64,000 nt of DNA, taken from positions 7,525 to 71,524 of the forward strand of contig CAYVAJ010000001.1 in NCBI GenBank assembly GCA_964448725.1. The letters are read 5' to 3'. Each line of letters begins with the position of its first letter. Within the stretch, counting starts at the first letter, position 1. This DNA comes from an uncultured Gammaproteobacteria bacterium (lineage in GTDB: Bacteria; Patescibacteriota; Microgenomatia; Levybacterales; GWA1-39-11). The position numbers and the translations under genes were made by a program. The notes beneath the pieces are model-generated. The model saw nothing but the letters and a program-made list of their open reading frames with translations, did not search any database and was not told the DNA's origin. This document shows, piece after piece, positions 1-64,000 of the stretch.

Positions 1-344
1 ATGGTATATACCTCAGATACGGTTAAATTTGTTTGTATGTTTTTTTCTTTTGCATAATGTACGGCAACCTCTCCCAGATCACCACGTTTTTTAAACTGTT
101 CCATAGCTGTTCCAGATTCAAGTTCATAGGCAACATCCATGGCTCGCAAAATCATTTTGTCAGCCATACCAAATTCAAGCGGTACATAGATAGGAGCAAC
201 TCTACCTTGCAACAAATAAACCAGCTTATCAATCTCATCAGCTTTTGCTCTTTTAAGAAGATCAGCTAAAATCACGGTAATATCGTTACGAGATGTCGTA
301 TTTTCCAACTTTTCAAGATAAATAGAGAGTTCTTTAAATTGCAT
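1..344 (-). CDS. ATP-dependent DNA ligase, N-terminal DNA-binding domain (gene runs off window start; C-terminal part missing)
   Basis: Minus-strand translation from ATG at 344..342: MQFKELSIYLEKLENTTSRNDITVILADLLKRAKADEIDKLVYLLQGRVAPIYVPLEFGMADKMILRAM... resembles the N-termini of archaeal/eukaryotic-type ATP-dependent ligases. Open frame continues to position 1. Not in ORF track because it has no in-window stop. Confidence 0.5.
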   Translation of the reverse strand, partial: MQFKELSIYLEKLENTTSRNDITVILADLLKRAKADEIDKLVYLLQGRVAPIYVPLEFGMADKMILRAMDVAYELESGTAMEQFKKRGDLGEVAVHYAKEKNIQTNLTVSEVYT

Positions 345-472
345 ACATGTTTAAATCCCAAGTCCCAAGCACCAAATTCCAAATAATACCAAATAGACAA
401 TAATTAAAGTTTCAGAAATTGGATATTCAATTTTATTTGATATTTGAAATTTGTCATTTGGTACTTGCAAAA

Positions 473-1507
473 TTAATTTGCCATTACATATTTTACGCCT
501 TTTGTCCGTCCTTGTTTTTTTAAAATACCTTTTTTCACTAAATCCTGTAAATCTCGCAATACTGTATCCTCTGATACCATTGGAAACATTGACGCAAACA
601 TTCTATTTTCAAAATACCCTACTTTTTGTATATACTCGATTACTTTTATCTGTCTTTCAGAAAGCATTACCGGTCCTCCCAGTTTTTTCTTGAGAGTTGA
701 ATCGATGGAAATAGAATCTATCTTTTCCTTAATTTTTGCAAGCTCTGCTGCAACCACTTCAGTAAAGTATGTAATCCAGTCTGTCTGATCTCCTTTGTTT
801 TTCTGCACACTCTGCAGAGCAGTATAATACGCCACAGGATCATGATCAAAATGTTCCTCAAGAGAAAAGAACTGTCTAATATCATATCCCTCTTTAAACA
901 GAACAAATGTTGAAAGCGCACGACCTACCCGCCCATTTCCATCTAAAAACGGATGGATTCGCACAAACTCATAATGCACTACTCCTGCTTTCAGTACCGG
1001 ATGCATTTCTTTTTCCTTTGAGATGAATGCTAACAGATCTTTTATCTGCCATGGCACTTCTATAGCCTTAGGTGGACGAAAGGAAACTTCACCCGTGATA
1101 CTATTTCGTATTACTACCTCTTTCTCCCGATAATTACCTGATGATTCTTCTGGAAGCACATTCGCAGTTACTGTTTTATGCAAGCGTAAAATAAATTCTT
1201 CATTAATAGACGCACTGGTTTGTTCAACCATTGCTTCGATCACATTACGGTAATTTATAACTTCCTGCACATCACGTTCCCGTGCCACCACACGCTCTCC
1301 ATCAATCACCTTTTGCACCTGCGTAATACTTAATTCATTTCCTTCAATATGAGTTCCATAGTGTGTAGTACGCAGTAATGCCTCTTCCTGAAATTTTTTC
1401 TCCCAATATGGTAAAAGTGGAGCATGTTCAATAACTTCCTTTGCTGCATCAATTGCTCCAATATTGCGTACAATTTTATTGGTAATAGTAAAACTCGGTT
1501 GATACAT
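473..1507 (-). CDS. Fic/DOC family protein (putative AMP transferase)
   Basis: Canonical Fic motif HPFLDGNGRVGR (HPFx[DE]GNGR) in a 344-aa ORF. N-terminal YGTHIEGN resembles the class II autoinhibitory helix. C-terminal winged-helix-like tail. Confidence 0.85.
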   Translation of the reverse strand: MYQPSFTITNKIVRNIGAIDAAKEVIEHAPLLPYWEKKFQEEALLRTTHYGTHIEGNELSITQVQKVIDGERVVARERDVQEVINYRNVIEAMVEQTSASINEEFILRLHKTVTANVLPEESSGNYREKEVVIRNSITGEVSFRPPKAIEVPWQIKDLLAFISKEKEMHPVLKAGVVHYEFVRIHPFLDGNGRVGRALSTFVLFKEGYDIRQFFSLEEHFDHDPVAYYTALQSVQKNKGDQTDWITYFTEVVAAELAKIKEKIDSISIDSTLKKKLGGPVMLSERQIKVIEYIQKVGYFENRMFASMFPMVSEDTVLRDLQDLVKKGILKKQGRTKGVKYVMAN

Positions 1508-1593
1508 GTTTTTTTATAAAAACTAAAAGCATAAAACTTTCATTTAATTCCTTTATCTTTACACTTTCAGATTCTTCTTGTATTATACAAAAT

Positions 1594-1890
1594 ATGGCCA
1601 GCAAAACTAAAAATAACAAAAGTGAAGAAGCCAAGAAGCTTCATATTGAAGTTGTACGACAAATGCTTACTTTGGCCACTTCAGGATTTGGATTGGTCGC
1701 AGCACTCGCCTGGAATGAGTTTGTGAAAGCGCTCGTAGAAAATTATATTAAAAAATATCTTCCTGAAGGGAGCCAAACGATTTCTTTACTTCTCTACGCA
1801 ATTATAGTAACACTTCTTGCGGTTATAGTTACACTCCAGTTATCAAAACTTTTAAAAAGTCTTGATCCTGACAGTAAATCTAAAAAATAA
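1594..1890 (+). CDS. small hypothetical membrane protein
   Basis: 98-aa ORF with two hydrophobic segments. No recognisable motif. Confidence 0.35.
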   Translation: MASKTKNNKSEEAKKLHIEVVRQMLTLATSGFGLVAALAWNEFVKALVENYIKKYLPEGSQTISLLLYAIIVTLLAVIVTLQLSKLLKSLDPDSKSKK

Positions 1891-1909
1891 AGAATCATTA
1901 TAATTCTGA

Positions 1910-2974
1910 ATGTATCTTTCCACATTAACGCTTACTAATTTTCGTAGTTATGCTCGTCAAAAAATTGTACTAGCACCGTTAACCATTATTGTGGGAGAAA
2001 ATACCATTGGAAAAACAAATATTCTAGAAGCAATTCATCTACTTTCTACTGGGAAGAGTTTTCGGGCTGAAAAAGATGTTGACACAATTTCGTTTGATCA
2101 AAATTTCGCACGCATAGATGCATTATTACAGGACGACAATGAGGTCGTGAAAATAACCGTACAATTACTTAATAATTCTCGTGTTTTTCACAAGCGATAC
2201 CTCTTAAATGATGTAGGGAAACGCCTCTCAGATTTTGAATCATATTTTTGCTCAATTATCTTTTCTCCGCAAGATTTAGAGATAATATCTGAATCACCTA
2301 CAATGAGGAGAAAGTATCTTGATAGCGTGTTATCAGCAACCCACTCACCATATCGAAATGCTCTTACTACATACACCAAAGCACTTCGGCAACGCAATAA
2401 GTTATTGAGACTAATACGAGAAGGGAAACGCAAATATGTGGCCGATGAATTTTCATATTGGAACACACTTCTTTTAGAGCATGCACAAACAATCAGCAAT
2501 CATCGAAAAGAATTTATCAACTATATAAATACTGCACCAAAAAATGCTTACTCACTTGAAGGTGTGTATGATGCCAGTCTTATTACTCCAGAACGTTTGT
2601 CAAAATACAGAGAAGCAGAGATTGCAAGCGGTGTAACCCTTATCGGTCCGCAACGTGATGATATACTGCTCTACTTCCCCGGTACTACGAGATTAATACG
2701 AGAGTTTGCTTCACGAGGAGAACAACGTCTTGCAGTCTTACAGTTAAAGTTGCTAGAAGTAGCATATGTTCAAGCGCATACTGAACGTGAGCCTGTGTTA
2801 CTGCTCGATGATATTTTCTCTGAGCTTGATTCCCACAATATTGCACTTATTTCTCGCTTATTACCTGGAAGACAGGCCATCATTACTACGACTCATCTAG
2901 AATACATTCCTGAAGACATCTTAAACCAATCACAAATACTACGACTACCTGAAGATTTAAAAAGCGAAAGTTAA
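1910..2974 (+). CDS. recF: DNA replication and repair protein RecF
   Basis: N-terminal LTNFRSY...GENTIGKTNILEAI Walker A and overall RecF-like layout. 354 aa. Confidence 0.85.
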   Translation: MYLSTLTLTNFRSYARQKIVLAPLTIIVGENTIGKTNILEAIHLLSTGKSFRAEKDVDTISFDQNFARIDALLQDDNEVVKITVQLLNNSRVFHKRYLLNDVGKRLSDFESYFCSIIFSPQDLEIISESPTMRRKYLDSVLSATHSPYRNALTTYTKALRQRNKLLRLIREGKRKYVADEFSYWNTLLLEHAQTISNHRKEFINYINTAPKNAYSLEGVYDASLITPERLSKYREAEIASGVTLIGPQRDDILLYFPGTTRLIREFASRGEQRLAVLQLKLLEVAYVQAHTEREPVLLLDDIFSELDSHNIALISRLLPGRQAIITTTHLEYIPEDILNQSQILRLPEDLKSES

Positions 2975-3025
2975 TCTACTTGAGAAATAATAACAACATT
3001 TTGACAGAAAATATTGAGATAGACT

Positions 3026-3763
3026 TTAGGAGATAGTCGTGCCAATAAAATCTGTATTAAGAAAATATTTTTCCAGATTTTCAAAATTATTACCTTTTAT
3101 AATAACAACTGTCAATCCAAGTTCTCGAGCTTTTTTTGCTGCAATAGGGTCAAATGGAACATTCATACCAGGAGTCCATTCCTCACCAACAAGTTTTTGA
3201 AAATTATCCCAAGAAATTGTATCGATTGGCGTTGCATCAGGATTGTCTTTAGGATCAGAATCAAATACTTTTTCAATATTTGACATATTAATAACAGTAC
3301 CCACTGTATAATCCTCACATACCATTGTCGCACAAAAATCTGTAGACCAGCCAGGACGCCAGCCTGACGCAACCACCACTGGCTCCTCTACCTTTCGAAT
3401 GATATCATACCGATCTAAAATAACAGGGTGTGCTACATCTCGAAAAATTGTTCGCACGAGATGAGCATTTACCCGAGTTGCATGAATTCCTAACCAATCT
3501 AAATCTTCATTGGTTACTTTTTGAATAACTTCCCGTGCAGCTTTTTGATACTGACGAGTTGTAGTACCGCCACCAACCACAATAAAAAACTGATAGTCTG
3601 GATTTTGTTCTAGTTTTGAACGGATGAAAGTATTAAATTTGGAGAGAAAATCAGTATCAATACCGGATGGTGGGACAATTAGTGATCCTCCCACTGACAT
3701 AACAATTTTCTTTTTTTTATTTGGTTTGTAAACCATGCCATCCATAACCTTATCAAACAGCAT
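3026..3763 (-). CDS. pyrH: UMP kinase (amino-acid kinase family, archaeal-like PyrH)
   Basis: VGGSLIVP and FIVVGGGTTTRQY glycine-rich kinase motifs. DWLGIHATRVNAHLV resembles the UMPK D.LGMLATVMNA block. Confidence 0.65.
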   Translation of the reverse strand: MLFDKVMDGMVYKPNKKKKIVMSVGGSLIVPPSGIDTDFLSKFNTFIRSKLEQNPDYQFFIVVGGGTTTRQYQKAAREVIQKVTNEDLDWLGIHATRVNAHLVRTIFRDVAHPVILDRYDIIRKVEEPVVVASGWRPGWSTDFCATMVCEDYTVGTVINMSNIEKVFDSDPKDNPDATPIDTISWDNFQKLVGEEWTPGMNVPFDPIAAKKARELGLTVVIIKGNNFENLEKYFLNTDFIGTTIS

Positions 3764-3819
3764 TTAAAATTGCAATTAAAATCGTTGACAAATATAAAAC
3801 TGTACACTATAGTGTTTAT

Positions 3820-4584
3820 ATGGCTTCAAATTCACGAACAAATAAAAAAGTGCCTTTTTTAGATCGTCTTAATACTATAACTTCACAACAATTACTCTAT
3901 AGTATTCTTCTGATCGCGGTCTTTTTAGTCGGATACTTGTTAGCACGAGTACAATCACTGGAAGGACAAAATGGAACAACACCCGTAGCAGGAACAGCAC
4001 AGGTTGCTCCAGGTGATACAGCACCTGCTGCAAAAGTTGATGTTGCTAATGGTACACTTCCTGCGCTTGGTGATGAAAATGCACCAGTTACCATCGTTGA
4101 GTTTTCTGATATGCAGTGCCCATTCTGTCGATCATTTTTCACTGGAGCATATCAACAAATAAAATCTGAGTATGTTGATACTGGAAAAGTCGTGATGTAT
4201 TTACGCCATTATCCTCTTTCATTCCACGCTGCAGCACAAAAAAGTGCAGAAGCACTTGAATGCGCAAATGAACAAGATAGCATGTGGCAATTTCATGACC
4301 TTATGTTTAATAAGCAGCAAGAGCTTGATCCAAGCGGAGGAACAGTGGATTACACAACCGATGATATAAAAACATGGGCAACGGAACTTGGTATTAATAC
4401 TGCATCATTTAATGAGTGTCTTGATAGTGGTAAATATGCTGAAAAAGTTGCACAAGATACGGCAGACGGTAACGCAGCTGGTGTAAGTGGTACTCCTGCA
4501 TTCTTTATTAATGGGACACCAGTTGTAGGAGCACAACCATATGAATCATTCAAAGCTCTTATCGACCAAGAATTGGCAGAATAG
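3820..4584 (+). CDS. DsbA-family thiol:disulfide oxidoreductase (membrane-anchored, thioredoxin fold)
   Basis: N-terminal TM helix, Ala/Pro-rich linker, CPFC active site (MQCPFCRSF) in a thioredoxin-like domain. Confidence 0.8.
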   Translation: MASNSRTNKKVPFLDRLNTITSQQLLYSILLIAVFLVGYLLARVQSLEGQNGTTPVAGTAQVAPGDTAPAAKVDVANGTLPALGDENAPVTIVEFSDMQCPFCRSFFTGAYQQIKSEYVDTGKVVMYLRHYPLSFHAAAQKSAEALECANEQDSMWQFHDLMFNKQQELDPSGGTVDYTTDDIKTWATELGINTASFNECLDSGKYAEKVAQDTADGNAAGVSGTPAFFINGTPVVGAQPYESFKALIDQELAE

Positions 4585-5119
4585 TTTAGCCTTCCTACAC
4601 CCTGCCTTGATTGCTCTTCGCACACAGGTTTTATCAGGTAGATTTATTCGCAAGTCCATTGCAATCTCACTTATTTATCTTATTGCCTCAAATATTATTA
4701 ATAGCTTTGCTATCTACTCAAATATATTCTCACAAAACTTTCCCTTCCTTTTAAAAATTAAGATTACTCTCCTCATGTTTTGGGGCAATTTTACTCTATT
4801 TGGTGAAATAAATACGTTTGTTATTACGGTAACTGCACTACTTGTAGGAATGAATATTATGCTTGTCACGAAAAAACTTGCTATTGTAAGATCACAAAAA
4901 AATGCCCATTGGACATTTGGCGCAGGAATTGTAACACTCGTTTCGTCAAGCTGTCCCGGATGTGGTTTTTCACTTCTTTCCGTTACTGGACTGACAGCTG
5001 CAATCCCGGGTCTACCATTTCATGGATTAGAATTCTCTTTGCTCACATTAGGTATTATTTCTTTAACGAGTGTCTATAATCTGCGTACACTAGGTATCCA
5101 GTCTTGTTCTCTTCCATAA
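4541..5119 (+). CDS. hypothetical polytopic membrane protein with CPGC motif (possible redox partner of DsbA; true start probably downstream of 4541)
   Basis: Several hydrophobic helices and SSCPGCGFS in a membrane segment. The 44-nt overlap with the dsbA-like gene suggests a later start codon. Confidence 0.3.
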   Translation: MNHSKLLSTKNWQNSLAFLHPALIALRTQVLSGRFIRKSIAISLIYLIASNIINSFAIYSNIFSQNFPFLLKIKITLLMFWGNFTLFGEINTFVITVTALLVGMNIMLVTKKLAIVRSQKNAHWTFGAGIVTLVSSSCPGCGFSLLSVTGLTAAIPGLPFHGLEFSLLTLGIISLTSVYNLRTLGIQSCSLP

Positions 5120-5134
5120 AAAAGATACTAATAA

Positions 5135-5974
5135 TTAGCGCTGGCAAACAGTACAAACAAAAGTACCTCGACCACCTACAATAATTCGCTGAATGCTATT
5201 TCCACACCGCATACACTTCTCTCCTGCTCTTCCATAGACAAGAAAATAGTCTTGATACTGACCATCCTGTCCAAGTGCATTAACATAGTTGGTGTCGCTA
5301 GCTGCGCCTTGTTCAAGTGAAAACGCCATAATCTTATGAATTGCAGAAAATAATCGTGCGATTTCTTCTGCTGTAAGAGTATTTGCAGCGCGCCTTGGAT
5401 CAATTTTTGCTTCATACAGTGCATCATTTGCATATATATTCCCTATCCCGCCTATTTTATGCTGATCAAGCAAGAGTGTTTTTATTGGTGCTTTTGCATG
5501 AGCGGTTATTTTCTTTAAATATTCCACCGTAAGATCTGTAAATGGCTCAGGTCCAAGCGTATGAAAAAAGGAAATCGTTTGGAGATCATCTGTAGGCAGC
5601 ACCTTCATCCATCCGAAACGTCTTATATCGTTATAATATAATTGAGCGTTTTGATCGAGGTAGAAGATGATTCTTGTATAATTATTGGGAAGTGTTTTTA
5701 CTTTAGAAGATAGCTTTTTATCCTTTGTCTTCTCTCCTCTATAGATTAGCTGACCAGTCATTTTTACATGAATAGCAAGAGAGAAATTGTTATCAAAATC
5801 AATAAGCAGACCTTTTCCGCGCCGTCTAATATCAATAATAATATTACCAACAATCTGTTTTTCAGATCCTGAAATACGCAGCGGGTCAAGAATCTGGACA
5901 CCTTGTATCGTATGGCCAATAAGATATTTCTGTAACCCTCGTTTAATAATTTCAACTTCAGGTAATTCGGGCAT
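5135..5974 (-). CDS. mutM: formamidopyrimidine-DNA glycosylase (Fpg/MutM, Nei family)
   Basis: N-terminal MPELPEVE catalytic Pro2/Glu3. C-terminal zinc finger CMRCGNSIQRIIVGGRGTFVCTVCQ. Confidence 0.85.
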   Translation of the reverse strand: MPELPEVEIIKRGLQKYLIGHTIQGVQILDPLRISGSEKQIVGNIIIDIRRRGKGLLIDFDNNFSLAIHVKMTGQLIYRGEKTKDKKLSSKVKTLPNNYTRIIFYLDQNAQLYYNDIRRFGWMKVLPTDDLQTISFFHTLGPEPFTDLTVEYLKKITAHAKAPIKTLLLDQHKIGGIGNIYANDALYEAKIDPRRAANTLTAEEIARLFSAIHKIMAFSLEQGAASDTNYVNALGQDGQYQDYFLVYGRAGEKCMRCGNSIQRIIVGGRGTFVCTVCQR

Positions 5975-6010
5975 GGAGCAATTGTATCATATGAATTATT
6001 TTTACTGCTC

Positions 6011-6421
6011 TTGCGTATCTTAAGGTCACGTTTTATACTAAAAGAAATACTGGGAAGCATGCAGATGGTCTGCTGTTACTTTCCAGATTATTACCGAAAG
6101 GGAAGCCCAATGAGGACAAGAACAGTCCTGCATGTATCGTTCGTCAACTGTCCTCATGGAGCAGTTGAGCAATTTGACAAAAAGCTTAAGAACTCACCGA
6201 TTCAGGCCCGGTTCCGGACAATGCTTGCTCATAATAAGCAAGCATATATCAATCGGTGTAACCGGAGAGTCTGTGAAATCGAGGTACTAGATCTAGCACA
6301 CATGGACCTGCTGGAGCAACTCGTAAAGGAAGAGGAGTGTAAAGTCGTCAACAAAACATACGTTGACATCTTTGACAATCCTGTTTCGGTCGAACAGCTT
6401 GAACTTGTTGCTGCTGATTAG
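6011..6421 (+). CDS. hypothetical Cys-rich protein in a short GC-enriched segment (start uncertain, possibly the Met 17 codons in)
   Basis: Only long ORF in this segment. Higher GC than flanks. Six Cys. No recognisable motif. Weak call. Confidence 0.25.
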   Translation: MRILRSRFILKEILGSMQMVCCYFPDYYRKGSPMRTRTVLHVSFVNCPHGAVEQFDKKLKNSPIQARFRTMLAHNKQAYINRCNRRVCEIEVLDLAHMDLLEQLVKEEECKVVNKTYVDIFDNPVSVEQLELVAAD

Positions 6422-6445
6422 TTCGACAGGCCTTCCTGTTGCCCT

Positions 6446-6470
6446 GCGCCTTCGGCTCACCCGAAGGCGC
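6446..6470. terminator. GC-rich hairpin (GCGCCTTCGG-ctcac-CCGAAGGCGC), possible bidirectional terminator without a clear U-tract
   Basis: Perfect 10-bp inverted repeat between convergent genes 6011..6421(+) and 6508..7611(-). Confidence 0.35.
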
Positions 6471-6507
6471 AATTACTTTCACTGAGATAAAATATTTTGA
6501 AATGAGA

Positions 6508-7611
6508 TTAAGAGGCAACTATTTTTTTTATACTGGAGGTAAACACGTTTTTGTGAAACTTTTCCGCTTGTTTATAACAAGCATCAGCCGATATTTTTAT
6601 GTCTTCAAAGGAGTCTACAGCTTTCATTAATTGCTCTGGAGTATTTTGCTTATAAAATATCCCAGTTTCCCCATCCACAACAGTTTCTTTCACTCCTCCG
6701 CTCTTATACGCAATAACAGGTGTTCCCTGAGCCATTGCTTCAACTGGCGTTATGCCAAAATCCTCATCATATGAGGCAAAAATAAATGCTTTTGCGCCTC
6801 TCATCAACTCTTTTTTTTCTTCATCTGTTACTTCACCGACAAACTCAATATTCTCCCCTGCTTTTGCCCTCAACTCTTCCCCATATCCAGCAAACCCTTT
6901 TCCAAATATTTTTAGAGGCTTTTTATTCTGAGTAAAGCTATCGACAATAATATCCATTCCTTTTGCACGCGCAAGTCGTCCCCCCGCAAGATAGTAATCT
7001 CTTGCTAATTTTGATTTTTTATCAGTTATCTGTGAGTTTATATTAACTGGTGGATACACAACAACTGCATCTCTATGGTAGAATTTTCCAATACGAGCTG
7101 CTACTTCCTGTGAATTAGCAATAAATTGATCCACATTCCTACTTGCAGTAAAATCAATGATCCGCAAGAAGTGATTTGCAACTTCAGCAAGTGCTGATAG
7201 TACTTTATATTTTTTCCAGTCACGGGCAGTTTTGTATCCATACAAGTATCGAGGAGGAGTATGACAATATGCTATTAGTTTCTGGTTCTTGGTTTTTGGT
7301 ATTAGATTGGGAAAATATGCACCAGTCTGAGAAGTAATAATTACATCATACCCTGATAAATCCATCAATTTAAATGCTAGGGGGGACAATAATCTTAAAG
7401 GGGAAATAAGTTTGTGAGCAAAAGGAATATACTGCATCCAAGATTTTTGTATATTCATTTTCTCAAAACGTTGTCTATGTGGACCAAGGAATTGTGGGAA
7501 ATAAAGAGAAGTATAAATTGGGGCATCAGGGAAGATTTCATGCAAGGTCTCGAGCACCCGCTCGGCTCCACCATACTCTTTAACATAGTCATGAACTAGT
7601 GCTACTTTCAT
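6508..7611 (-). CDS. glycosyltransferase family 4 (GT-B, group 1)
   Basis: 367 aa. N-terminal KVALVHDYVKEYGGAERV and C-terminal E..GITPVEAMAQGTPVIA motif typical of GT4 enzymes. Confidence 0.8.
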   Translation of the reverse strand: MKVALVHDYVKEYGGAERVLETLHEIFPDAPIYTSLYFPQFLGPHRQRFEKMNIQKSWMQYIPFAHKLISPLRLLSPLAFKLMDLSGYDVIITSQTGAYFPNLIPKTKNQKLIAYCHTPPRYLYGYKTARDWKKYKVLSALAEVANHFLRIIDFTASRNVDQFIANSQEVAARIGKFYHRDAVVVYPPVNINSQITDKKSKLARDYYLAGGRLARAKGMDIIVDSFTQNKKPLKIFGKGFAGYGEELRAKAGENIEFVGEVTDEEKKELMRGAKAFIFASYDEDFGITPVEAMAQGTPVIAYKSGGVKETVVDGETGIFYKQNTPEQLMKAVDSFEDIKISADACYKQAEKFHKNVFTSSIKKIVAS

Positions 7612-8546
7612 TAAATTAATTTCATCTGTGCTTTGCTATCCCCATTTTTGCCAAACACATCATCAAGACGCCTGGTTAACGTATTAAATGAATATTTTTT
7701 AAACGCTTGAGTAAATTTATCCTTGGTAAAATGCGCAACATCACATTCCTCAAGTGAGAAAGCAAATGGAACTTGGGTGTCAATTGTCGCAAGTTTTTTT
7801 GCTAAAAATGCCTGATCTGAACCCTCAGCTAATTTTTTAGCTAATTTTGGATTTTTTGTCTCTATCTCTCCTATTTTTTCAAAAACAGTTTCAAAATGCT
7901 CGTAGTCTTGCAACAGTTGCATCGCAGTCTTTGGTCCGACTCCTGGCACCCCAGGGTAATTATCAGACGCATCACCCATAAATGCCTTTAAATCTATAAA
8001 CTGGTCTGGGCGTACACCGAATTTTTCTTTTACCCGTGCGGCATCATACAGCGCCACCTCACTAATTCCTTTAATAGGCATTAGCACTTTTGTGTCTGTA
8101 TCAACAAGCTGCAACAAATCACGATCTCCTGTCACAATATATACGTGTATATTGTCATATTCTGTATTGAGCTTGGCATTGATCGTACCAATTAAATCAT
8201 CTGCTTCAAATCCATCAAGTTCGAAGAGCGGAATTCCAACCGCTGAAATCAGTTCACGTATTGAGGAAAATTGCTCAGCCAACTCGTCTGATGCTTTGGG
8301 GCGATTTGCATGATACCCCACATACATCTGCTGACGAAAGGTGGGTTCTCCCCGATCAAATGCAATGGCAATATAATCAGGCTTCATGTGCTGCATCAGC
8401 TTTAAAAGCATGGAGAAAAATCCAAACAACGCACCGGTTGGTGCCCCATCTGGTGAGGTAAAGTTTGGCATTGCGTGATACGCACGGTGCAAAATCGCAC
8501 TCCCGTCAATGAGCATAAATATTTTTTTACCTTCTGGATGCTGCAT
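7611..8546 (-). CDS. 5'-3' exonuclease (Pol I N-terminal domain / FEN-like, stand-alone)
   Basis: LIDGSAILHRAYHA, GFEADDLIGT, TGDRDLLQLV and H3TH region GVPGVGPKTA. Confidence 0.85.
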   Translation of the reverse strand: MQHPEGKKIFMLIDGSAILHRAYHAMPNFTSPDGAPTGALFGFFSMLLKLMQHMKPDYIAIAFDRGEPTFRQQMYVGYHANRPKASDELAEQFSSIRELISAVGIPLFELDGFEADDLIGTINAKLNTEYDNIHVYIVTGDRDLLQLVDTDTKVLMPIKGISEVALYDAARVKEKFGVRPDQFIDLKAFMGDASDNYPGVPGVGPKTAMQLLQDYEHFETVFEKIGEIETKNPKLAKKLAEGSDQAFLAKKLATIDTQVPFAFSLEECDVAHFTKDKFTQAFKKYSFNTLTRRLDDVFGKNGDSKAQMKLI

Positions 8547-8585
8547 AGATGCATTTCATTATAACAAAGTATGAGTAGTCATTAA

Positions 8586-8614
8586 GCCAAAAAAAGGCCC
8601 CTCCTCAGGCCTTT
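8586..8614 (-). terminator. Rho-independent terminator (AAAGGCC-cctcctca-GGCCTTT; 7-T run on minus strand)
   Basis: Perfect 7-bp stem flanked by an A-run and T-run, immediately downstream of minus-strand ORF 8670..8855. Confidence 0.55.
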
Positions 8615-8669
8615 ATTAACCCGAGAAGGGGCAAGATTCAGTACAGCTGTACTGAAAATAGATGCGAAC

Positions 8670-8855
8670 CTACTTGCGCAGCTCCATGATTGTGAACGCA
8701 AGCACCAATCCAACCGCAATGAAGTAGACCGACAGCCCCACAATAGCGATCAGAACAGCCATTAAAATAATGGCAGCCATAATGACTCCCACTAAATCCA
8801 GAGCAGAGTCCTCATGAGCAGTGTAATACGCTGGGCCGTGATTATGCCGGGACAT
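8670..8855 (-). CDS. small hydrophobic protein (61 aa, 1-2 TM)
   Basis: ORF in a GC-enriched segment, followed by a good terminator. No motif. Confidence 0.35.
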   Translation of the reverse strand: MSRHNHGPAYYTAHEDSALDLVGVIMAAIILMAVLIAIVGLSVYFIAVGLVLAFTIMELRK

Positions 8856-9032
8856 TGTCTTATCCTTCCGACCCTTTCGGGAATAATACAGACAACAAGG
8901 CTCTTGAGTACCCCTTTCTACTTATCCCTATATGGGATACAGCTTTCCATAGCAGCGGCTAGATAACCACTTGGGTCACTCTCCGCTTTGAGAACTGTTG
9001 CATACACCGGAACGGGTGTCTTGAGTCTCACT

Positions 9033-9425
9033 TCAGACTCTTCGAACTCCGGAAATATCCGGAGCATCATCCGGATCAAACAGGAAAAAAACATTTCCAT
9101 CATCATGATGGCTAGTTTCATCTTGTGTTCCTTTCTGCTTTTGGTACCATTCCGCACTAAAAGGTGTTATCCCTTTCTTCTTCTGACCTGACCGTCGCGG
9201 CCATGTCAACGAAGTAACTGTTCTCCAAATTCCACGGAGGAAAAAATAATAGAGATAGGCACAAACACCTATCAACGAGAGCGCCCACCAAATGCCAAGA
9301 GTCTCTTCGAGGTATATAAACCCCATGAGAAATGCTATGGAAAGAGCAAGCGTCCGCGACCATTTTGGCCCTTTAATAGCGAGAATGATTATGAGTAGAA
9401 TTAGCGCAATAAAAACAAAGGACAT
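9033..9425 (-). CDS. hypothetical membrane protein (GC-enriched segment; start and frame uncertain, overlaps alternative ORF 8918..9157)
   Basis: Two hydrophobic helices and an acidic C-terminus. Competing overlapping ORF in another frame. Confidence 0.25.
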   Translation of the reverse strand: MSFVFIALILLIIILAIKGPKWSRTLALSIAFLMGFIYLEETLGIWWALSLIGVCAYLYYFFLRGIWRTVTSLTWPRRSGQKKKGITPFSAEWYQKQKGTQDETSHHDDGNVFFLFDPDDAPDISGVRRV

Positions 9426-9672
9426 CCCACTCCCCTATCACTACCAATCAAATCCGACGCACTATAGGTGCATCTATTGACCTACACTGCGTCAGATTTG
9501 AAAAAAAACATGGAAAGAAAAAGAGGAAATAAAATCCGCATCTATGTTAAAGTGCGAACCCAAAAACAGAGCGACAAGATTTGCCCTGCGTTAGGTCAAA
9601 CTATGGATATATTATAGCAGAAACTGTCAAGGAGGTCAATGCTATAGGATGTTTTTATATATAAGTAATTTG

Positions 9673-11559
9673 TTAGTTAACTGTCTTTTTAGCAGATTTA
9701 GAGGTTTTTTTCTTGCCATCTGATCTCATAATTGCGTCAAACTCATCACCTTCAAGTTTTTCCTTTTTCAGTAGCTCTAATGCAACATCATCAAGTTTAT
9801 TTTTATGTTTTTTAAGAGTTTCAATCGCTACTTTATACCGATCATCAATAATTTGCCGAATCTCTGTATCAATTTTTGACTGCATCACATCTGACACTTG
9901 GGTACCATCCTCATACCTTCGTACTTGATCATTGTCGAAATTTACTGGACCAATGCTACTCATACCATAATCAACTACCATATTTCTGGCTAGTTGTGTG
10001 GCTTTCTGAATATCGTCTCCTGCTCCAGTTGTCATTTCTTTGAAAATTAATTCTTCTGCAGCACGTCCTCCAAGCATGGTTGAAATATGTTCGAGAAGTC
10101 GGGTTTTTGTTTCGTGTACACGGTCCTGTGCAGGAGGAATTAATGTATGTCCCAAAGACATTCCGCGTGATACAATAGAGATAGTATGTACAGGGTCTGT
10201 ATTAGGCATATAATATGACACTAATGCATGGCCAGCTTCATGATATGCAGTAATTTTTTTATCCTCTTCACTTTGCATACGGCGTTTTTCAGGTCCTAGT
10301 TTTACTTTAGTAGCTGATTCTTCAATATGATGCATATCAATTTCTTTTTTGTTTTCTCGCGCAGCAAAAATTGCTGCTTCGTTAAGCATATTCTCTAAAT
10401 CAGCACCAGAGTATCCAACTGTGCGTCTGGCAACCCGGTCCCAGTCAAGCTCTTTCTTGAACGGTTTTCCTTGTGCATGAATCTTCAAAATTTCTCTACG
10501 TCCCTCAAGATCAGGAAGACCGATCATAATGCGTCTATCAAAACGACCAGGGCGAACTAAGGCAGGATCTAGAATATCTGGTCTGTTTGTTGCAGCCATG
10601 ACAACCAACTGTTCATTAGGGGTGAATCCATCCATTTCTACCAAAATCTGATTAAGTGTCTGCTCACGCTCGTCATGACCACCCATAAGACCCCCCCCTC
10701 GTTGACGGCCTATTGCATCTATCTCATCTATGAAAATAATTGCAGGTTGTGTCTTCTTTGCAGTGACGAAAAGATCACGTGCTCGTGCAGCACCCACACC
10801 AACTAACATTTCCATAAACTCTGAACCTGCTATAGAAATGAATGGTACTTGTGCCTCTCCAGCTACTGCCCGTGCAAGTAATGTTTTTCCAGTACCTGCA
10901 GGTCCTACCAACAATACCCCTTTTGGTGTCCGTGCCCCCATTGCTTGATATTTTTCAGGATGTTTCAAGAAATCTACAATTTCAGTTAATTCTTGCTTCG
11001 CTTCGTCCACACCAGCAACTGAGTCAAATTTTACTTTAGGGAAGTCTTTATTAAATGTTTTACCTTTGTTTGATCCGAAAGAAAAAATGCTTTCCTGCGC
11101 TCCTCTTGCTTGGCGCATTATAAAATAGAAAAACCCAACTAGTAGAAGTACTGGTAAGAGTGACCCTAAAACCCCAATCCAGGTATTTATACCTGCCTCA
11201 TCCTTTACTTGAACATTCACTCTGCTTACATCATTCGGCTCAACACCAGCATTATTGAACACTTCATATATATCTGAGTTTATATCTTTTGTAGAAGTTG
11301 CTCTGTCACCATTTTCATAGGTAATCGTTAATTTACTTCCTGATACTTCAATTGCATCAATTTTATCGTCTTTTACATCTTGAATAACTTGAGAGAGAGG
11401 AATATTTTCTGATTGAGAGAGACCGCTAAATCCACTGAGACCGAAAGTAAAAAGCACAAAGAAAAAGAGCAAGAATCCGTAAAGAATAATATCTTTCCAT
11501 GTAATTCGAAACTTTGATCTTTTCTTTTTTGGGGTTTTCTTTTGTGTGTTCAATTTCAC
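9673..11559 (-). CDS. ftsH: ATP-dependent zinc metalloprotease FtsH
   Basis: N-terminal TM segments, AAA Walker [12 protein letters not shown], and HEAGH zinc motif. 628 aa. Confidence 0.95.
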
Positions 11560-11638
11560 CTCTGGATTATATCATAAGATTTCGCAGTTGTGAAGCTAAA
11601 GTGATAATTTTACTATCCTCTTACAATTTGGCAGCTTA

Positions 11639-11875
11639 TTATTTGACGGGATCATGACCACCGGCATTTCCAGGTCTGCAACGAAGCACTCGTTGAACTC
11701 CTAACCTAGTACCCTTTATGACTCCGTATTTATCTACTGCCTGGATCATGTAATTTGAACATGTTGGAGTGAATTTACATTGATCATTGGTACCAAATAC
11801 CGTTTGGGCAATACCTTTTGGAATAAAAGACACCGACTGATACGCATAGATAATTAATACAACGAATTTCTTCAT
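11639..11875 (-). CDS. yidD: membrane protein insertion efficiency factor YidD
   Basis: [10 protein letters not shown] ... [21 protein letters not shown] matches the YidD (PF01809) signature. Confidence 0.8.
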
Positions 11876-12147
11876 GAGCGAATAATAGTAAACTCATCAA
11901 ACTTTTCTGTTATCTCTTCCCATTCAACAACAATATTTTTAACTTGGGAAAAGTATGAACCTTCTTCACATAGTCTGATCAGTTGAATAAGTTTTTCTTC
12001 AGGTCCCTGCACTAATGCTTCAACACGTCCGTCTTGTAAGTTCTTTACCCAACCAGTAAGACCAAGTTTGCGTGCGTGATGCCGCGTATTTGCTCTATAT
12101 CCAACCCCTTGAACAAATCCTGATATCCATAAATGTACTTGCTTCAT
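11872..12147 (-). CDS. acyP: acylphosphatase
   Basis: [11 protein letters not shown] and [12 protein letters not shown] acylphosphatase signatures. 91 aa. Confidence 0.85.
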
Positions 12148-12174
12148 GAGTGTATTGTATCAAACAAGAGGTGT

Positions 12175-13188
12175 CTACCTTCCAAGACCTACAGCTTCAT
12201 TTACTTTTTTAATAAGAACAGAAGATTTACCACGTGCATAGTGAACTCCCTCGTCTAATATGATGTCAAGCTGTGAAGTATCATGCATCAACTCCGTATA
12301 CCGATGCTGAAATGGAGTAAGGAATGAAACAACTGCATCTGCTAGATCCTGTTTAAATTCTCCATACCCAACCCCTGCATATTGCTTTTCAAGCTCAGAG
12401 ATCGTAATACCGGTAACTACTGAATAAATCGTGAGAAGATTTGAAATAGCAGGTTTATCAGAATTATAAGCAATATCACTTCCTGAATCCGTTACTGCTC
12501 GTTTTATCTTATCCCGCACTGTATCTTCATCATCAAGCAAGAAAATTGCACCGTTTGTATTATTATCAGATTTACTCATCTTTGATAGTGGATCTTGCAG
12601 GCTCATGATTCTACCTGCCTCAGTACTAATTTTAGCTTGTGGGACTTTAAATATTTCACCATATCGCGCATTAAATTTCTCAGCCAGGTCACGAGTGAGT
12701 TCAATATGCTGTTTTTGGTCTTCCCCCACAGGGACGATGTCAGTATGATACAGCAAAATATCTGCTGCCATCAAAACAGGATAGTCAAAAAGACCTGCTG
12801 TAGTTGCATCTTGTTGTTTTTGACTTTTGTCTTTAAATTGCGTCATACGCTCAAGCTGTCCAAATGGTGTTAAACAATTCAGCACCCAAGCAAGATATGA
12901 ATGATCAGGATTTTCAGACTGAATAAAAATATGTGATTTTGCAGGATCAATTCCAGCTGCAATATATATTGCAGCAATTTCGCGATTTTTTTCCCTCAGT
13001 ACTTTTGGATCTTGGTAAACCGTTATAGCATGCAAATCAACAATACAAAAAATTGAATCATACTCGTTTTGCATCTGCTTCCATTGTGAAATAGCCCCTA
13101 TATAATTACCAATATGTAAATCTCCTGAGGGTTGAATACCTGAAAAAATAGTCTTCTTCATATGCTTTATTGTATCAAAATTATACAA
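12175..13188 (-). CDS. trpS: tryptophan--tRNA ligase
   Basis: Class I aaRS. GIQPSGDLHIGNYIG (HIGH-like) and KMSKS. 337 aa fits TrpS size. Confidence 0.9.
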   Translation of the reverse strand: MYNFDTIKHMKKTIFSGIQPSGDLHIGNYIGAISQWKQMQNEYDSIFCIVDLHAITVYQDPKVLREKNREIAAIYIAAGIDPAKSHIFIQSENPDHSYLAWVLNCLTPFGQLERMTQFKDKSQKQQDATTAGLFDYPVLMAADILLYHTDIVPVGEDQKQHIELTRDLAEKFNARYGEIFKVPQAKISTEAGRIMSLQDPLSKMSKSDNNTNGAIFLLDDEDTVRDKIKRAVTDSGSDIAYNSDKPAISNLLTIYSVVTGITISELEKQYAGVGYGEFKQDLADAVVSFLTPFQHRYTELMHDTSQLDIILDEGVHYARGKSSVLIKKVNEAVGLGR

Positions 13189-13238
13189 GATAAAAAGCTT
13201 TTACTTGACAGAAAAACTAAAAATACGTTACGCTGACT

Positions 13239-13814
13239 ATGAATATGGATCATGATGCTGAAATACCAAACTCTACAGATAAAAGAGAAGTGCGCTTACA
13301 ACCAATTCTCCCTATTTCAGAGAATGGACCTAAAGACACTCAAACTGACTTACATACGGAAGAAAGTGTTCAACAGGATGAAAAACAAATTAATATTATA
13401 CGTAAGATGCTCAATAAATTAATTGGAAAAAACCAGGAAACTACTCCATCTCCGACACCAGTACTAAATTCTGAACAAGAAATAGAAAATCAGGATTCTT
13501 CACAAAAATCATTTGAACCAGAATGGGTAAAGAGAGCAAAAGCAGGAGAACTCCCACCGAATGATTATACTAGTGAAGTAATGCGAAGCCAGCCACCTAA
13601 TCAATCAGTGTCTTCTCAACCCATAGAAGAAGCGGCTGGACAGAATGATTTAATAACCAGTAGTGAGGAAGTAAAAGCAAAAATAAGAGAGCAGTTAGCT
13701 ACTTCCGCTCCTTCCGGACTTGCGAGTCGTATTCAACCACAAGAAGAAGAATCTCGTGGTCCACGGTGGCTAGAAATACAAAAAGAAAAAGGACAAGGAA
13801 AGATAACTGGATAA
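13239..13814 (+). CDS. hypothetical low-complexity acidic/Gln-Ser-rich protein
   Basis: 191-aa ORF with no motif. Disordered composition. Confidence 0.3.
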   Translation: MNMDHDAEIPNSTDKREVRLQPILPISENGPKDTQTDLHTEESVQQDEKQINIIRKMLNKLIGKNQETTPSPTPVLNSEQEIENQDSSQKSFEPEWVKRAKAGELPPNDYTSEVMRSQPPNQSVSSQPIEEAAGQNDLITSSEEVKAKIREQLATSAPSGLASRIQPQEEESRGPRWLEIQKEKGQGKITG

Positions 13815-13818
13815 CAAT

Positions 13819-15018
13819 TTACTGAGACAACCACTCTTTTTTTAATATATCTAATGTACCTTCCTCAATAGCACTGCGAATTTTTGCCATTAAATCTGCA
13901 TAAAATGCAAGGTTGTGGTATGTAAGCAATCGATATCCCAATAATTCCCTTGCTTTAAAAAGATGGTGAATATATGCTTTAGTATATTTTTGACATACCA
14001 TACACGGACAATCTTTTGATAACGGCTCCATTAATCCATTATTCAATGATTTCGAGATATCTTTTCTAAATCTATTTTGAGGATTTCCTTCTGGCGGATA
14101 AGTAAAATACCATCCCATCCGTGCAACTCTTGTCGGAATCACACAGTCAAAAGTATCAATTCCCAGTTCTACAATATGGAAAATATCATCAATTTCTCCT
14201 ACTCCTAGCATGTGTTTTGGCTTATTTTCGTCAACATTATCAACTGTCCAACGAACGACATCGTACATATTCTCTTTACTCTCATGTGCACCACCAAGAG
14301 CAATCGCATCGAAGTATTTATCATTGAATTTTGCTGATTCGATTCTTAGATCTTCAAATCTTCCGCCATGTGTAACACCATATAATAGCTGATCAGTTCT
14401 TTTATGGGCATTTTTAGAGCGCACAAGCCACTTTTCAGTAAGATCTGATGATTTCTTTGTTTCTTCATAACTATACTTAGGTGACTCAAGGTCATCAAAG
14501 GCAACAATAAGATCTGCTCCAATTTTTTCCTGAATAGCAATTGATATTTCAGGAGAAAGAAAAAGTGGTGTGCCATCAATATGAGACTGGAAATGGACAC
14601 CTTCCTCAGTAATCTTATTTAATCGTGGCTTACCAGTATTGTCTTCATTTTCTCGCAAAAGCTTTCCTACCCCTTGTTCAAGCGCCACACCGAGTGAGAA
14701 GACTTGGAATCCACCGCTATCAGTCATCGTTGGTCCATTCCAGTTCATCATAGGAGCCAGTCCTCCATGTTCATTGATAATATCTTCTCCCGGTCTAATA
14801 TGGAGATGGTAGGTATTAGCAAGAACAATATCAAGACCAACTTCACGTAAATCGTCACCATCAAGTGCTTTTACCGAACCTTGGGTGCCTACTGCACAGA
14901 AATTTGGTGTTCTCACTACTCCATGCGGAGTATGAATTTCACCAGTACGTGCTTTAGTATTTTTATCTTTTGTTTTGATAGTAAACGAGACAGAAGTAGT
15001 CATCTGGGTATTATACAA
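13819..15018 (-). CDS. tgt: queuine tRNA-ribosyltransferase
   Basis: TPHGVVRTPNF, TNTYHL, zinc site CPCMVCQKYTKAYIHHL. Confidence 0.9.
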   Translation of the reverse strand: MYNTQMTTSVSFTIKTKDKNTKARTGEIHTPHGVVRTPNFCAVGTQGSVKALDGDDLREVGLDIVLANTYHLHIRPGEDIINEHGGLAPMMNWNGPTMTDSGGFQVFSLGVALEQGVGKLLRENEDNTGKPRLNKITEEGVHFQSHIDGTPLFLSPEISIAIQEKIGADLIVAFDDLESPKYSYEETKKSSDLTEKWLVRSKNAHKRTDQLLYGVTHGGRFEDLRIESAKFNDKYFDAIALGGAHESKENMYDVVRWTVDNVDENKPKHMLGVGEIDDIFHIVELGIDTFDCVIPTRVARMGWYFTYPPEGNPQNRFRKDISKSLNNGLMEPLSKDCPCMVCQKYTKAYIHHLFKARELLGYRLLTYHNLAFYADLMAKIRSAIEEGTLDILKKEWLSQ

Positions 15019-15021
15019 GAT

Positions 15022-16422
15022 TTAGAGGCTATTTACTGCTTTCTGGAACTGAATTCCTCGGTCTTTATAGTCTTTGAACATATCAAAACTCGCACACGCA
15101 GGTGATAACAATACTACATCTCCTGGTTCTGCTACCTCTGCTGCCTTCTGTACTACTTCATCAAGAGAGGATAATCCTTCAATAATTTGAAAATGCCAAT
15201 CATTAATCTGTTCTTTTATCCGTGGCCATTCTGAACCTATCCCAATAATTGCTTTTATATTTTCTGACTTTCCAATAACTTCTCCAAGCATTGTAAAATC
15301 ACTATTTTTACTTGAACCTCCAAGTATGAGAATTTCAGGGTCTTCAAATGCCAGTATCGCTGCTTGGGCTGTTTCAGGAGTTGTTGAGAACGAATCGTCA
15401 TAATATCGTACTCCTTTAACAGTTTTTACTAATTCCAATCTATGTTCTAATCCTTTAAATGTCTTGAGAATGTCCGTGACTGATTCCTTTGAGACGTTAG
15501 CAAGCGTTGCAGCCATGACTGCTGCACATACATTTTCCCAATTGTGTTTACCAGGAAGCGCAATGTCTTTAGTATCTATAATTATTTCTTCTAAATTCTG
15601 CTTTTTATTTTTTGTACTTTCAGCTTGAGAGGCATTACGTATAACAACTTTATTATTTTGAATGTAACACCCTTGTTCTACTTCCTGTTCTCGTGATACA
15701 AAATACAGTTTTGCATCAGTGTGTGTATCGGATTCATTGCTTGCTGGATAATCTTTATTTAAGACTGCGAAATCTTTAACAGTTTGATATTTCAATATAT
15801 TCCTCTTTGCCTCTACATATTCATAAATATCTTTGTGATAATCCAAATGCTCTGCAGTTACCATCAGCATTACAGCGATATGAGGACTTTTTTCAAGATC
15901 AATTAATTGGAAGCTCGAAAGCTCAAGCATGACAACACTTTCTTGAGATAATTTTTCAATAAAATCAAGTGCAGGAGTTCCAATATTGCCACCAATATAT
16001 GCATCTCGTCCGTCAGCTTTGAGCATTTTATAAATAAGCGTAGCAGTTGTCCCTTTTCCCTTTGTACCAGTTACTCCAATAATAGGACAAGGACAGAGGT
16101 CAAAAAACAACTTTGTTACAGACGTGATTTTTTTTCCTTTCTCAAGGAGATACTGTAATTCGGGATTTTTCAAACTCACACCAGGGGATCGAACAATAAT
16201 ATCAAATTGTAATAAATCAGGATATTTTCCAAAGACAAATTGTATTCCTTTTCCTTTTAGACTTTGAATAATAGTAGGATCAAATTCACTTTCTAATTTT
16301 TTATCTACTACGGTAACCAAGGCTCCATTTCTCATTAAAAAATTAACAGCAGATACGCCTTCCACACCAAACCCTACTACTGCTACTGATTTATTGGAAA
16401 AATTTGCTATATATGAAGCCAT
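15022..16422 (-). CDS. murD: UDP-N-acetylmuramoylalanine--D-glutamate ligase MurD
   Basis: VAVVGFGVEG Rossmann N-terminus, GVTGTKGKGTT Mur ligase P-loop. 466 aa. Confidence 0.9.
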   Translation of the reverse strand: MASYIANFSNKSVAVVGFGVEGVSAVNFLMRNGALVTVVDKKLESEFDPTIIQSLKGKGIQFVFGKYPDLLQFDIIVRSPGVSLKNPELQYLLEKGKKITSVTKLFFDLCPCPIIGVTGTKGKGTTATLIYKMLKADGRDAYIGGNIGTPALDFIEKLSQESVVMLELSSFQLIDLEKSPHIAVMLMVTAEHLDYHKDIYEYVEAKRNILKYQTVKDFAVLNKDYPASNESDTHTDAKLYFVSREQEVEQGCYIQNNKVVIRNASQAESTKNKKQNLEEIIIDTKDIALPGKHNWENVCAAVMAATLANVSKESVTDILKTFKGLEHRLELVKTVKGVRYYDDSFSTTPETAQAAILAFEDPEILILGGSSKNSDFTMLGEVIGKSENIKAIIGIGSEWPRIKEQINDWHFQIIEGLSSLDEVVQKAAEVAEPGDVVLLSPACASFDMFKDYKDRGIQFQKAVNSL

Positions 16423-16449
16423 AGAGGTAATTCTGTATATTTAATTATG

Positions 16450-16524
16450 TGGCTGGAGCGGGGATCGAACCCGCGACCGCCGCGTTATGAATGCGGTGCT
16501 ACGAACCAGCCGAGCTCTCCAGCC
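16450..16524 (-). tRNA. tRNA-Met(CAT) elongator-type (could be tRNA-Ile2 if lysidinylated)
   Basis: Minus-strand GGCTGGA-GA-GCTC...CCGCA-TTCATAA-CGCGG...GCGGG-TTCGATC-CCCGC-TCCAGCC-A. Perfect acceptor and T arms. Anticodon CAT. G1-C72. No encoded CCA. Confidence 0.8.
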
Positions 16525-16633
16525 TTTAGGCATTCATTTTACCATACTTATGCATCATTTTGAAGCAGAGGGTTGCTTGACAATAGATTCATTTTTCACG
16601 TAAAATTAATAATTGTAATAAACGTGTAATATT

Positions 16634-17005
16634 ATGTTAGAAACAGTTTTCGGAGGATTTTTAGGATTCTCTCTTTTCACTCTTACATCTCATCCAGATT
16701 CACCGATTAGCGGAAAATTCCCTTCTAAAAAACTCTGGCGTTTTCATATCTCTCCTGAAGTAAAAGTACAACTTCGAAATACTTTTGTACATCTTCATCA
16801 TTGGCTCATTTTTGTCGGTGTGTACCTCTTTATTCAAACAACAGAGAAAGCATTTCTTCAATCAGATGTAGTACAAGGATTTGTAATTGGAAGCATTGCA
16901 CAAGGGCTCACTTATGAAGATCGTTTTATGGTGTTTTATAATGCCACTACCCAAAAGATTCGAGGAAAACGAGAGTTCCTACAGACTAACACACTGGGCA
17001 AATAA
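16634..17005 (+). CDS. hypothetical protein with N-terminal hydrophobic segment
   Basis: 123-aa ORF. Possible -35/-10 (TTGACA-17-GTAAAAT) upstream at about 16571. Confidence 0.3.
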   Translation: MLETVFGGFLGFSLFTLTSHPDSPISGKFPSKKLWRFHISPEVKVQLRNTFVHLHHWLIFVGVYLFIQTTEKAFLQSDVVQGFVIGSIAQGLTYEDRFMVFYNATTQKIRGKREFLQTNTLGK

Positions 17006-17075
17006 ATATTCCAATTCTTTTAATTTTCTAAAAAACGTTCATACATAATCTCAACACAACAGCCATGTTTAATAT

Positions 17076-17150
17076 GGCGGAGGAGGCCGGATTTCCCTCA
17101 AGGGGACTGCCTCGATGGACATCGGGGAGGGCTTCTCATTCCGCTTTTTG
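17076..17150 (-). other. tRNA-Ser(GGA)-trailing element: two hairpins plus a copy of the tRNA 3' terminus (AATCCgGCCTCCTCCGCCA)
   Basis: Minus-strand sequence directly 3' of tRNA-Ser(GGA): GGAATGAGAAG, hairpin CGATG-tc-CATCG, hairpin TCCCCttgAGGGA, then a near-exact repeat of the last 18 nt of the tRNA including GCCA. Confidence 0.5.
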
Positions 17151-17234
17151 CGGAGGAGGCGGGATTCGAACCCGCGAGAGCTTGCGCTCGCACGCTTTCC
17201 AAGCGTGTGGAATAGTCCACTATCCGACTCCTCC
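17151..17234 (-). tRNA. tRNA-Ser(GGA)
   Basis: Class II tRNA with long variable arm. Acceptor GGAGGAG/CTCCTCC. Anticodon loop TTGGAAA. T arm GCGGG-TTCGAAT-CCCGC. Discriminator G. Confidence 0.85.
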
Positions 17235-17245
17235 TAGCTAGCTTA

Positions 17246-17683
17246 TCAGAGACTATTTACTATTTTTTTAATTTGCGGCAATAACTTTCTATACATTTTC
17301 TTAGCGTTATCATAGGTAAGTTTCTGTTCTACTTCATCCAATACCACCCACTCAACATTTTCCATTTCATGATCTTTCTCAGCAAAATCTCCACCAAGAT
17401 GTTTCATGATAAAGTAAAAAACAGTTTTTTTTCTACGTTCACCATTCCATTTGTACCAGTAAGTTTCTTCACCTGCCTCTTCTAGAATCTCTGCGTTTAT
17501 GCCTGTTTCTTCTTTTACTTCTCGTACCGCAGTAGCTTCTTTTGATTCACCTTCTTGCTTATCTCCAATATGACCTTTGGGAAATCCCCACCCATGATGC
17601 TGTGCATGCTGTGCCATTAACACAAAAACTTTATCTTGTTCTTTTTTCAGGACTATTCCACCTGCAGAGAATTCTTGTTTCAT
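17246..17683 (-). CDS. NUDIX hydrolase
   Basis: Nudix box GHIGDKQEGESKEATAVREVKEETGI (GX5EX7REVXEEXGU). Confidence 0.85.
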   Translation of the reverse strand: MKQEFSAGGIVLKKEQDKVFVLMAQHAQHHGWGFPKGHIGDKQEGESKEATAVREVKEETGINAEILEEAGEETYWYKWNGERRKKTVFYFIMKHLGGDFAEKDHEMENVEWVVLDEVEQKLTYDNAKKMYRKLLPQIKKIVNSL

Positions 17684-17749
17684 AATAAAATTGCTAAATT
17701 ATACACAAAAATAGAAAGTGCCTTCAGCGGGAATTTTTGCAACCACTTG

Positions 17750-17822
17750 TACACCTGAGAGGATTCGAACCTCCAACCGCTAGATCCGGAATCTAGTGCT
17801 CTATCCATTAAGCTACAGGTGC
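17750..17822 (-). tRNA. tRNA-Arg(CCG)
   Basis: GCACCTG-TA-GCTT..GAGC-A-CTAGA-TTCCGGA-TCTAG...TTGGAGG? T arm GGAGG-TTCGAAT-CCTCT with acceptor CAGGTGT-A. Anticodon CCG. 73 nt. Confidence 0.8.
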
Positions 17823-17889
17823 GTCACATTTCTCTCCGGCTCTGCCATGCAGAGATTTTCTTTCCTTATAAAGTCCTCAGTGTGATAAA

Positions 17890-17964
17890 GGCGGAGGGTA
17901 CAGGATTTCCCCCGAGGGGATAGCCATTGCATGGCTGACTTCTCATCCTGCACTCTCCTCTTTG
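17890..17964 (-). other. tRNA-Ser(CGA)-trailing element, homologous to the one after tRNA-Ser(GGA), ending in a copy of this tRNA's 3' terminus
   Basis: Minus strand: GGATGAGAAG, hairpin AGCCATgcaATGGCT, hairpin TCCCCtcgGGGGA, then AATCCTGTACCCTCCGCC identical to the 3' end of the adjacent tRNA-Ser(CGA). Confidence 0.5.
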
Positions 17965-18053
17965 CGGAGGGTACAGGATTCGAACCTGTGGATCCGTCAG
18001 TTGGCGGATCGAGTTTTCGAAACTCGTGCAATTGGCCACTATGCGAACCCTCC
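17965..18053 (-). tRNA. tRNA-Ser(CGA)
   Basis: Class II tRNA. Acceptor GGAGGGT/ACCCTCC. Anticodon loop TTCGAAA (anticodon CGA). T arm ACAGG-TTCGAAT-CCTGT. Long variable arm. Discriminator G. Confidence 0.85.
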
Positions 18054-18118
18054 CTCAGTAACATTTCTTCAGAGCATGCCTTTTCTTGGAAAGGTTTACA
18101 CTGAGCATAATGAATATG

Positions 18119-18190
18119 TGCTCCTGGCGAGAATCGAACTCACATCAGAGGATCCGCAATCCCCCATTCTATCCGTTGAACTACAGGAGC
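18119..18190 (-). tRNA. tRNA-Arg(GCG)
   Basis: GCTCCTG-TA-GTTC-AACGGATA-GAAT-G-GGGGA-TTGCGGA-TCCTC-TGAT-GTGAG-TTCGATT-CTCGC-CAGGAGC-A. Anticodon GCG with G37. Archaeal-style anticodon for CGN codons. Confidence 0.7.
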
Positions 18191-18288
18191 GTATGATGAC
18201 ATTCCACATCCGAATATTCACACTAACAAGTTTTACTCGGTGTATTACTCAGGGTATTGTATCACAATTTGAGGGTAAAATAAGAGGT

Positions 18289-18870
18289 TTATCGTCCTTC
18301 TAATGGAAAGTTCTTTGATAACCAATCAGCACTTTGCTCAACAAAAGTCGGCTTAACATACTCACGATATGGTAGAAAATTAACTAAAATGCGACGAACA
18401 TGTTCTCGAGGAATTGATCCCAGTGTCAATTTTAGCTCACCAGGAAGTAGAACTTCTGTTCTCACAATCAATGTATCGCTATGATCTACCTCTTTAAAGT
18501 AGAAATCATACATTTCTGACCAAATGTAAAAATGGTCCTCTACTCTAATTCCTTCAGAAGTAATCTTATAATGAAAATCTTTGGGAGGAATTGTGTACAG
18601 CACAAGAGATAAAAAAACAAGAGCAAGCACAACTACCATAAGCGGATACCATGAGAAAAGAAAGAGAATAATCTCCACTAAAAGCATGAGTAAAATTATC
18701 GTTGCATAGAACTGTCTGCCCTTTTTTGTAAATGGTCTACCAGGAGCACTCCAGGAAAGATAGGTATGTACATCATTGTACATAGGGAAATTATTCTCTT
18801 GTACGTATTGTTTAGAATTATCATTACCCTCCATACTACTATGATGCACCAAAAATGGGACAAAAAGCAA
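18289..18870 (-). CDS. hypothetical membrane protein
   Basis: 193-aa ORF with two central TM helices and a soluble C-terminal domain. No motif. Confidence 0.4.
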   Translation of the reverse strand: MLFVPFLVHHSSMEGNDNSKQYVQENNFPMYNDVHTYLSWSAPGRPFTKKGRQFYATIILLMLLVEIILFLFSWYPLMVVVLALVFLSLVLYTIPPKDFHYKITSEGIRVEDHFYIWSEMYDFYFKEVDHSDTLIVRTEVLLPGELKLTLGSIPREHVRRILVNFLPYREYVKPTFVEQSADWLSKNFPLEGR

Positions 18871-18898
18871 GTAGAGGAGAACTAAAAATCACTTGCTT

Positions 18899-19804
18899 TT
18901 AGAGTTCTTGAAGAATTGTACTCTCACCTTTTTTATTATCTTTTATATACTGAAGGTAACGCTCAGTTGATGATAATCTTTTGTGTCCCAGTACCTTAGA
19001 TAAGAAAACAATAGACACTCCTTGTTTTAAGTGATGAGAGACAAATGTATGACGTAAATCATTGATTTTTGCATTTTCAATCCCTGCTTTACGGAAATGA
19101 CGTTCAACAGCATCACGAATATTTCGAACAAGAAATGGCTTTCCTGTTTTTGTCACAAATAAATGGTTGTCTTCTGTCTTTGTTCTGACCTCTAAGTACC
19201 GCTTTAAAGCTTCTTTTGCTCGTTTATTAAGTGGAACCTCCCGTGCTTCATGCCCTTCATGCGGACGAATATACAGTCCGTTCTCTCGTACATCATCAAG
19301 TCTAATATTTGCAAGTTCTCCAATACGAATCCCAGTTTGTAATAATACTTCAATAATTGCATAAATCCGAGGATCAGAAGATGCAGTATCACGAAGTGCG
19401 CGATATTCAAGTGGACTGAGAACGCGTGGTGGATTTAACTCATATTTAGGATGCTGAACCATAAGTGATGGATCATCAGTAATATACTCACTTATCTTTA
19501 AGAATCTATAAAATGTTCGTGTTGAGTTGAGTTTGCGTGATAATGATTTTGGAGTATAGCCTGTATCCTGCAACTTAGTTAAAAATGCTTGGATATCTTG
19601 ATCATTGACCTCATGGATATGCTGTTTTTCCAACTCCTCAAGAAAAGAAACAAGTTGGTCAATATCTTTTCCATATGCTAATATGGTTGCAGATGCCTTA
19701 TTTTTTCCTTTTAAGTAATCTTGAAATTTACCATGAGCGTCTCGAAGTTTTACCTGGTTTGACATAGACAAACCTATAATATCAACACACCTTCGTTTTG
19801 TCAA
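18899..19804 (-). CDS. tyrosine site-specific recombinase, XerC/XerD family (start possibly at internal Met near 19765)
   Basis: Core-binding N-domain plus catalytic domain with R...HxxR...Y pattern (LRHTFVSHHL ... LGHKRLSSTERYLQY). Confidence 0.8.
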   Translation of the reverse strand: MTKRRCVDIIGLSMSNQVKLRDAHGKFQDYLKGKNKASATILAYGKDIDQLVSFLEELEKQHIHEVNDQDIQAFLTKLQDTGYTPKSLSRKLNSTRTFYRFLKISEYITDDPSLMVQHPKYELNPPRVLSPLEYRALRDTASSDPRIYAIIEVLLQTGIRIGELANIRLDDVRENGLYIRPHEGHEAREVPLNKRAKEALKRYLEVRTKTEDNHLFVTKTGKPFLVRNIRDAVERHFRKAGIENAKINDLRHTFVSHHLKQGVSIVFLSKVLGHKRLSSTERYLQYIKDNKKGESTILQEL

Positions 19805-19805
19805 T

Positions 19806-20147
19806 ATGAATTATAAATTGATTTTAACCAGTATTACTATCATCATTTTAGTTATCATTCTTCGTAACACAATACTTTCCATTCATAATCTGATTGAAAA
19901 TGAAGGGACAGTACAAGATCTGCATGATGTGTTAGATGCTAAAAAAAAAGAAAATGAGTTTTTAACACAAAGACTCTCGTATGTAAAAAGCAACGAATTT
20001 GTAGAACATGAAGCACGTATAAAATTAGGTCTTGTAAGAGAAAATGAATATCCTGTATTTGTTATGCCACCCAATAATAATCAAGAAATCTCTGGGTTAA
20101 ATCAAAAACCAAACTGGGTAAAATGGAAAGAAGTTTTTAAGCTTTAA
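19806..20147 (+). CDS. cell division protein FtsB/DivIC-like (septum formation initiator family)
   Basis: N-terminal TM, coiled coil, and C-terminal EHEARIKLGLVRENEYPVFV block typical of the FtsB/DivIC family. Confidence 0.55.
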   Translation: MNYKLILTSITIIILVIILRNTILSIHNLIENEGTVQDLHDVLDAKKKENEFLTQRLSYVKSNEFVEHEARIKLGLVRENEYPVFVMPPNNNQEISGLNQKPNWVKWKEVFKL

Positions 20148-20185
20148 TTTAGAAGTTATTATGCTCAGGTTTCAGGGATACCTTG

Positions 20186-20255
20186 TTGCGGGGCAAGGAG
20201 TTGAACCTTGTCTGCAAGATTATGAGCCTCGCGTGCAGCCGTACACTACCCCGCG
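20186..20255 (-). tRNA. tRNA-Met(CAT), possibly initiator (C1xA72 mismatch)
   Basis: CGCGGGG-TA-GTGT..GCAC-G-CGAGG-CTCATAA-TCTTG-CAGA-CAAGG-TTCAACT-CCTTG-CCCCGCA-A. Anticodon CAT. C1.A72 mismatch as in bacterial initiators, but lacks the three G-C pairs in the anticodon stem. Confidence 0.65.
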
Positions 20256-20354
20256 GCAATGTACTCAAATTATATAGTTCAAACCGTATGTTGTCAAACA
20301 ACGAGCCACTCTGCTTGTTTTTTGCTCATTTTTACTGTACAATTCAGATTAATC

Positions 20355-21047
20355 ATGGCACAACGAGAAACTATTACAGTACAACCGCGAACAGTCTTTG
20401 GCAAACAGCTTAAAAAACTTCGAAGAGAAGGAATTCTTCCAGGAAATGTGTATGGCAAAAACTTTTCGTCTACCGCAGTTCAGCTTCCGTATAAAGATTT
20501 TATAGGACTTTATAACAAAGTAGGTACAACTGGGCTTGTTGATCTTGAGATTGATGGGAAAAAACATCCTGTTCTCATTCATAATATTGCAATTAATACT
20601 TTAACTCATGATCCAATACATGCTGACTTCTTTATTGTAAATTTGAAAGAAAAAATTACCGCAAATGTACCTATTATTGCTGAGGGAGAGGCAAGCGCTG
20701 TTGCAGAAAAGAAAGGTATATTACTTCAATTACTCAATGAGGCTGAAATAGAAGCACTACCTTCTGATCTTCCTGAGTCTATTGTTGTTGATGTGACATC
20801 ACTTGCCGAAGTTGATGAACAAATAACAGTTGAGCAGCTAAGCACACCAACTGGTGTTACACTTCTTAACGAAGCTAATCAAGCAGTATTCAAAATAGGT
20901 GAATTAGTAACCCAAGAGGCACAAGAACAAGAAGCACAAGAAGAAGCTGAGGCTGCAGCAGCAAGTGAAGAAGGCGCAACAGAAAGTGAATCAACTGAAA
21001 AATCTGAAGGTGAATCATCATCTGACAGTGCTGAGAAGCAAGAATAA
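20355..21047 (+). CDS. rplY: 50S ribosomal protein L25 / general stress protein Ctc (bL25) with acidic C-terminal tail
   Basis: MAQRETITVQPRTVFGKQLKKLRREGILPGNVYGK is the classic bL25 N-terminus. The ORF-track start at 20259 overlaps the tRNA; ATG at 20355 preferred. Confidence 0.85.
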   Translation: MAQRETITVQPRTVFGKQLKKLRREGILPGNVYGKNFSSTAVQLPYKDFIGLYNKVGTTGLVDLEIDGKKHPVLIHNIAINTLTHDPIHADFFIVNLKEKITANVPIIAEGEASAVAEKKGILLQLLNEAEIEALPSDLPESIVVDVTSLAEVDEQITVEQLSTPTGVTLLNEANQAVFKIGELVTQEAQEQEAQEEAEAAAASEEGATESESTEKSEGESSSDSAEKQE

Positions 21048-21055
21048 TTACTTCT

Positions 21056-21445
21056 CTACTCTAACTCCTTGGCTAATACCTCTGCCTCAAAAAAATTAGG
21101 GTCTATAAACAACGCTTTTTCTATAAAATCCTTTGCCTTTTCATGTTCACTGAGACGTGTAGCATACACGGCTGCCTCATAATATGCAACAGGAAACTGC
21201 GGATGTTGCGAAATAACTGACTCCCAGTATATAAGCTTTTCTTTTACTTGTTGCCTAACAACTAGCTCACTCTGGTACTTCTGATATGTCTGATTCAATA
21301 ATATTCCCAGAGTTGCGGTAAAAGACACCAAAAATATCACTACAAATACTCCTAATCCCTGCTTGAGATTACCATTTGAAGAAAATTGTTTGGAAAAATG
21401 CGGTAATGTTGCGGTTATTTTGCGGAGATAATCAACTTTGGGCAT
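21056..21445 (-). CDS. hypothetical membrane-anchored protein with TPR-like C-terminus
   Basis: 129-aa ORF. One TM. Helical repeat-like C-terminal region. Confidence 0.35.
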   Translation of the reverse strand: MPKVDYLRKITATLPHFSKQFSSNGNLKQGLGVFVVIFLVSFTATLGILLNQTYQKYQSELVVRQQVKEKLIYWESVISQHPQFPVAYYEAAVYATRLSEHEKAKDFIEKALFIDPNFFEAEVLAKELE

Positions 21446-21554
21446 AGATGCATTATATCGCTGACATGCAACTCTGTCAAAAAGTTGACAAAAAGAGTTA
21501 GCAGTCGTAAACTCTAGACACGTATAGGCTGCTCTTTATGAATACAGGCGTGTA

Positions 21555-21640
21555 GGTCTGGTAAAGTTTGCCGGACAACGAGGAGAAGGGTTTTGATGTT
21601 CTATCAAAACAATCGGACCTCTGAATATTTATTCAGAGAG
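21555..21640 (+). promoter_or_regulatory. structured 5' leader of glmS (hairpins; weak glmS-ribozyme-like core motifs)
   Basis: About 400-nt untranslated region upstream of glmS. Hairpin GTCTGG..CCGGAC followed by AACGAGGAG ... UAUCAAAACAAUCGG. Perfect 9-bp hairpin CTCTGAATA-tt-TATTCAGAG at 21619..21638. Confidence 0.3.
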
Positions 21641-21849
21641 TATTTGCGGAAACCTTCAGGGTGTAGTACCATCCTAAAGCCTGCTGACAAACCATTATCG
21701 TAAGATTTTGTTGAAAACAGCAAGCACGTTACTCTCCTATACTCCAGAATTATTTACATTTGTTATTGATATTTGACTATTTGCGCACTTTTTATGTGTG
21801 TGTTTTAAAGAGCCAATAATCATTCAATGTTCATCAATATTTTAGTCCT

Positions 21850-23607
21850 ATGTGTGGAATATTTGGTTATCTAGGAAAACAATCAAATGCGGGAGATATG
21901 ATCCTTGAAGGGCTTAAGTCACTCGAGTACCGGGGTTATGACTCATGGGGCATTGTTGTAAAACAGGAAGACAATCAGCTGTACATAGAAAAGCATGCTG
22001 GAAAAATTGGAGATGCGACAATTCCATCTCTTAATGCACATGCAGGTATTGGACATACTCGCTGGGCTACTCATGGAGGAGTGACAGAGAAGAATTCACA
22101 TCCTCACCTTGACTGCAACCAAGAAATTGTAATTGTTCACAATGGAATCATTGAAAATTTTGCGCAACTAAAAAGCAAATTAAAGAAAACTCATACGCAT
22201 TTATCAGAGACTGATTCAGAGGTCTTTGCACACATGGTTGAAGAGAGACTCATTTATCATAATTCTTTTGCTAAAGCTGTACTTGACGCTTTTAAAGAGA
22301 CAGAAGGCTTGAGTGCAATTATCGCTTTCAGACCATCAACTAACGAGTTTGTTGCTGTAAAAAACGGCTCTCCCTTAGTTTTTGGTATGAAAGATCAAGA
22401 ATTCTTTCTTGCTTCAGATAGTGCTGCTCTACTGCCACATACTCAGGAGGTATATTTCTTAGAAGACAATGATGTACTTCTAATATCACAAAACGCCTAT
22501 TCATTGTATGATTTTACTTATACTCCCAAACCTATTTCTTTTACAAAACTAGAGTTTTCTGCTGATGAGATTGTTTTAGGTAAACATCCAAACTTCATGA
22601 TGAAAGAAATGCATGAGCAGCCATTTATTATTCGCAAAATCATGCTTGAACAACAAGAAAACATACAAGAAGCTGCACATGTCATTAAAAATGCATATGG
22701 GACATACTTTATGGGGTGTGGAACCGCATACTATGCAGCACTTGCTGGTACATATCTTTTCTCTAAAATTGCACAGCGACATATAAATGCAAGTGTAGGA
22801 TCGGAGTTCTCATATTTAGTTGATTTCCTTCAAAAGGAAAGTCTTGTTGTTGCACTTTCTCAAAGTGGCGAAACTATTGATATTATCTCGAGTGTAAAAG
22901 CTGCAAAACAACAAGAAGCACAGATTATGGCAATTACCAATGTACTTGGCTCAACATTATACCGTATGGCAGATCACCGATTACTCCTCACTGCAGGCCC
23001 AGAAAAATGTGTGCTTGCAACAAAGTCATTTATTGCAAAAATTACATATCTGTATTTTCTTGCTCACGCCTTAAACGGTGATAAAAACCTGGCTAAAAAG
23101 AATATTGAATATGCAGCAAATGAAGTAGAAACGTTACTAAAAAATCAAGATAAGATCCACACACTAGCCAAGAGAATTAAGAAACATCATCATCTATATA
23201 TTCTTGGCCGTGGTATATCCTACCCAACGGCACTTGAATCTGCACTAAAGATTAAAGAAGTCTCATATATTCACGCAGAAGGATTTGCTGCAGGAGAATT
23301 AAAACATGGGGTAATCGCACTTATTGAGCCAGGAACACCTGTTATTGTCTATAACCCAGAGGATGAAACATATGATGATACACTCTCCTCTGCTCATGAA
23401 GTTAAAGCCAGAGGAGCACATATAATAGGAGTCTCAAGCAAAAAAAATGATATATATGACACCTATATTCCGGTAAAAAATTGCGGAGATGCGACAATTA
23501 TCCCGAATGTTGTAGTTGCCCAACTACTCGGCTATTACTTGGCACAGGAGCTTGGATTTGACCCTGATAAGCCACGAAATCTGGCCAAAAGTGTTACGGT
23601 AAAATAA
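21850..23607 (+). CDS. glmS: glutamine--fructose-6-phosphate aminotransferase (isomerizing)
   Basis: MCGIFGY N-terminal nucleophile Cys2, glutaminase domain, two SIS domains. 585 aa. Confidence 0.95.
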   Translation: MCGIFGYLGKQSNAGDMILEGLKSLEYRGYDSWGIVVKQEDNQLYIEKHAGKIGDATIPSLNAHAGIGHTRWATHGGVTEKNSHPHLDCNQEIVIVHNGIIENFAQLKSKLKKTHTHLSETDSEVFAHMVEERLIYHNSFAKAVLDAFKETEGLSAIIAFRPSTNEFVAVKNGSPLVFGMKDQEFFLASDSAALLPHTQEVYFLEDNDVLLISQNAYSLYDFTYTPKPISFTKLEFSADEIVLGKHPNFMMKEMHEQPFIIRKIMLEQQENIQEAAHVIKNAYGTYFMGCGTAYYAALAGTYLFSKIAQRHINASVGSEFSYLVDFLQKESLVVALSQSGETIDIISSVKAAKQQEAQIMAITNVLGSTLYRMADHRLLLTAGPEKCVLATKSFIAKITYLYFLAHALNGDKNLAKKNIEYAANEVETLLKNQDKIHTLAKRIKKHHHLYILGRGISYPTALESALKIKEVSYIHAEGFAAGELKHGVIALIEPGTPVIVYNPEDETYDDTLSSAHEVKARGAHIIGVSSKKNDIYDTYIPVKNCGDATIIPNVVVAQLLGYYLAQELGFDPDKPRNLAKSVTVK

Positions 23608-23608
23608 A

Positions 23609-23643
23609 TGCGGTAATACGTCGGGAATTATGCGGTAATAAAA
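23609..23643. repeat. 35-bp direct repeat copy 1 (TGCGGTAATACGTCGGGAATTATGCGGTAATAA)
   Basis: 30/33 identity with the copy at 24262..24294. A related TGCGGTAAT cluster lies at 21398..21432. Confidence 0.6.
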
Positions 23644-23753
23644 TTGTGTTTTAAACGGACGTTTTAATCCCCTTCAGGTACAGTCTCTAAAATAGTAAAT
23701 AAATAAGAAATTAGACCTTGAATAAATTAGTGCCGGTAAACTACACTAATTAG

Positions 23754-24269
23754 GTGAGCAATACATTGACAATTTACCCTGATAAGCGATTTATTGTGTG
23801 GAAGTTCTTCGCAATTTGTCTGATTGTTCTATTTTTCTCAACTTTTGTATTCTTTGGTACCTATGGAATATTCTCATTTTTAATCACATTGTTGGTTTTT
23901 ATTCCAGTACTGTACGTTGTTAGAATTATTGATAATTTCATGTCAAGAATTACATTAAAACAAAATAAAATTAGTTTTAATAAATGGTTCTTTTTTAGAT
24001 ACACCCTGTCACTTGAAAAAGTCATGGGTTATCACCTTGAAGTAAATAAAGAAGATAGGCAAAGAGCGGGTATTGAAGCTACTGAATTAAAAATAATTTC
24101 TTTTCCTCTGCTCACAGATGCATTAAGAGTTTACAATCAAATAAAGAGGCAGAAACTTGTCTTTTTAGGTGTGAATGATCAAATACTCGAGGAAATAGAT
24201 CTGACTGTATTTAACAATCAAGATATTCAAAAACTCACTGATACTCTTTCTCTAAATATTTTGCGGTAA
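23754..24269 (+). CDS. membrane protein with bacterial PH-like (bPH/YdbS-like) architecture
   Basis: Two N-terminal TM helices followed by a ~110-aa soluble domain. 171 aa. Flanked by the 35-bp direct repeats. Confidence 0.4.
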   Translation: MSNTLTIYPDKRFIVWKFFAICLIVLFFSTFVFFGTYGIFSFLITLLVFIPVLYVVRIIDNFMSRITLKQNKISFNKWFFFRYTLSLEKVMGYHLEVNKEDRQRAGIEATELKIISFPLLTDALRVYNQIKRQKLVFLGVNDQILEEIDLTVFNNQDIQKLTDTLSLNILR

Positions 24270-24294
24270 TAGATCGGGAATTATGCGGGAATAA
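24262..24294. repeat. 35-bp direct repeat copy 2 (TGCGGTAATAGATCGGGAATTATGCGGGAATAA)
   Basis: See copy 1. Begins within the stop codon of 23754..24269. Confidence 0.6.
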
Positions 24295-26394
24295 TTAAGA
24301 TTGAGGCCAGGAAGAAATTATCATCATTTCATCCGTCAATTTCAGCTGTTTATTAATTTCCTCTGTTACAAACGGCATAAAAGGATGCAGAAGCTTGAGA
24401 AGCATTAAATAAAGCGAGCTAAGAACGATGAATGATTTTTCGTCTACCCTATTTTTTACGTCTTCTATGTAGTTATCAGCAAATTCGTGCCAGGCAAAGT
24501 CATACAGGTTTTGTGCTGCGTGATTGAAGTCATAGTTATCAAGCAGCCGCGTGATATCTTCTGCAAGAGCCTTTACTTTCTGAATCATTGCCACATCGCT
24601 TTCATGCTCAGCAATTTTTTTAAGTTGTGCAAAAGAAGTGGCAATTTCCATTGATACCCCTTCTGGTTTTTTCATTTCAATGAATCTGCCCATATTCCAC
24701 AATTTATTGGTAAATTTACGCATTGCATCAAGCTTGGGATAAGAAAGTGCCTGGTCATGTCCAAGTGCTGTTCCATACACAAGTGCAAATCGTACTGCAT
24801 CTGCTCCATATTGCTCAATTACCTCAAGTGGATTTACAACATTTCCTTTTGATTTACTCATTTTCTTGCCCAATGGATCATTTACTAACCCATGAAGCAC
24901 AATGTCTGAAAATGGTTTTTTCCCCGTTACAAAATATCCTAGCATTACCATACGAGAGACCCAGGCACGTAGAATATCGTACCCTGTTTCCATAACACTC
25001 GTTGGGTAAAACTTTTCAAAATCACCTTCTTTAGTTGTTTGCAGTGTTGCAAATGGCCACTGACCTGAGGAAAACCATGTATCAAATGTATCAGTATCCT
25101 GTTCCCAATCTCCGCTTGTTGGTGGATCACCTTCAGTAACTATCCATTCACCAGTATGAATATTGCGCCAAGCAGGAATACGAATCCCCCAAACTAATTG
25201 ACGACTAATATTCCAATCCCGTAGATTTTCAAGCCACTGATTATAATGGCTAACAAAATTCTCAGGGTAAATTGTAATATCACCATTTTTTACTGCTTCA
25301 ATTGCCTTATCAGCCAAAGGACGGACTTTTACAAACCATTGTTCAAGAGGCAATGGTTCAATTACCATTTTGCACTTATAACATGTTCCTACTCTATTGA
25401 CATAGTCTTCATCGATCTTCTCAATCAAACCTTTTGCCTGCATCTCTTCAACAATTGCTGTGCGTGCCTGTTTGACATACAGTCCTGCAAATTTGCCAGC
25501 GTGTTCATTTAATTTGCCATCATATCCAATCACCTGCTTAAGTGGCAAATTGTGTCGCTTTGAAACCTCAAAATCATTAAAATCATGCGCTGGAGTAATT
25601 TTTACCACACCAGTTCCAAAGTCAGGATCTACAATGTCATCTCCAACCACTGCTATTTTTGCTGGACCCAAAACTGTTTCAATATCAATCGTCTGTCCTA
25701 TATATTGTTGATATCGCGGATCATTAGGGTTCACCGCAACAGCAGTATCACCAAATTTTGTTTCTGGTCTAGTTGTTGCTAAGACTAATGGCCCATATTT
25801 GATGTAATACAAAGGGCTTTTTTTTTCTTCATATACAACCTCAAGATCTGAAAAAGATGTTCCGTCTTTTGTACAATAATTTACCAAACGATTGTCACGA
25901 TATATTAGTCCTTGATCATACATTTTCTTAAAAGTACGATGTACTACTTTGACAATATCTTCATCAAGTGTGAATGTTGACCGTGACCAGTCAAGTGAAA
26001 AACCTAATGTGCGAAGTTGCTTCTCCATACCACCTTTATTTTCCTGTACATAATCCCAGATCATGGTATATAAGGTATCGCGGTCATAATCAAAACGGGA
26101 CTTTCCTTGTTCTTGTAATTTCTTTTCAAAGACAAACTGGGTTTCAAATCCTGCATGGTCAGCACCTGGTACCCAAAGAGCAGCATACCCTTGCATGCGC
26201 TTAAATCGTATAAGTATATCTTCTAGCACCATCATTGCATGGCCGAAATGCAATGAGCCGTTTGCGTTAGGAGGAGGAAGTATGATCGTATATGGTTTTC
26301 CATCCGGGTTTACCTCTGGCGCAAAATATCCATTTTTCTCCCATGATGTATAAATTGATTGTTCTACGGACTTATGATTGTATGCTTTATCCAT
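24295..26394 (-). CDS. valS: valine--tRNA ligase (short form lacking C-terminal coiled coil)
   Basis: PPPNANGSLHFGHA (HIGH region, ValRS-type) and KKMSKSKGN. 699 aa. Confidence 0.85.
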   Translation of the reverse strand: MDKAYNHKSVEQSIYTSWEKNGYFAPEVNPDGKPYTIILPPPNANGSLHFGHAMMVLEDILIRFKRMQGYAALWVPGADHAGFETQFVFEKKLQEQGKSRFDYDRDTLYTMIWDYVQENKGGMEKQLRTLGFSLDWSRSTFTLDEDIVKVVHRTFKKMYDQGLIYRDNRLVNYCTKDGTSFSDLEVVYEEKKSPLYYIKYGPLVLATTRPETKFGDTAVAVNPNDPRYQQYIGQTIDIETVLGPAKIAVVGDDIVDPDFGTGVVKITPAHDFNDFEVSKRHNLPLKQVIGYDGKLNEHAGKFAGLYVKQARTAIVEEMQAKGLIEKIDEDYVNRVGTCYKCKMVIEPLPLEQWFVKVRPLADKAIEAVKNGDITIYPENFVSHYNQWLENLRDWNISRQLVWGIRIPAWRNIHTGEWIVTEGDPPTSGDWEQDTDTFDTWFSSGQWPFATLQTTKEGDFEKFYPTSVMETGYDILRAWVSRMVMLGYFVTGKKPFSDIVLHGLVNDPLGKKMSKSKGNVVNPLEVIEQYGADAVRFALVYGTALGHDQALSYPKLDAMRKFTNKLWNMGRFIEMKKPEGVSMEIATSFAQLKKIAEHESDVAMIQKVKALAEDITRLLDNYDFNHAAQNLYDFAWHEFADNYIEDVKNRVDEKSFIVLSSLYLMLLKLLHPFMPFVTEEINKQLKLTDEMMIISSWPQS

Positions 26395-26524
26395 ATATCC
26401 TGGATTCTAGCATAAATTAGGAGATGCGTACAGGCTGGTCTTATAAAAATGAGAGGATATGATCAAGCTAAAGAAAGACACTTGCAGTGTACAACCTACC
26501 CACCTATAATATCTTCTGAATCAT

Positions 26525-28090
26525 ATGAAGCTTAATACTCTTTCTCGTTATCTTATATCAGTATTTTCTAAAAATAATATTCATTCTACCGATCAATCAG
26601 GAATTCGCGTAAATCCAATTGTCTCAGAACTAGCAACTTGGTATGAAAAAATGAGAAATGCCATGGACTACCGTGACGATGAGGTTGTACTGAGAGCAGC
26701 TATTGAGAGAATTCTTAAAAGAAGACATTTCTATGGAGGAAATGGTAAAACAATTGCCGCACCTTTACTACGGGAACTTACGTGGGCACGATATTTTCCT
26801 GATGGCAGCATTGCAGAAGCGCAGACTGCCGAGGTAGAAAAAACCATAGACATGTACTTAAAGCTTCGTGAACAAGTGCTCTCAACTCATAAAATAGAGG
26901 AAGGAAAATTAAATACATTTATTTATCATCTTATTTCATCTCATCTTACATATTTACTTAGACCAGACAACAAACAAGAAACCATGGCAAACTACATGTT
27001 TCATATTTTGAAAGATAGTATTGTCCTTGAAGACGATTCTCAAACTACCCGCGACGCACAGGTATTTATTGCCACACGCAGAGCATTTGCCAAAGATGAT
27101 TTAGCACTGCTTCATTACCACCTGTTTGTTCAATATTTTGGTATACCAACAGATAACACCCTCCCTACAATTATCTCTGGATTTAAAAAAGGATATACAG
27201 AAATTCAGACACAGCTTAATTACCCCCTACGACATAAAATCTTTTCAATCATAAAACGTGCTACTCCGCCATTCCTGATATTGGAAGAAGTATTATTACG
27301 AAATACTGCGCATATCGAATCCATCGTAACGGACAATCAAAAGCTGGTTGACGAAATTGTTATAGTGAGTAATGAAAAATATGCTGCAATACGCTCAAAA
27401 ATTAAACGAGCAGTTATTAGAAGCCTTATATTTTTAGTATTAACCAAAACAGTTATTGCTCTTTCTATTGAAGGCACATTTGAAAGTATTGTATATGGGG
27501 AAATCATGTGGGGGAGTATTATACTTAATATTATTATTCCACCAATATTGCTCGCAATCGCTGTTGCTTTTATCCAGCCACCAGGTAAAGAAAACACAGC
27601 GATAATTGTCAAAAGAATTACTACACTACTCTATGACGAAAATCCTCAGGGTGCACATCAAATTTCCTTGGCACGAATATCAAAGAAACGTAAATCATTT
27701 CTTTATCCCTTATTTTCTTTGTTGTGGATTGGTGCATTTTTTGCCAACTTTGGTTTGATTATTTGGCTACTGAACGCCTTAGGATTTAATCCAATCAGTC
27801 AAGCCATCTTTATTTTCTTTTTAACAATTGTCTGTTTTCTCATATACCGAATTTACCAAACAGCGCGCACATTTACGGTAACACGAAAACAAAATTTACT
27901 AACACCTATTGTTGATTTTTTCTTCATGCCCATAGCACGAGTAGGGAGACATATTACTGAGGGAGTCTCTCAAGTGAATGTCTTTTTAGTGATTCTTGAT
28001 CTTCTCATCGAAGCGCCTTTTAAAGGGCTCTTCTCATTTTTCGAACAATGGTTCGTGTTTTTACACACCAAAAGAGAGTACCTTGAATAG
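26525..28090 (+). CDS. hypothetical protein: ~330-aa soluble N-domain and C-terminal polytopic membrane domain
   Basis: 521-aa ORF. 5-6 predicted TM helices in the C-terminal third. No motif. Confidence 0.4.
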   Translation: MKLNTLSRYLISVFSKNNIHSTDQSGIRVNPIVSELATWYEKMRNAMDYRDDEVVLRAAIERILKRRHFYGGNGKTIAAPLLRELTWARYFPDGSIAEAQTAEVEKTIDMYLKLREQVLSTHKIEEGKLNTFIYHLISSHLTYLLRPDNKQETMANYMFHILKDSIVLEDDSQTTRDAQVFIATRRAFAKDDLALLHYHLFVQYFGIPTDNTLPTIISGFKKGYTEIQTQLNYPLRHKIFSIIKRATPPFLILEEVLLRNTAHIESIVTDNQKLVDEIVIVSNEKYAAIRSKIKRAVIRSLIFLVLTKTVIALSIEGTFESIVYGEIMWGSIILNIIIPPILLAIAVAFIQPPGKENTAIIVKRITTLLYDENPQGAHQISLARISKKRKSFLYPLFSLLWIGAFFANFGLIIWLLNALGFNPISQAIFIFFLTIVCFLIYRIYQTARTFTVTRKQNLLTPIVDFFFMPIARVGRHITEGVSQVNVFLVILDLLIEAPFKGLFSFFEQWFVFLHTKREYLE

Positions 28091-28217
28091 CCTCTTTAAT
28101 ATTGAGATTCCTGTATTTTTCGAACAACTAAAACTGTACTTTTCACGTCTTATCATGGTATGATAAAAACCAATTTTCTTTCCAGAGCAAAGGCTTGAAA
28201 ATTACTCAAAACCAAAC

Positions 28218-28646
28218 ATGAAACAGCAAGTAATAACAATACATTCTGATGGCGGTGCACGTGGAAATCCAGGCCCTGCAGCATACGGATTTGTTTTAAC
28301 AGACAGTGAAAAGAATATTATTTTTCAAGAAGGGAAATACATTGGTAATGCCACCAACAATGTCGCTGAATATACAGGTGTCCTAAAATCACTAGAATGG
28401 GTTGCAAAAAATATTACCGATCTTGCTTCACTTGAAATAATTCTTGATTCAGAACTTGTTGCGAGACAGATGACTGGAATTTATAAAGTGAAGAACGATC
28501 AGTTAAAAAAGTTTTATCATCAGATAAAACTATTAGAACAGCAGATTAATGTTCCTATTCGTTACACCTCAGTTCCACGCAGTCAAAATAAAGATGCAGA
28601 TAGACTCGTTAACCTTGCACTCGATACTCAAGCCAACTATTCCTAG
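28218..28646 (+). CDS. rnhA: ribonuclease HI
   Basis: IHSDGGARGNPGPAAYGFVL, ATNNVAEY, DSELVARQM, NKDADRLV cover the RNase H DEDD catalytic residues. Confidence 0.8.
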   Translation: MKQQVITIHSDGGARGNPGPAAYGFVLTDSEKNIIFQEGKYIGNATNNVAEYTGVLKSLEWVAKNITDLASLEIILDSELVARQMTGIYKVKNDQLKKFYHQIKLLEQQINVPIRYTSVPRSQNKDADRLVNLALDTQANYS

Positions 28647-28654
28647 ACGTTCCT

Positions 28655-31339
28655 TTGGTAATTCTTTACAATGGAAGTATGTCTTCAATTTTTACTTCAA
28701 GCACATCAGAAAAAGAACAACCGCTTATGCTGGTATCAGGAAGTTTGCCCTATATTACCGATCCATTTATCGAGTCAGTTTTAAATACATTTAAGCTCAT
28801 TATTTTACATAATCCTCATCATTACCCAAAAAATGAGACTATCTTCCAAGTTTATAATACAGCAGTTGATACAATTAATGATTTAAAAGATCCAATTGAG
28901 TATTCTGTGTTTTTTCTATCAGGCCATGAAGATAAACAATTGCTCGAAAAATTAATTCCTAAGTTAGAACGGGATAAACCGCAAACAGTAGTAATAATAC
29001 CTGTAACAAAAGTTAATCAGTTTTCAGATGTATTATTGGCACTCAAACATATTTCCTCAGTATCGTTTGCTATTGTTGGAGAGATTTTTGGAAAAAATAT
29101 TCCTTCTGAATCTTCTCGATCATCTCATATTATCCATACTGCACTTACACAAAAAAGAGCAGAGTTTACCGGAAATGACTTGGTCTCAATATATCCAATA
29201 AGTGAAGATGATGTTCTCAAAGGAGTACAGCATATTCTATTTTCAAATATTGTACGAAAGCGTGTGTTCTTTTTATTTTATGAACACCCACAGACTATTA
29301 TATCGACCATCCATTTATTAAAAAAAGCTGAGCCAGACTTACAAATTCTCTATGATCAACAAGCACCTTACTTTCCTGAATTACCAAAACATACAGAACT
29401 TGAAAAACAGATTCTCTCAAAATTTCATCTTTCCGTATCATATATAGATGAAATATTAGACGGATTTGAGAAAAGTGTAAAACAAACAATATATTCATCT
29501 GTACGAAAAGAACTTAAGAGGAAGCGGAAACCATCTCTTACAAAAAAACTCGTTCACAAAAAGCCTCTAACAAAATCGTTGTTTACAATTATGACTATTT
29601 CATTGTTATTGTTTATTATCATAAATGTGCTACTCACATTAAGCGGGGTATTGTTAGCAAAACAATCATTGCAATCACTACAAAATGGTAACTTTTCCAA
29701 AGCTCATACTCAACTATCATATGCAAATAAATGCTTTACCATCTCCCAACCTGTTATAAGCCTGGGATTTACTATAGCACGTCAATTTCATCTTCCTGCT
29801 ATTGAGAGTAGTTACGCAACTTTTACTTCAGGTATGCAGTTAAGTAGGCTTGCCTCTTCAGAACTCGCAAAAATCAATAAAATCCAGTCTGGATTAAAGG
29901 AAGAAGAACTACTGGAAACGCTAGCTACAGCATCCTATCTCTATTTTGCCGCACAATCTTCTCCCACCTTTGCACGTATACCATACGTGAATGAGCTTGC
30001 GAATAATGCAAGTGGTAATATTCTCGCAACCAGTTCAGTACTCCCGGAGATTCTCGGATATACAAAAGAGAAGCGATATTTATTGCTATTTCAAAATAGC
30101 GGAGAGATAAGACCAACAGGAGGATTTATTGGATCAGTCGGTGAATTAACAATAGAAAAAGGTAAAACGACATCATTTACAATTCAGGATGTATACGATA
30201 TAGACGGTCAACTACAAAATCACGTAGAGCCTCCATTTATAGTACGCAGATATCTCCAACCTCACCTTTACTTGCGTGACAGTAATTTTGCACTTGATTT
30301 CCAAGAAGCAGCAACAACCGCTGCATCGTTATACCAGCAAGCAGGAAATAAAACAGTTGACGGAGTAATTGGTATTGACTATGAAGTCCTACGGCAAATC
30401 ATTACCGAAGTGGGACCTCTCTATCTCCCTTCATACGATAAAACCATTGACGCAGAGAATAGTTTCTCTTTTATTCATTCCACTATTGAAGACACCTTCT
30501 TTCCGGGATCATCTCAAAAGAGAAGCATTTTACAAGAAGTTTTTGGTCAAATTACAATCAAGTTACAAGATCCCAAAAACGCTCTTGCAGTTTCCAAATT
30601 ATTTCCTACACTGGTTGAAGAAAAACATATATTATTTGCATTTAAAGATCCTTTTATCCAAGAGATATTTACTATGCAACGATTTGCAGGAAGTACTGAA
30701 AAATTACCAAGTAATTCTTCGAACAAAGTATCAGAGTATTTTGCTGTCAACGAGGCAAATATCGGTGTAAATAAAGCTAATACACATATTTCCCGTAGTG
30801 TATCTCTTACTCAAAAAATAAGTCAACAAAAGATTGCTTCAGAAGCACATATTACATTTAAAAATACCGGTAGAGAAGAGTATAAAGTATTTTTACGAGT
30901 TGTAGTTCCGCAGGGGAGCACCTTTGAAAAGCTTGAAATAAACGGCAAAGAAGAAGAGACGATACCCGCAATTACTAATCCTCGTATCTATGAATCATCA
31001 ACATTTAAGCTTCCTGCAGAAACTGAGATTATAGAAGAAAATTACCATGACAAGAAAACATTTGGATTTGTCACAACTGTATCTGGAAACACAAATAAAT
31101 CGGTTACTTTATTTTATTCACATGCACAAAAAATTCCACTAAATCCATTTACCTATAATCTTTTTTATCAAACACAACCAGGAACAACAGGCTATCCATT
31201 TACCGCAACAGTTCAATATCCTACAACATTAATACCGCAAGAAGTAAACATGGGATCAGCTACCAATAGACAGATAGTTGTACAGATACCAAGTATTAAA
31301 AAAGATCATAAAATAACAGCAGAATTTCTCTACCGTTAA
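28655..31339 (+). CDS. large secreted/membrane-anchored protein, DUF4012-like
   Basis: 894 aa. Internal TM at about residue 300. GEIRPTGGFIGSVGEL ... GVIGIDYEVL block reminiscent of DUF4012 proteins common next to PBPs in Patescibacteria. Family assignment from memory, not searched. Confidence 0.45.
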   Translation: MVILYNGSMSSIFTSSTSEKEQPLMLVSGSLPYITDPFIESVLNTFKLIILHNPHHYPKNETIFQVYNTAVDTINDLKDPIEYSVFFLSGHEDKQLLEKLIPKLERDKPQTVVIIPVTKVNQFSDVLLALKHISSVSFAIVGEIFGKNIPSESSRSSHIIHTALTQKRAEFTGNDLVSIYPISEDDVLKGVQHILFSNIVRKRVFFLFYEHPQTIISTIHLLKKAEPDLQILYDQQAPYFPELPKHTELEKQILSKFHLSVSYIDEILDGFEKSVKQTIYSSVRKELKRKRKPSLTKKLVHKKPLTKSLFTIMTISLLLFIIINVLLTLSGVLLAKQSLQSLQNGNFSKAHTQLSYANKCFTISQPVISLGFTIARQFHLPAIESSYATFTSGMQLSRLASSELAKINKIQSGLKEEELLETLATASYLYFAAQSSPTFARIPYVNELANNASGNILATSSVLPEILGYTKEKRYLLLFQNSGEIRPTGGFIGSVGELTIEKGKTTSFTIQDVYDIDGQLQNHVEPPFIVRRYLQPHLYLRDSNFALDFQEAATTAASLYQQAGNKTVDGVIGIDYEVLRQIITEVGPLYLPSYDKTIDAENSFSFIHSTIEDTFFPGSSQKRSILQEVFGQITIKLQDPKNALAVSKLFPTLVEEKHILFAFKDPFIQEIFTMQRFAGSTEKLPSNSSNKVSEYFAVNEANIGVNKANTHISRSVSLTQKISQQKIASEAHITFKNTGREEYKVFLRVVVPQGSTFEKLEINGKEEETIPAITNPRIYESSTFKLPAETEIIEENYHDKKTFGFVTTVSGNTNKSVTLFYSHAQKIPLNPFTYNLFYQTQPGTTGYPFTATVQYPTTLIPQEVNMGSATNRQIVVQIPSIKKDHKITAEFLYR

Positions 31340-32340
31340 TCAACTACAAGAATACTAAATACATACCCCTGTTCGTTTAGCTCTACAGCTCCAATACCTA
31401 TCCGTGAATATTGTGCTGAGAGAAGTTGTTGATAATACACAGGTATCTGCTGTACACCATGAAAAGCAATTCCAGCATTTTGTGCATATATGGGGATGAA
31501 ATATGCTGTTTTATACTGAATTCGACTTTGAGCAAGTAAATCGAAAGGAGTAGACCCATTAACTTCTTCACGTGAGAGTATCTGATTTGCACTTATTCCT
31601 TGTGCAAGGGTTCCCGCAACAAATGTGATATCTTTATCAATGCTTAGTGGTAATACATTCTTCTTTTGTCTTTCAGTATTAATATGTTCAAATAGAGCTG
31701 TTGCCTCAGTTTGTATGAGTATAAGAGACCCATGAGATTGAATTGGAGCTTCTTCTGTGTGTGTAGGATCAGGAACAAGAAAATTAAAGAGAGAAAATAG
31801 TGGTCTACCCAATATACGATTCTGTGTACTCTCGACAGACTGCAGACCAATTACCAGACCATTTACTACTATACTCCTGCTAATGGAGTTCTTAATAAAT
31901 TCGGTTACTGGCAATGAAAGAAAAACAGTTGCCACGCAAGTTACAATAATAATAAACGTTCCAGTTCCAGCGAGTAAAGTTCCTGGCCAGATTCTCAGTT
32001 GCAATAATTCTTGCTGAACATTCAGTAAAATAAGACGATAACAGATAAAGGCAATACCCGTAAGAAGAAACGCTAAGACCAAGAATCCTAACCCATCAGC
32101 GAGCCCTTTTGAAAACGATAGATATAATTGTAAAAACGATGCAATATGTTTATAGAGCATGAGAGAGAACATTGCCACTAATCCTGTAAGAAGGAATGTT
32201 AACAATGATCGGACAAAATACCGCTGTCGCTCAGATATTACAAATATACAAAGACAAGCGAAAAAAAGTAGATCAAGAAGAGTAAAGGGGAATAGTTCTA
32301 GTATTTTTTGTAAAAACAAAAGGTAATTCGAGAAGGTCAT
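31336..32340 (-). CDS. CvpA-like membrane protein with C-terminal CAP/SCP (YkwD-like) domain
   Basis: Four N-terminal TM helices. C-terminal ~130 aa with HINTERQKK...YSRIGIGAVELNEQGYVFSILV typical of CAP-domain proteins. Confidence 0.4.
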   Translation of the reverse strand: MTFSNYLLFLQKILELFPFTLLDLLFFACLCIFVISERQRYFVRSLLTFLLTGLVAMFSLMLYKHIASFLQLYLSFSKGLADGLGFLVLAFLLTGIAFICYRLILLNVQQELLQLRIWPGTLLAGTGTFIIIVTCVATVFLSLPVTEFIKNSISRSIVVNGLVIGLQSVESTQNRILGRPLFSLFNFLVPDPTHTEEAPIQSHGSLILIQTEATALFEHINTERQKKNVLPLSIDKDITFVAGTLAQGISANQILSREEVNGSTPFDLLAQSRIQYKTAYFIPIYAQNAGIAFHGVQQIPVYYQQLLSAQYSRIGIGAVELNEQGYVFSILVVD

Positions 32341-32394
32341 AAGTTTATGATATAATAATTTGTGTCTCTCGCATAGAGAGAAGAGAAAACCCCC

Positions 32395-34593
32395 ATGTTA
32401 GGCAAATTTATCCATCATCGTCATAAAATGCCAAAAATTCTCAAAAAGCTGTTTCGAGGTAAAAAATTAATAGTAATTATAATACTCCTCTTTTTATTCG
32501 TTAGTACAGTATCAGCTTCATATTTTTTTGTATTAAAAGACATTCCTTCAGCTGCAAAAATCGCACAGAATAATTTTCCACAATCAACCAAAATTTATGA
32601 CAGAAATGGAGTACTTCTTTACACTATCTACAGTACCCGTAACCAATCTTTTGTACCTCTCGAACGGATTCCGAAACCTATTCAACAAGCCACAATTGCA
32701 ACAGAAGATAAAGATTTTTATAAACATGGCGCGATTGATCTTCGAGGTATTGCCCGTGCTTTTTACTCAACAGTCTTTAAAAAAGAGATCCAAGGAGGAT
32801 CAACAATTACACAGCAATTAGTAAAAAATTCTCTGCTGAGCCCTGAACAAACAATTACACGCAAAGTAAAAGAAATTATCCTCTCCTTTGTAGTAGAAGG
32901 ACTGTATTCAAAGGATCAAATACTTGAGATGTATCTTAATCAAGTTGCCTATGGAGGCACAGCATGGGGAGTACAGTCAGCAAGTTACGTGTATTTCAAT
33001 AAACCAGTCTGGGATTTAAATCTTGCAGAAGGAGTGTTTTTAGCCGGACTTCCAGAAGCACCAAGTATTTACTCTCCTTTTGGTCCTAACCCTGAACGAG
33101 GAGAACAACGTAAGGCAGAAGTATTGCGTCTTATGCGTGAACAAGGATATATAACAGAGCAACAAGAAAAACAAGCAAAAGAGACAAAACTCACTTTTTC
33201 TGAGCACGTTGATACGATTGAAGCACCCCATTTTGTCATGTATGTAAAGGATTTGCTCGTTAAAAAGTATGGTCTCCGGCAAGTAGAACAGGGTGGATTA
33301 CAAGTGAGAACTTCTCTTGATCTCAGTATCCAAAACTTTGCCCAACAAACTGTTGCTTCTGAAGTTGCAAAGCTTGAGGGCAGTAATGTCACTAATGGGG
33401 CATCACTTGTGACCAACCCTCAAACCGGCGAAATTTTAGCGATGGTTGGAAGTCGGAATTACTTTGATGCAGAAAATGATGGCAATGTAAATGTCACACT
33501 TGCAAAAAGACAACCTGGATCATCGATTAAACCAATTAATTACGCTACAGGACTCATTAAAGGGTATACTGCAGCAACTCCTATAATTGATGAGAAAAAA
33601 TGTTTTCCAAATCCAAGTGGAAAAGCATATTGTCCTGTGAATTATGACGGATCGTTCCATGGAGTAACCAATATGCGTTCAGCATTGGCAAATTCCTACA
33701 ATATTCCGGCAGTTAAAATGCTCCAAATGAATGGACTTGATGCAATGATTGCCACTGCATCTGCAATGGGCATCAATTCGTTCCAAAACCCTGAACGATA
33801 TGGCCTTTCACTTACGCTTGGTGGAGGAGAGGTAACAATGTTGGAAATGTCAGAAGCTTTTGGAGTATTTGCAAATGGTGGATATAAAATACCGCTTCAG
33901 CCAATCTTGAAAGTCACTGACAGAAATGGCAAAGCTTTAGAAGAGTATACCCCTCCTAAAAGTCCTATATTTGGAGAGAAAGTAATTCCTGAAGGAGTTG
34001 CATTTATTATTTCTCATATTCTGCAAGACAATAACGCAAGAACCCCTGCTTTCGGTTCTAACTCACTTCTACGTATTAAAGATTATCCTGTCTCCGTAAA
34101 AACTGGCACTACAAATGATTATAGAGATAACTGGACAGTAGGGTACACACCTTCTTATGTTGTAACAGTGTGGGTGGGTAATAACAATAACACACCTATG
34201 AGAGGAGTAACTTCGGGAGTTACAGGGGCTGCCCCGATCTGGAATAAAATCATGAGTGAGTTATTAGAAAACACAAAAAAAGAACCTCTTCAACAACCTC
34301 AGAATGTCGTGGGAAGAGAAGTATGTTCATCATCAGGACTCTTACCTCCTCCTGAAGGAACTCCCGATAGGTGTCCTACACACTTTGAATATTTCCTTAA
34401 AGATAATGTTCCAACAAGAACAGATCCAGGACGTACCAAAGTATTTATCAATCAAGAAACTGGCGGTCTTGCAGAAGAAGGACAGACAGAAAACATTGAG
34501 GAAAAAGATGAAATAGTTATAACCGATGAAACTGGGGATCGATACTGCGTTACCTGTCCACACCCACAAGCATCACCAACTCCAACACCTTAA
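32395..34593 (+). CDS. class A penicillin-binding protein (bifunctional glycosyltransferase/transpeptidase, PBP1A-like)
   Basis: GT51 motifs EDKDFYKHGAID, GGSTITQQLVKN. Transpeptidase SxxK (GSSIKP), SYN, KTGTT. 732 aa. Confidence 0.9.
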   Translation: MLGKFIHHRHKMPKILKKLFRGKKLIVIIILLFLFVSTVSASYFFVLKDIPSAAKIAQNNFPQSTKIYDRNGVLLYTIYSTRNQSFVPLERIPKPIQQATIATEDKDFYKHGAIDLRGIARAFYSTVFKKEIQGGSTITQQLVKNSLLSPEQTITRKVKEIILSFVVEGLYSKDQILEMYLNQVAYGGTAWGVQSASYVYFNKPVWDLNLAEGVFLAGLPEAPSIYSPFGPNPERGEQRKAEVLRLMREQGYITEQQEKQAKETKLTFSEHVDTIEAPHFVMYVKDLLVKKYGLRQVEQGGLQVRTSLDLSIQNFAQQTVASEVAKLEGSNVTNGASLVTNPQTGEILAMVGSRNYFDAENDGNVNVTLAKRQPGSSIKPINYATGLIKGYTAATPIIDEKKCFPNPSGKAYCPVNYDGSFHGVTNMRSALANSYNIPAVKMLQMNGLDAMIATASAMGINSFQNPERYGLSLTLGGGEVTMLEMSEAFGVFANGGYKIPLQPILKVTDRNGKALEEYTPPKSPIFGEKVIPEGVAFIISHILQDNNARTPAFGSNSLLRIKDYPVSVKTGTTNDYRDNWTVGYTPSYVVTVWVGNNNNTPMRGVTSGVTGAAPIWNKIMSELLENTKKEPLQQPQNVVGREVCSSSGLLPPPEGTPDRCPTHFEYFLKDNVPTRTDPGRTKVFINQETGGLAEEGQTENIEEKDEIVITDETGDRYCVTCPHPQASPTPTP

Positions 34594-35864
34594 GCTTTTG
34601 TATATCGAGAAATCCACAAAAATCCGGTTATTACCGCAGTCATTAACATTCCTTGTTGCAAAGTCAAGAAAAAATGATCTGCCACTCCTATCAATAGAAT
34701 ACTTATAAAGATGGCTCCAGTTACTGAGAAAAATGCATTTTTCTCAGGCTTACTATTCCAAATAGCTATAACGCGCTGTACTGTCTTTACTAAGAAGATA
34801 CTCACTGGTATTGCTCCTAGAATACCTACTTGCAACAATACCAAAAGATAAATATTGTGAACAGGTTGTAGGAGGACAGGAGTAATCTCTGTTTGATACT
34901 CAAGCATAAAGGGGAAATAATTTAATAATCCAACACCGAAAATCATGTGTGATTGAATGATTGTAAGTGCGATAGTTGCAAGATCTATACGAGAAGTAAA
35001 ATCAGTTGATAGGAATGATTCAGGAGCAAAACGCTGTGCCAAAAATGCAATACACATAAGACTTCCAAACACAATTATCCCTCCTGTTCTTGAGGAAATA
35101 GTGCGTGAATAGACTAACCATACCAAAGTAAGAATAAAAATAAGAATAGTAAGTCGTGAGAATGTTAAAAATAAACAGATAACCGCAAGCACAGTAGCAA
35201 TTATAATCCATGATTTTTTCCATCCTTTTGACAGCATTTTGCTATAGACAATAAGCAATAATGATGCACTAAACATAAAAAAGGCGAGAACATTTGGATG
35301 AGGGAAACTACCATAAGCACGAAGAATTTCCTTCCCATACAAACTAACCGTTGATATTCCAATCGTAGCAGGAGAAAATGTACGTTCTCCAATGAAATAC
35401 CACAGTCCTCCTACTGATGATTGAGTAAAAAACTGCCAAAAAACTAATATGCTTTGTATAAAAACAGCTACTGAGAATACTTGGGCAATAGCAGGAAAAT
35501 CTTTTTTAGAGAAAAGCTGGGTTATGATATACCCTAAAAAAATCATCTCCACAAGCTTAACAACACCGTAGAAAGCAACCACAGGAACTGGCGCAAGCAG
35601 CAGAGAGACTATAAGTACAAGAAAGCCAAACACCACTCGTTCTGACAGAAAAAAACCTCGTTTTCTAAATGATCTGAAAAGAGAAGGAATAGAGATTATA
35701 AAAAGTAGACCAATAAGGATATCAGTTATATAAAGAGTTGGAGATAAATAATCCACGCGAATTCCAGACACATATGAAAAATCAAACCAGAAATGCTTTC
35801 CAAACTGAGAGATAATAAAAAAAAGAATACTAAAAAGGAGCGTGCGTTGAACAAGTAGTGTCAC
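34590..35864 (-). CDS. polytopic membrane protein, O-antigen ligase/polymerase-like (Wzy_C family?)
   Basis: About 10-12 TM helices with a periplasmic loop. Position in envelope cluster. Family assignment tentative. Confidence 0.35.
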   Translation of the reverse strand: MTLLVQRTLLFSILFFIISQFGKHFWFDFSYVSGIRVDYLSPTLYITDILIGLLFIISIPSLFRSFRKRGFFLSERVVFGFLVLIVSLLLAPVPVVAFYGVVKLVEMIFLGYIITQLFSKKDFPAIAQVFSVAVFIQSILVFWQFFTQSSVGGLWYFIGERTFSPATIGISTVSLYGKEILRAYGSFPHPNVLAFFMFSASLLLIVYSKMLSKGWKKSWIIIATVLAVICLFLTFSRLTILIFILTLVWLVYSRTISSRTGGIIVFGSLMCIAFLAQRFAPESFLSTDFTSRIDLATIALTIIQSHMIFGVGLLNYFPFMLEYQTEITPVLLQPVHNIYLLVLLQVGILGAIPVSIFLVKTVQRVIAIWNSKPEKNAFFSVTGAIFISILLIGVADHFFLTLQQGMLMTAVITGFLWISRYTKA

Positions 35865-36307
35865 TTCTTTTTGATAACTAAAACTCTTTCACGATCTTCA
35901 CCTGATGATTCTGTGGTTACTTCTGAATCTTCAACAAGCATCATATGAATTAAGCGTCTCTCCCATGGTTTCAGTCCTCGAATTGTTTTTTCAACACCTG
36001 TCGCAACTACTTCATCTTTTAATCTTTGTGCAAGATCAGAAAGATATGCTTCTCGTTCTTCTCGATATCCACCAACCTCAACAATCACTCTTTTATATTC
36101 TTCTTGTTTTGCTGCAACTATCTGACCAAGTAAATACTCAAGTGAAGAAAGAGTGTTTCCATGCTTTCCAATAAGAAGTGCATTTTCCTGTGTATCAAGT
36201 GCAACATGATACCCATTCTCATCTTCAGAGACAGAGACTGTTGCCTCAACACCTATTTTTTTCAAAAGGTCGTCGGTAATTTGCTGTACAAGTGTGTTAT
36301 TTTCCAT
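35861..36307 (-). CDS. Jag/KhpB RNA-binding protein (KH + R3H)
   Basis: KH-like GKHGNTLSSLEYL and R3H LKPWERRLIHMML. Located downstream of yidC as in the conserved operon. Confidence 0.8.
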   Translation of the reverse strand: MENNTLVQQITDDLLKKIGVEATVSVSEDENGYHVALDTQENALLIGKHGNTLSSLEYLLGQIVAAKQEEYKRVIVEVGGYREEREAYLSDLAQRLKDEVVATGVEKTIRGLKPWERRLIHMMLVEDSEVTTESSGEDRERVLVIKKK

Positions 36308-37094
36308 GGTTTTTTATTTTCTGGATCCAAGGAGTAAGTCCTCCGAATCCTACTAAAAGATATTGCTGCAGTATACCAAAAATTGTGAATGTATTCCAGT
36401 AGAGAGTAAGACCGAATGGAAGAGAATAAGAAAACCACCCAATCATAAGCGGAAAAATAAACATTGATTGTGTCTGAATTGCAGTTTGAAAATCATCTTT
36501 CTTTTTCTTAACAGTTGTTGCAGGCATCATCATTTTTGATAGGAAAAACTGTAATATACCTGTTACAAGTGGGGCAAGAATAATAAGAGGTGTTGATTCT
36601 AATAATGCTGCAGGACTTTCTGCAAGGGAAATTCCAAAAAAGGTTGGGTCCCATGCTTTATCAATATGCAAAAATGAAAAATACAATGTATCATTCACCT
36701 TAGCAATTGCATCAGCAGAATTTAGTGATACAACTTGGGTTAAACTATGATACAGAGCAATCATAATAGGAAATTGGATCAATACCGGTAAACAGCCTGA
36801 AGCAGGGTTTATATTATTCTCTTTATACAATCTCATCATTTCCTGCTGCTGACGAGTTCTGTCATTCTTATATTTCTCCTTTATATCACTCAACTGTGGT
36901 GCTACATCCTGCATTTTCTTTGATGATCGAATTTGTGCTGACATGAGCGGAAAGAGCAGTATTCTGATAAATGCAGTCATCAATATTACCGCGAAACCAA
37001 CGGCGTACGGAACGTGGAGAAAAACCATTAATTGGTAGAAAGCGACTAAAATGTTCGTTAGCGGAATAGTAAAAAGCGTATTGAATAATTCCAT
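36297..37094 (-). CDS. yidC: membrane protein insertase YidC/Oxa1 family (short form)
   Basis: Five TM helices. GCLPVLIQFPIMIALY conserved hydrophilic-groove helix. Downstream of rnpA. Confidence 0.85.
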   Translation of the reverse strand: MELFNTLFTIPLTNILVAFYQLMVFLHVPYAVGFAVILMTAFIRILLFPLMSAQIRSSKKMQDVAPQLSDIKEKYKNDRTRQQQEMMRLYKENNINPASGCLPVLIQFPIMIALYHSLTQVVSLNSADAIAKVNDTLYFSFLHIDKAWDPTFFGISLAESPAALLESTPLIILAPLVTGILQFFLSKMMMPATTVKKKKDDFQTAIQTQSMFIFPLMIGWFSYSLPFGLTLYWNTFTIFGILQQYLLVGFGGLTPWIQKIKNHGK

Positions 37095-37101
37095 AACAAT
37101 G

Positions 37102-37419
37102 TTACATTATACCTTCTTTTTTAAAGATTTGCTCGATGTGATGACGTAATTCATTAGAGCCTACATCTATACTTTTTTTGCGAATATAGAACACTAGTGA
37201 ATACGGTAATGGAGTTTTTTTTACTATGTCTCCTAGTATTGATCTATATAGACGCTTTATACGATTACGATCTACAGCAAGGGAAGCAACTTTTTTACTT
37301 ATCACAAAACCACAGCTAAAATCTTGTGTTTTCTCAAATCTCAATACAAAATAAGGAGATTGAATTGAGTTACGAGGAACACCATTTCTAAATGAGTATC
37401 TATGCTGTTTAGTGAGCAT
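37102..37419 (-). CDS. rnpA: ribonuclease P protein component
   Basis: LTKQHRYSFRNGV... RNRIKRLYRS (RNR motif). 105 aa. Start overlaps the rpmH stop (TAATG). Confidence 0.85.
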   Translation of the reverse strand: MLTKQHRYSFRNGVPRNSIQSPYFVLRFEKTQDFSCGFVISKKVASLAVDRNRIKRLYRSILGDIVKKTPLPYSLVFYIRKKSIDVGSNELRHHIEQIFKKEGIM

Positions 37420-37538
37420 TATACGGAGTGTCGGCCTTTTGCACGCTGTTTCTTGATAACTTTTCGTCCTGCTGCTGATGCACTTCGTACAAGAAAGCCA
37501 TGTTTTTTAAGCCCTTTCTTTTTATTATTTTTTGTCAT
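37419..37538 (-). CDS. rpmH: 50S ribosomal protein L34
   Basis: Minus-strand 39-aa ORF MTKNNKKKGLKKHGFLVRSASAAGRKVIKKQRAKGRHSV matches L34 (HGFR.R....GR.V...RR.KGR). Below the ORF-track size cutoff. Confidence 0.8.
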   Translation of the reverse strand: MTKNNKKKGLKKHGFLVRSASAAGRKVIKKQRAKGRHSV

Positions 37539-37586
37539 TCGTTCTGACATAAGCAAACACTATAATACCAAAAATCATACTGTATC

Positions 37587-38288
37587 TCAAGTAGCTATCT
37601 GCCTGCGCCTCCACAATAGTTGCAAAGTTTTTTCAACTGAAAGTGCTATCGCAATCCAACAAAACCCTGCGATAAACCCTGCCAGTACATCACTAACGTA
37701 ATGGACACCAAGATATACACGGCTTATACCGACAAGCAGAATAATACTGCAATTTATTACCACACTTACCAATGTAATCGTAATATTATGTGATACACGA
37801 TGCACATATAAAATAAGAGTAGAATAAAAGACAAAGGCATTCATTGCATGACCTGAAGGAAAACTATAAAGAGGCTCTACAATCAACGGAGACATATCAG
37901 GACGCGCTCTCCCAATGATATCTTTCAACACGAGGTTAAGAAACACTCCTGATATAAAAACAAGAATAACCATCAGTGCTTCTCTTTTACGCTTACGGAT
38001 GATAGAAATAAGAAGAATCGCTACAAGGAAAATCAACAACAATTCATTCCCTAGCGAAGTTATTGCAAGCATAAGAGTAGTTAGCATTGGTGTGCGCAAT
38101 TCATACACAACCATACTCATAAAGACATCTATCTGATGAATTGACGAAATATTTTTTGCAAGCATAAGGAACATAATAAACGAGAGAACACTCACACTAA
38201 TCCCTATCATAATTTCTGTTGCAGGCAATAGAGCAGTACGATATAGTGACTGTGTTTTCTTTTTCATATCTTTATTGTACATTGACAC
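37587..38288 (-). CDS. PAP2 family phosphatase (undecaprenyl-diphosphatase-like)
   Basis: PAP2 signature KDIIGRARP ... PSGHA ... SRVYLGVHYVSDVLAG. Six TM helices. Confidence 0.8.
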   Translation of the reverse strand: MSMYNKDMKKKTQSLYRTALLPATEIMIGISVSVLSFIMFLMLAKNISSIHQIDVFMSMVVYELRTPMLTTLMLAITSLGNELLLIFLVAILLISIIRKRKREALMVILVFISGVFLNLVLKDIIGRARPDMSPLIVEPLYSFPSGHAMNAFVFYSTLILYVHRVSHNITITLVSVVINCSIILLVGISRVYLGVHYVSDVLAGFIAGFCWIAIALSVEKTLQLLWRRRQIAT

Positions 38289-38332
38289 TCAAAAGGGTTG
38301 CAATTTAAGAAAAAGTATATTACCGTTAATGT

Positions 38333-39391
38333 ATGGTAAGAGTTGCAATTAACGGATATGGGCGTATTGGCAGAGTTGCACATCGAATTATTATTGAACG
38401 ATTTTCCCAAGACATAGAAGTAGTTGCCATAAATGCTGGTTCAAGTACAGATATTATGGGGTGGATGTATTTACTTAAATACGATTCTGTCTATGGCCCT
38501 CTTTCTAAAAACCTTTCTGCAAGAGAAGAAAATGAACCAGATACTGATATCATCGGATACCTTACCGTAGAGAACAAGGAAATTCCCGTATATTCTCAAA
38601 AAGACCCAACAAAACTTCCTTGGGGTGATTTTCATGTTGATGCGGTTATTGAGTCAACCGGTGCATTTACAAAAGCTGAAGATCTCCAAAAACATATAGC
38701 AGCAGGAGCTAAATCAGTTATTTTATCTGCCCCATTTAAAGATGACGGAGGTAACCCAACATATGTACTCGGAGTAAATTTATCAAAAGATGCAACACAA
38801 GTTGAAAATATTGTCAGCAATGCATCGTGTACAACCAACTGTATTGCGCCGGTTGCACAAATAATGCATGAAGCCTTTGGTATTGAAAAAGCAATGATGA
38901 CAACAATTCATGGATATACTTCTGATCAAAGAATTCAGGATGGTGGACATAGAGATTATCGCAGAGCTCGTGCTGCTGGTGAAAATATTATTCCAACCTC
39001 AACAGGAGCAACAAAGGCGGCAGCCCTTGCAATCCCAGATTTAAAAGGAATATTTAATGGACTTGCAATTCGAGTACCTGTACCTGTTGGTTCTCTTTCT
39101 GATTTTACGTTTTTAGTAAAAAAAGATACTACTACTGAGGAAGTCAATCAAACGCTTGAAAAAGCGGCATCAGACGCGCGATTTGATGGCATCTTTACGG
39201 TAACTCATGACCCGATTGTAAGTAGTGATATCATAGGTGATCCGCACTCATCTATTGCTGATCTTTCTCTGACTCAAGTCGTTGGTGGAAACATGGTCAA
39301 GGTAATTGCATGGTATGACAATGAATATGGATATGCTAATAGGCTTATTGAAGAAGTGTTGCTTATCGGCAAACTACACGCATCTGCATAA
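38333..39391 (+). CDS. gap: glyceraldehyde-3-phosphate dehydrogenase
   Basis: INGYGRIGR NAD-binding N-terminus and SNASCTTNCIAP active site. Confidence 0.95.
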   Translation: MVRVAINGYGRIGRVAHRIIIERFSQDIEVVAINAGSSTDIMGWMYLLKYDSVYGPLSKNLSAREENEPDTDIIGYLTVENKEIPVYSQKDPTKLPWGDFHVDAVIESTGAFTKAEDLQKHIAAGAKSVILSAPFKDDGGNPTYVLGVNLSKDATQVENIVSNASCTTNCIAPVAQIMHEAFGIEKAMMTTIHGYTSDQRIQDGGHRDYRRARAAGENIIPTSTGATKAAALAIPDLKGIFNGLAIRVPVPVGSLSDFTFLVKKDTTTEEVNQTLEKAASDARFDGIFTVTHDPIVSSDIIGDPHSSIADLSLTQVVGGNMVKVIAWYDNEYGYANRLIEEVLLIGKLHASA

Positions 39392-39979
39392 TTGTCTCTC
39401 TTCATGAATAGTATTCGTAATATCACTGTTTCGGGCAGAATTGCCTCTGGTACAACCACCCTTGCAAAAGGTCTTGCTGATGCATTGCAATGGGAGTTAT
39501 TTGAGGGAGGAGCGTTATTTGAAAAATACCACCAAGATCTTGGTGTACCAGAAACTCAGGCACATTTACGACCGGATGATATTGATCTTCAATTTGAAGA
39601 GATGATTAAAAAAATGCTTAAAGAACAATCGCATATTGTTATTCAAAGTCATCTCGCCGGATTTGATGCACAAGAAATACAAGGAGTATATAAAATTCTT
39701 GTTATTTGTGAAGATGAGACCGGTCAAGATCAGTCTGGAATCAGAATAGACAGACTCATAAACCGGAAAAACATTTCAGTAGAAGAAGCAAAACATGAAA
39801 TAAAAGAAAGAGAAAAGAAAAACCTTGAAAAATGGCGAAGACTTTATGCACACAATGATCCTGAATGGGTGTATTGGAAGAGAGAGTATTATGATCTCGT
39901 TATTAACACATATACTCTGAACAAACACCAAGCAATACAACAGGCACTGAAAGCAGTAACATCTCTTTTATCTTCGTAG
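39392..39979 (+). CDS. cytidylate-kinase-like P-loop NTPase (function uncertain)
   Basis: N-terminal ITVSGRIASGTTTLAK glycine-rich loop resembling CMP/AMP kinase family. 195 aa. Confidence 0.35.
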   Translation: MSLFMNSIRNITVSGRIASGTTTLAKGLADALQWELFEGGALFEKYHQDLGVPETQAHLRPDDIDLQFEEMIKKMLKEQSHIVIQSHLAGFDAQEIQGVYKILVICEDETGQDQSGIRIDRLINRKNISVEEAKHEIKEREKKNLEKWRRLYAHNDPEWVYWKREYYDLVINTYTLNKHQAIQQALKAVTSLLSS

Positions 39980-41044
39980 TACTTCATAAGCAGGAAGTTT
40001 CTTTCCTGATAATAGTTCGAGCATAGCCCCTCCTCCAGTTGAGATAAAGCTGAATTTATCAAGCATTTTGTTTTGGCGCAAATATGATACAGTATCTCCG
40101 CCTCCTACGACAGTATATGCAGGCGAATGAGCAAGTGCATGCGCAATAAGCCGAGTTCCTTGTTCGGTCAGAGGATTATGTCCTGTTTTTCCAACTGGAC
40201 CATTCCAAACAATTGTTTTTGCAGTATTTAAAACCTGAATAAAATTCTGGGCACTTTTCATCGTAATATCGAGTCCTGAGTCTATAAGATCAGCGACCAA
40301 TATTATGGATCTCTTACGAGTACTACGAGCATGCTGTACCTTCATTAGTTCTTTTGCATGGTCAGCAACTTCTCCTCCAACCAACACAAAATCTGCAACT
40401 GCATGCATCTTCTCAACCATTGGCAACTTTGTCTCAATCTTTGCTCCTCCAATAAGTACTGCCAAGGGACGATTTGGATTATTCATAACTTTCTCAAGTG
40501 TATGTATTTCTTTTGTAAAATGAATACCTGCGTATGAAGGAAGAATACGTGCCACACCTACTGTTGAGGCATGTTCACGATGGGCAACAGCAAATGCTTC
40601 ATTAACAAAAACATCTGCAAGATTTGCAAGTTGCTTTGAAAATTCCTTGTCATTTTGTTCTTCTTCATCAAAAAATCGAATGTTTTCGAGTAAAACAATT
40701 GACTTACCAATTTTCCATCCACCAAACGGTGATGAATGTTCCTGTAGAGGTTGGTGCAATATCTGAGAATACCATTTTGCAATTGGATGAAGTGACCATG
40801 ATCGATCTCTTCCTTCTGGTCTCCCAAGATGTCCAACAAGAATAATATTACATTTATTTTTTTGTAGTGTCCGTATGGATTCAATTGAAGAGAGAAGCCT
40901 GGTATCATCCAAAATCCTGCCTGCACGAATATCAACATCACTATCAATCCTCAATAATACTGTTTTGTTCTTTATCCTGGAAGATACAAGAGAAGAAAGG
41001 GCAGCCATACTCTTTTTATACACAATCCAATGTAACTTTGGCAA
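39968..41044 (-). CDS. pgk: phosphoglycerate kinase
   Basis: Two-domain PGK layout. C-terminal STGGGAMLELL ... and N-terminal RIDSDV substrate-binding region. 358 aa (short). Confidence 0.8.
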   Translation of the reverse strand: MPKLHWIVYKKSMAALSSLVSSRIKNKTVLLRIDSDVDIRAGRILDDTRLLSSIESIRTLQKNKCNIILVGHLGRPEGRDRSWSLHPIAKWYSQILHQPLQEHSSPFGGWKIGKSIVLLENIRFFDEEEQNDKEFSKQLANLADVFVNEAFAVAHREHASTVGVARILPSYAGIHFTKEIHTLEKVMNNPNRPLAVLIGGAKIETKLPMVEKMHAVADFVLVGGEVADHAKELMKVQHARSTRKRSIILVADLIDSGLDITMKSAQNFIQVLNTAKTIVWNGPVGKTGHNPLTEQGTRLIAHALAHSPAYTVVGGGDTVSYLRQNKMLDKFSFISTGGGAMLELLSGKKLPAYEVLRR

Positions 41045-43447
41045 TTATTGAGCAAAGGGTGAGATAGACGGTTGAAGAGGAGAAAATTGACAATTCACAC
41101 TCTGTTCTGTGCCTCTAACAAAGTATGTTTCTCGACCATAACAGTTACGAACCACTATTCCTGCAGGAGCCTCTATTCTTTCAGGTTCTGTGTCTTCTAA
41201 CAAAGCTGTCATAATACTGTTCCACATAGGAGCTGCTCCTGTAATTCCTGACGTTAGATTCGGACTCATTGGTGTATTATCATTATTTCCAACCCATGTC
41301 GCAACCACATATTGCTTTGTAAACCCAACAGTCCAGTTATCGCGTTTATTATCAGTTGTCCCTGTTTTTACAGAAACTTGATGACCTGGAATGTGTAAAG
41401 GAGAATCAGAACCAAAAGCAGCAGATCGAGCAGTATTATCAGCTAGAATATCTGCGATAATAAATGCATTTGCAGGATCAACGACTTGCCTTGGTTCTAT
41501 TTCTTTATGATATATCTTTTTACCATACGCATCAGTTACTTCGATGATTGGATTTATATTTACCCTTTGTCCATTGTTAGCAATTGTTCCAAATACAGTT
41601 GAGAGATCTGTCATTTTTGTTTCACCTCCACCAAGGGTAATTGATAGTCCGTATCTACTGGAGTCATTCCATGTAGTAATCCCCATCTTCTTCCCCATAG
41701 AGATAATATTGTTTACACCAAGCTTTTGTGCGACACGAACTGCTGGAATGTTATATGAATTTGCAAATGAATTTCTAAGAGTTTGCCTGCCATGATACGA
41801 TCCGTCATAATTTACTGGAGTATATGAAGGTCCTCCATCAGTGGATGCAATAGTGAGTGGGGAGTCCTCAAGCATAGTTGCTTCTGTATATCCACTCTCC
41901 AAAGCAAGCGTATAGGTTACAATTTTAATTGTTGATCCAGGTTGGCGGAGAGATGTGGCAATATTTACATTTCCATCATGCTCTGTGTCAAAATAATTGC
42001 GGCTTCCCACCATTGCAAGAACATCTCCATTGTTGGGATTAGTTACAAGTGCTGCACCATTTTGAACATTAAGGTAGGCATTCTCATCAACATGACGAAT
42101 AACTGCATTCTCAACTTCTTGCTGCATCTCATAATCCAAACTTGTCCGTACCTGTAGACCTCCGCGTTCAACTTCATTGATACCATACTGTTGTACAAGC
42201 AAATCTTTCACATACATGACGAAATGAGGGGCCTTAATTGGGACAGCAGGACTCATAAATACCAATTCTTGCTGAAATGCCTCATTTGCCTGTTTTTGAT
42301 TGATATATCCATCCCTGACCATTGCTGCCAATACTTCTTTCTGTCTATTTTTCCAGAGCTTGCCTTCACCAGAAAAAGGAGAATAAATGCTTGGGGCACG
42401 AGGTAGCCCAGCAAGAAACGCACTCTCTGCAAGAGACAGCTCTGATACTTTTTTCCCAAAATATATTTCACTTGCAGATTCAACGCCCCATGCAGTACCA
42501 CCGTATGGTACATAATTAAAGTACATTTCAAGTATTTGATCTTTGGTATATTTTTGTTCTGACCATAGCGCTAGCACGACTTCTTTTACTTTACGTTTAA
42601 TGGTTGGTTCAGGCGTAAGAAAAGCAGACTTAATAAGCTGCTGAGTAATAGTTGATCCTCCTTGTAAATAATCTGTGCTGATATTTGATACAAATGCACG
42701 AATAATTCCACGCAGATCAAATCCTGGGTGATCATAAAAATCCTTATCTTCAATCGCAATAGTTGCATGTTTTAATTCTTGAGGAATATCGCTTAACTGT
42801 ACTACTGTCCTGTTTTGATTTGCATAAATTTCGTATAGCAAAACATTATTCCTGTCGTAAATTTTGGTCGTTTTTGGAATATATGAAATTGAGAGATTTT
42901 CAGGATCAGGAAGTTCTGATACAAATATTATGAAAAGAAGCGGAACAAATAATAATAAAAATGACATCACAACACCAAGAAGAAAGAACTTTAATTTATA
43001 AAAAAAAGAAGGTTTATAAATATGCTTAGATATTCTTTTTTTTCGTTTCTTCTTTCTTTTCTGAGCAAGAATAGGGGAGATAGTTTTTCCTATTTTAGCA
43101 GCAATTGTAGATTTCAATTCATAGAATAAGTTCTCAACTCGTTGAAAGTTCTGAGCTGTTTTGCTTAACATCTTTTTTATAAATAAAAAAATGGTCTTAA
43201 TCGTACTGCCTACTATAAGTCCTACTTTTTGAAATGAAAAAGTAGAAGATAATGAACTGGATTTTTTACTTCGTCGTTTTTTTGATGTAGAGTTACGTGT
43301 TTTCTGAGAAAGAGGTTTTGTCTTTTCCCCAAAAGCGGATATGCGGGAAATAAGCATCACTATTTTTTGTCCAGCAATGATAAAAAGATCTCCAAGGGTA
43401 ATAACTGCTATCAAAAGCATTAATATAATCTGCCGTAACACTGCCAT
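41045..43447 (-). CDS. class A penicillin-binding protein, second paralog (PBP1A-like) with basic N-terminal extension
   Basis: EDKDFYDHPGFD, GGSTITQQLIKS (GT51). GSTIK (SxxK), SYN, KTGTTDN. 800 aa. Confidence 0.9.
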   Translation of the reverse strand: MAVLRQIILMLLIAVITLGDLFIIAGQKIVMLISRISAFGEKTKPLSQKTRNSTSKKRRSKKSSSLSSTFSFQKVGLIVGSTIKTIFLFIKKMLSKTAQNFQRVENLFYELKSTIAAKIGKTISPILAQKRKKKRKKRISKHIYKPSFFYKLKFFLLGVVMSFLLLFVPLLFIIFVSELPDPENLSISYIPKTTKIYDRNNVLLYEIYANQNRTVVQLSDIPQELKHATIAIEDKDFYDHPGFDLRGIIRAFVSNISTDYLQGGSTITQQLIKSAFLTPEPTIKRKVKEVVLALWSEQKYTKDQILEMYFNYVPYGGTAWGVESASEIYFGKKVSELSLAESAFLAGLPRAPSIYSPFSGEGKLWKNRQKEVLAAMVRDGYINQKQANEAFQQELVFMSPAVPIKAPHFVMYVKDLLVQQYGINEVERGGLQVRTSLDYEMQQEVENAVIRHVDENAYLNVQNGAALVTNPNNGDVLAMVGSRNYFDTEHDGNVNIATSLRQPGSTIKIVTYTLALESGYTEATMLEDSPLTIASTDGGPSYTPVNYDGSYHGRQTLRNSFANSYNIPAVRVAQKLGVNNIISMGKKMGITTWNDSSRYGLSITLGGGETKMTDLSTVFGTIANNGQRVNINPIIEVTDAYGKKIYHKEIEPRQVVDPANAFIIADILADNTARSAAFGSDSPLHIPGHQVSVKTGTTDNKRDNWTVGFTKQYVVATWVGNNDNTPMSPNLTSGITGAAPMWNSIMTALLEDTEPERIEAPAGIVVRNCYGRETYFVRGTEQSVNCQFSPLQPSISPFAQ

Positions 43448-43555
43448 AAAATCGTGATGGGATTTATGTCTGGATTATACACAATACAGGCTTAAATAGA
43501 AAGACATGAAACAACTTTGTTTTCATTTTTGAACTAAATTGCGTACAATAGATGT

Positions 43556-44533
43556 ATGCGCTTTCTTGTTGTAGGATCATCTGTTGTTGATATGTTCTCA
43601 GAACTCGACTCTCCTCAAAGCGCATCTATCAGCAATCAGACTATTACCTTTCATCTAGGAGACAAAGTACCTGTTGATATCAATCATCAAGCATTAGGAG
43701 GAAATGGAATGAATGTGTCGGTAGGATTAACCCGCTTAGGGCTTCCTGTGACATTCTATACCTATGTGGGATCAGACTCACTTTCAGCAAATATTGAACA
43801 AACTCTGCAAAATGAAGGGGTTGAGACAATTTTTGAGAGAGATTCTCTCACCAGCTCGCTCTCTTTTATTCTAAATGTTAATGATGACCGAATTATATTT
43901 TCCCATCACCCTATACGGAATCATGATTTTTCACCGCCAAAAGATTCAAACTTTGATTTTATTTTTCTTAGCTCTGTTGGCGCACACTGGGAGAACACCT
44001 ATAAAAAAGTCCTTGCCTATGCAACGCAAGCAGGAATACCTATTTTATTTTCGCCAGGATCAAAACAACTCGATACACCGATAGACATGTTTTTCTTAGC
44101 ACTCCATCAATCTGAAATGCTGCTTGTGAATACTGAAGAGGCGAGAGTTATTACTTCATATTTTGGGGAGACACATTCGAATATTGAATCATTGTGTAAT
44201 AGCTTAGTAAAACTCGGGCCAAAAACCCTATCATTAACTGATGGAGCGAATGGTGCATATGCCTATCACAAAAATCAACTATTTCATATACCTCCTTTCC
44301 CAAATCTCACCAAACCAGAAAAAACAGGAGCAGGTGATGCGTATGCTTCAGGATTTTTAGCGGGATATATGCATACAAAAGATATAACTGAGGCTATGCG
44401 GTGGGGGAGTGCAAATGCATATATGGCAATGCAAGAGGTGGGTGCGCAGAATGGATTGGCTACACAAGAAAAACTATTGAATACTTTGCAAAAACATGAT
44501 ACCTTTAAAGCATCGCTTGTAGAACACTCATAA
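43556..44533 (+). CDS. PfkB-family carbohydrate kinase (ribokinase/fructokinase-like)
   Basis: C-terminal GAGDAYASGFLAG PfkB signature 2. 325 aa. Confidence 0.85.
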   Translation: MRFLVVGSSVVDMFSELDSPQSASISNQTITFHLGDKVPVDINHQALGGNGMNVSVGLTRLGLPVTFYTYVGSDSLSANIEQTLQNEGVETIFERDSLTSSLSFILNVNDDRIIFSHHPIRNHDFSPPKDSNFDFIFLSSVGAHWENTYKKVLAYATQAGIPILFSPGSKQLDTPIDMFFLALHQSEMLLVNTEEARVITSYFGETHSNIESLCNSLVKLGPKTLSLTDGANGAYAYHKNQLFHIPPFPNLTKPEKTGAGDAYASGFLAGYMHTKDITEAMRWGSANAYMAMQEVGAQNGLATQEKLLNTLQKHDTFKASLVEHS

Positions 44534-44534
44534 T

Positions 44535-45401
44535 ATGACTCTTTCAGAACTCCATCAAAAAGCAAAACAAGAACACTGGGCAGTTCCTCATTTTAATTTT
44601 TCAACTCTCTCACAATTACAAGGTATTTTAGAAGGTGCAAAAGAAATGCGCGCACCTGTAGTTGTTGGGACATCTGAAGGGGAACGAGAATTTATTGGTC
44701 TTACTCAAGCAGTATATCTTGTAAGAAGCTATCGTGAAACATATGATATTCCAATTTTTCTCAACGCAGACCATTCCCGTAGCTTTGAAACAGCAAAAGC
44801 AGCGTGTGATGCAGGATATGACTCCGTACACCTTGATGTTTCTAAAAAATCATTTGAGGAAAATATAGAAGAGACAAAACGAGTTGTTGATTATGTAAAA
44901 AGTACACGTCCTGAAGTAGAAGTAGAAGGAGAGTTGGGGTATCTTGCTACTGAATCATCTAAGATATATAAAGAAGCCATAGAAATTCCTGAGGACAGTT
45001 ATACTAAAATTGATGAAGCTGTCAGATATGTGCAAGAGACTAAGATCGACCGATTTGCACCAGCAATAGGAAATCTACACGGAATTGCCGCCAATAATCC
45101 TAAAATTCAATTTGATCTTATTAAAAGTCTTACTGATGCACTTCCTAAAAACCTCACTTTTGTTTTGCATGGAGGATCAGGAATTACCGATGAAGATATG
45201 AAAAAAATAGTAGAACTTGGATTTAATAATGTTCATATCTCAACTGAAATTAGAGCAGCATATACTGATGGCCTTCGCACGTACCTTGATGCAAATCCTG
45301 AGGAAATCTCTCCTGCTAAATATCTTGAGCCTGCCAAAAATGCAGTCATTCCCCTCGTAAAAGAAAAATTGGCAGTGTATAACACCGTAAACGTCATATA
45401 A
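44535..45401 (+). CDS. fba: fructose-bisphosphate aldolase, class II
   Basis: WAVPHFNF, LNADHS, LHGGSG zinc-aldolase motifs. 288 aa. Confidence 0.9.
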   Translation: MTLSELHQKAKQEHWAVPHFNFSTLSQLQGILEGAKEMRAPVVVGTSEGEREFIGLTQAVYLVRSYRETYDIPIFLNADHSRSFETAKAACDAGYDSVHLDVSKKSFEENIEETKRVVDYVKSTRPEVEVEGELGYLATESSKIYKEAIEIPEDSYTKIDEAVRYVQETKIDRFAPAIGNLHGIAANNPKIQFDLIKSLTDALPKNLTFVLHGGSGITDEDMKKIVELGFNNVHISTEIRAAYTDGLRTYLDANPEEISPAKYLEPAKNAVIPLVKEKLAVYNTVNVI

Positions 45402-45405
45402 TTGT

Positions 45406-45864
45406 ATGAAGATAGTATTAGGCGCAGACCATCGTGGATTTACACTCAAACAAGAGATCAAACAATATTTGCTTGAACATAATTACACCCTAGAAGATGT
45501 TGGAGACCTGAATCCCGATACCCCTGAAGATTATCCTGACATTGCAGTTGCTGCTTCAAAAGAAATGTTGAAACATCCAGAAAATATAGGTGTTGTTATC
45601 TGCGGATCTGGCGCAGGAATATCAATTGCTGCCAATAAGATTAGAGGTATTCGCTGTGGATTTGGTCTTAATCCTGAACAGGTACAAGCAGCACGTAAAG
45701 ATGATGATATTAACATGCTAGCACTTGCATCAGATTACACGTTAAAAGATGAGGCAATTGCTATGGTAGAGTCATTGATTAAAACTCCTTTTATTCCAAA
45801 CGAAAGATACACGAGAAGATTAGAAAAAATTACAGCTCTAGAACAAAAATCTCATGCATCCTAG
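45406..45864 (+). CDS. rpiB: ribose-5-phosphate isomerase B
   Basis: MKIVLGADHRGF ... VICGSGAGISIAANK (RpiB/LacAB fold, catalytic Cys). Confidence 0.9.
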   Translation: MKIVLGADHRGFTLKQEIKQYLLEHNYTLEDVGDLNPDTPEDYPDIAVAASKEMLKHPENIGVVICGSGAGISIAANKIRGIRCGFGLNPEQVQAARKDDDINMLALASDYTLKDEAIAMVESLIKTPFIPNERYTRRLEKITALEQKSHAS

Positions 45865-46498
45865 TACAATTCAAATTATTCCAGGAGTTTTGGAACAAGA
45901 ATGGAATAATATAGAACAAAAACTCCAAACAATAAAGGGTTTTTCCCCCTCAGTTCACGTTGATATTATTGACGGTATATTTGTTGACAATCAGACATTT
46001 TTAGATCCCACACCCTTCTTGTCATATTCACAAGAGCTTTTTCTTGAGCTTCATATGATGGTACAAGACCCAATTACCTACATTGAACCATTCGCTCATG
46101 CCGGATTTAAGCGCTTCATAGGACAGATTGAGATGATGCCTGATCAACAAGCATTTATCGATATGGCAAAAAAATATGGTGAAGCAGGTCTTGCTATAGA
46201 TGGTCCCACCTCTCTTGAAAAAATCACCGTACCACTTGATTCACCTGACTGCTTTCTTGTGTATACTTCAGAGAAAGTGGGCTTCTCAGGCCCTCCTCTT
46301 CTTGATCAACGGCTTGAAAAAGTAACGCAGCTAAGAGCACAGACTAGTTCGATTATTGAAGTTGATGGCGGAATAACTGATAAAACACTCCCAAAAGCAA
46401 TAAAAGCAGGCGCGAATCGAGCTATCGCAACCAGTTTCATTTTCTCAAATTCTAATCCAGAGAAGAATTATAAAACTCTCACAGCTTTAGGAGAATAG
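45854..46498 (+). CDS. rpe: ribulose-phosphate 3-epimerase
   Basis: HVDIIDG, LHMMV, VDGGI motifs of RPE TIM barrel. 214 aa. Confidence 0.85.
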   Translation: MHPSTIQIIPGVLEQEWNNIEQKLQTIKGFSPSVHVDIIDGIFVDNQTFLDPTPFLSYSQELFLELHMMVQDPITYIEPFAHAGFKRFIGQIEMMPDQQAFIDMAKKYGEAGLAIDGPTSLEKITVPLDSPDCFLVYTSEKVGFSGPPLLDQRLEKVTQLRAQTSSIIEVDGGITDKTLPKAIKAGANRAIATSFIFSNSNPEKNYKTLTALGE

Positions 46499-48826
46499 TG
46501 CTCTCGTAAGAGGAAATATCATCAAGAGAACCTGTAAGAAAAGTGATATTCCTACAGAAATAATTAATAAGCGATTCCACGGGCGTATACCACCTCTCAC
46601 AATAAATACAATAATCATCTCGCACACAACAAAAACATTAAATACCACTAAACGAGCAGTAGACTCTGAGAATTGAGTTAGAAGTGCCGCAAATAACGCA
46701 ACAACACCAATAGAAAGAGGTACAGAGATTTTTATGATTTTCATAAGACGTGCTTTATTTAAAATATGTTCAGAAATATCCCGCGGTTTTTGTGATAATA
46801 ATTTTCCTCGTTTTGTATCTGTAGCAACGGCAAGTGCAGGGAATCCGTCTGAGACAAGATTAATCCACAGTATCTGTGTTGCAGTAAGCGGAATAGGGAG
46901 TCCGAGCAAAATACCGATAAATACCGCCAAAAACTCTGCTGCATTTGATGCAAGCAAATATACGACAACATGTGTAATATTGCCAAATATATTTCGTCCT
47001 TCCTCAACTGCCCGAATTACTGTTGCAAGATTATCATCGGTAATAACCAGATCTGCTGCCTCTTTTGCTACTTCAGTTCCTTCTCTTCCCATTGCAACAC
47101 CAATATTTGCCTCAGTTAATGCAAGTGAATCATTCACTCCATCACCAGTTACGGCAACAACATATCCAGCTGATTTATATAATCGCACTAATCTTAGCTT
47201 GTCCTCAGGCCTCATACGAGCAAAAACACGAATCCGGGGAAGTAACTTGAGCAGCTCCTCATCTGATAAATGGCTTATTTCCTCTGTCGTTACAGCTAGA
47301 TCTTTTTCCTCAATCATGCCTATTTCTGTAGCAATTGCAGACGCAGTAATTGGATTGTCTCCAGTTACCATAACCACACGAATACCAGCAATTTTTGCTT
47401 TTCTAAGCGCCTCAGCAGCTTCTATTCGCGGGGCATCATAAATTCCAACCAAACCAATAAATTCTGGATCTTTTTCACCAACGGCTTGTGCAAATCCAAT
47501 AACTCGAAGACCTTCCTTTGCCAGAGACTCCATTTTTGCTTCAATTTTAGCGTTTTGAGCGGACTTCGTAATAGCAAGAATACTTTCAGGTGCTCCTCGA
47601 TAAAACGTGTGTTTTTTACCCTTTATGTCTTCCCATACTGTCTCTATTATTTTTGTGCGTGAATCAAATGGTTTTTCTGCAATTATTTTTCCTTCTGACC
47701 GATACTCACTTAATGAAGGTACCTGAGAATGTGCATACAGTATCAATGCTCCATCTGTCTTGTCTCCTAATACCTCAAATTCTTCCCCATTTTTTTCTAG
47801 CGCTAGCTTGGCACTATTTCCCACTACACAAGCGCGCACCAAAGCAGGCTGGGACTTATCCTGCAGAACCCATTCTTTTTTCACCCTCATTTTATTTTGA
47901 GTTAACGTACCGGTTTTATCACTTAAAATAATTGATGTTGCTCCTAATGTCTCAACTGAAGCCATCTTTCGTACTATTGTTTTTTGCTGAATCATACGAT
48001 ACGATCCAACAGCAAGAGCAATGGTCACCACCAGAGGTAATCCTTCGGGAATAATCGCAACTGCAAGACTCACTGTTGTTAACACAAGTTCGCGAAAATC
48101 CCTTCCTTGTAATAGGCCGATCGGAAGCAAGAGAAGTGAGATAGTCACCGCAGCAATTCCAAGCTTACGGCCAAGAAGTGAGAGATTATCCGCAAGAGGT
48201 GTTCGCGGTTTTTGCAGTTTTAACATTTGCTCAGCAATCTGTCCAAGTCGCGTATCTTGTCCAGTGGCACCGACTAACATCTTGCCTTGTCCGCGTAATA
48301 TAAATGTGCCTGCCATAAGAAAATCACGTGATTTTTTCTCAACTGGAAGAGACTCACCAGTAAAAATAGATTCATCCACCTCCATTGTTCCTCGGGCAAC
48401 CAACTCTCCATCCGCGGGAATTTTATCGCCTTCCCGAAGTATCACGATATCACCTGGAACAAGCTGAGCAACAGACAAAAGAACTTCTTTCCCATCACGC
48501 ATAACAGATATTTCAGGAATCACTAATTCTTTGAGTTTCTCAAGTGTTTTTTCGGCCCTATATTCTTGAAAGAACCCAAACATTCCATTAATCAGCAATA
48601 CCAATCCAATAAAAAACGCATCTACACGCTCTCCAATAATAAATGAGAAAAGAGCGGCAAATGCCAAAATCGCAGTAAATACCGTAAGGTATTGAGTGGC
48701 AAGCAACTTAATAAGTGAGAATGAATGTTCCTGCGCAATAACATTCTGGCCATACTCAGCCAATTTTTTCTTAGCTTGTTGCGTTGTGAGACCAGTAAGT
48801 GAGATTGTTCGTTTAATATCCATCAA
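46487..48826 (-). CDS. P-type cation-transporting ATPase (type II, Ca2+/Mg2+-like)
   Basis: DKTGTLT phosphorylation site, TGES actuator motif, VTGDGVNDSLAL hinge. 10 TM layout. 779 aa. Confidence 0.9.
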   Translation of the reverse strand: MMDIKRTISLTGLTTQQAKKKLAEYGQNVIAQEHSFSLIKLLATQYLTVFTAILAFAALFSFIIGERVDAFFIGLVLLINGMFGFFQEYRAEKTLEKLKELVIPEISVMRDGKEVLLSVAQLVPGDIVILREGDKIPADGELVARGTMEVDESIFTGESLPVEKKSRDFLMAGTFILRGQGKMLVGATGQDTRLGQIAEQMLKLQKPRTPLADNLSLLGRKLGIAAVTISLLLLPIGLLQGRDFRELVLTTVSLAVAIIPEGLPLVVTIALAVGSYRMIQQKTIVRKMASVETLGATSIILSDKTGTLTQNKMRVKKEWVLQDKSQPALVRACVVGNSAKLALEKNGEEFEVLGDKTDGALILYAHSQVPSLSEYRSEGKIIAEKPFDSRTKIIETVWEDIKGKKHTFYRGAPESILAITKSAQNAKIEAKMESLAKEGLRVIGFAQAVGEKDPEFIGLVGIYDAPRIEAAEALRKAKIAGIRVVMVTGDNPITASAIATEIGMIEEKDLAVTTEEISHLSDEELLKLLPRIRVFARMRPEDKLRLVRLYKSAGYVVAVTGDGVNDSLALTEANIGVAMGREGTEVAKEAADLVITDDNLATVIRAVEEGRNIFGNITHVVVYLLASNAAEFLAVFIGILLGLPIPLTATQILWINLVSDGFPALAVATDTKRGKLLSQKPRDISEHILNKARLMKIIKISVPLSIGVVALFAALLTQFSESTARLVVFNVFVVCEMIIVFIVRGGIRPWNRLLIISVGISLFLQVLLMIFPLTRALFS

Positions 48827-50280
48827 TTCGTAATACGGAATTTTTCAATCAAATCCTGATTGTCAGGTATGTTTTTAAGGAGTATGACAATACGTTCATC
48901 GATATATACCGGAACCCATTGACTATCCTGCATAATAGTCTGCAAAAATGCTTGTGCCCATGGCGTAATATCTGTATGGGCAAAAAAGACCGTATTAATA
49001 TCATACCGTATTACTTGCTGTTTGAAAAATGCAAAATCAGTCTGCATTCGTTTATATTCATCAAAAAAAGAGGCTGGATAGGCTTCTGGTCTTCCATCAA
49101 CAAAAACTTTTTCCTCTGGATACAGTCGGTAAATGAGATAGCTTCCAATATCAAAATTATTAAATATACGTCCAGAAAGCTTATTCTCCTTAAAGAAATC
49201 CACAGCTTTTTCTGCACCAGAGATATAATACAAACCAAAATAAGGAGATTGGATATGATGGAAACTGTGTACAAAAGAAAAAATGATGAAAATACTTGCT
49301 GTAATACCCACAATCTGATTTCGGATCTGGGGGGAAATTTTTTCTAAAAGAATAGACACACTCTGAGCAAGACCAGGTAAAACAATTAACACAAAAAGAG
49401 GGAAATTACGAATCATCATAAATCCAGCAACAACGGCAAAGCTCATACTTAATGAAAAAAAATAGTTTTTTCTTTTTAACTGGATTACGATACCCACCAA
49501 TACAACTAATGCTAGTAACTCAAATACCAACACTCGAGGATTGAAGAAAAAAGAGTTTAAGAAAAAAATATTCTGATTTTCGACAATTGAATATCCATAA
49601 TTACCAAATACACGTAGTGGGTAAATGGCTCCTTCAATACCATTAGGATTAATCATTGTTACTGCATATGCTGTACAAAAAAGCAAAATAAATTTTGAAT
49701 TAAGTTTTTTACGTAAAACTAGATCAACTGCTAAGAAAGCAAGAAGCAACAATCCCACAAAAAAATATATATGGGAGTTTACCCACAACAACTGTATTAG
49801 TACCACTGGAGATAAATAGAGCAGTTTTCCTGTTTTTCGATAAACAGAAAGTAGAAAAAGCATCAATGAAACAAATACAAAACTGAAAATTTCAGGCCGA
49901 GCATCAAACCTTTCTGAAAAAATAAATATAAATGGAATGGAGAGAATACTTGCAATCCACAAGGAGCTCTTTTTTACTGCGAGGTATAACACCAGAATAA
50001 ATGAAGCACTTATGAGAAAAATTTTAATCCACAACAACGCCGTAAGATTTATATAGTGTGCAATAAGGTAAAAGACCACTTCCGGAATCCAATGATGATT
50101 GATAAATGGGAAATTAGGTGCTGTGTAAGAGAACAAATTTATTTTAGGAACACATACACAATCTAAGATGATCTGCCCAAGGAGTAGATGTCTTCCTAAA
50201 TCCTGAGTAAATGCTTTCTCAACCTGGAGAAGCAGCATAAACAAATATAAAATTGGTAGCAACACTAAAAAATTTTTCAT
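48823..50280 (-). CDS. polytopic membrane protein, GT-C-like (ArnT/PMT-family glycosyltransferase-like?)
   Basis: About 11 N-terminal TM helices plus a C-terminal soluble ~120-aa domain. Tentative family. Confidence 0.3.
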   Translation of the reverse strand: MKNFLVLLPILYLFMLLLQVEKAFTQDLGRHLLLGQIILDCVCVPKINLFSYTAPNFPFINHHWIPEVVFYLIAHYINLTALLWIKIFLISASFILVLYLAVKKSSLWIASILSIPFIFIFSERFDARPEIFSFVFVSLMLFLLSVYRKTGKLLYLSPVVLIQLLWVNSHIYFFVGLLLLAFLAVDLVLRKKLNSKFILLFCTAYAVTMINPNGIEGAIYPLRVFGNYGYSIVENQNIFFLNSFFFNPRVLVFELLALVVLVGIVIQLKRKNYFFSLSMSFAVVAGFMMIRNFPLFVLIVLPGLAQSVSILLEKISPQIRNQIVGITASIFIIFSFVHSFHHIQSPYFGLYYISGAEKAVDFFKENKLSGRIFNNFDIGSYLIYRLYPEEKVFVDGRPEAYPASFFDEYKRMQTDFAFFKQQVIRYDINTVFFAHTDITPWAQAFLQTIMQDSQWVPVYIDERIVILLKNIPDNQDLIEKFRITN

Positions 50281-51836
50281 GGAGAAAAATGTTGTAATTT
50301 AGGACGATATTGAAGTGCTTCAAGCACATGATCTGCCGTTATATCTGTTGAAGTAGCAAGATCTGCAATTGTCCGAGCAATCTTTATTACTTTATAATAT
50401 GATCGTGCAGAAAGCGAGAGTTTTTCCATGGCATGAGTTAGAATTTCCTTTGCCTCAGGTGTTATTCGTGCAAATTCTTTCAAATCTTTACTTCCCATCT
50501 CACTATTCGTAAAAATCTTCTTATTTTCAAATCGTGTTTCTTGGATTTTCCGGGCTGCCTGTATCCGTTGGCGCACCGTATGAGAATCCTCGCCATTTTC
50601 ATTATCATTCACCAGCTTTTCTGTTTTTACTGAAGGGACATCTATATGAATATCAATTCTATCCATAATCGGTCCTGATAATTTTTTTTGATACTTAAGT
50701 ATTTGGAATTGAGTACATTGACAAGTACGTGTTGGATCCCCTAAATAACCACATGGACATGGATTTAATGCTGCCACCAACATAAAACGTGCAGGAAAAG
50801 TAACCCTGTCACGAGCACGAGAAATTACTACATATCCATCTTCTAACGGCTGCCGCATTGCTTCAAGTACCATTCGAGTAAATTCTGGGAACTCATCCAA
50901 GAAGAGTATTCCTCTATGTGCAAGAGAAATTTCACCTGGTCTAGGATTTGCAGATCCGCCAATAATTCCCACATGGGAACTTGTGTGATGAGGGCTTCTA
51001 AATGGACGGGTTTTTATAATCTCATCATATTCAAGCATACCTGCCGCACTATACATTTTAGTTACTTCCAGTGCTTCATCAAATGAAAGCGGAGGAAGAA
51101 TTGAAGGAATTGTTTTGGCAATAAGTGTTTTTCCTGCTCCTGGCGATCCTTTTAGTAAAATATTGTGTCCTCCAGCTACGGCCACTTCTATCGCTCGTTT
51201 TACGAACTCTTGCCCATGAATATCTTTCATATCATGAGAATATGCAGTGGCACTTATATGCGCAGAGTATGGAATATGGGGAACAGGATCAAGCAGTGAC
51301 TGTCCAGTTAAATGAAGGTATACTGATTTTAAGTCCCTCACTCCATACACATCAACACCTGAGATAATTGCTGCTTCCCGTGCATTTTCCTGAGGGATAA
51401 ACACTGACGTAATACCATGCTGTTTCGCAAGCAAGACCATAGGTAGAACTCCTTTTGTCCGCCTGAGTGATCCATCAAGAGATAACTCACCAAGAAACAA
51501 ATATTTATCAAAGTCTGTCTGTAATTGTCCGCTGGCAGCAAGTATTGATACTGCTATGGGCAAATCAAATAATGATCCTTCTTTCGGAAGATCACTTGGA
51601 GCAAGGTTTACAGTAATACGTCTAGCAGGAAGATCTGCACCCGTATTTTGGAGAGCAGACCGAACTCGATCACGTGATTCTTCAACCGCTTTATCAGGAA
51701 GACCAACAATGGTAAACGCTGGTAACCCATTGAGGATATCTGTCTCAACTTGCACAAATACACCATCTAAACCAACTAGCGCACAAGATAAAACTCGAGC
51801 TACCATATCATCAGTATAAAAAAAGGCAAGATACAA
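50277..51836 (-). CDS. comM: YifB/ComM family Mg-chelatase-like AAA+ ATPase
   Basis: N-terminal Lon-like domain (LPAFTIVGLPD...), AAA+ Walker A GSPGAGKT, C-terminal Mg-chelatase ChlI-like region. 519 aa. Confidence 0.9.
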   Translation of the reverse strand: MYLAFFYTDDMVARVLSCALVGLDGVFVQVETDILNGLPAFTIVGLPDKAVEESRDRVRSALQNTGADLPARRITVNLAPSDLPKEGSLFDLPIAVSILAASGQLQTDFDKYLFLGELSLDGSLRRTKGVLPMVLLAKQHGITSVFIPQENAREAAIISGVDVYGVRDLKSVYLHLTGQSLLDPVPHIPYSAHISATAYSHDMKDIHGQEFVKRAIEVAVAGGHNILLKGSPGAGKTLIAKTIPSILPPLSFDEALEVTKMYSAAGMLEYDEIIKTRPFRSPHHTSSHVGIIGGSANPRPGEISLAHRGILFLDEFPEFTRMVLEAMRQPLEDGYVVISRARDRVTFPARFMLVAALNPCPCGYLGDPTRTCQCTQFQILKYQKKLSGPIMDRIDIHIDVPSVKTEKLVNDNENGEDSHTVRQRIQAARKIQETRFENKKIFTNSEMGSKDLKEFARITPEAKEILTHAMEKLSLSARSYYKVIKIARTIADLATSTDITADHVLEALQYRPKLQHFSP

Positions 51837-51875
51837 CGCAAAGACTGTTTTTGGCGTGATACAATACGATCAACC

Positions 51876-53651
51876 ATGAACGATGTAGATACAGTAAAAC
51901 AAAAAATTGACCTCATTGACTATATTGGAAGATTCGTGGAACTTGCTCGTGCAGGAAGAAATTTTAAAGGCTTATGTCCCTTTCATAGCGAAAAATCCCC
52001 CTCATTTATGGTGTCTGCTGAACGACAAATTTGGCATTGTTTTGGCTGTCAAAAAGGAGGAGATGCCTTTTCATTTCTTATGGAATATGAAAAAATAGAT
52101 TTTGCTGAAAGCCTCAAAATACTTGCAAAAGAGGTGGGAGTTACTCTAACTCAACCTGTATACCGCACTGAATCAGAACAGAAAAAAGACACCTTATATA
52201 CAATTAATGCAACCGTTGCACAATTTTATCATTACTTACTCACTGAACATCCTGTTGGAAAACAAGCACTTACTTATTTAACTGAGGACAGGGATATGCC
52301 ATCGGGGTTGATTAATAAATTTCAGCTTGGATATGCTCCTCATAAATCGACTGCCTTAGTTGATTATCTGATAAAAAAACGCGGATATAAAACTGAGGAT
52401 ATACAAGCTGCAGGACTTGCCTCTGCTGGACGAGGAAAGCTTACTGATTTTTTTAACCATCGAATCATTTTTCCTATTCAGGATGTCAGAGGAAACATCA
52501 TCGCTTTTTCAGGAAGAGCACTGGATAACGAAACCTTGCCGAAATACATCAACACGAGAGAGACAATGATTTATAAAAAAAGTTCGTCACTTTTTGGGAT
52601 ATTTTTTGCAAAAGATGCAATGCGAAAAGAAAATAAAGTTCTGGTTGTCGAGGGAGAATTTGATGTGATTAGCAGTGTAAAAGAGGGCATAGCACATGTA
52701 GTAGCATTGAAAGGAACAGCATTAACAGAAGATCAGATAAAATTACTGAAACGATATGTCACCAAAGTATTATTTTGTTTTGATTCTGATCTTGCAGGAA
52801 CTGCTGCTCAAAAACGATCAATTGCATTACTGGAAAAAGAAGGTTTGTCAGCAGCAGTTATAGTCCCTCCTGAAGGGAAAGATCCTGATGAATTACTACG
52901 AGAAAACCCTAGCCTCTTTAAAAAGGCGTTAAAAACAGAAGTAAGCGTGTATGATTTTTTAATTGATTCAGCAAAACGTGCAGTAGATCCACATACTCCT
53001 GAAGGGAAAAAAGCAGTACTTGATGAAACATTACCCATGTTATCTCAGATTGATAATGAAGTCATAAAAGAGCATTATTTAAAAAAACTTGCTCAGACAC
53101 TGGAAACATCATATGAATCTGTCCTTCGTCAAAGTAATAAAACTATCTCTAAACCAAGAATAGTTCCTAATATTCCTAAAAAAGAAGCACGAACCCGAGA
53201 AGAAATTACCGAGACTTATTTTCTCGCACTTATGGTACAAGCAAAAAATCCTTATAATGCAATAACTCAAACAATGCCAATATTTGATGGTATAGAACTA
53301 ACATATCCTGCATATCAACGACTATGGACAGAGCTTCTTCAATTCACCCAAGAAAAAAAATCCTTTTCTTTAGATGAATTCTCAAAACAGCTTCCATCTG
53401 AACTCATTGAGACCTTTGACGCATGTTGTCTGGCACCACTTCCTGATTTTGAGACAAAAGAAGACTTTGAGAAAGAAATAAAGAAGGTCGCAACTGATGC
53501 AGCAACACTTGCAGTGCGTAATAAAATAAAATTAATCACTCAACAGGTTCAAGAGTTGGAAAAAAATCCAAATGATGATACAATGACAGAACTGCAAGCA
53601 GAATTTAGCAAGTATACCCAACGTCTTGCGGCAATTAAGCGTGCCTCTTGA
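51876..53651 (+). CDS. dnaG: DNA primase DnaG
   Basis: Zinc ribbon [13 protein letters not shown]...[24 protein letters not shown]...DSDLAG. 591 aa. Confidence 0.9.
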
Positions 53652-54775
53652 ATAGGCTTGTAGTTTTTTGTTACAATAGAGCAATGCCGCAACCCCAAAA
53701 TATTAAAAATTCCAAAATTGAAGAACTTCTAGCAACCGCAAAAAAGCGTGGATACATATCACAAGATGAAATCCTAACTGCGTTTCCTCAACCAGAAAAT
53801 CACATTCTTGAGCTTGATAGCCTCTATGATCAGTTGATTAAAAAAGAAATTGATATTTTTGAGACAGTCGAAGAAGAAAAAGATGCGCAGAAATCAATGG
53901 ATGATTTAGAGAAAGAACTAGAAGCTCTTAATATTATTCAGGGTGGGGCAGTTACAGATCCAGTTCGCATGTATCTCAAAGAAATCGGTCGTATTCCACT
54001 TCTTACTTTTGACCAAGAAGTTGACCTTGCAAAAAGACTTGAAGCAGGAGATATGTCAGCCCGCAAAAAGCTTGTTGAGTCGAACTTAAGACTCGTTGTT
54101 TCAATTGCTAAAAAATATGTTGGAAGGGGAATGGGTTTGTTAGATCTTATTCAAGAAGGAAATCAAGGATTAATCCGCGCAGTTGAAAAATATGATTGGA
54201 AAAAAGGTTTCAAGTTCTCAACATATGCAACCTGGTGGATTAGACAAGCAATTACCCGTGCAATTGCCGATCAAGCCAGAACAATTCGTATTCCAGTACA
54301 CATGGTCGAAAATATTAACCGATTCATGCGCGTTCAACGAAAACTCATGCAAGAGCTCGGTCGGCAACCTACCCCTGAAGAAATATCAGAAGTACTTGAA
54401 ATCGAACCAGATAAAGCTCGGGAAATCATCAAAATTTCGCAACAACCAACAAGTCTTGATACACCAGTCGGTGATGAAGAGGATTCATATCTTGGTGATT
54501 TTATATATGACGTCACTGCACCTACTCTTTTTGACACGGCTTCTCGCGGTTTATTAAAAGAACAGCTCAACTCAGTACTTGGCACACTATCTGACCGTGA
54601 ACGGCGAGTTATTGAAGAACGCTTTGGACTCCGAGATGGAAAACCAAAAACATTAGAAGAGGTTGGTCGTATGTTTGCAGTTACCCGTGAACGTATTCGC
54701 CAGATCGAAGCGAAAGCTCTCCGTAAATTAAGACATCCTTCTCGAGGTAACAAACTAAAAGACTATCTAGAATAA
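53648..54775 (+). CDS. rpoD: RNA polymerase sigma factor RpoD (primary sigma-70)
   Basis: Regions 1.2-4.2 present: [34 protein letters not shown], and region 4 [15 protein letters not shown]...TLEEVG...[13 protein letters not shown]. Confidence 0.9.
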
Positions 54776-54815
54776 AATTGACCAAAGCTGGTGTTCAGTA
54801 TATAATCCCCACATT

Positions 54816-56051
54816 ATGGCAATTGAACAATCTCCTCATACGAACGGAGCAGAAGATCAAGAGCGCATTCCTACAAGTCTTGCACTCATAGAAGATAATG
54901 AGCAAGAAATAAGCATCCTAATTGGACCACAAAATCCTTTACAGCCATCAGAACACGAGTATGTCGCTCATGTATTAAAAAATCTACAAGATAGAATTAT
55001 CGATGTGTCTGAAGAATCATCGTATGATATTGACGATGTAGGGTATATCCTTCGAGAAATTGGTAAATATCCACTTCTCACAGAACATGAGGAGAGAATT
55101 CTTACCTCATCATATCGCCGAATTAACCAGGAAATTAAAAATCTTATCAAAATCAATTCAGATGATGAATTTGAAGATAATAGTTTTGAAATAAACACAG
55201 ATACTATGTCTGATAAAGAAAAGGAGTTTTTCTTACATGAAGGGGATATAACAGAAATATCTGAAAAATACGAAAGCAAAGATTATTCTGAAGAAGAAAT
55301 AAAAGAAAAATTATCTATCCTTTACCCCTCTCGGAATATAATCAGAGACACACTCGTGAATCATAATCTGCGCCTCGTATTTAGTATTGCAAAAAAACAT
55401 ACTGGACGAGGAATATCTCTACCTGATCTTTTCAATGAAGGAAGTATTGGATTAATGTCTGCAATAGAGAGATTTCAACCTGAACTTGGATATAGATTCT
55501 CAACTTACGCTACTTTTTGGATACGACAAGGAATAGGGCGAAGCATAGCAGATACTAGCAGAACAATAAGACTCCCTGTTCATGAATATGATTTTTTTAA
55601 TAAAATAAGGAACACTGATTCTGCTCTATCTTTAAAACTCGGAAGGAAGCCAACCCTGGATGAAATCGCAGTAGAAATGGACGTACCGCAAAAAGAAATA
55701 GAAAAACGTTATAGTAGCGCAGCCCATAAATTAACCACCAGTATTCATACCATTGTGAATGACGAAAAAAAAAGTGAGTTGGGAAATTTCATACCAGATC
55801 CTGATGATCAAATAGAACACATAATTGAGAATGCAGATTATGAAACAATTATTAAGATCGCTCAAGATCTTTTAACTGAACGGGAGTTTGATGTTTTTAT
55901 GAGAAGAGTTGCAACACATCCATCTGAACGTGAAACACTAGACGATGTGGGAAAATTACATGGAATATCCAGAGAAAGAATTCGACAAATTGAGGTAAAA
56001 TCAATGAGGAAAATGGCAAAGGCTCTTAAAGGAAAAGGATACTCTCTTTAA
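54816..56051 (+). CDS. second sigma-70 family sigma factor (group 1/2-like paralog with acidic insertion)
   Basis: LRLVFSIAKKHTGRGISLPDLFNEGSIGLMSAIERF, FSTYATFWIRQGIGRSIAD (region 2). Region 4 [28 protein letters not shown]. 411 aa. Confidence 0.8.
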   Translation: MAIEQSPHTNGAEDQERIPTSLALIEDNEQEISILIGPQNPLQPSEHEYVAHVLKNLQDRIIDVSEESSYDIDDVGYILREIGKYPLLTEHEERILTSSYRRINQEIKNLIKINSDDEFEDNSFEINTDTMSDKEKEFFLHEGDITEISEKYESKDYSEEEIKEKLSILYPSRNIIRDTLVNHNLRLVFSIAKKHTGRGISLPDLFNEGSIGLMSAIERFQPELGYRFSTYATFWIRQGIGRSIADTSRTIRLPVHEYDFFNKIRNTDSALSLKLGRKPTLDEIAVEMDVPQKEIEKRYSSAAHKLTTSIHTIVNDEKKSELGNFIPDPDDQIEHIIENADYETIIKIAQDLLTEREFDVFMRRVATHPSERETLDDVGKLHGISRERIRQIEVKSMRKMAKALKGKGYSL

Positions 56052-56095
56052 ATTCTTTGCATTTCAGATTCAATATTGTATAATCGAAAAACGAT

Positions 56096-56375
56096 TCCGC
56101 GATAGCTCAATGGTAGAGCAGGTCGCTGTAAACATAAATGCAGCTCTCGGTAGAAATGCCGAGATGATAACTGGGCTAATTCGGGGAAACCCACACCAAT
56201 AGGTGTTGGGCGATCCCGAGCTAAATTGATGCACAATCTAGTACATCATAAATGTGTAGAGACTATATACCCAGGATCTAAATCGAAAGACATGATCAAG
56301 AGATAGTCCAAGCCTTTTGGTAACAAGAGGAAACTTGTAACGACAAGGTTCTAGGTTCGAATCCTAGTCGCGGAG
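56096..56375 (+). tRNA. tRNA-Asn(GTT) interrupted by a group I intron between anticodon positions 35 and 36 (exons 56096..56129 and 56338..56375)
   Basis: Exon 1 TCCGCGA-TA-GCTC-AATGGTA-GAGC-A-GGTCG-CTGT. Exon 2 TAA-CGACA-AGGTT-CTAGG-TTCGAAT-CCTAG-TCGCGGA-G. Spliced anticodon loop CTGTTAA, discriminator G, U1-A72 as in bacterial tRNA-Asn. Confidence 0.75.
56130..56337 (+). ncRNA. group I self-splicing intron (208 nt, tRNA-anticodon-loop type)
   Basis: P1 GCUGU|AAACAUAAAU-GCAGC with U.G at the 5' splice site. P-like ATTCGGGGAAACCC and Q-like GATCCCGAGC. R-like GTAGAGACTATA (about 56255) and S-like AAGAGATAGTCC (about 56298) forming P7 GACUA/UAGUC. Terminal G (CTTG|TAA). Confidence 0.75.
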
Positions 56376-57932
56376 CCCATTAGTCGTTAATATACCCAAT
56401 TTGGCCTTGTTTAGGACATCTATAACTGGCTGATACTGTATATTAACGACTTTTTTGTTTTCAATTAGGATTTTTTCAAAGAAGAAGTTCAAATAGGCAC
56501 GTTTCGCATTAGTATCTGCTTCCTTATAGGTTGTGGCTATATCCCGTGTTAGTGCTAGTACATCATCAACAATTTTGACATCGATAGTACGGATTTTATT
56601 TATATCCGCTAGCTCTTTTTGAACCTCTAGCATTTCTGCATCAATTTTGGCGTTTAGAACCATAAACCTATCCCGTGTAATAGTTCCTTCTAGTAGCTCT
56701 TCCTCCAATCGTTCCCGCTTTATTTCTAGGGCATCTCTGCGGTTGTAGGATCCCTTTTTGGCTACTTTCACCCGCTCATTGGTATTCTCATATACCTTAC
56801 GGACATTACGCTTTACTGCTTCTATGAATTCTTGGCTAAATTGTAGCTTTTCAACTTCTTTCTCTACCTGTTTTTCCAATTCGTCTATTTCAACATAGCT
56901 AGTAGGGCATTTATGGACACGGCCAATGCCACTGCAATGATAATAGCCAATCCTGCCACCCCTGTTAGCAAATTTCTTCTCATTAACATGCCATTCTGCC
57001 GTGTATCGTTTATCACATAGATTGCAAATAGCCACACCTCGTAATAGGAAATTATGCTTCCGTTGCCTAATGCCAAAATCACCTTTTCTTCGTAGTGTGT
57101 ACTGGACTATATCGAATGTCTTTTTATCAATTAGTGGGATATGTTTTCCCATAGCTTCCATGCCTCCGTATCGCATCCATCCCCAATAAAAAGGGTTCTT
57201 TAAGATGTTGTGCATTAGTGAATAGGCTAATGGCCTTCCTGTTTTGCCTCGCACTCCACTATTGTGCAAGTATTCACGAACTGAAAATATTGAATGGCTG
57301 CCTGTTGCGTACATCTTAAATGCTTGGGTAATGAATGGTGCGGTTTGTGGATCAGGAACAATTATGCGTTTGTCATACGATCCCGTAGGGTTCTTATTGA
57401 CTACATTCATATAACCAACAATAGCTACTGATGGGTAATATCCCGCTTTGAATTTCTCGGCTGCTGTTTGTTTGACTTTATAACTGGTTAGTCTTGGTTG
57501 TATTGAATGGACTACCGCTATCATTTCGTCCATAACTTCGGATAGCGGATTATCATCCATGCTTACAGATCCTGTTAATGGAACAATAGTAGTACCGTGT
57601 TTCTTTAGAGTTTGTTTGATAAATAAATACTCATAGGTGTTTCTTGCTACCCGTGAACTATCCTGCACAATTACATAGTCAATATCTCCTTTTGCACATC
57701 TGGCTAGGATTGCTTGAAATGCGGTTCGTTTATCTAAAGATGTACCGCTAATGCCACCATCAACATATATTTCTTCTGCCAACTCACCACCCAATTCTTC
57801 AACCTTTCCTAATATCTTTGTCTTTTGAACATCTAAACTCAATCCGTTATCACGCTGGCCAACTGTGGAAACCCTGCCATATCCTAAACATCGGGGAATA
57901 TTATTAGTATGCTGGATAGTATCAATTCTCAT
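56364..57932 (-). CDS. large serine recombinase (integrase-type, resolvase N-domain + recombinase domain + zinc ribbon + coiled coil)
   Basis: LGYGRVSTVGQ catalytic serine motif, recombinase domain, CNLCDKRY...YYHC zinc ribbon, long coiled-coil C-terminus. Its 3' end overlaps the last 12 nt of tRNA-Asn. Confidence 0.9.
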   Translation of the reverse strand: MRIDTIQHTNNIPRCLGYGRVSTVGQRDNGLSLDVQKTKILGKVEELGGELAEEIYVDGGISGTSLDKRTAFQAILARCAKGDIDYVIVQDSSRVARNTYEYLFIKQTLKKHGTTIVPLTGSVSMDDNPLSEVMDEMIAVVHSIQPRLTSYKVKQTAAEKFKAGYYPSVAIVGYMNVVNKNPTGSYDKRIIVPDPQTAPFITQAFKMYATGSHSIFSVREYLHNSGVRGKTGRPLAYSLMHNILKNPFYWGWMRYGGMEAMGKHIPLIDKKTFDIVQYTLRRKGDFGIRQRKHNFLLRGVAICNLCDKRYTAEWHVNEKKFANRGGRIGYYHCSGIGRVHKCPTSYVEIDELEKQVEKEVEKLQFSQEFIEAVKRNVRKVYENTNERVKVAKKGSYNRRDALEIKRERLEEELLEGTITRDRFMVLNAKIDAEMLEVQKELADINKIRTIDVKIVDDVLALTRDIATTYKEADTNAKRAYLNFFFEKILIENKKVVNIQYQPVIDVLNKAKLGILTTNGLRD

Positions 57933-58430
57933 AATTCTCTAGTATTTCAATCATCGCTGATTAAACTCAGGCTGGATTCAGCTTAGGAAATTTAGCCGAT
58001 TTCTGTAAGCCTTTCTTATCTTTTGACAGTAGGAAATCAACCATCATTTCAACCCATTTCTCCGCCAACATATCTATGTCATCCTCACGGAGGGGAGTAG
58101 CATTTTTAAGTCGCGTGTTGTTGGTGTTCTTACCGATCTTCTTCATGTTAGTTACTGCTTGGATTAATATCCCTATTTACAAGAAATATGCGACTCGCGA
58201 ATGTATGCGGGGATGTGGGTATTGCGAAAAACTGACTCTTAGTAGTCTTACGATTCTGCCTTAAATGACTGTTAATGAGTCTTTTACAAGAATAAAGTGA
58301 GGAATTACATTGAGGTAAATAAACTATGCTATGTGTACATATGTATACATAAGTTATGTAAACATTTAGTCCATATAAGTGAGTAAACATAAGATTGTTG
58401 TTTGATGTAATGTTTGTAATAGGCATAGAA

Positions 58431-58796
58431 TTAGAAAGGTATTTCGTCAGGATCTATATCTTCAATTTTCGGCGACAAAGCATTTTCGATTAGCTCGTAC
58501 TCTTTGGGATGATAGTGTTCTTTAGCTTTTTGCTTGAACTCTTGGATTACTTGTGCTGTCAGGTTTTTGAATTTAGCCTCATCGAGAACAATAAAACTTT
58601 TTTGATTACCAAATTTACCAAGGGAGGGCATGGTAAAAAATAATTCAGTTTTGTTACCTTTCCAAAATATCGGACAAAATCTCACTTCCGCTTCTTGGTT
58701 GAGGTTCAGTGTGACAATCGCAAGGGGGTTTTCATCAATACCTCGAAATTTTATTTTTATTGTTAAGAAATCAAAAATGCTCATTTCCATATTCAT
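58431..58796 (-). CDS. hypothetical protein (element cargo)
   Basis: 121-aa ORF. No motif. Confidence 0.35.
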   Translation of the reverse strand: MNMEMSIFDFLTIKIKFRGIDENPLAIVTLNLNQEAEVRFCPIFWKGNKTELFFTMPSLGKFGNQKSFIVLDEAKFKNLTAQVIQEFKQKAKEHYHPKEYELIENALSPKIEDIDPDEIPF

Positions 58797-58812
58797 AAAA
58801 AAGACAGCTATT

Positions 58813-59070
58813 TTAGCTGCCTAGATATAAAAGATGCTTCAATTGTTTTAGTGATGCTTGGAATCTCGTCGGTTCAACTCTTGCCTCCATTTTGGAGAAT
58901 TTAGCCACAAGCCGTAAGCAATTATCAGTGTTAGGAAATAGAAAGGTTCCACGATTGGTTAAATCTCTATTAATTCCGCTTAGTTCAATGCCTTCTGTTA
59001 GAAGAAATGCTGCAAGTCCAATATCAGTTGTTTTGAAGAATTTATCATCCTGCATTTTCATAGTAACCAC
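58813..59070 (-). CDS. small hypothetical protein (phage-associated small-protein-like)
   Basis: 85-aa ORF. DIGLAAFLLTEG segment reminiscent of small phage/plasmid proteins. Unverified. Confidence 0.3.
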   Translation of the reverse strand: MVTMKMQDDKFFKTTDIGLAAFLLTEGIELSGINRDLTNRGTFLFPNTDNCLRLVAKFSKMEARVEPTRFQASLKQLKHLLYLGS

Positions 59071-59127
59071 ATTGTCCTAAAAATGCGGATGAATTCGAAT
59101 GAAACTTACAAACTCGTAAAATGCAGG

Positions 59128-59922
59128 TTAGATTGCGAGAAGTTTTTTATAGTAGGTTACGCCTTTTAGAATTCTGTTCTCGTCAGAACCAGAATCGGAA
59201 GAATCAACATTAGGATTATCCATCCATTCTGTTGCAATTTGAACATATGTTTTACCAGCTAAATGTTGCCAATACCATTCACGATATGCACGAATTTTGT
59301 TAACCTTATCAACACGTGGCTTGTAATAAGAAAGCTTTTTATCTGTTTTTAATAGGTATCTAGCAAACCTTACCTGTTCTTTGATCTCAACATCTGTAGA
59401 CGTTGGAGAAACGGAAATCACAACTTGCGGAAGTTGAAAGCTTCCCGTAGTGGTTTGTAACCAATCATTTTCAACAATATGGTATTTTGTAGGATAAAAA
59501 TAATCACCATCAACTGCACCACATAGTAATGCTTGAAGTACAGGTACTAGAAAATATGGTGGACGGCTAAAAATATAACATAGGATTACTGCATCTGTTT
59601 CTAGTTTTTGATATAGCTCTGCATCATTGTCCTCTAAATTAGTCAGGAATGTTTCATTTTGTTTTGCATATTCCTTCAAGCCCTTAATGTCCTCATATAG
59701 CGACATATCGAATCTACCACGATCAACACTATCAAAAGAGTTAATAACTTCATCGTATTTATCCAATGGTGCTAGTTTTAAGTGGTATTTATTCCTTATT
59801 TTTGGTAGCCATTCCAAAAATTCTGGTTTATCAAACAGTATGGATAGCTCTAGGAAATTTCTATCATTATCGGTTTGAACATCAATTTTTAGCCGTGCCA
59901 AATCCTCATACTTCATTTTCAT
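59128..59922 (-). CDS. hypothetical protein (element cargo)
   Basis: 264-aa ORF. No motif. Confidence 0.35.
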   Translation of the reverse strand: MKMKYEDLARLKIDVQTDNDRNFLELSILFDKPEFLEWLPKIRNKYHLKLAPLDKYDEVINSFDSVDRGRFDMSLYEDIKGLKEYAKQNETFLTNLEDNDAELYQKLETDAVILCYIFSRPPYFLVPVLQALLCGAVDGDYFYPTKYHIVENDWLQTTTGSFQLPQVVISVSPTSTDVEIKEQVRFARYLLKTDKKLSYYKPRVDKVNKIRAYREWYWQHLAGKTYVQIATEWMDNPNVDSSDSGSDENRILKGVTYYKKLLAI

Positions 59923-60733
59923 GCTAACTACATTTTACAAGAAAAAATGGATACACCCTATAGAGCCGAGCAATTTGATACAAAATCAGGTAAAATACTC
60001 ACTTAGTGGGGAAATTATGAAAATATTAAAGAGTGCCATTATCGAGCTTGTTAAAAAAAGCAGTATGCCCGATGAACTACATCAGAAGCTAGAAGATCAA
60101 GATTATGAATATGTATACGTAGCGCTCTTAAATGAAGGGCTGTTATCATTTGACGAATACAAGAGGTTACGAAAAGAATACTACGAAAGGAATAAATATC
60201 TCCCTATCATTCAAATAACATCTCCTCGCGCTTTTGGTGAAACTTGGGCAGAAAAACATATCACAGAAACTATTCCACAATTTGAGGCAGCACGTAACAT
60301 CAAGGGGTTAAAAACTCAAGGAATGTATGATGTTGTTTACAGGAAAGATGTTGAATCATTTGATGACGTTATAAAAATGGAAGTAAAAGCTGGAAGAGCA
60401 ATAGATAGGAGTATGCATAATATGCCTTACGATAGAAGGGCGCTAATAAGCGATGAGGTTGATAGAAAATTCGATATGAACTTTCAACAAATGAAGCCTG
60501 ATTGCTTCGATGTAGCCATTTTAATCGGTGTATGGACAGACAAGATAAGATATTGGGTATTTAGTTCAAATGAAATGAGAGAACACAAACATTTTTCATC
60601 AGGACAACATAGAGGCAACAAAGGATATGAGGGACAAATTCACATTAAGACAGAGAATTTGCAGGACTTTAGTCAATTCGAAGTAGAAGAAAGTGAAATC
60701 TTTGAGACAGTATTAAGAAAAGCCGGTAGATAA
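59921..60733 (+). CDS. hypothetical protein, candidate restriction endonuclease partner of the adjacent methyltransferase
   Basis: Convergent with the MTase and overlapping its 3' end by 21 nt. Possible PD-(D/E)xK-like SFDDVIKMEVK. Speculative. Confidence 0.3.
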   Translation: MLTTFYKKKWIHPIEPSNLIQNQVKYSLSGEIMKILKSAIIELVKKSSMPDELHQKLEDQDYEYVYVALLNEGLLSFDEYKRLRKEYYERNKYLPIIQITSPRAFGETWAEKHITETIPQFEAARNIKGLKTQGMYDVVYRKDVESFDDVIKMEVKAGRAIDRSMHNMPYDRRALISDEVDRKFDMNFQQMKPDCFDVAILIGVWTDKIRYWVFSSNEMREHKHFSSGQHRGNKGYEGQIHIKTENLQDFSQFEVEESEIFETVLRKAGR

Positions 60734-62617
60734 TTCTTTTTCAACAAAATCAATCTCTTCACCCGTCATTCCGTATAAATCATAAACTGCCTCATCTAGT
60801 ATATTTGTGGTTCTTTCGAATTCACCTTCACCATTGGACATCTCCGCTTTAAGAGCCATTTTTTCAATTTCTAATTGTTTTTCTTCGGAGACTAAAATTA
60901 ACGGCAATTGTTCTAAATTACCTCGTAGAACTTTCACTGTAAAGAATGTGGACGAATAATAGTATTGCATTAATTTAGAATTCAACAAAGCTAGTAAATA
61001 TCTTGCTCGCATACCTTTAATGTCAGGAATAACACCGTTTATGTTGTTAAGCATGAAGTATGATTTATCATCATATGCAAATATGAGTTTTGAACTAATA
61101 AATTTGTAGAGTAGTTTTTCTGGTGCTAAATAGTAGTCCTTTGGTGCTACTTGCTGGAGCTGCTCTTTGTCATAGATAAAATAATGGCCACTATGGTTAA
61201 TTCGAAATTTATTTACATCACTCCCAACCAGAATTGGGTTTTGCCTAGGATCACCATTAGTGGTTGTTAAGTGCTTCTTATTATTTCCTGTCACTATTCC
61301 AAGGAAGAATTTCGCATTGTCTTTAAGAAATCTAACATCGTTATCTTTTATTTTAGATTTTAACTTATCTGACATACCTGAATGATTAATGTTAAAAATA
61401 TTTTCATGCGTTAAATAGAATTTACTTTGCGGAACGGAGCTAAAGACATTATCTTCAGAAAGTGATTTAGATGTTCGTATATCATTATTTTGTTTCTTAT
61501 CATCATCGCTAGTCGTTTCAGCCACAATAATCAATGCTGGTGCATATACTTTCTTGAATACATCTCCACACACTTGTAGGGTTAAAATCTTACATCGTTT
61601 TAGAAGTTGTTGTCTGGATAACTGATGGTTTTTAATTTTAAGATAAGCTTCTGGTATCAAGAAACCCAACCTTGCACCATCTTCTTTTAGAAAATCCAGA
61701 GAACGTTCTATAAAAAGTGTGAATGTATTAAGCCCTACGCTTCCTATTTGGTAGTATTTCCTGAAATATCTTTTTTCTTCAGGTGATAGTTTTGCACCCC
61801 AAGGCGGATTTCCTATGATTACGTCGATTTTATTTTCAAATTTACTGAGTTGATCACTATTAAAAAGATCTGAGCTTTTTTTAAGAGTGTTTGAATTTAA
61901 CACTCTCGGAACAGTTGACGTAATGAATTCTGCACGTTTAAGCAAATTGAATTGTGTTAATAAACATGCAATCTCATCTAAATCGACACCTATCAAAGCA
62001 GAAAGTATAGAAGAGTACCTATCGTTTTTTTTAATAGCTGGTTTGTTGATCTTGTATAGTCTATTTAGTTCATTAAATGCTTCTAGTAGGAACTGTCCTG
62101 ATCCACATGCAGGATCCATAATTTGCTTGTCTTTTGTTATATCAAGGTTAATCTCTTTTAGTATTTGTCTAACCACTTTCTTTGGCGTATAGTACTGGCC
62201 GTCCTCTTTTCTTCCTAATTGGTTTTGAAGAAGTTGATATAAAAATCCGAGAAAATCATCGTTAGTATCGTGCAGATCGTATTGACTAAGTGTTTGCATT
62301 ATTTTTAGATCAATACCTTCTAGAAGATTTTTATTCTTTAACGGTGATCGCAGTTTCTGTGCTATTTCTTTTCCGTTTTTAATTGCCTCTATTGAAATCT
62401 CATCATTTTTGACAAATGTATTCAATATCGTTTCCATTACATTTGAAAGGATCAACCTGTCTGCATCTTTTCCGTAGACTCCCTCTTTAAGTAGATCTAG
62501 TTTTATTTTATGTAGTTCTGAAGCACATCTGATTAAGTGAGGATGTTCATTCCAATAATCATCAGGGACAATGTAATTATTTTCGTGTGATGTTAGATTA
62601 GATTTTTTATATCTCAT
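60713..62617 (-). CDS. N6-adenine DNA methyltransferase, gamma-class (Eco57I/TaqI-like) with C-terminal target-recognition domain
   Basis: Motif I MDPACGSGQFLLEAF precedes motif IV VIIGNPPWGAK (NPPW). About 350-aa C-terminal TRD. 634 aa. Confidence 0.85.
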   Translation of the reverse strand: MRYKKSNLTSHENNYIVPDDYWNEHPHLIRCASELHKIKLDLLKEGVYGKDADRLILSNVMETILNTFVKNDEISIEAIKNGKEIAQKLRSPLKNKNLLEGIDLKIMQTLSQYDLHDTNDDFLGFLYQLLQNQLGRKEDGQYYTPKKVVRQILKEINLDITKDKQIMDPACGSGQFLLEAFNELNRLYKINKPAIKKNDRYSSILSALIGVDLDEIACLLTQFNLLKRAEFITSTVPRVLNSNTLKKSSDLFNSDQLSKFENKIDVIIGNPPWGAKLSPEEKRYFRKYYQIGSVGLNTFTLFIERSLDFLKEDGARLGFLIPEAYLKIKNHQLSRQQLLKRCKILTLQVCGDVFKKVYAPALIIVAETTSDDDKKQNNDIRTSKSLSEDNVFSSVPQSKFYLTHENIFNINHSGMSDKLKSKIKDNDVRFLKDNAKFFLGIVTGNNKKHLTTTNGDPRQNPILVGSDVNKFRINHSGHYFIYDKEQLQQVAPKDYYLAPEKLLYKFISSKLIFAYDDKSYFMLNNINGVIPDIKGMRARYLLALLNSKLMQYYYSSTFFTVKVLRGNLEQLPLILVSEEKQLEIEKMALKAEMSNGEGEFERTTNILDEAVYDLYGMTGEEIDFVEKELSTGFS

Positions 62618-62627
62618 ACTTATAATT

Positions 62628-63233
62628 CTAACTAAAATTTCCTCTTATTAAACCGACGAATTTACCTCTGATTTCTAGTTGCTCTGGAATAATTATTTCA
62701 TATTTTGGATTTTTAGGTTGTAAGATTGTCCTGCCATTTTGTTGCCCTAATACTTTTAGCGTTGCTCCTTTTTCTGTAATACCCACAACTGTATCTCCTA
62801 TATCTGCTGTCATTTGATGCTTGATTAGAACAACGTCATTATCAAGGATTCCCATATCAATCATGCTATCTCCCTTTACTCTTAATGCATAATAGGACTG
62901 ATTAGAAGATAGCCTAATACTATTTGGAACTTGTATTGATTCTGCATTTTCAATCGGTTCTATGGGTTCACCGGCAGCAATAAATCCTAATAAAGGAATT
63001 GTTTGTTTTTGTGTGATTGGTGCTATACCTCTATTTTTGTGAGGATCACGTTTTAAGTATCCTTTTTTCTCTAATTCTTCGATGTAGTATTGAGCAGTAC
63101 TTAAGTTTTCAGTATCAAGAAATTTAGCCAATTCACGAAGAGAGGGAGCATATCCATTATTAGCCATGAATGAATTTATAAAATCTAATGCCTCTTTTTG
63201 CTTATCCGTTAATGGCTTGACTTTAATATCCAT
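62628..63233 (-). CDS. LexA-like repressor (winged-helix DNA-binding domain + S24 peptidase domain)
   Basis: N-terminal LTDKQKEALDFI...GYAPSLRELAKFL...LEKKGYLKR (LexA DNA-binding domain). C-terminal VKGDSM (Ser) and EIRGKFVGLIR (Lys) catalytic dyad. Confidence 0.8.
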   Translation of the reverse strand: MDIKVKPLTDKQKEALDFINSFMANNGYAPSLRELAKFLDTENLSTAQYYIEELEKKGYLKRDPHKNRGIAPITQKQTIPLLGFIAAGEPIEPIENAESIQVPNSIRLSSNQSYYALRVKGDSMIDMGILDNDVVLIKHQMTADIGDTVVGITEKGATLKVLGQQNGRTILQPKNPKYEIIIPEQLEIRGKFVGLIRGNFS

Positions 63234-63314
63234 ATTATGATAACTTTATGATAAATTTATAGTTGTGTCAAGTCGGTATAAATATATCAAAAGCATGAGG
63301 AGGTGAAGTAAAAA

Positions 63315-63545
63315 ATGGCAAAATCACAGCATGTAGTACCATACGGAAAAAATTGGGCAGTAAGAGGCGAAGGGAATAGTCGTGTTACATCCATTCGTAA
63401 CACGCAAACGGAGGCTTACGAGATTGCAAGACAGATAGCAATTAATAACAAATCTGAAGTCATTATACATCGCCCTAACGGACAAATAAGGGATAAGGAC
63501 AGTTTTGGCCGAGATCCGTTCCCACCTAAAGATAAAAGGCACTAA
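63315..63545 (+). CDS. DUF2188 family small protein
   Basis: HVVPYGKNWAVRGEG...TQTEAYEIARQIA...EVIIHRPNGQIRDKDSFGRDPFPPKD matches the DUF2188 pattern. Confidence 0.6.
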   Translation: MAKSQHVVPYGKNWAVRGEGNSRVTSIRNTQTEAYEIARQIAINNKSEVIIHRPNGQIRDKDSFGRDPFPPKDKRH

Positions 63546-63549
63546 AAAT

Positions 63550-64000
63550 ATGGATGAGTTGGTATTATCACAAGCAACAATCACAGGATTACCCCGTGGA
63601 TTACACGAGGGTACGGTATTGGATTTACAAAAGATAAATTATTTATTTGGTGCGAATGGATCAGGAAAATCACTAACCCTACGACTGATAACCAGGCAAG
63701 CCAAGGAACAAATACGACAAAAGGGGTTAAATCAGAAAGGATATTTTTCTCAATATATAACTGCCACACCACAACAAAGCTTTTATAACGATCACTTTCA
63801 AATTCTAGAAAAAACCGCAACTGAATTTGATCTAGAAAGTGATGATATTACTGGCGGAGCGTTTTATCAACATCTGCAAGAATACCCAGAAATTTTAATA
63901 AAAGTACGTGATGCATTGCAGAAGTATTTAGGTAGATATCCGAACGTAGTCCGTCGAGGAATTAACAATGTTATGACGTTTTTAAGAGAAGAGGAGGATG
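63550..64000 (+). CDS. P-loop ATPase (ABC/OLD/AAA_15-21-like Walker A), truncated by window end
   Basis: YLFGANGSGKSLTL Walker A 30 aa from the N-terminus. ORF still open at 64000. Confidence 0.5.
   Translation, partial: MDELVLSQATITGLPRGLHEGTVLDLQKINYLFGANGSGKSLTLRLITRQAKEQIRQKGLNQKGYFSQYITATPQQSFYNDHFQILEKTATEFDLESDDITGGAFYQHLQEYPEILIKVRDALQKYLGRYPNVVRRGINNVMTFLREEED

Follow-up and report, generated by a model that had tools for sequence, protein, structure and literature searches.

Two tRNA-Ser genes in the 64-kb stretch of DNA analysed here (the window) are each followed directly by an element of ~75 nt that ends in a copy of the 3' end of its neighbouring tRNA, which raises the question of what such elements are. 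The genes, tRNA-Ser(GGA) (17151–17234) and tRNA-Ser(CGA) (17965–18053), lie on the minus strand, as does every tRNA in the window cluster. Both were found to be intact by ARAGORN and the Rfam tRNA model (51.3 bits for tRNA-Ser(GGA)); the former, in which CCA is not encoded, continues into CAAAAAG, and the latter into CAAAGAG. The elements, A (17075–17150, minus strand, behind tRNA-Ser(GGA)) and B (17889–17964, minus strand, behind tRNA-Ser(CGA)), are homologous to each other, as had been claimed in an earlier note made from the sequence. The TCCCCTYGRGGGAAATC C pattern has two exact occurrences in the 64 kb, against 0.06 expected by chance, and a covariance model built from 25 family members gave elements A and B as its sole matches in the window, with none behind the tRNA-Met genes or, in agreement with the same note, behind the tRNA-Arg genes of the cluster. 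The elements are not called as tRNAs by ARAGORN or the Rfam tRNA model, and an Rfam 15 search of window positions 15500–21000 returned tRNA matches only.

Element B is the structurally intact copy in the window. Its long 5' arm GGAGAGUGCAGGAU (17945–17958) pairs in the predicted fold with the tail at 13 of 14 positions (MFE, −33.8 kcal/mol; z = −4.2), and mimics an acceptor 5' strand fused to a T-stem 5' strand. The arm is followed by the conserved junction GAGAAGUC (17937–17944), recognised in the alignment, by a first hairpin (hp1), AGCCAU-GCA-AUGGCU (17922–17936), supported by fold and alignment, and by a second hairpin (hp2), UCCCC-UCG-GGGGA (17908–17920), supported by pattern, fold and alignment. 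The tail AAUCCUGUACCCUCCG (17892–17907) is an exact copy of the tRNA-Ser(CGA) 3' end, with identity reaching C17891, and CCU (17889–17891) lies past it; all these features are on the minus strand. A terminator scan found no terminator between element B and tRNA-Arg(CCG) (17749–17822).

Element A lacks the long arm of B. On the minus strand, a spacer, CAAAAA (17145–17150), read directly from the sequence, separates the tRNA from a 5' arm, GCGGAAU (17138–17144), which forms the 5' strand of the closing helix P1, is a degenerate mimic of the T-stem 5' strand, and pairs imperfectly with AUCCGGC. The conserved junction GAGAAGCCCU (17128–17137) aligns with the family consensus GAGAAGCGCC. It precedes the variable hairpin hp1, CCCCGAU-GUCC-AUCGAGG (17110–17127), which contains one C·A mismatch, and hp2, UCCCCUUGAGGGA (17094–17106), which is weakened by a G-to-A change relative to the family hairpin UCCCCUUGGGGGA. 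The hp1 of element A is of the same type as that of another family member, L019. The tail AAUCCGGCCUCCUCCG (17078–17093), comprising the P1 3' strand, the acceptor 3' strand and the discriminator, copies the tRNA-Ser(GGA) 3' end with one mismatch. A hairpin, GCCAUAUUAAACAUGGC, with a U-rich run (17062–17078) forms a terminator-like site after the element. With one mismatch in each of its three helices, copy A is defective throughout and probably decaying. The hp1 stems had been correctly recognised in the earlier reading, although CGAUG/CAUCG of element A is better drawn as CCCCGAU/AUCGAGG; AGCCAU/AUGGCU of element B stands as it was. A box shared by both elements is likewise present, but its sequence had to be corrected to AUGAGAAG, with an extra A in the version of element A (GGAAUGAGAAG).

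Each window tail fits its own tRNA and not the other tRNA-Ser: the tail of B, AATCCTGTACCCTCCGC, is identical to the last nucleotides of tRNA-Ser(CGA) at 17 of 17 positions, and that of A, AATCCgGCCTCCTCCGC, matches tRNA-Ser(GGA) at 16 of 17 (compared with AATCCcGCC...), which bears out the cognate match originally described. The GCCA ending ascribed to element A is also real, with CCA directly past the tail (17075–17077, minus strand); the corresponding triplet of B is CCT, and both real tRNA-Ser genes go on with CAAA.

The search of related genomes that had been proposed for further copies yielded 33 full copies, collected by one exact-pattern scan each of genomes and metagenomes and from syntenic loci. 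All of them, unassigned contigs excepted, come from metagenome-assembled genomes of Patescibacteria (CPR), and the family is Patescibacteria-wide. The host tRNAs are Ser (GGA, CGA, UGA, GCU, ACU), Ala, Val, Thr, Tyr, Glu, Lys and Gln, so that the initial restriction to tRNA-Ser does not hold. Ideas specific to tRNA-Ser, such as a SerRS minihelix, were dropped because the family is found behind eight tRNA types.

Family elements span 60–110 nt, and their fold is a three-way junction with a T-stem mimic as its closing helix. The parts keep a fixed order, starting with a 5' arm that is the complement of the T-stem 3' strand and continuing with AUGAGAAG(C/U)GCC, the variable covarying hp1, the near-invariant UCCCCUUGGGGGA hairpin, AAAUC, the T-stem 3' strand, the acceptor 3' strand and the discriminator. 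P1 is formed by the 5' arm and the T-stem 3' strand of the tail, and inside it the box and the two hairpins replace the T-loop, joined by one long linker of 10 nt, one of 3 nt and one of 1 nt. In the alignment, 88.9% of cells are paired versus 78% in shuffles, and double-change cells number 52 versus 20. At least five different hp1 sequences occur across the family, and hp2 has a compensatory variant in L019b. Insertions are exclusively self-contained hairpins (L014, L016, L018, L028). The spacer falls into two length classes, the short form comprising 9–21 nt including the arm. Long forms carry an additional hairpin, P0, upstream of the core, between it and the tRNA or cargo, and their flank directly past the tRNA, CAnUUCGRCAAGCUC..., is kept across different tRNAs; this conserved left flank is element-borne. 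A sequence variant, ATTCGAAG, marks an 'X-type'. Pairing of GAGAAGC with the hp1 5' strand was also considered; it is confined to GCUUC-type copies and is therefore not a family feature. A promoter scan between P0 and the core gave a single 9/12 match, confined to L021 and no better than expected by chance.

This architecture bears directly on the suggestion that the elements are decaying partial tandem duplications of tRNA-Ser, functionless and homogenised with the parent gene by gene conversion. Such an origin would account for tails that equal the adjacent tRNA 3' ends and for the degenerate look of copy A. However, a non-tRNA core of ~45 nt recurs, with covariation, in many genomes and after no fewer than eight tRNA types, and homology to the D-arm, anticodon arm or variable arm is absent, the tRNA-like part being limited to the tail and an arm of 3–8 nt (14 nt in B). 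In addition, the 5' arms often depart from the tRNA's own T-stem 5' strand, though they stay complementary to the tail, and older tails drift away from the tRNA. The family-wide conservation effectively refutes the duplication origin, which is scarcely tenable.

The same covariation would suit a functional structured RNA formed by the tRNA 3' trailer and co-transcribed with the tRNA, in which the cognate match would itself be functional. Such an RNA might serve in processing or stability, act as a decoy for T-arm-binding or acceptor-binding enzymes, or represent a small ribozyme of a new kind. The covarying hp1 and hp2, the strongly conserved junction nucleotides, the growth solely by self-contained hairpins and the 13-bp helix of element B, which mimics an acceptor stem stacked on a T-stem, all favour an RNA, and since the short forms, both window copies included, have no terminator between tRNA and element, co-transcription is likely in these. 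The behaviour of the module at shared sites also agrees with it: for copies behind the same tRNA in diverged genomes (L016/L037, L015/L033, L036/L038, L022/L025), modules are 75–88% identical and flanks 66–77%, and module identity matches the level of tRNA identity.

On the other hand, the long forms place a stable hairpin between the tRNA or cargo and the core, and in four copies (L016, L021, L022, L037) this P0 hairpin has the A-tract/GC-stem/U-tract form of a bidirectional terminator, which a simple terminator scan did not flag. Copy A is defective in all three helices, and the tails of window A, L003, L014 and L030 have diverged from their tRNAs. No family was matched when the canonical L021 copy was searched against Rfam at E ≤ 10, all known self-cleaving ribozymes included, the output being noise only, and the junctions do not fit the hammerhead core. 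Moreover, G·U and A·C counts in P1 are similar, and as G·U does not exceed A·C, the folding strand is not identified. A tRNA-linked structured RNA, which was among the options first listed, is thus weakened by the terminator-like hairpins and the eroding copy A; it is a possible explanation, though on present evidence a rather unlikely one.

The distribution of the element among related genomes argues further against a functional RNA. At the tRNA-Ser(GGA) site, an element is present in the window, L001 and L003 and missing from L002, L004, L007, L008 and L012; L007, L008–11 and L012 possess essentially the same tRNA-Ser(GGA) (identical in L008) without an element, whereas the tRNA-Ser(GGA) of L002, also without one, is different. 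The tRNA-Ser(CGA) site is filled in the window only and empty in L002, L003, L007 and L008. Presence/absence polymorphism at the same tRNA is therefore found among related genomes, including many close relatives with essentially the same tRNA. Empty sites at strain level were not found, the other contigs with an identical Nudix protein belonging to the same strain and being identical to the window. The core variant of window element B, behind tRNA-Ser(CGA), resembles those of L001 and L003, which stand behind tRNA-Ser(GGA), with the arms re-fitted.

Several genomes have accessory genes between the tRNA and the module, in addition to the cargo-less copies, spanning 55–110 nt, that make up most of the family. 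The cargo amounts to 0.64 kb with a 138-aa ORF in L021, 1.1 kb in L030, 1.4 kb with genes for an EEP hydrolase and a membrane protein in L016, and 1.8 kb with genes for a methyltransferase and an unknown protein in L041; in L031 at least 4.7 kb, with an Eco57I-like restriction-modification (R-M) gene and a PLD nuclease, has been traversed with no tRNA reached yet. Tandem units with individual tails occur in L016, L019 and L017. Behind tRNA-Glu, the module follows immediately in L037, and past an extra unit with cargo in L016.

Diverse, unrelated cargo bounded by two conserved flanks could also be expected if a fixed chromosomal module and the tRNA gene served as homology arms for swaps of accessory genes by natural transformation and homologous recombination. 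The lack of a recombinase linked to the element and the persistence of the module at the same tRNA in the four diverged pairs named above are compatible with such a landing pad. Nevertheless, it accounts neither for the tRNA 3'-end copy that terminates the module, nor for the occurrence of one lineage-specific core variant behind two different tRNA-Ser genes with re-fitted arms, nor for the individual tails of tandem units; the sporadic presence in close relatives points to gain and loss. We regard this explanation as unlikely.

The boundary of the tail provides a further constraint. In the family, the tail is a co-oriented copy of the last 14–18 nt of the tRNA, from about position 60 in the T-loop to 1–4 nt past the discriminator, and in most copies the first 15-mer of the tail is found again exactly upstream in the cognate tRNA. 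In L043 (tRNA-Gln) the T-loop deviates (TTCAAGT), yet the element keeps AAATC, which indicates that AAATC is supplied by the core and that target identity begins at about position 60. The fragment thus starts at a recognised crossover sublocation, the T-loop/T-stem. Conservation does not extend past the tail, where the T-run expected behind an original tRNA end is present in several cases.

A left edge at about position 59–60 would also fit a footprint of tRNA-primed reverse transcription, in which the tail is cDNA copied up to the modified A58 and captured beside the tRNA gene. A stop of reverse transcriptase at modified A58 is the reason for the 18-nt primer-binding sites of retroviruses. 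In window A, L003, L015, L026 and L032 the tail is followed by CCA or CC, unlike the real tRNA gene, as such a footprint would have it; most tails, in contrast, continue with CA, CAC or CAG. Several tails reach 2–7 nt past the discriminator, the position of the tail 3' of the core in the tRNA sense is opposite to that of a primer-extension product, and no reverse transcriptase was seen near any copy. An edge in the T-loop is equally typical of integrase crossover sites (PMC4383910), and an origin by reverse transcription is very unlikely.

An intact tRNA together with a displaced 3' fragment is what site-specific integration into a tRNA gene classically leaves behind. The element is most likely the recombination-site end of cassettes rather than an RNA specific to tRNA-Ser, and we put at roughly 50% the probability that it is the conserved end of integrase-less insertion cassettes that target the tRNA T-loop. 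Elements A and B would then be cargo-less copies of small, Patescibacteria-wide insertion units directed at the 3' part of tRNAs. A unit would consist of the DNA between the intact tRNA and the co-oriented copy of that tRNA's end, with the conserved module at its distal end marking the far edge of the inserted genes, and the cargo, from none to several genes, carried between the regenerated tRNA end and the module. In our reading, the folded module would be the recombination site on the side of the element, in the manner of attP or attC, probably in the form of folded single-stranded or extruded DNA. Recognition of the module and strand exchange with the T-loop/T-stem part of the tRNA gene would be the work of a recombinase provided in trans, and the tail, we infer, represents the displaced original tRNA end. 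Of the options raised at the outset, the remnant of an att site thus comes closest to the comparative data, except that the element is not a random remnant but a conserved, covarying module that occurs with or without cargo.

Searches for the corresponding enzyme and donor were negative. Queries with the XerC-like protein and the large serine recombinase of the window (phmmer) found no tyrosine or serine recombinase within ~4–10 kb of the non-Levybacteria copies, and the XerC-like query had no match in L014–L045; the XerC-like gene near the window cluster, at 18899–19804, is conserved in synteny among relatives whether or not these have elements. All-against-all ORF clustering revealed no recurrent protein family near the copies apart from synteny genes. 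Pfam matches in the cargo comprise EEP, methyltransferase, R-M and PLD domains, with no tyrosine integrase inside a unit. A phage or plasmid origin was rejected after two pattern scans of IMG/VR viral contigs and BLAST searches of INPHARED phages and PLSDB plasmids had all come back empty, with no attP form found.

Several observations weigh against insertion cassettes. No recombinase is linked to the copies, and no free or donor form occurs in the viral, phage and plasmid collections. Most copies are cargo-less and only 55–110 nt long, which makes a double-stranded circle implausible as the recombination substrate, and the match of the 5' arm to the target tRNA means that the element needs re-fitting for each new tRNA. 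Conserved single-stranded junctions are also expected of a functional RNA, and the greater identity of modules than of flanks could mean host-level selection instead of mobility. The EEP gene of L016 is not exclusive to element sites: its homologues (62–77% identical) occur elsewhere in tRNA-free and element-free contexts, with homology ending at the coding region. A more far-reaching reading is a programmable site, a folded single-stranded DNA or RNA with a 5' arm and a tail adjustable to whichever tRNA is targeted, which a trans-acting enzyme would use to insert integrase-less cassettes into tRNA T-arms; we consider this idea speculative and unlikely to be correct as it stands.

The genomes of Patescibacteria are tiny and contain few recognisable mobile elements, and gene acquisition in these bacteria is poorly understood. 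A module marking insertion units would be of use as a possible carrier of restriction-modification, nuclease or methyltransferase genes, as a pointer to a recombination system, and, through the covariance model R1, as a sequence handle for mapping gene flux in CPR. If the site were programmable, it would represent an integron-like, tRNA-anchored, CPR-specific cassette system and a new class of recombination site or guide-like nucleic acid; if the element acts as an RNA, it would add a new class of structured RNA, one in which the 3' end mimics a tRNA. In genome annotation, tRNA 3'-end copies of this kind should not be taken for tRNA fragments or pseudogenes.

Among known systems, the hammerhead and other small three-way-junction ribozymes resemble the element in having three helices, a similar size and linkers of 10, 3 and 1 nt. 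Inspection of the alignment excluded the hammerhead (AUGAGAAG instead of CUGANGA, UAG instead of GAA, and a reversed closing pair of the third stem), and twister and other ribozymes misfit in their core sequence and gave no Rfam match. MITEs and cis-mobilisable elements are likewise small, non-coding and multi-copy across genomes, with inverted terminal arms (here P1) and a direct repeat of the target. In the present family, however, the counterpart of the terminal inverted repeat matches the particular tRNA targeted, the direct repeat greatly exceeds the length of duplications made by transposases, and no parent autonomous element was found.

Tycheposons of Prochlorococcus also occupy streamlined genomes, carry accessory genes and accumulate partial tRNAs and remnants, repeated integration at tRNA genes displacing older units outward (bioRxiv 10.1101/2020.12.28.424599). 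They differ in encoding their own tyrosine or serine recombinases and replication genes, in being kilobases long, and in that no conserved folded module is reported beside the partial tRNA (bioRxiv 10.1101/2020.12.28.424599).

For tRNA-gene islands, the signature of a tDNA with a displaced fragment, frequent crossovers in the T-stem region, integrase-less islands and frequent target switching are documented (PMC4383910), and the attP of Ms6 can be retargeted among tRNA-Ala T-loops (PMC1762012). Islands as catalogued in Islander share with the present units an intact tRNA, foreign DNA and a co-oriented 3'-end copy starting in the T-loop/T-stem, as well as tandem units with their own fragments, presence/absence among relatives, and members that target different tRNAs. 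The units described here, in contrast, have no integrase on board or nearby, are 55–110 nt long when cargo-less and so far a few kb at most with cargo, and their fragment is preceded by a three-way-junction module occupying the place of the T-loop. We know of no att site in which a module of this kind is enclosed by a mimic of the T-stem 5' strand and the actual 3' strand of the T-stem.

Integron cassettes differ in depending on IntI and attI, neither of which was found here (no tyrosine recombinase near the arrays), the anchor being a tRNA gene instead. The GTTRRRY core of attC is absent and the conserved ends are (T5')AU...AAAUC(T3'); junctions and hp2 are strongly conserved, and the repeat consists of 14–18 nt of tRNA. 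Nevertheless, integron cassettes, too, are co-oriented and integrase-less, have no conserved left end and include empty or very short units, and in attC, an imperfect palindrome, structure outweighs the central sequence. A structured site with a variable centre at the 3' end of co-oriented cassettes, as in integrons, is likewise found in the units described here.

The window has six tRNA genes, all of them minus-strand (Met, Ser(GGA), Arg(CCG), Ser(CGA), Arg(GCG) and Met). A homologous element of about 75 nt lies behind each of the two tRNA-Ser genes; sequences are given here in the tRNA sense. Element B (17889–17964, minus strand), behind tRNA-Ser(CGA) (17965–18053, minus strand), reads CAAAGA-GGAGAGUGCAGGAU-GAGAAGUC-AGCCAU GCA AUGGCU-A-UCCCC UCG GGGGA-A-AUCCUGUACCCUCC-G-CCU, and element A (17075–17150, minus strand), behind tRNA-Ser(GGA) (17151–17234, minus strand), reads CAAAAA-GCGGAAU-GAGAAGCCCU-CCCCGAU GUCC AUCGAGG-CAG-UCCC CUUGA GGGA-A-AUCCGGCCUCCUCC-G-CCA. 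The tail of B matches the final 17 nt of its own tRNA at 17/17 positions and that of A at 16/17; the 3′ end is followed by CAAA in both real tRNAs, as opposed to CCU in tail B and CCA in tail A. The 18-nt motif of the second hairpin (hp2) occurs only in these two elements in 64 kb (chance expectation, 0.06). Element B is predicted to form a 13-bp outer helix around two hairpins (MFE, −33.8 kcal/mol; z = −4.2), while the predicted fold of A is weaker (z = −2.0). Every helix of A has a defect: the outer helix P1 contains an additional A and a G·G, and hp1 and hp2 each contain a C·A. The tails, the two-site hp2 motif and the fold of B thus bear out the earlier note's description of homologous elements that each copy the end of the cognate tRNA, with small corrections.

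Genes neighbouring the cluster include those for a XerC-like recombinase, tgt, murD, Nudix, L25 and glmS. Going by how homologues of the Nudix protein are named, the window belongs to Candidatus Levybacteria, a group of the Microgenomates in Patescibacteria/CPR. The XerC-like tyrosine recombinase (18899–19804, minus strand) and a conserved 193-aa membrane protein (18289–18870, minus strand) are encoded just upstream of the tRNA-Arg/Ser genes; the latter is found again beside tRNA-Ser clusters of several Microgenomates lineages (13 loci), whether the element is present or not. A large serine recombinase with Resolvase, Recombinase and zinc-ribbon domains (56367–57938, minus strand) and a LexA-like ORF (62631–63245, minus strand) may mark a separate integrated element; no link to the tRNA elements was found.

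A search of other genomes, which the earlier note had proposed, was made by a scan for the exact pattern ATGAGAAG N15–45 CCCTYGRGGGAAATC, with one pass each over 185,579 species genomes and the JGI metagenomes, and among syntenic loci. The species genomes yielded nine loci, eight of them convincing (6/8 labelled Patescibacteria or Woesebacteria), and the metagenomes 23, about 20 convincing. R1, a covariance model built from 25 family members, recovers 33/33 copies at 51–82 bits, with A (51.4) and B (57.6) among the lowest in the family; over the window it gives no match beyond these two, in agreement with the earlier statement that the tRNA-Arg genes lack the element. All elements are oriented as their tRNA, and most copies have a tail that opens with 15 nt also present, without mismatch, in the upstream tRNA. 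tRNA-Ser genes (anticodons GGA, CGA, UGA, GCU and an odd ACU) make up about half of the distinct sites, the other hosts being Ala(UGC), Val(CAC), Thr(CGU), Tyr(GUA), Glu(CUC), Lys(UUU) and Gln(CUG); with so many tRNA types the element is not tRNA-Ser-specific. The tRNA-Ser genes with anticodon ACU (A34; L017 3214–3299, L019 2695–2780), each with an element copy on its 3′ side, coexist with a normal tRNA-Ser(GCU), which is unusual for bacteria. Two element-bearing MAG contigs (L015, L022) carry the label 'uncultured Gammaproteobacteria', but their sequence fits loci of Patescibacteria type (L026 and L032 represent the L015 locus too), and they were likely mis-binned. In L028 the upstream part resembles high-GC coding sequence and might be chimeric.

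Alignment of 25 distinct copies (A2) gave the consensus (5′ arm)AU-GAGAAG(C/U)GCC-[hp1]-(U)AG- for the 5′ half and UCCCC UUG GGGGA-A-AU(T-stem 3′ strand)(acceptor 3′ strand)(discriminator) for the 3′ half. In P1, usually 7–8 bp, the 5′ arm and AU pair with AU and the T-stem 3′ strand, and the helix reaches across the acceptor strand in window B and L016/L037. A three-way junction occupies the place of the T-loop, flanked by a T-stem 5′ mimic on one side and the displaced T-stem 3′ strand on the other. Hairpin hp1 varies in length and is built from at least five unrelated sequences (GCUUC/GAAGC, GCUAC/GUAGC, GCCAU/AUGGC, CCCCGAU/AUCGGGG, CGAUG/CAUCG), while hp2 is nearly invariant, with a compensatory variant, UACC CUUGU GGUA, in L019b. 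On the consensus structure 88.9% of cells are paired versus 78% after shuffling, double-change cells number 52 versus 20, and all slid registers score far below it. Part of the covariation in P1 comes from tRNA T-stems; in hp1 and hp2 it is independent of them. This family-wide core refutes the suggestion of the earlier note that the elements are plain decaying tandem tRNA duplicates, to which we give hardly any credence. The 5′ arm is complementary to the tail, though often no plain copy of the tRNA T-stem 5′ strand (AAGAG versus GAGAG in L015/L033, GCAGG versus ACAGG in window B). A variant start, AUUCGAAG, shared by L019b and another family of tail-bearing units (X-type), looks like a T-loop, and for this reason suggests that the module may derive from a T-arm with an expanded loop. 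Added sequence takes the form of self-contained hairpins only (L014, L016, L022, L028 and the P1 insertion of L018/L023/L034). The latter, a self-folding 41-nt insertion in the P1 3′ strand between AAATC and CCACC (L018 6125–6190), pushes the tRNA-Thr tail away and has the same layout in three samples.

The spacer between tRNA and module is bimodal (9–21 or 52–59 nt), the long form containing a stable, partly conserved hairpin, P0 (UUCGRCAAGCUCAG...CUGAG...UUGACGA; −13 to −21 kcal/mol). In L016, L021, L022 and L037, P0 has the A-tract/GC-stem/U-tract form of a bidirectional terminator; a simple terminator scan did not flag these four, probably because the tracts pair. Cargo lies between the tRNA and P0 plus module in L021 (0.64 kb, 138-aa ORF) and L030 (1.1 kb, 230-aa ORF). 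In L016 an X-type unit, which has a tail of its own, precedes 1.4 kb with genes for an EEP-family hydrolase and a small membrane protein; in L037 P0 and the module directly follow the same tRNA-Glu. L041 carries 1.8 kb (a methyltransferase and an unknown gene). In L031/L040 the cargo runs for at least 4.7 kb without reaching a tRNA and codes, among others, for an Eco57I-like R-M enzyme and a PLD nuclease. Tandem units occur in L016, L017 and L019, each closing with its own tRNA-end copy. The X-type units (L016, just 3′ of tRNA-Glu, about 3210–3340, minus strand; L019 2240–2365) comprise a T-stem 5′ mimic, ATTCGAAG, long hairpins, GTGA(A)ACC, (G/A)AATC and the T-stem and acceptor 3′ strands; their tandem arrangement with the main family indicates that a T-arm with expanded loop and tRNA tail is not restricted to one core. 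In L017 (1854–1990), 11 nt past tRNA-Ser(GCU), a core-less mini hairpin, GGTGAGA-TGTGTTCGT-TCTCACC, runs on into the acceptor 3′ strand and the CTTTTTT trailer, each present here for the second time. In L035 (131–225) and L041 (1941–2035), minus strand, arm and core separate T60 from C61 within a longer tRNA fragment (..TAAGGTCGTGGGTTCGAAT|AGGAGATGAGAAG..GGGGGAAAT|CCTACC..), and it looks as if the core unit had been inserted into an older att fragment.

The left flank, directly 3′ of the tRNA, comes with the element and is conserved across different tRNAs; the right flank, past the tail, is not conserved and in several cases has the T-run expected after the original tRNA end. A footprint of tRNA-primed reverse transcription would account for the boundary at position 60 and for the CCA after some tails, but orientation and the majority of flanks disagree, making it very improbable. 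A 'landing pad' for homologous exchange would leave both tails and retargeting unexplained, and is considered unlikely.

Syntenic loci, recovered via Nudix homologues (61–73% identity), carry the elements sporadically. At the Ser(GGA) site the element lies directly behind the tRNA in L003 and after a further 50-nt hairpin in L001, where the tail fits that locus's own, different tRNA-Ser(GGA). The site has no element in L002, L004–6, L007, L008–11 and L012/13, of which L007, L008 and L012 have essentially the same tRNA-Ser(GGA) as the window (identical in L008). The Ser(CGA) element is confined to the window among these loci; in L003 and L008, tRNA-Ser(CGA) is followed by 6–7 nt and the next tRNA. 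In L001 (682–892), a Levybacteria relative, tRNA-Ser(CGA) is missing from between two tRNA-Arg genes, and a decayed 5′ fragment, GAAGGGTTCGTATATTGG, is left.

The integration signature, together with flanks, polymorphism and cargo, leads us to propose, at about even odds (roughly 0.5), that the module is an element-side recombination site, whose fold a trans-acting enzyme would recognise; A and B would then be cargo-less units, A eroding. Of the att-remnant reading in the earlier note, the displaced-fragment signature at the tDNA stands, while the conserved, structured module does not fit simple remnants. Several observations sit poorly with integration: no recombinase linked to the element was found, the phage, plasmid and viral collections searched held no copy of it, most units are shorter than circularisation of duplex DNA would need, each 5′ arm is specific to its target, and same-tRNA copies are 75–88% identical although flanks in those genomes are only 66–77% identical. 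These keep alive a functional RNA, against which speak the hairpins and terminators of P0 that precede the core, close relatives without the element, drifting tails and the erosion of A; we regard it as doubtful, and the landing pad, reverse-transcription and duplicate readings rank below it. The boldest reading, which we hold to be rather improbable, would make the module a folded targeting site, programmable in nature, that serves tRNA-anchored cassettes.

Integration at tRNA genes typically leaves an intact tRNA, foreign DNA and a co-oriented 3′ fragment from the T-loop/T-stem; such islands may lack their own integrase, and target switching is frequent (PMC4383910). In phage Ms6 the attP core can be redirected from one tRNA-Ala T-loop to another (PMC1762012), and in tycheposons tandem integrations displace older units outward, leaving remnants (bioRxiv 10.1101/2020.12.28.424599). 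Insertions that enter tRNA 3′ ends and displace a fragment are of an already known kind, and the elements fit this frame in their element-borne left flank, unconserved right flank, polymorphic occupancy and accessory cargo. The structured module, seen here in CPR bacteria along with a cassette-like organisation that lacks an integrase, is to our knowledge undescribed. Compared with known tRNA-end integration, the new feature is the conserved three-way junction module.

Follow-up and report, generated by a model that had tools for sequence, protein, structure and literature searches.

Large serine integrases such as those of phiC31, Bxb1, A118 and TP901-1, the Ccr recombinases of SCCmec and the integrases of streptococcal ICE/IME share an RVST-type catalytic serine, a recombinase domain and a Cys4 zinc ribbon followed by a coiled coil. 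Their int gene adjoins one att junction, and the core shared by attL and attR is short. A tRNA 3' end as target of serine integrases "has not been known"; 14 computational cases among 297 were reported, for which experimental proof is required (Mageeney et al. 2020, PMC7192596). Insertion at a tRNA 3' end that restores the tRNA gene is described for islands with tyrosine integrases (Islander/TIGER-type IGEs; P4-like and pSAM2-like elements), where the displaced 3' fragment forms the direct repeat at the far end and int abuts the tRNA. For some tyrosine-integrase elements attP overlaps the 3' end of int. Moreover, P4-like satellites, PICIs, Vibrio phage-defence elements, pipolins (PMC11551731) and the tycheposons of Prochlorococcus, 27 of 937 of which carry a large serine recombinase (10.1101/2020.12.28.424599), are compact, combine a conserved backbone with tRNA-adjacent integration and swap unrelated defence systems (R-M, CBASS, OLD, HEPN) in their slots.

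The window analyzed in our study, i.e. the whole stretch of 64,000 nucleotides, ends within an element that shares these last features. We consider it very probable that this is a 9.1-kb non-phage integrative element, a "mobile defence island", which entered via its own large serine integrase.

The integrase gene and the split tRNA-Asn

The integrase (522 aa, 56364-57932, minus strand) has the domain architecture of the known enzymes. The Resolvase (PF00239, 1e-21), Recombinase (PF07508, 5e-15) and Zn_ribbon_recom (PF13408, 1.5e-7) domains of Pfam are complete, and the protein matches the integrase family PHROG 95 (6e-82). The YGRVSTVGQ motif, the zinc ribbon and the coiled coil noted in the first-pass annotation were found again in these domains and in the sequence, with CxxC...Cx8C cysteines and a coiled-coil-type region. 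The reported overlap with the last 12 nt of tRNA-Asn(GUU) also holds, as the stop codon of the integrase (56364-56366) lies in exon 2 of the tRNA. This enzyme differs from the known large serine integrases in that it targets a tRNA 3' end, in that its own 3' coding end contains attP, so that att-site and tRNA sequence template the C-terminus of the protein, and in its host, which belongs to the CPR/Microgenomates. Unlike in tyrosine-integrase islands, the recombinase is of the unrelated serine family, the repeat is short, with 13 bp in this element and perhaps about 4 bp in its sisters, and recombination apparently takes place at the last few tRNA nucleotides. About 90 integrase homologs were found, and every named source is from Microgenomates. 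The fusion to the tRNA end is seen family-wide; of 78 homolog C-termini, 56 are translated from the end of a tRNA gene. In the related loci L005, L006, L008 and L015-17 it is tRNA-Asn that the integrase gene runs into, in one clade (L021/22) tRNA-Gln, and the fusion is kept across an identity range of 53-88%.

ARAGORN called no tRNA at the tRNA-Asn locus in the unspliced sequence because a group I intron splits the tRNA at position 35/36; after deletion of 56130-56337 tRNA-Asn(GTT) was called. Exon 1 (tRNA positions 1-35; 56096-56129, plus strand), which was identified by ARAGORN and a partial Rfam tRNA match from 56096, has a homologous counterpart in the tRNA-Asn of L013, which lacks the intron, and ends with a U. 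The intron in the anticodon loop (56130-56337, plus strand; RF00028, 61.2 bits, E=4e-13, match spanning 56120-56330) ends with a G. Exon 2 (tRNA positions 36-73; 56338-56375, plus strand) was assigned by ARAGORN after intron removal, and an identical 37-nt sequence is present in L005, L011 and L012. Introns at the same insertion site have been described for tRNA-Asn of Patescibacteria (PMC13011429). The intron is absent from tRNA-Asn of L013, L006, L008, L011, L015 and L018; it is a host feature of a known type and lies outside the island. The first-pass annotation located the island correctly at the tRNA-Asn 3' end but missed the split of the tRNA.

Att sites, empty site and composition

The attL core CTAGTCGCGGAGC (56364-56376) is a 13-bp direct repeat with an exact second copy of the tRNA 3' end (attR, 13/13 matches) at window-equivalent 65465-65477, the sequence past 64000 being taken from a 100%-identical public contig (L001). 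The second boundary, which had been expected beyond 64000, is thus located 1.47 kb past the window edge, the element between attL and attR measures 9.1 kb, and the two repeats are direct, not inverted. The flanking gene beyond attR equals P0122, and the contig encoding P0122 has the same length (205,428 bp) as the contig that encodes P0001, an integrase 100% identical to that of the window. A 13-nt repeat was reached in 2 of 300 shuffles and is by itself only moderately improbable; its second copy falls exactly where synteny with the empty-site genome L013 resumes, and what lies to the right of attR can be aligned with the spacer that follows tRNA-Asn in L013.

In L013 the order is sigA (95% identity), sig2, the intronless tRNA-Asn, 79 bp and a Polyketide_cyc2 gene, and the window without intron and element aligns colinearly with this locus. 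A syntenic empty site at the tRNA-Asn 3' end, for which the first-pass annotation had proposed to look in relatives, therefore exists alongside the second boundary, attR. In addition, L011 and L012 carry the identical tRNA half without an element, and the identity stops at the core edge. L005, a closer relative than L013, harbors a sister element with different cargo at the same site. The tRNA-Asn of L018 is adjoined by a relic att arm, and in L007 and L018 this core is the site of relic arms and of insertions in tandem. An isogenic empty site was not found, two further contigs of the L005 species being uninformative, and the attP junction of an excised circle was absent from viral contigs.

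The element-side att arm (P', 56377-56398) lies in the integrase coding sequence and comprises an 11-nt spacer and the conserved TAATATACC, which encodes the LGIL peptide of the integrase at 56388-56396. The arrangement AGC-11 nt-TAATATACC does not vary among nine loci, the tRNA-Gln variant included. The reconstructed attP reads GAGGACTAGTCGCGGAGCCCATTAGTCG... and the reconstructed attB ...TTCGAATCCTAGTCGCGGAGCACCATCTATTT. The att sites show weak or ambiguous dyad symmetry, and the position of the crossover dinucleotide could not be fixed; we infer a crossover near GAGC at tRNA positions 71-74. In the attR of L015 nothing is recognisable beyond "GAGC", and the attR of L005 carries a mismatch.

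The island is compositionally foreign. Its GC content of 0.357, compared to 0.375 in the host part, is below that of every host window of equal size, and its tetranucleotide distance of 0.188 exceeds the host maximum of 0.11. A shift in composition, for which the first-pass annotation had proposed to check, is thus seen beyond the host range in both GC and tetranucleotides.

Backbone and defence cargo

Across eight related elements the integrase, orf59, the DUF5659 protein and orf264 are kept, and six of them also encode LexA. Directly upstream of int lies orf59 (57967-58146, minus strand), a small conserved protein with homologs at the same position in L005, L006, L007, L015, L018 and L021 that share the motif D(I/V)D.LA(E/K)KW(V/C)EM. 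Domain, PADLOC and PHROG searches gave no family match for orf59, which may act as an excision/directionality factor. The AT-rich non-coding region upstream of orf59-int (58147-58430) is rich in palindromes and direct repeats and shows 73% mean column identity with L005, L006 and L015, whose counterparts contain iteron-like AGTAACTAT repeats; a AATAGGGATATTAAC block is also conserved in this comparison. The region is a candidate regulatory or origin region. It is followed by orf121 (58431-58796, minus strand), a backbone protein recognised by alignment with positional homologs; the homolog in L021 matches Pfam SpoVG (1e-7), while orf121 of the window had no family match of its own in domain searches. 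The DUF5659 protein (85 aa, 58813-59070, minus strand; PF18903, 7e-12) is conserved in L005, L006, L007 and L009. The family-specific orf264 (59128-59922, minus strand) has a C-terminal HTH and is probably DNA-binding; beyond this HTH it yields no function, and to no gene of the element could a transfer, replication or RDF function be assigned.

The predicted LexA-type autocleaving repressor (62628-63233, minus strand) matches the equivalog model TIGR00498 with 153 bits (cutoff 111) as well as LexA_DNA_bind and Peptidase_S24 of Pfam, and retains the AAG cleavage site, the Ser of GDSM and the Lys. The first-pass annotation rightly described a full-length LexA-like repressor but counted it as cargo; with homologs in the elements of L005, L007, L008, L015 and L018 it belongs to the conserved backbone. 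The divergent promoter region between lexA and the DUF2188 gene (63234-63314) contains an inverted repeat (63246-63261/63277-63292) that is conserved in L005 and is a candidate operator. In L007 and L008 a different inverted repeat overlaps a TTGAC element. SOS-controlled elements with lambda CI or SXT SetR likewise combine an S24-peptidase repressor, with intact cleavage site and Ser/Lys, and a divergent promoter with inverted repeats beside it. By its TIGR00498 score the protein of the window is a genuine LexA equivalog, not a repressor of the CI/SetR type.

The cargo occupies two slots. Slot i holds a Type II restriction endonuclease (59921-60733, plus strand; PADLOC PDLC03414 REase_II, 3e-40) and a gamma-class N6-adenine DNA methyltransferase of 634 aa (60713-62617, minus strand), identified by Pfam (N6_Mtase 1.6e-22, TaqI_C 6e-26, Eco57I 5e-17), its NPPW motif and PADLOC (MTase_II, 4e-99). 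The two genes are convergent with a 21-nt overlap, and the methyltransferase and candidate nuclease proposed earlier are accordingly a Type II R-M pair. The DUF2188 protein (63315-63545, plus strand) was likewise assigned to its family (PF09954, 1e-22; PADLOC defence candidate PDC-S16, 2e-33), with the refinement that it is shared only between the element of the window and its sister in L005. Slot ii contains an OLD-family ABC-ATPase/TOPRIM nuclease, of which the window covers the N-terminal part (63550-64000, plus strand; continuing to window-equivalent 65091) and which had been noted as a Walker-A ATPase whose ORF the window truncates. At full length (513-528 aa) the protein is a P-loop ATPase (in L001 AAA_21 1.4e-15 and AAA_15) with an OLD-like TOPRIM, the latter at 24.7 bits against a cutoff of 23.2 bits in L001, and matches AriA (3e-18), Old (1e-15) and GajA in PADLOC. 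Between this gene and attR lies orf48 (window-equivalent 65105-65251). The corresponding two slots of sister elements are occupied by other R-M types (II and I), by CBASS at two loci and by Schlafen with HEPN; in the eight related elements one of the slots is given to R-M in every case. This constant R-M slot distinguishes them from other small mobile defence islands, as do the different and uncharacterised backbone set (orf59, DUF5659, orf264, LexA), the lack of a recognisable replication or packaging module and the occurrence, so far, in Microgenomates only.

Origin and mobility of the element

The attR, the empty site and the composition all support the integrated element proposed in the first-pass annotation, which had left the choice between a defence island and a cryptic prophage-like element. 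A prophage or a satellite of the PICI/P4 type, packaged by a helper phage and with replication or packaging-hijack functions in its uncharacterised ORFs, appears improbable. The integrase, the LexA/CI-type S24 repressor, the small size and the repeat-rich non-coding region do resemble satellites, which are also known to carry defence hot spots. However, phage structural, packaging or replication genes were not found in the element with PHROGs, where matches were confined to integrase, repressor and families of unknown function; none of the eight elements matched primase, helicase, terminase or capsid, and among 2.9 million IMG/VR contigs there was no relative. The defence island is thus supported and the prophage-like alternative is not. 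It had also been considered that the recombinase serves a local switching system as resolvase or invertase and overlaps the tRNA by coincidence. Its N-terminal domain is common to such enzymes, with a match to PHROG 125 "DNA invertase" (1e-17), but the 522-aa protein with Recombinase, Zn-ribbon and coiled coil has large-serine-integrase architecture, and the repeats on either side are in direct orientation at a distance of 9.1 kb. As the empty site in L013 and the conserved tRNA fusion also contradict it, this reading is effectively refuted.

The backbone proteins of the window and L005 share 50-81% identity, about equal to the flanking host genes (60-98%), as expected if element and host diverged together by vertical descent after a single ancestral insertion; for this lineage recent mobility is therefore unproven. 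The element could accordingly be a fixed relic, inserted once in the ancestor of the window and L005 and now an effectively immobile, vertically inherited defence locus, with cargo exchanged in situ by homologous recombination between backbone genes instead of excision and integration. The occupied site in both genomes with an empty outgroup L013, the mismatch in the L005 attR, the failure to find attP or a circular form and the lack of identified transfer genes agree with such a history. Nevertheless, we regard it as rather unlikely, though less so than a phage satellite, since the integrase is not truncated and retains every catalytic and zinc motif, attL and attR of the window match perfectly, and the attP arm is conserved family-wide under dual coding constraint. 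Moreover, members of the family sit in different genomic contexts, a switch to tRNA-Gln has taken place, and scars and tandem arrays indicate repeated integrations.

For the preferred reading of a mobile defence island, attP, overlapping the integrase 3' end, would recombine with attB at the extreme 3' end of tRNA-Asn(GUU). Integration would leave the tRNA intact, because the element brings an identical 13-nt 3' end with the integrase stop codon within the shared core, and the original 13-nt end would be displaced by 9.1 kb as attR. Autocleavage of LexA after DNA damage may then derepress excision or the defence genes, and the element is presumably still mobile. It is a member of a previously undescribed family that swaps defence cargo, here in a CPR/Microgenomates bacterium with a tiny genome.

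Integrase, tRNA-Asn and the boundaries of the element

The integrase gene (56364..57932, minus strand) encodes 522 aa with Resolvase, Recombinase and Zn_ribbon_recom domains, comprising a catalytic domain (PF00239, 1e-21, residues 16-164), PF07508 (5e-15) and PF13408 (1.5e-7). All features on which the first-pass annotation had called a large serine recombinase (LSR) were recovered, namely the YGRVSTVGQ serine motif, a zinc ribbon with four Cys (CNLC...C-x8-C) and, behind it, a heptad-rich E/K region corresponding to the proposed coiled coil. DNA invertases and resolvases have about 180-200 aa, a C-terminal HTH and inverted or res sites. The annotation had named a resolvase of a local inversion system as the competing reading; such a system is effectively ruled out by the 522-aa size, the LSR domains and the direct flanking repeats.

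No tRNA was detected near 56364 by ARAGORN alone because an intron splits the gene. Rfam placed a group I intron (RF00028) at 56120-56330 (61.2 bits, E=4e-13), two tRNA halves are readable in its flanks, and a tRNA-Asn(GTT) was obtained once 56130-56337 had been deleted from the window sequence. Exon 1 (56096-56129) ends in U35, the intron (56130-56337) has G as its last base and lies between anticodon positions 35 and 36, and exon 2 spans 56338-56375. The 35/36 insertion site and self-splicing were reported in 2026 for tRNA-Asn introns of Patescibacteria (PMC13011429). With its RF00028 match, the U at the exon end and the G at the intron end, the window intron is of this type, and because the insertion site matches, it is on sequence grounds a known host feature whose self-splicing is presumed. 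Its presence across related loci varies independently of the element (found in the window, L005, L007 and L012; absent from L006, L008, L011, L013, L015 and L018). Immediately before the tRNA on the upstream side are two sigma-70 genes in tandem (53648-56051). The primary sigA is conserved, with 98% identity to the sister-element locus L005 and 95% to the empty-site relative L013, and the fast-evolving paralog shows ~38-40% between the same genomes; the linkage dnaG-sigA-(sig2)-tRNA-Asn was found in several Microgenomates loci. The whole-window Rfam search also matched a glmS ribozyme/riboswitch at 21536-21735 (RF00234, 43.6 bits, gathering 37).

The integrase gene overlaps the last 12 nt of tRNA-Asn, as had been noted before, with its TAG stop (56364-56366) inside exon 2. 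These 12 nt plus one base form the 13-bp sequence CTAGTCGCGGAGC (56364-56376), which recurs identically at window-equivalent 65465-65477. By itself the 13-nt repeat was matched in 2/300 shuffles; it is its position, not the repeat itself, that makes it decisive. The second copy was reached through the exact MTase protein on the Logan contig L001 (SRR7082976), which matches window 59033-64000 at 100% identity and runs on for 1,642 bp, completing the ATPase at 513-528 aa and continuing through a 48-aa ORF to the repeat. A Polyketide_cyc2 gene begins 67 bases past this far repeat. Its first 33 residues equal the protein P0122, whose contig (205,428 bp) has the same length as that encoding a 100% identical integrase (P0001). 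From the boundaries at both repeat copies the element therefore measures 9,101 bp, with 7.6 kb inside the window, and the other boundary indeed lies beyond 64000.

The unoccupied target is found in L013 (GCA_964542375.1, retrieved through P0123, the ortholog of the flanking gene), where the order is dnaG - sigA - second sigma - intronless tRNA-Asn(GTT) - 79 bp - Polyketide_cyc2. After removal of intron and element the window aligns colinearly with this locus over tRNA, spacer (TTTTTGT.ATACC..., CCTTTGATATAATTA.CCAATGAA) and gene. Two metagenome contigs (L011, L012) carry an identical 37-nt tRNA half followed by unrelated sequence right after GGAGC, without an integrase. The composition shift that the first-pass annotation had proposed to look for, like the empty site, was present: island GC (0.357) lay below that of every one of the equal-size host windows (mean 0.3755, minimum 0.357), and the tetranucleotide distance between island and host was 0.188 against a host maximum of 0.11. 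The locus shows the characters by which a tRNA island is recognised, i.e. an integrase gene abutting an intact tRNA, a repeated displaced 3' fragment, an empty site and deviant composition.

Both the integration product (attL and attR) and the target (attB in L013) are seen, and the tRNA is preserved with a fully paired acceptor stem whose 3' strand is supplied across the junction. Since the stop codon lies within the repeated core, the integrase ORF is identical in the integrated and excised states. The reconstructed attP circle junction reads ...AAAGAGGACTAGTCGCGGAGCCCATTAGTCGTTAATATACCC... and the restored attB ...GGTTCGAATCCTAGTCGCGGAGCACCATCTATTTAGCC...; the attP junction of the excised form was not found in viral contigs. 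Serine-integrase att sites have a minimal length of ~40-50 bp, imperfect dyad symmetry and a 2-bp crossover in the shared core. When the reconstructed attB and attP were searched for dyads, no clear centre emerged, the pattern GGGTAT...ATACCC having a single base at its middle; we therefore do not claim a crossover dinucleotide. At about 56360-56380, where the first-pass annotation had proposed to look for a core dinucleotide, the 13-bp core was recovered. Family comparison would place the crossover near GAGC, because the attR of L005 (CGCAGAGC) differs from its attL (CGCGGAGC) one base to the left and the putative attR of L015, as judged by alignment, shares only GAGC. A B-arm of ~20 nt would extend no further than the T-arm, which would explain the use of both intron-containing and intronless tRNAs. 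The window, L005, L015 and L017 have in common a conserved block of ~150 nt after orf48 (window-equivalent 65280-65400; L001 ~240-360). About 110 nt inward from attR it holds GGTTATATTAAC, the inverse of the att-arm motif TTAATATACC; the block possibly offers the integrase an accessory binding site or represents a small gene.

A family of integrases at tRNA 3' ends

About 90 full-length homologs of the integrase were found at 50-88% identity, and those with a named source all come from Woesebacteria, Daviesbacteria or Microgenomates. For L005-L007, too, synteny and every named homolog point to Microgenomates; the titles of the TPA MAG records, 'uncultured Gammaproteobacteria' or 'Pseudomonadales' (L005, L006, L007, L010), and the title 'Spirochaetia' (L008) are likely to be generic or erroneous. 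At the DNA level, the 3' end of the integrase gene runs into tRNA-Asn in L005 (80% identity; this tRNA also has the intron), L006 (74%), L008 (53%) and L015-17 (75%, 11 contigs), and into the 3' end of tRNA-Gln(TTG) in L021 (11560-11631) and L022 (4140-4211), where a 63%-identical integrase is encoded. All junctions, those at tRNA-Gln included, consist of AGC (tRNA 72-73 plus one), 11 nt and TAATATACC, which encodes the conserved LGIL peptide of the integrase. L021 and L022 represent a natural switch of target specificity from Asn to Gln; in L021 the element encodes a full Type I R-M system, and LexA is absent within 10 kb. Among 78 LGIL-anchored homologs, 21 end within the acceptor-stem equivalent and 35 more run on through '...(W)LPRxDSNxxP', that is CCA, acceptor stem and T-loop translated in reverse. 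In L006, L008 and L015-17, a search over 10 kb detected no repeat of the tRNA end of at least 11-14 nt.

Remains of other insertions in two loci show that integrases of at least two lineages have acted at the tRNA site on repeated occasions. L018 (12380-12450) has a relic P' arm GGAGC-CAAGCGGCACT-TAATATACCCAA after tRNA-Asn without an integrase. L007 (11560-13925) contains a 2.3-kb insert with 9-bp GGGGGAGCC repeats on either side, located between an intron-containing tRNA-Asn and the family integrase; it comprises ORFs of 246 and 292 aa and a 110-aa C-terminal remnant of another serine recombinase, which ends in ...DWLPRLDSNQ. This insert indicates that elements have accumulated in tandem or decayed at one att core. 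The current L018 integrase lies 0.73 kb off; its arm is degenerate, and its C-terminus is extended (KTFEDFRLVQQIRE...), an extension also seen in five homologs; GIY-YIG ORFs of ~83 aa are scattered over this locus.

Backbone, proposed regulation and defence cargo

The backbone was defined by tblastn and gene tables over eight elements (window and seven sisters). Conserved are int, orf59, a repeat-rich non-coding region, orf121/SpoVG-like, DUF5659 and orf264; LexA is found in 6/8 elements, orf48 and DUF2188 in fewer. The window LexA scored 153 bits against the 111-bit equivalog cutoff of TIGR00498, has winged-helix and S24 peptidase domains (Pfam) and retains intact motifs, namely the AAG cleavage site (IAAGEP) and the Ser/Lys dyad (GDSM and TLK). 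Its gene lies at a divergent promoter with inverted repeats as candidate operators, which is conserved in L005; a different palindrome is present in L007 and L008. These sites and motifs suggest SOS-linked derepression. Excision by serine integrases needs a directionality factor (RDF), for which orf59, directly upstream of int in all elements, is a candidate by position only; neither orf59 nor orf121 matched NCBIfam, Pfam, PHROGs or PADLOC. The model of orf264 is confident (pLDDT 81.5), and its sole structural match, a sigma-r4/DeoR-type HTH, makes it probably a DNA-binding regulator or initiator. Upstream of orf59-int (58147-58430) we observed a conserved AT-rich non-coding region with palindromes and direct repeats, which may serve as an array of operators or as an origin of replication. 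Its counterpart in sister elements has iteron-like AGTAACTAT repeats, and a conserved block in this region, AATAGGGATATTAAC, resembles the att-arm motif.

Slot (i), between orf264 and lexA, contains an R-M system in every element, and these systems are mutually unrelated. In the window, a gamma-type N6A MTase (N6_Mtase and TaqI_C; PADLOC 4e-99) is convergent with a Type II REase (PADLOC 3e-40), and the sisters have a beta MTase with REase (L005, 2e-54), a Dam-like protein with HinfI-type REase and beta MTase (L006, L015), two C5 MTases with REase and C protein (L007), a C5 MTase with REase (L008, 8e-72), a PvuII-like system (L018) and a complete Type I HsdMSR (L021). Slot (ii), beyond lexA, is occupied by a CBASS cyclase (2e-173) with a 1TM effector in L007, a CBASS cyclase with E2 and SAVED-HNH (4e-132) in L008 and Schlafen/AlbA_2 with HEPN in L015. 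The window protein in this slot fuses an ATPase (AAA_21, 1.4e-15) to an OLD-like_TOPRIM domain (24.7 bits against a 23.2-bit cutoff, full protein from L001) and matched Old (1e-15), AriA (3e-18) and GajA in PADLOC. These matches assign it to the OLD family, with class 1 OLD, fused PARIS AriAB and retron-Eco8-like nucleases as candidate subclasses. The cargo calls of the first-pass annotation held, from the gamma MTase convergent with the REase through the LexA equivalog and DUF2188 to the P-loop ATPase cut by the window edge. At least two predicted anti-phage systems are clustered in the window (R-M type II, OLD-family nuclease, PDC-S16, the last being DUF2188), and different systems at the same positions in related elements mark these as hot spots. 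In L005, slot (ii) (1427-5047; L024 5291-8914) holds four co-oriented genes of 171, 474, 324 and 216 aa whose products had no PADLOC, PHROGs-type or Pfam assignment, apart from a hint of TOPRIM/DUF3226, below threshold, in the product of 324 aa. Because other family members carry OLD or CBASS exactly there, we consider this cluster a candidate new defence system.

The annotation had left the choice between a defence island and a prophage-like element. PHROGs matches in the element were restricted to integrase, repressor and unknown-function families, no virion structural, packaging or lysis genes were detected by PHROGs or Pfam, and the integrase and orf264 have no relatives in IMG/VR. These results support an integrative defence island and not a prophage. 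A phage satellite (PICI/P4-like) is unlikely, as primase/helicase and helper-exploitation or packaging genes gave no match in the window or the seven sister elements, although several ORFs have no family.

Origin and meaning of the element

The data are fully compatible with a single ancestral insertion, later vertical inheritance and exchange of cargo in situ, because the backbone identity between window and L005 (50-81%) matches that of the neighbouring host genes (60-98%) and the window's nearer relative is L005, not the empty-site genome L013. The L005 species yielded no isogenic empty site, L025 being occupied and L026 truncated, and viral contigs yielded no circular form. In Logan contigs from two samples we observed breaks at identical positions, namely window 59033 (L001/L002, DUF5659 gene) and 56123 (L003/L004, exon 1). 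Alternative alleles are the less likely cause since a co-occurring L005-type sister species (SRR7082976) with shared k-mers of at least 31 nt fits better; the contigs probably end where the assembly graph branches at sequence common to both species.

tRNA genes had been regarded as tyrosine-integrase territory. Compared with known site-specific integrative islands and mobile defence islands, the element differs in pairing a serine integrase with a tRNA end, with attP inside the integrase ORF, in its own backbone and in its CPR host. Mageeney et al. described tRNA-targeting serine integrases in 14/297 computational cases and called for experimental proof (PMC7192596), and among Prochlorococcus tycheposons a minority carry an LSR (10.1101/2020.12.28.424599). 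Our literature search on serine integrases with tRNA-Asn, or on CPR/Microgenomates islands, returned nothing relevant. A broader reading, which we regard as rather doubtful, is that a wide CPR LSR clade (to ~35-40% identity, the L007 relic lineage included) has become specific for the 3' ends of tRNA genes (Asn, and Gln after one or more switches), with attP in its own coding 3' end. Its elements would be LexA-controlled, SOS-responsive carriers of swappable defence and the main route of immune exchange in Microgenomates, the unannotated slot-(ii) genes, for example the L005 cluster of four, would be new defence systems, and the element LexA may be the sole SOS repressor of the cell.

Serine integrases are workhorses of genome engineering, and CPR genomes (~1 Mb) are CRISPR-poor and have few genetic tools. 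Landing-pad tools for CPR bacteria could be built on this integrase clade. Its att geometry is fixed and readable and lies at a tRNA end that is conserved universally; together with the Asn-to-Gln switch, this offers a system for studying the evolution of target choice. The dual coding of attP arm and integrase C-terminus is a clear example of a DNA-level constraint shaping a protein tail. Moreover, the defined hot spots are a principled place to search for new defence genes. CPR genomes keep a compact, modular and exchangeable immune cassette on a mobile backbone, which always includes R-M and is complemented by OLD, CBASS, Schlafen-HEPN or others.

Follow-up and report, generated by a model that had tools for sequence, protein, structure and literature searches.

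The window analysed here, by which we mean the whole stretch of 64,000 nucleotides, belongs to a bacterium of the CPR (Patescibacteria) with a tiny genome and contains a gene for a LexA-type repressor that is followed, on the same strand, by a gene for an N6-adenine methyltransferase (MTase), whose 3' end overlaps that of a convergent open reading frame (ORF). This arrangement raises the question of whether LexA occupies the place of a controller protein in a restriction-modification (RM) system and, if so, what it would control. The features on which our answer is based are listed in Table 1.

Table 1. Positions of the genes and sequence elements of the lexA-RM locus in the window
Feature	Position	Strand	Description	Basis
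Upstream region of the REase gene	59980-60016	+	Conserved ATCAGGTAAAATACT element, possible -10 TAAAAT, GGGGA ribosome-binding site	Alignment with L097, L082 and L094
Exchangeable RM cassette slot	59923-62646			blastn comparison of the window with L096 and L088
REase gene	60017-60733	+	Type II restriction endonuclease, PD-(D/E)xK type, 238 aa	Homologues, PADLOC, AlphaFold2
MTase/REase 3'-end overlap	60713-60733		Convergent, 21 nt	Coordinates
MTase gene	60713-62617	-	Type II gamma-class N6-adenine MTase, TaqI-like target-recognition domain, 634 aa	Pfam, PADLOC
lexA	62628-63233	-	201 aa, winged-helix DNA-binding and S24 self-cleaving peptidase domains	Pfam, TIGR00498
Candidate LexA operator	63236-63264	-	Heptads AACTATA, TATCATA, TATCATA	Conserved columns in the lexA upstream alignment
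lexA promoter	63243-63271	-	-35 TTGACA (63271-63266), 17-nt spacer, -10 TAAAGT (63248-63243)	Promoter scan
Divergent DUF2188 gene	63315-63545	+		Pfam DUF2188; PADLOC PDC-S16, 2e-33

LexA and its neighbouring RM genes

The preliminary description of the locus had proposed a 201-aa protein with a LexA DNA-binding domain and the Ser/Lys dyad of S24 peptidases. This proposal was confirmed by HMM searches: the Pfam models PF01726 (LexA_DNA_bind; 2e-16, residues 6-69) and PF00717 (Peptidase_S24; 2e-21) match the N- and C-terminal domains, respectively, and the NCBIfam equivalog model of lexA (TIGR00498) scores 153.2 bits, above the cut-off of 110.95. In an alignment of 22 LexA relatives, the A87-G88 cleavage site, Ser123 (in the GDSM motif) and Lys160 are invariant, and they align with A84-G85, S119 and K156 of Escherichia coli LexA. 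Because free LexA and the MTase-fused LexA described below alike keep the Ala-Gly site and the Ser/Lys dyad without exception, self-cleavage appears to be under selection. Judged by these sequence features, the window encodes a genuine LexA whose self-cleavage apparatus is intact. Its homologues form >120 clusters with 66-98% identity.

The identification of the downstream product as a 634-aa gamma-class MTase also held, with matches to the Pfam models N6_Mtase, Eco57I and TaqI_C and to the PADLOC model MTase_II (4e-99); the sequence carries the DPACGSG and NPPW motifs. The gap between the lexA stop codon and the MTase ATG, first given as 11 bp, is 10 nt in the junction sequence, and the two genes are in different reading frames. 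No Shine-Dalgarno sequence for the MTase is present at this junction in the window; the lexA-MTase junctions of related loci also lack one, and the genes overlap in many cases. Because the gap is only 10 nt and the MTase gene has no ribosome-binding site of its own, the MTase is probably co-transcribed and translationally coupled with lexA, although an internal promoter within lexA may serve the MTase instead.

The convergent ORF had been described as encoding 270 aa with a possible PD-(D/E)xK segment. The nuclease assignment was upheld, but the length was not: all 340 homologues (~227-240 aa) begin at the position matching Met33 of this ORF, so that the start is placed at 60017 and the 32 N-terminal codons are regarded as spurious. 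A GGGGA ribosome-binding site lies 8 nt upstream of this start. The motif D105...E122-x-K124 is invariant in the homologue alignment, and the PADLOC model PDLC03414 (REase_II) matches with 1.8e-40. A Foldseek search of the PDB with the AlphaFold2 model (pLDDT 89.9) yielded PD-(D/E)xK neighbours, with NhoI as the best match, followed by I-Ssp6803I, SwaI, HinP1I and DpnI. A homologous MTase adjoins the REase homologue in 43 of 80 loci in genomes of many phyla when the window's own region (L001) is excluded, and in 44 of the 81 rows with it. On the evidence of its homologues, the PADLOC match and the structural model, the convergent ORF encodes a restriction endonuclease (REase). Together with the MTase, it is predicted to constitute a complete type II RM system, in which methylation would block sequence-specific cleavage.

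The 21-nt overlap between the 3' ends of the two genes noted earlier is real, and an identical overlap is found in L082 and L094. A terminator scan detected no terminator between the two convergent genes. No ORF for a small Xre-type HTH controller (C) protein is present in 59923-60016 or in the rest of the cassette, and no C-box was found in the window.

Linkage of lexA to exchangeable RM cassettes

An unbiased scan of metagenomes with LexA-only patterns revealed an MTase or type IIG gene directly 3' of lexA and co-oriented with it in 58 of the 68 interpretable loci of this LexA clade, a figure that overstates the number of independent events because these are metagenomic loci, some of which share a common descent. 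The gaps between lexA and the MTase gene are mostly -26 to +46 nt. In the 66 unique loci (of 77), the number of MTase-like gene starts per 10 kb is 7.9 in the first kb behind lexA, compared with 0.08 upstream and 0.22 at >4 kb downstream, which corresponds to a ~35- to 100-fold enrichment over the flanks. The adjacency of lexA and MTase genes is far beyond chance.

The cassettes behind lexA are of ~13 unrelated types and include at least 10 REase families (R238, Eco57I-like, MvaI/BcnI, EcoO109I, Alw26I, BsuBI/PstI, MamI, AccI, HNH and PDLC03575). In all four relatives that were looked up, lexA is followed by MTase and REase genes of differing families, namely those of the window type, an N6_N4 MTase with an MvaI/BcnI-type REase, an Eco57I-like MTase and a C5 MTase with an Alw26I-type REase, and an N6_N4 MTase with an EcoO109I-type REase. 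The MTase-bearing gene is always the first and on the lexA strand, regardless of the orientation of the REase gene, which is co-directional in many cassettes and convergent in the window. Because of this difference in REase orientation, a single physiological logic (MTase up, REase down) would not be valid for all cassettes.

In blastn comparisons with relatives that carry other cassettes, DNA homology ends at ~62647, at the 3' end of lexA, and returns at 59922, where the next conserved gene starts. The LexAs of L096 and L088 are 91% and 90% identical to that of the window, respectively, yet both loci contain an Alw26I-type cassette with two MTases. Cassette types differ in 33 of the 54 LexA pairs with 85-95% identity. 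No recombination-site repeats were found at the cassette borders. One contig contains two lexA-RM modules, whose promoters are identical and whose LexAs share 83% identity, and in L124 there is a second LexA (37% identical), which is associated with another inverted repeat.

Fusion proteins composed of LexA_DNA_bind, S24, N6_Mtase and TaqI_C domains form at least 47 clusters (803-888 aa) and retain the Ala-Gly site, the Ser and the Lys; fusions of LexA to the MTase occur in Parcubacteria and, independently, in other groups. Dozens of ~800-aa proteins labelled 'transcriptional repressor LexA' are such LexA-MTase fusions. An independent 605-aa fusion was identified in the LexA clade of the window (L143), and several distinct fusion clusters (615-890 aa) are distinguished at 50% identity. 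The LexA and MTase of the window are collinear with the fusions, and the stop and restart that separate them (the lexA stop codon, then 10 nt and a shift of reading frame) fall in the fusion linker. The fused relatives carry a 71-aa HTH_3 C gene before the REase gene. The idea of the preliminary description that LexA occupies the controller position was thus strongly supported, as an MTase gene regularly follows lexA in this clade, irrespective of the RM family, and relatives have LexA fused to the MTase. At the level of sequence comparison, these data show that the lexA-MTase linkage, fusions among it, has been selected for across the lineage.

The lexA promoter, its candidate operator and other readings of the linkage

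The lexA promoter, with matches at 10 of 12 positions, is the top promoter match within 59000-63700, and its architecture is kept in ~55 related loci with a fixed distance to the ATG. The lexA mRNA is probably leaderless because the ATG lies only 9 nt past the -10 element. The preliminary description had suggested a search for LexA-box-like palindromes upstream of 63233. A conserved array of three heptads (consensus TAYNRTA, 11 bp centre to centre), to which LexA would bind, was found there, overlapping the -10 element and the transcription start. The heptad pair motif occurs at a single place in the window, the lexA promoter, and in 2.07 Mb of sequence (the related loci and the window) it is found almost exclusively at lexA promoters (220 strand-counted matches versus 12 in shuffles). 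Motif searches revealed no copy before the REase gene and no further candidate LexA targets in the window, which contains no DNA-repair genes that could be checked for LexA control. In the fused relatives, 7-nt units with an 11-bp period are present as well. A precedent for this spacing is the LexA box of Alphaproteobacteria, an 11-bp direct repeat (GTTC-N7-GTTC) (PMC8565304). The heptad array is therefore predicted to be a LexA operator for the autorepression of lexA, with the qualification that its conservation could partly mirror promoter function alone, because the motif is rich in A and T and coincides in part with core promoter elements. The divergent DUF2188 gene, which is found at the same position in 12 related loci, has its control region in common with lexA, and a promoter-like sequence (TTAATA-18-TATGAT) lies within the candidate operator; this gene is a possible second target.

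The linkage could also have arisen if lexA were no more than the constant left flank of a defence island with changing contents, a passive landing pad in which RM cassettes are exchanged by homologous recombination and hitch-hike without regulation by LexA. The homology breakpoints exactly at gene borders, the lack of recombination-site repeats, the frequent difference in cassette type between similar LexAs and the defence-island-like surroundings (DUF2188/PDC-S16 and an AriA/OLD-like ATPase, detected by PADLOC) are consistent with this explanation. However, cassettes would then be expected to lie in random orientation and at the usual intergenic distances, whereas all ~13 cassette types are MTase-first on the lexA strand, at short distances and without a ribosome-binding site, and neither the repeated LexA-MTase fusions nor a duplicated lexA heading a second RM module would be expected from adjacency alone. 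We consider it unlikely. It is likewise improbable that a paralogous LexA has been recruited in this clade to serve as an RM-specific repressor with autoregulation only and no SOS/RecA input, functionally analogous to C proteins or to the N-terminal HTH of SsoII-type MTases: the self-cleavage residues never vary, whether LexA is free or fused, and the protein scores above the LexA equivalog cut-off. Such a recruitment would nevertheless fit the near confinement of the operator motif to lexA-RM promoters, the two modules on one contig, the second LexA of L124 with its own inverted repeat and the classical C gene of the fused relatives, and lexA duplication with motif divergence is common (PMC8565304).

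The preliminary description had offered as its alternative a CI-like maintenance repressor with an orphan MTase. The element in question would be delimited by a large serine recombinase (56364-57932), with the MTase as cargo; the recombinase gene is located 4-7 kb away, beside a tRNA gene, small ORFs lie in the interval, and L096 also has the whole recombinase block. In L082 and L090/L116, however, the lexA-RM genes adjoin rpoD and the recombinase block is missing. Furthermore, close relatives of the window LexA are absent from 2.9 million viral contigs, the N-terminal domain is of the LexA and not the Xre/CI type, the MTase has a cognate REase, and the rest of the window is core chromosome (FtsH, LeuRS, PBPs, DnaG and RpoD). 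This alternative is not supported in view of the cognate REase, the chromosomal rpoD/dnaG setting and the lack of close relatives in the viral contigs, and we regard it as very improbable. A CI- or SetR-like S24 repressor of a prophage or ICE was rejected as well, on the basis of the LexA-type N-domain, the rpoD synteny and the absence from viral contigs.

A proposed LexA-led RM operon and its significance

The reading that we favour, and hold to be probable, is that lexA and the MTase gene form an autorepressed, probably RecA-cleavable operon in a lineage-conserved RM slot, with the REase gene transcribed independently and convergently. Transcription of lexA would start from the strong sigma-70-type promoter, and LexA bound to the three heptads covering the -10 element and the start would repress its own mRNA. 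The REase would be expressed from its own promoter on the opposite strand, which converges on the MTase gene and has no LexA site. In the steady state, LexA would keep the output of MTase low and autoregulated. RecA filaments on single-stranded DNA, formed upon damage or possibly DNA uptake, would induce the self-cleavage of LexA at Ala87-Gly88; the operon would then be derepressed, MTase would increase, and read-through from lexA-MTase would run antisense into the REase gene. The net effect would be a type II restriction alleviation that shields newly synthesised, unmethylated host DNA. When the module enters a naive cell, a burst of MTase would precede repression. We infer LexA binding, RecA-dependent cleavage, co-transcription and this physiological purpose from the genomic features described above.

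The locus resembles C-protein RM systems (such as PvuII, Esp1396I, Kpn2I and Csp231I), in which a DNA-binding regulator is also located inside the RM unit; by autoregulation it determines when and in what ratio MTase and REase are made, as LexA is predicted to do here. Esp1396I likewise has convergent M and C-R units. In contrast to these systems, the regulator in the window is a LexA instead of a small Xre-type HTH protein and precedes the MTase gene instead of the REase gene. Moreover, C proteins travel with their system, whereas here LexA is the constant part and the RM genes are exchanged. M.SsoII, M.EcoRII, M.MspI and M.Ecl18kI contain an N-terminal autoregulatory HTH, and the Parcubacteria fusions are similar and plausibly self-repressing. 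Their fused module, however, is a complete LexA with the cleavage site and dyad, so that the repressor part could be shed by self-cleavage, and in the window the two genes are separate.

LexA/SOS operons and LexA-controlled toxin-antitoxin (TA) modules include lexA-dinF, tisB/istR, symER, yafNO and dinJ-yafQ, and a review of RM and TA regulation names LexA for TA systems only (PMC3874152). Like them, the present locus would have an autoregulated lexA with passengers downstream, or LexA boxes before toxic genes, and RM systems resemble TA modules as addiction modules. It differs in having an RM methyltransferase as its passenger and in its lineage-wide occurrence with interchangeable cassettes. 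Type I restriction is alleviated after DNA damage by ClpXP proteolysis of HsdR, and in the pneumococcal DpnII cassette, DpnA is induced during competence via a ComX promoter; the Dpn cassettes, too, share a single chromosomal slot in which the RM contents vary. As proposed here, states with unmethylated host or incoming DNA tilt the balance to modification in both cases, but by ClpXP or a ComX promoter rather than by a LexA-led operon. To our knowledge, no type II system is wired to LexA, and no published description of a LexA-led RM operon was found within our incomplete coverage of the literature.

An imbalance between MTase and REase makes RM systems toxic, a problem for which three solutions are known, namely C proteins, HTH-bearing MTases and antisense RNAs. 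If our interpretation is true, the LexA-led RM operon would be a fourth solution, linking restriction and modification to the single-stranded-DNA alarm. For the annotation of CPR genomes, a rule of thumb would be to seek an active RM system behind lexA. The slot also represents a clean natural cassette-exchange site and a potential gene-delivery site in organisms that are hard to manipulate genetically. CRISPR is largely absent from Microgenomates and Parcubacteria, which are believed to be DNA scavengers. We tentatively suggest, as a possibility that goes further than the operon itself, that the RecA/LexA switch of these bacteria has been repurposed, with RM as its main, perhaps only, output. 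If this is true, any RM cassette behind lexA would become responsive to DNA damage or DNA uptake, the self-cleavage of LexA in the fused forms would release or retarget the MTase, and the SOS circuit would govern self/non-self discrimination instead of repair.

The lexA, methyltransferase and endonuclease genes

All three genes of the preliminary description exist (see table). The product of the first gene is a LexA-type repressor, as had been claimed: it contains LexA_DNA_bind and Peptidase_S24 domains and scores 153 bits on the NCBIfam lexA equivalog TIGR00498 (cut-off 111), and the Ala87-Gly88 cleavage site, Ser123 (in GDSM) and Lys160 are all invariant in the alignment (22 relatives). The assignment of the second gene to the N6-adenine methyltransferases (MTases) also holds, because N6_Mtase, Eco57I and TaqI_C domains and a PADLOC MTase_II match (4e-99) were detected. 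The spacing between the two genes is tight, but the start of the MTase gene follows the lexA stop after 10 nt, not 11, and in a different reading frame.

The convergent ORF is real but shorter than the 270 aa initially assigned. It begins at Met33 of that ORF, a start shared by 340 homologues of ∼227–240 aa. This protein (R) had no matches in Pfam, NCBIfam, PHROGs, a PDB sequence search or a tblastn search of plasmids and phages, and was identified only through PADLOC, fold search and motif analysis. The PADLOC REase_II model PDLC03414 covers R nearly in full length (1.8e-40), and a D105...E122-V-K124 motif is invariant in the alignment of its homologues. In the AlphaFold2 model (pLDDT 89.9, built on 41 sequences), D105 immediately precedes one beta-strand and E122/K124 lie within the next. 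A Foldseek search of the PDB with this model yielded the restriction endonuclease (REase) NhoI as the top match (E 1e-3), followed by I-Ssp6803I, the SPARDA nuclease, RecU, SwaI, HinP1I and DpnI, all of which are PD-(D/E)xK proteins. The suspected PD-(D/E)xK endonuclease was thus substantiated. Furthermore, a homologue of the window MTase directly adjoins an R homologue in 43 of the 80 genome loci, which belong to many phyla (44 of 81 rows when the window's own region is counted). Therefore, the MTase and R form an ordinary type II restriction–modification (RM) pair, and the alternative of an orphan MTase is not supported. A terminator scan found none between the convergent MTase and R genes, which overlap by 21 nt. 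An orphan MTase of this family, accompanied by neither LexA nor REase, was found on a phage-like contig with SU10-type portal and capsid genes (L085), where it is plausibly an anti-restriction counter-measure.

Coordinates of the features discussed in the text (window positions unless a locus is named)
Feature	Coordinates	Strand	Description
REase gene (R)	60017-60733	+	238 aa
MTase gene	60713-62617	-	634 aa
lexA	62628-63233	-	201 aa
lexA promoter	-35, 63271-63266; -10, 63248-63243	-	TTGACA and TAAAGT; best promoter match in the region
Candidate LexA operator	63264-63236	-	heptads AACTATA, TATCATA, TATCATA; 11-bp spacing
DUF2188 gene	63315-63545	+	divergent from lexA; PADLOC defence candidate PDC-S16 (2e-33)
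Recombinase block	56364-59922	-	522-aa large serine recombinase, orf59, orf121, DUF5659, orf264; between tRNA and RM cassette
tRNA gene	56097-56378	+	acceptor TCCGCGA/TCGCGGA, T-arm GGTTCGAATCC
Group I intron	56120-56330		∼210 nt; Rfam RF00028, 61 bits
Tandem sigma-70 family genes	53648-56051	+	375 and 411 aa
glmS ribozyme	21536-21735	+	precedes a 585-aa ORF
L107, module 1	360-2617		lexA, C5 MTase, HNH/wHTH endonuclease
L107, module 2	8001-13200		lexA, Eco57I-like type IIG enzyme, M.Eco57I-like MTase
L085, orphan MTase	10001-11899		window MTase family
L001 (window's own region), ATPase gene	552-2138		528 aa, just past the window end

Association of lexA with RM genes in relatives

An RM system behind lexA is the rule in this LexA clade. 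More than 120 free-standing homologue clusters of the window LexA (66–98% identity) were found in Daviesbacteria, Roizmanbacteria, Pacebacteria and others. All four homologues that were looked up have a DNA MTase gene immediately downstream and then a REase gene, but of differing families: a window-type RM pair adjoining rpoD-dnaG, N6_N4_Mtase with MvaI/BcnI, an Eco57I/TaqI_C MTase and a C5 MTase with Alw26I, and N6_N4_Mtase with EcoO109I. A metagenome scan by LexA peptide patterns only yielded 79 loci, 68 of which had interpretable downstream sequence; these loci are partly non-independent (66 of 77 unique). The next gene encodes a co-oriented MTase or type IIG RM enzyme in 58 of the 68, with gaps of mostly -26 to +46 nt. 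MTase-like gene starts number 7.9 per 10 kb in the first kb behind lexA, versus 0.08 upstream and 0.22 far downstream. At least 10 REase families occur behind lexA (R238, the family of R; Eco57I-like type IIG, MvaI/BcnI, EcoO109I, Alw26I, BsuBI/PstI, MamI, AccI, HNH and PDLC03575), and in every one of ∼13 unrelated types of these exchangeable cassettes the MTase-bearing gene comes first, on the lexA strand. One contig (L107) contains two complete lexA-RM modules 7.6 kb apart, the promoters of which are identical and the LexAs 83% identical. Another (L124) encodes a second LexA of 37% identity, and the inverted repeat in front of its gene is a different one.

Of the genome loci that are not identical, the three closest (Woesebacteria, Paceibacterota and Nomurabacteria) encode LexA and the MTase in a single ORF of 820–845 aa, convergent with R. 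Together with the 58 loci, such fusions support the proposed controller position of LexA. A database search with one fusion identified at least 47 clusters (90% identity) of 803–888 aa with LexA_DNA_bind, S24, N6_Mtase, Eco57I and TaqI_C domains, which the source databases name 'transcriptional repressor LexA', and a search of 1.84 billion representatives revealed several distinct fusion clusters (615–890 aa). The AAG site, GDSM serine and TLKK lysine are kept in the 803–888-aa fusions. Within the LexA clade of the window itself, L143 encodes an independent fusion (605 aa) with another, shorter MTase. Residue for residue, the separate LexA and MTase of the window align collinearly with the fusions, and the stop/restart falls in the fusion linker (...LIRGNFS* MRYKKSNLTSHENNYIVPDDY versus ...ILRNIENELVTTPIPKNKNYIRSDEY). 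A sequencing frameshift in a fused gene was rejected as the origin of this split, because the gaps vary among split relatives, both those with the same MTase (29 nt in L082, 14 nt in L094) and those with other cassettes, and because both window ORFs are full length. A Logan contig identical to the window region exists, which may derive from the same sample. In the fused loci, a 71-aa HTH_3 C gene usually precedes R. An ACTTATAGT element is common to the LexA-MTase and C-R promoters in three of them (L002, L003 and L172; variant ACTGATAGT in the LexA-MTase promoter of L003), an indication that the C protein or the LexA domain cross-regulates both convergent units.

Cassette turnover and genomic setting

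LexA is the stable anchor of these loci, and the cassettes turn over: 33 of the 54 LexA pairs of 85–95% identity carry different cassette types. Between the window and L096, which has a 91% identical LexA and an Alw26I-type cassette, DNA homology stops at 62647, ∼20 nt before the lexA stop, and restarts precisely where the next conserved gene begins (59922); from there it spans DUF5659 and small ORFs and reaches into the serine recombinase (92% identical protein). The cassette borders were searched for repeats and att-like sites, with only chance-level matches; this absence of border repeats suggests that homologous recombination in the flanking DNA exchanges the cassettes. The recombinase block lies behind a different RM cassette in L096 and is missing from L082 and L090; in L082 and L090/L116, lexA-RM adjoins rpoD. 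This block may be a separate integrated module.

The window represents core chromosome, encoding FtsH, LeuRS, PBPs, ComM, DnaG and two sigma factors, and the lexA-RM slot sits in a defence island. The two sigma-70 family genes follow dnaG; the 375-aa product contains region 1.1 and the 411-aa product a long acidic N-terminal extension. The glmS ribozyme is ordinary and confirms the chromosomal context. The tRNA gene, split by the group I intron, was missed by ARAGORN; both exons are matched side by side downstream of lexA-RM in L118 and L126, as in an intron-less copy, and its 5' part has partial matches in L090/L116 and L120/L140.

Control region and possible regulation

The upstream regions of lexA in ∼55 loci share the consensus cTTGACA-N2-ACTGTAAA-N2-TATCATAAA-N-TTAYYRTAA-(t)ATG. 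The lexA mRNA is probably leaderless, because the ATG is only 9 nt past the -10. LexA-box-like sites were found at the lexA promoter, as 7-nt units (heptads, consensus TAYNRTA), and no further heptad-pair copy was found before R or elsewhere in the 64-kb window. The pair motif TAYNRTA-N4-TAYNRTA, which occurs in the window at this single place, is nearly exclusive to lexA promoters (220 strand-counted hits versus 12 in shuffles, in 2.07 Mb of fetched loci plus the window); the one notable additional site is that of the second lexA of L107. The promoters of fused relatives have different 7-nt units, but the 11-bp period recurs. LexA motifs are known to be highly variable, and a LexA box of the 11-bp direct-repeat type occurs in Alphaproteobacteria (PMC8565304). 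R has its own conserved upstream element and ribosome-binding site. The divergent DUF2188 gene may be co-regulated by LexA, because its position recurs in 12 related loci and the putative operator contains a promoter-like site. It adjoins an AAA_15/AAA_21 ATPase gene, the product of which resembles the AriA/OLD/GajA defence ATPases; a similar 597-aa ATPase is encoded upstream of lexA in L086.

In function, the arrangement is similar to C-protein control and to autoregulatory MTases of the SsoII type, but in the window it falls outside both families because the RM unit has no C gene and LexA and the MTase are not fused. It also echoes LexA-controlled toxin-antitoxin (TA) modules. In the major review of how RM and TA systems are regulated, LexA appears for TA systems only (PMC3874152). 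Full-text searches found no literature linking LexA to RM in Patescibacteria/CPR. A small Patescibacteria SOS regulon and LexA motif were reportedly described by Sanchez-Osuna, Barbe and Erill in 2017 (Environ Microbiol 19:3465); their work may overlap with the present operator and may already contain the motif or the MTase linkage.

Other explanations of the association were considered. If lexA were simply a neutral landing pad for RM cassettes, neither their constant orientation and tight spacing nor the fusions would be expected, which makes this explanation unlikely. We regard a LexA paralogue dedicated to RM and free of SOS input as similarly improbable, since the cleavage machinery is conserved. 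The possibility that LexA is a mobile-element repressor, including the CI-like maintenance repressor proposed initially, is very remote: the locus has chromosomal synteny (rpoD), and close relatives of this LexA are absent from viral contigs. A prophage or viral origin of the window LexA was rejected on the basis of this absence from IMG/VR.

Control of the MTase by LexA is the explanation that we favour. Most likely, the lexA-MTase operon would be repressed by its own LexA and the MTase translationally coupled (Shine-Dalgarno sequences are absent and overlaps frequent at the lexA-MTase junctions of the window and related loci), whereas R would be expressed independently from the opposite side, with no terminator in the overlap. 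RecA-stimulated LexA cleavage would then derepress the operon, leading to more methylation and to antisense transcription into R. Given that a different response is expected of cassettes in which R is co-directional, restriction alleviation can be proposed only tentatively as the specific purpose. The same circuit would also produce a burst of MTase upon entry into a naive cell. It is probable that LexA controls the MTase and that this coupling has been selected.
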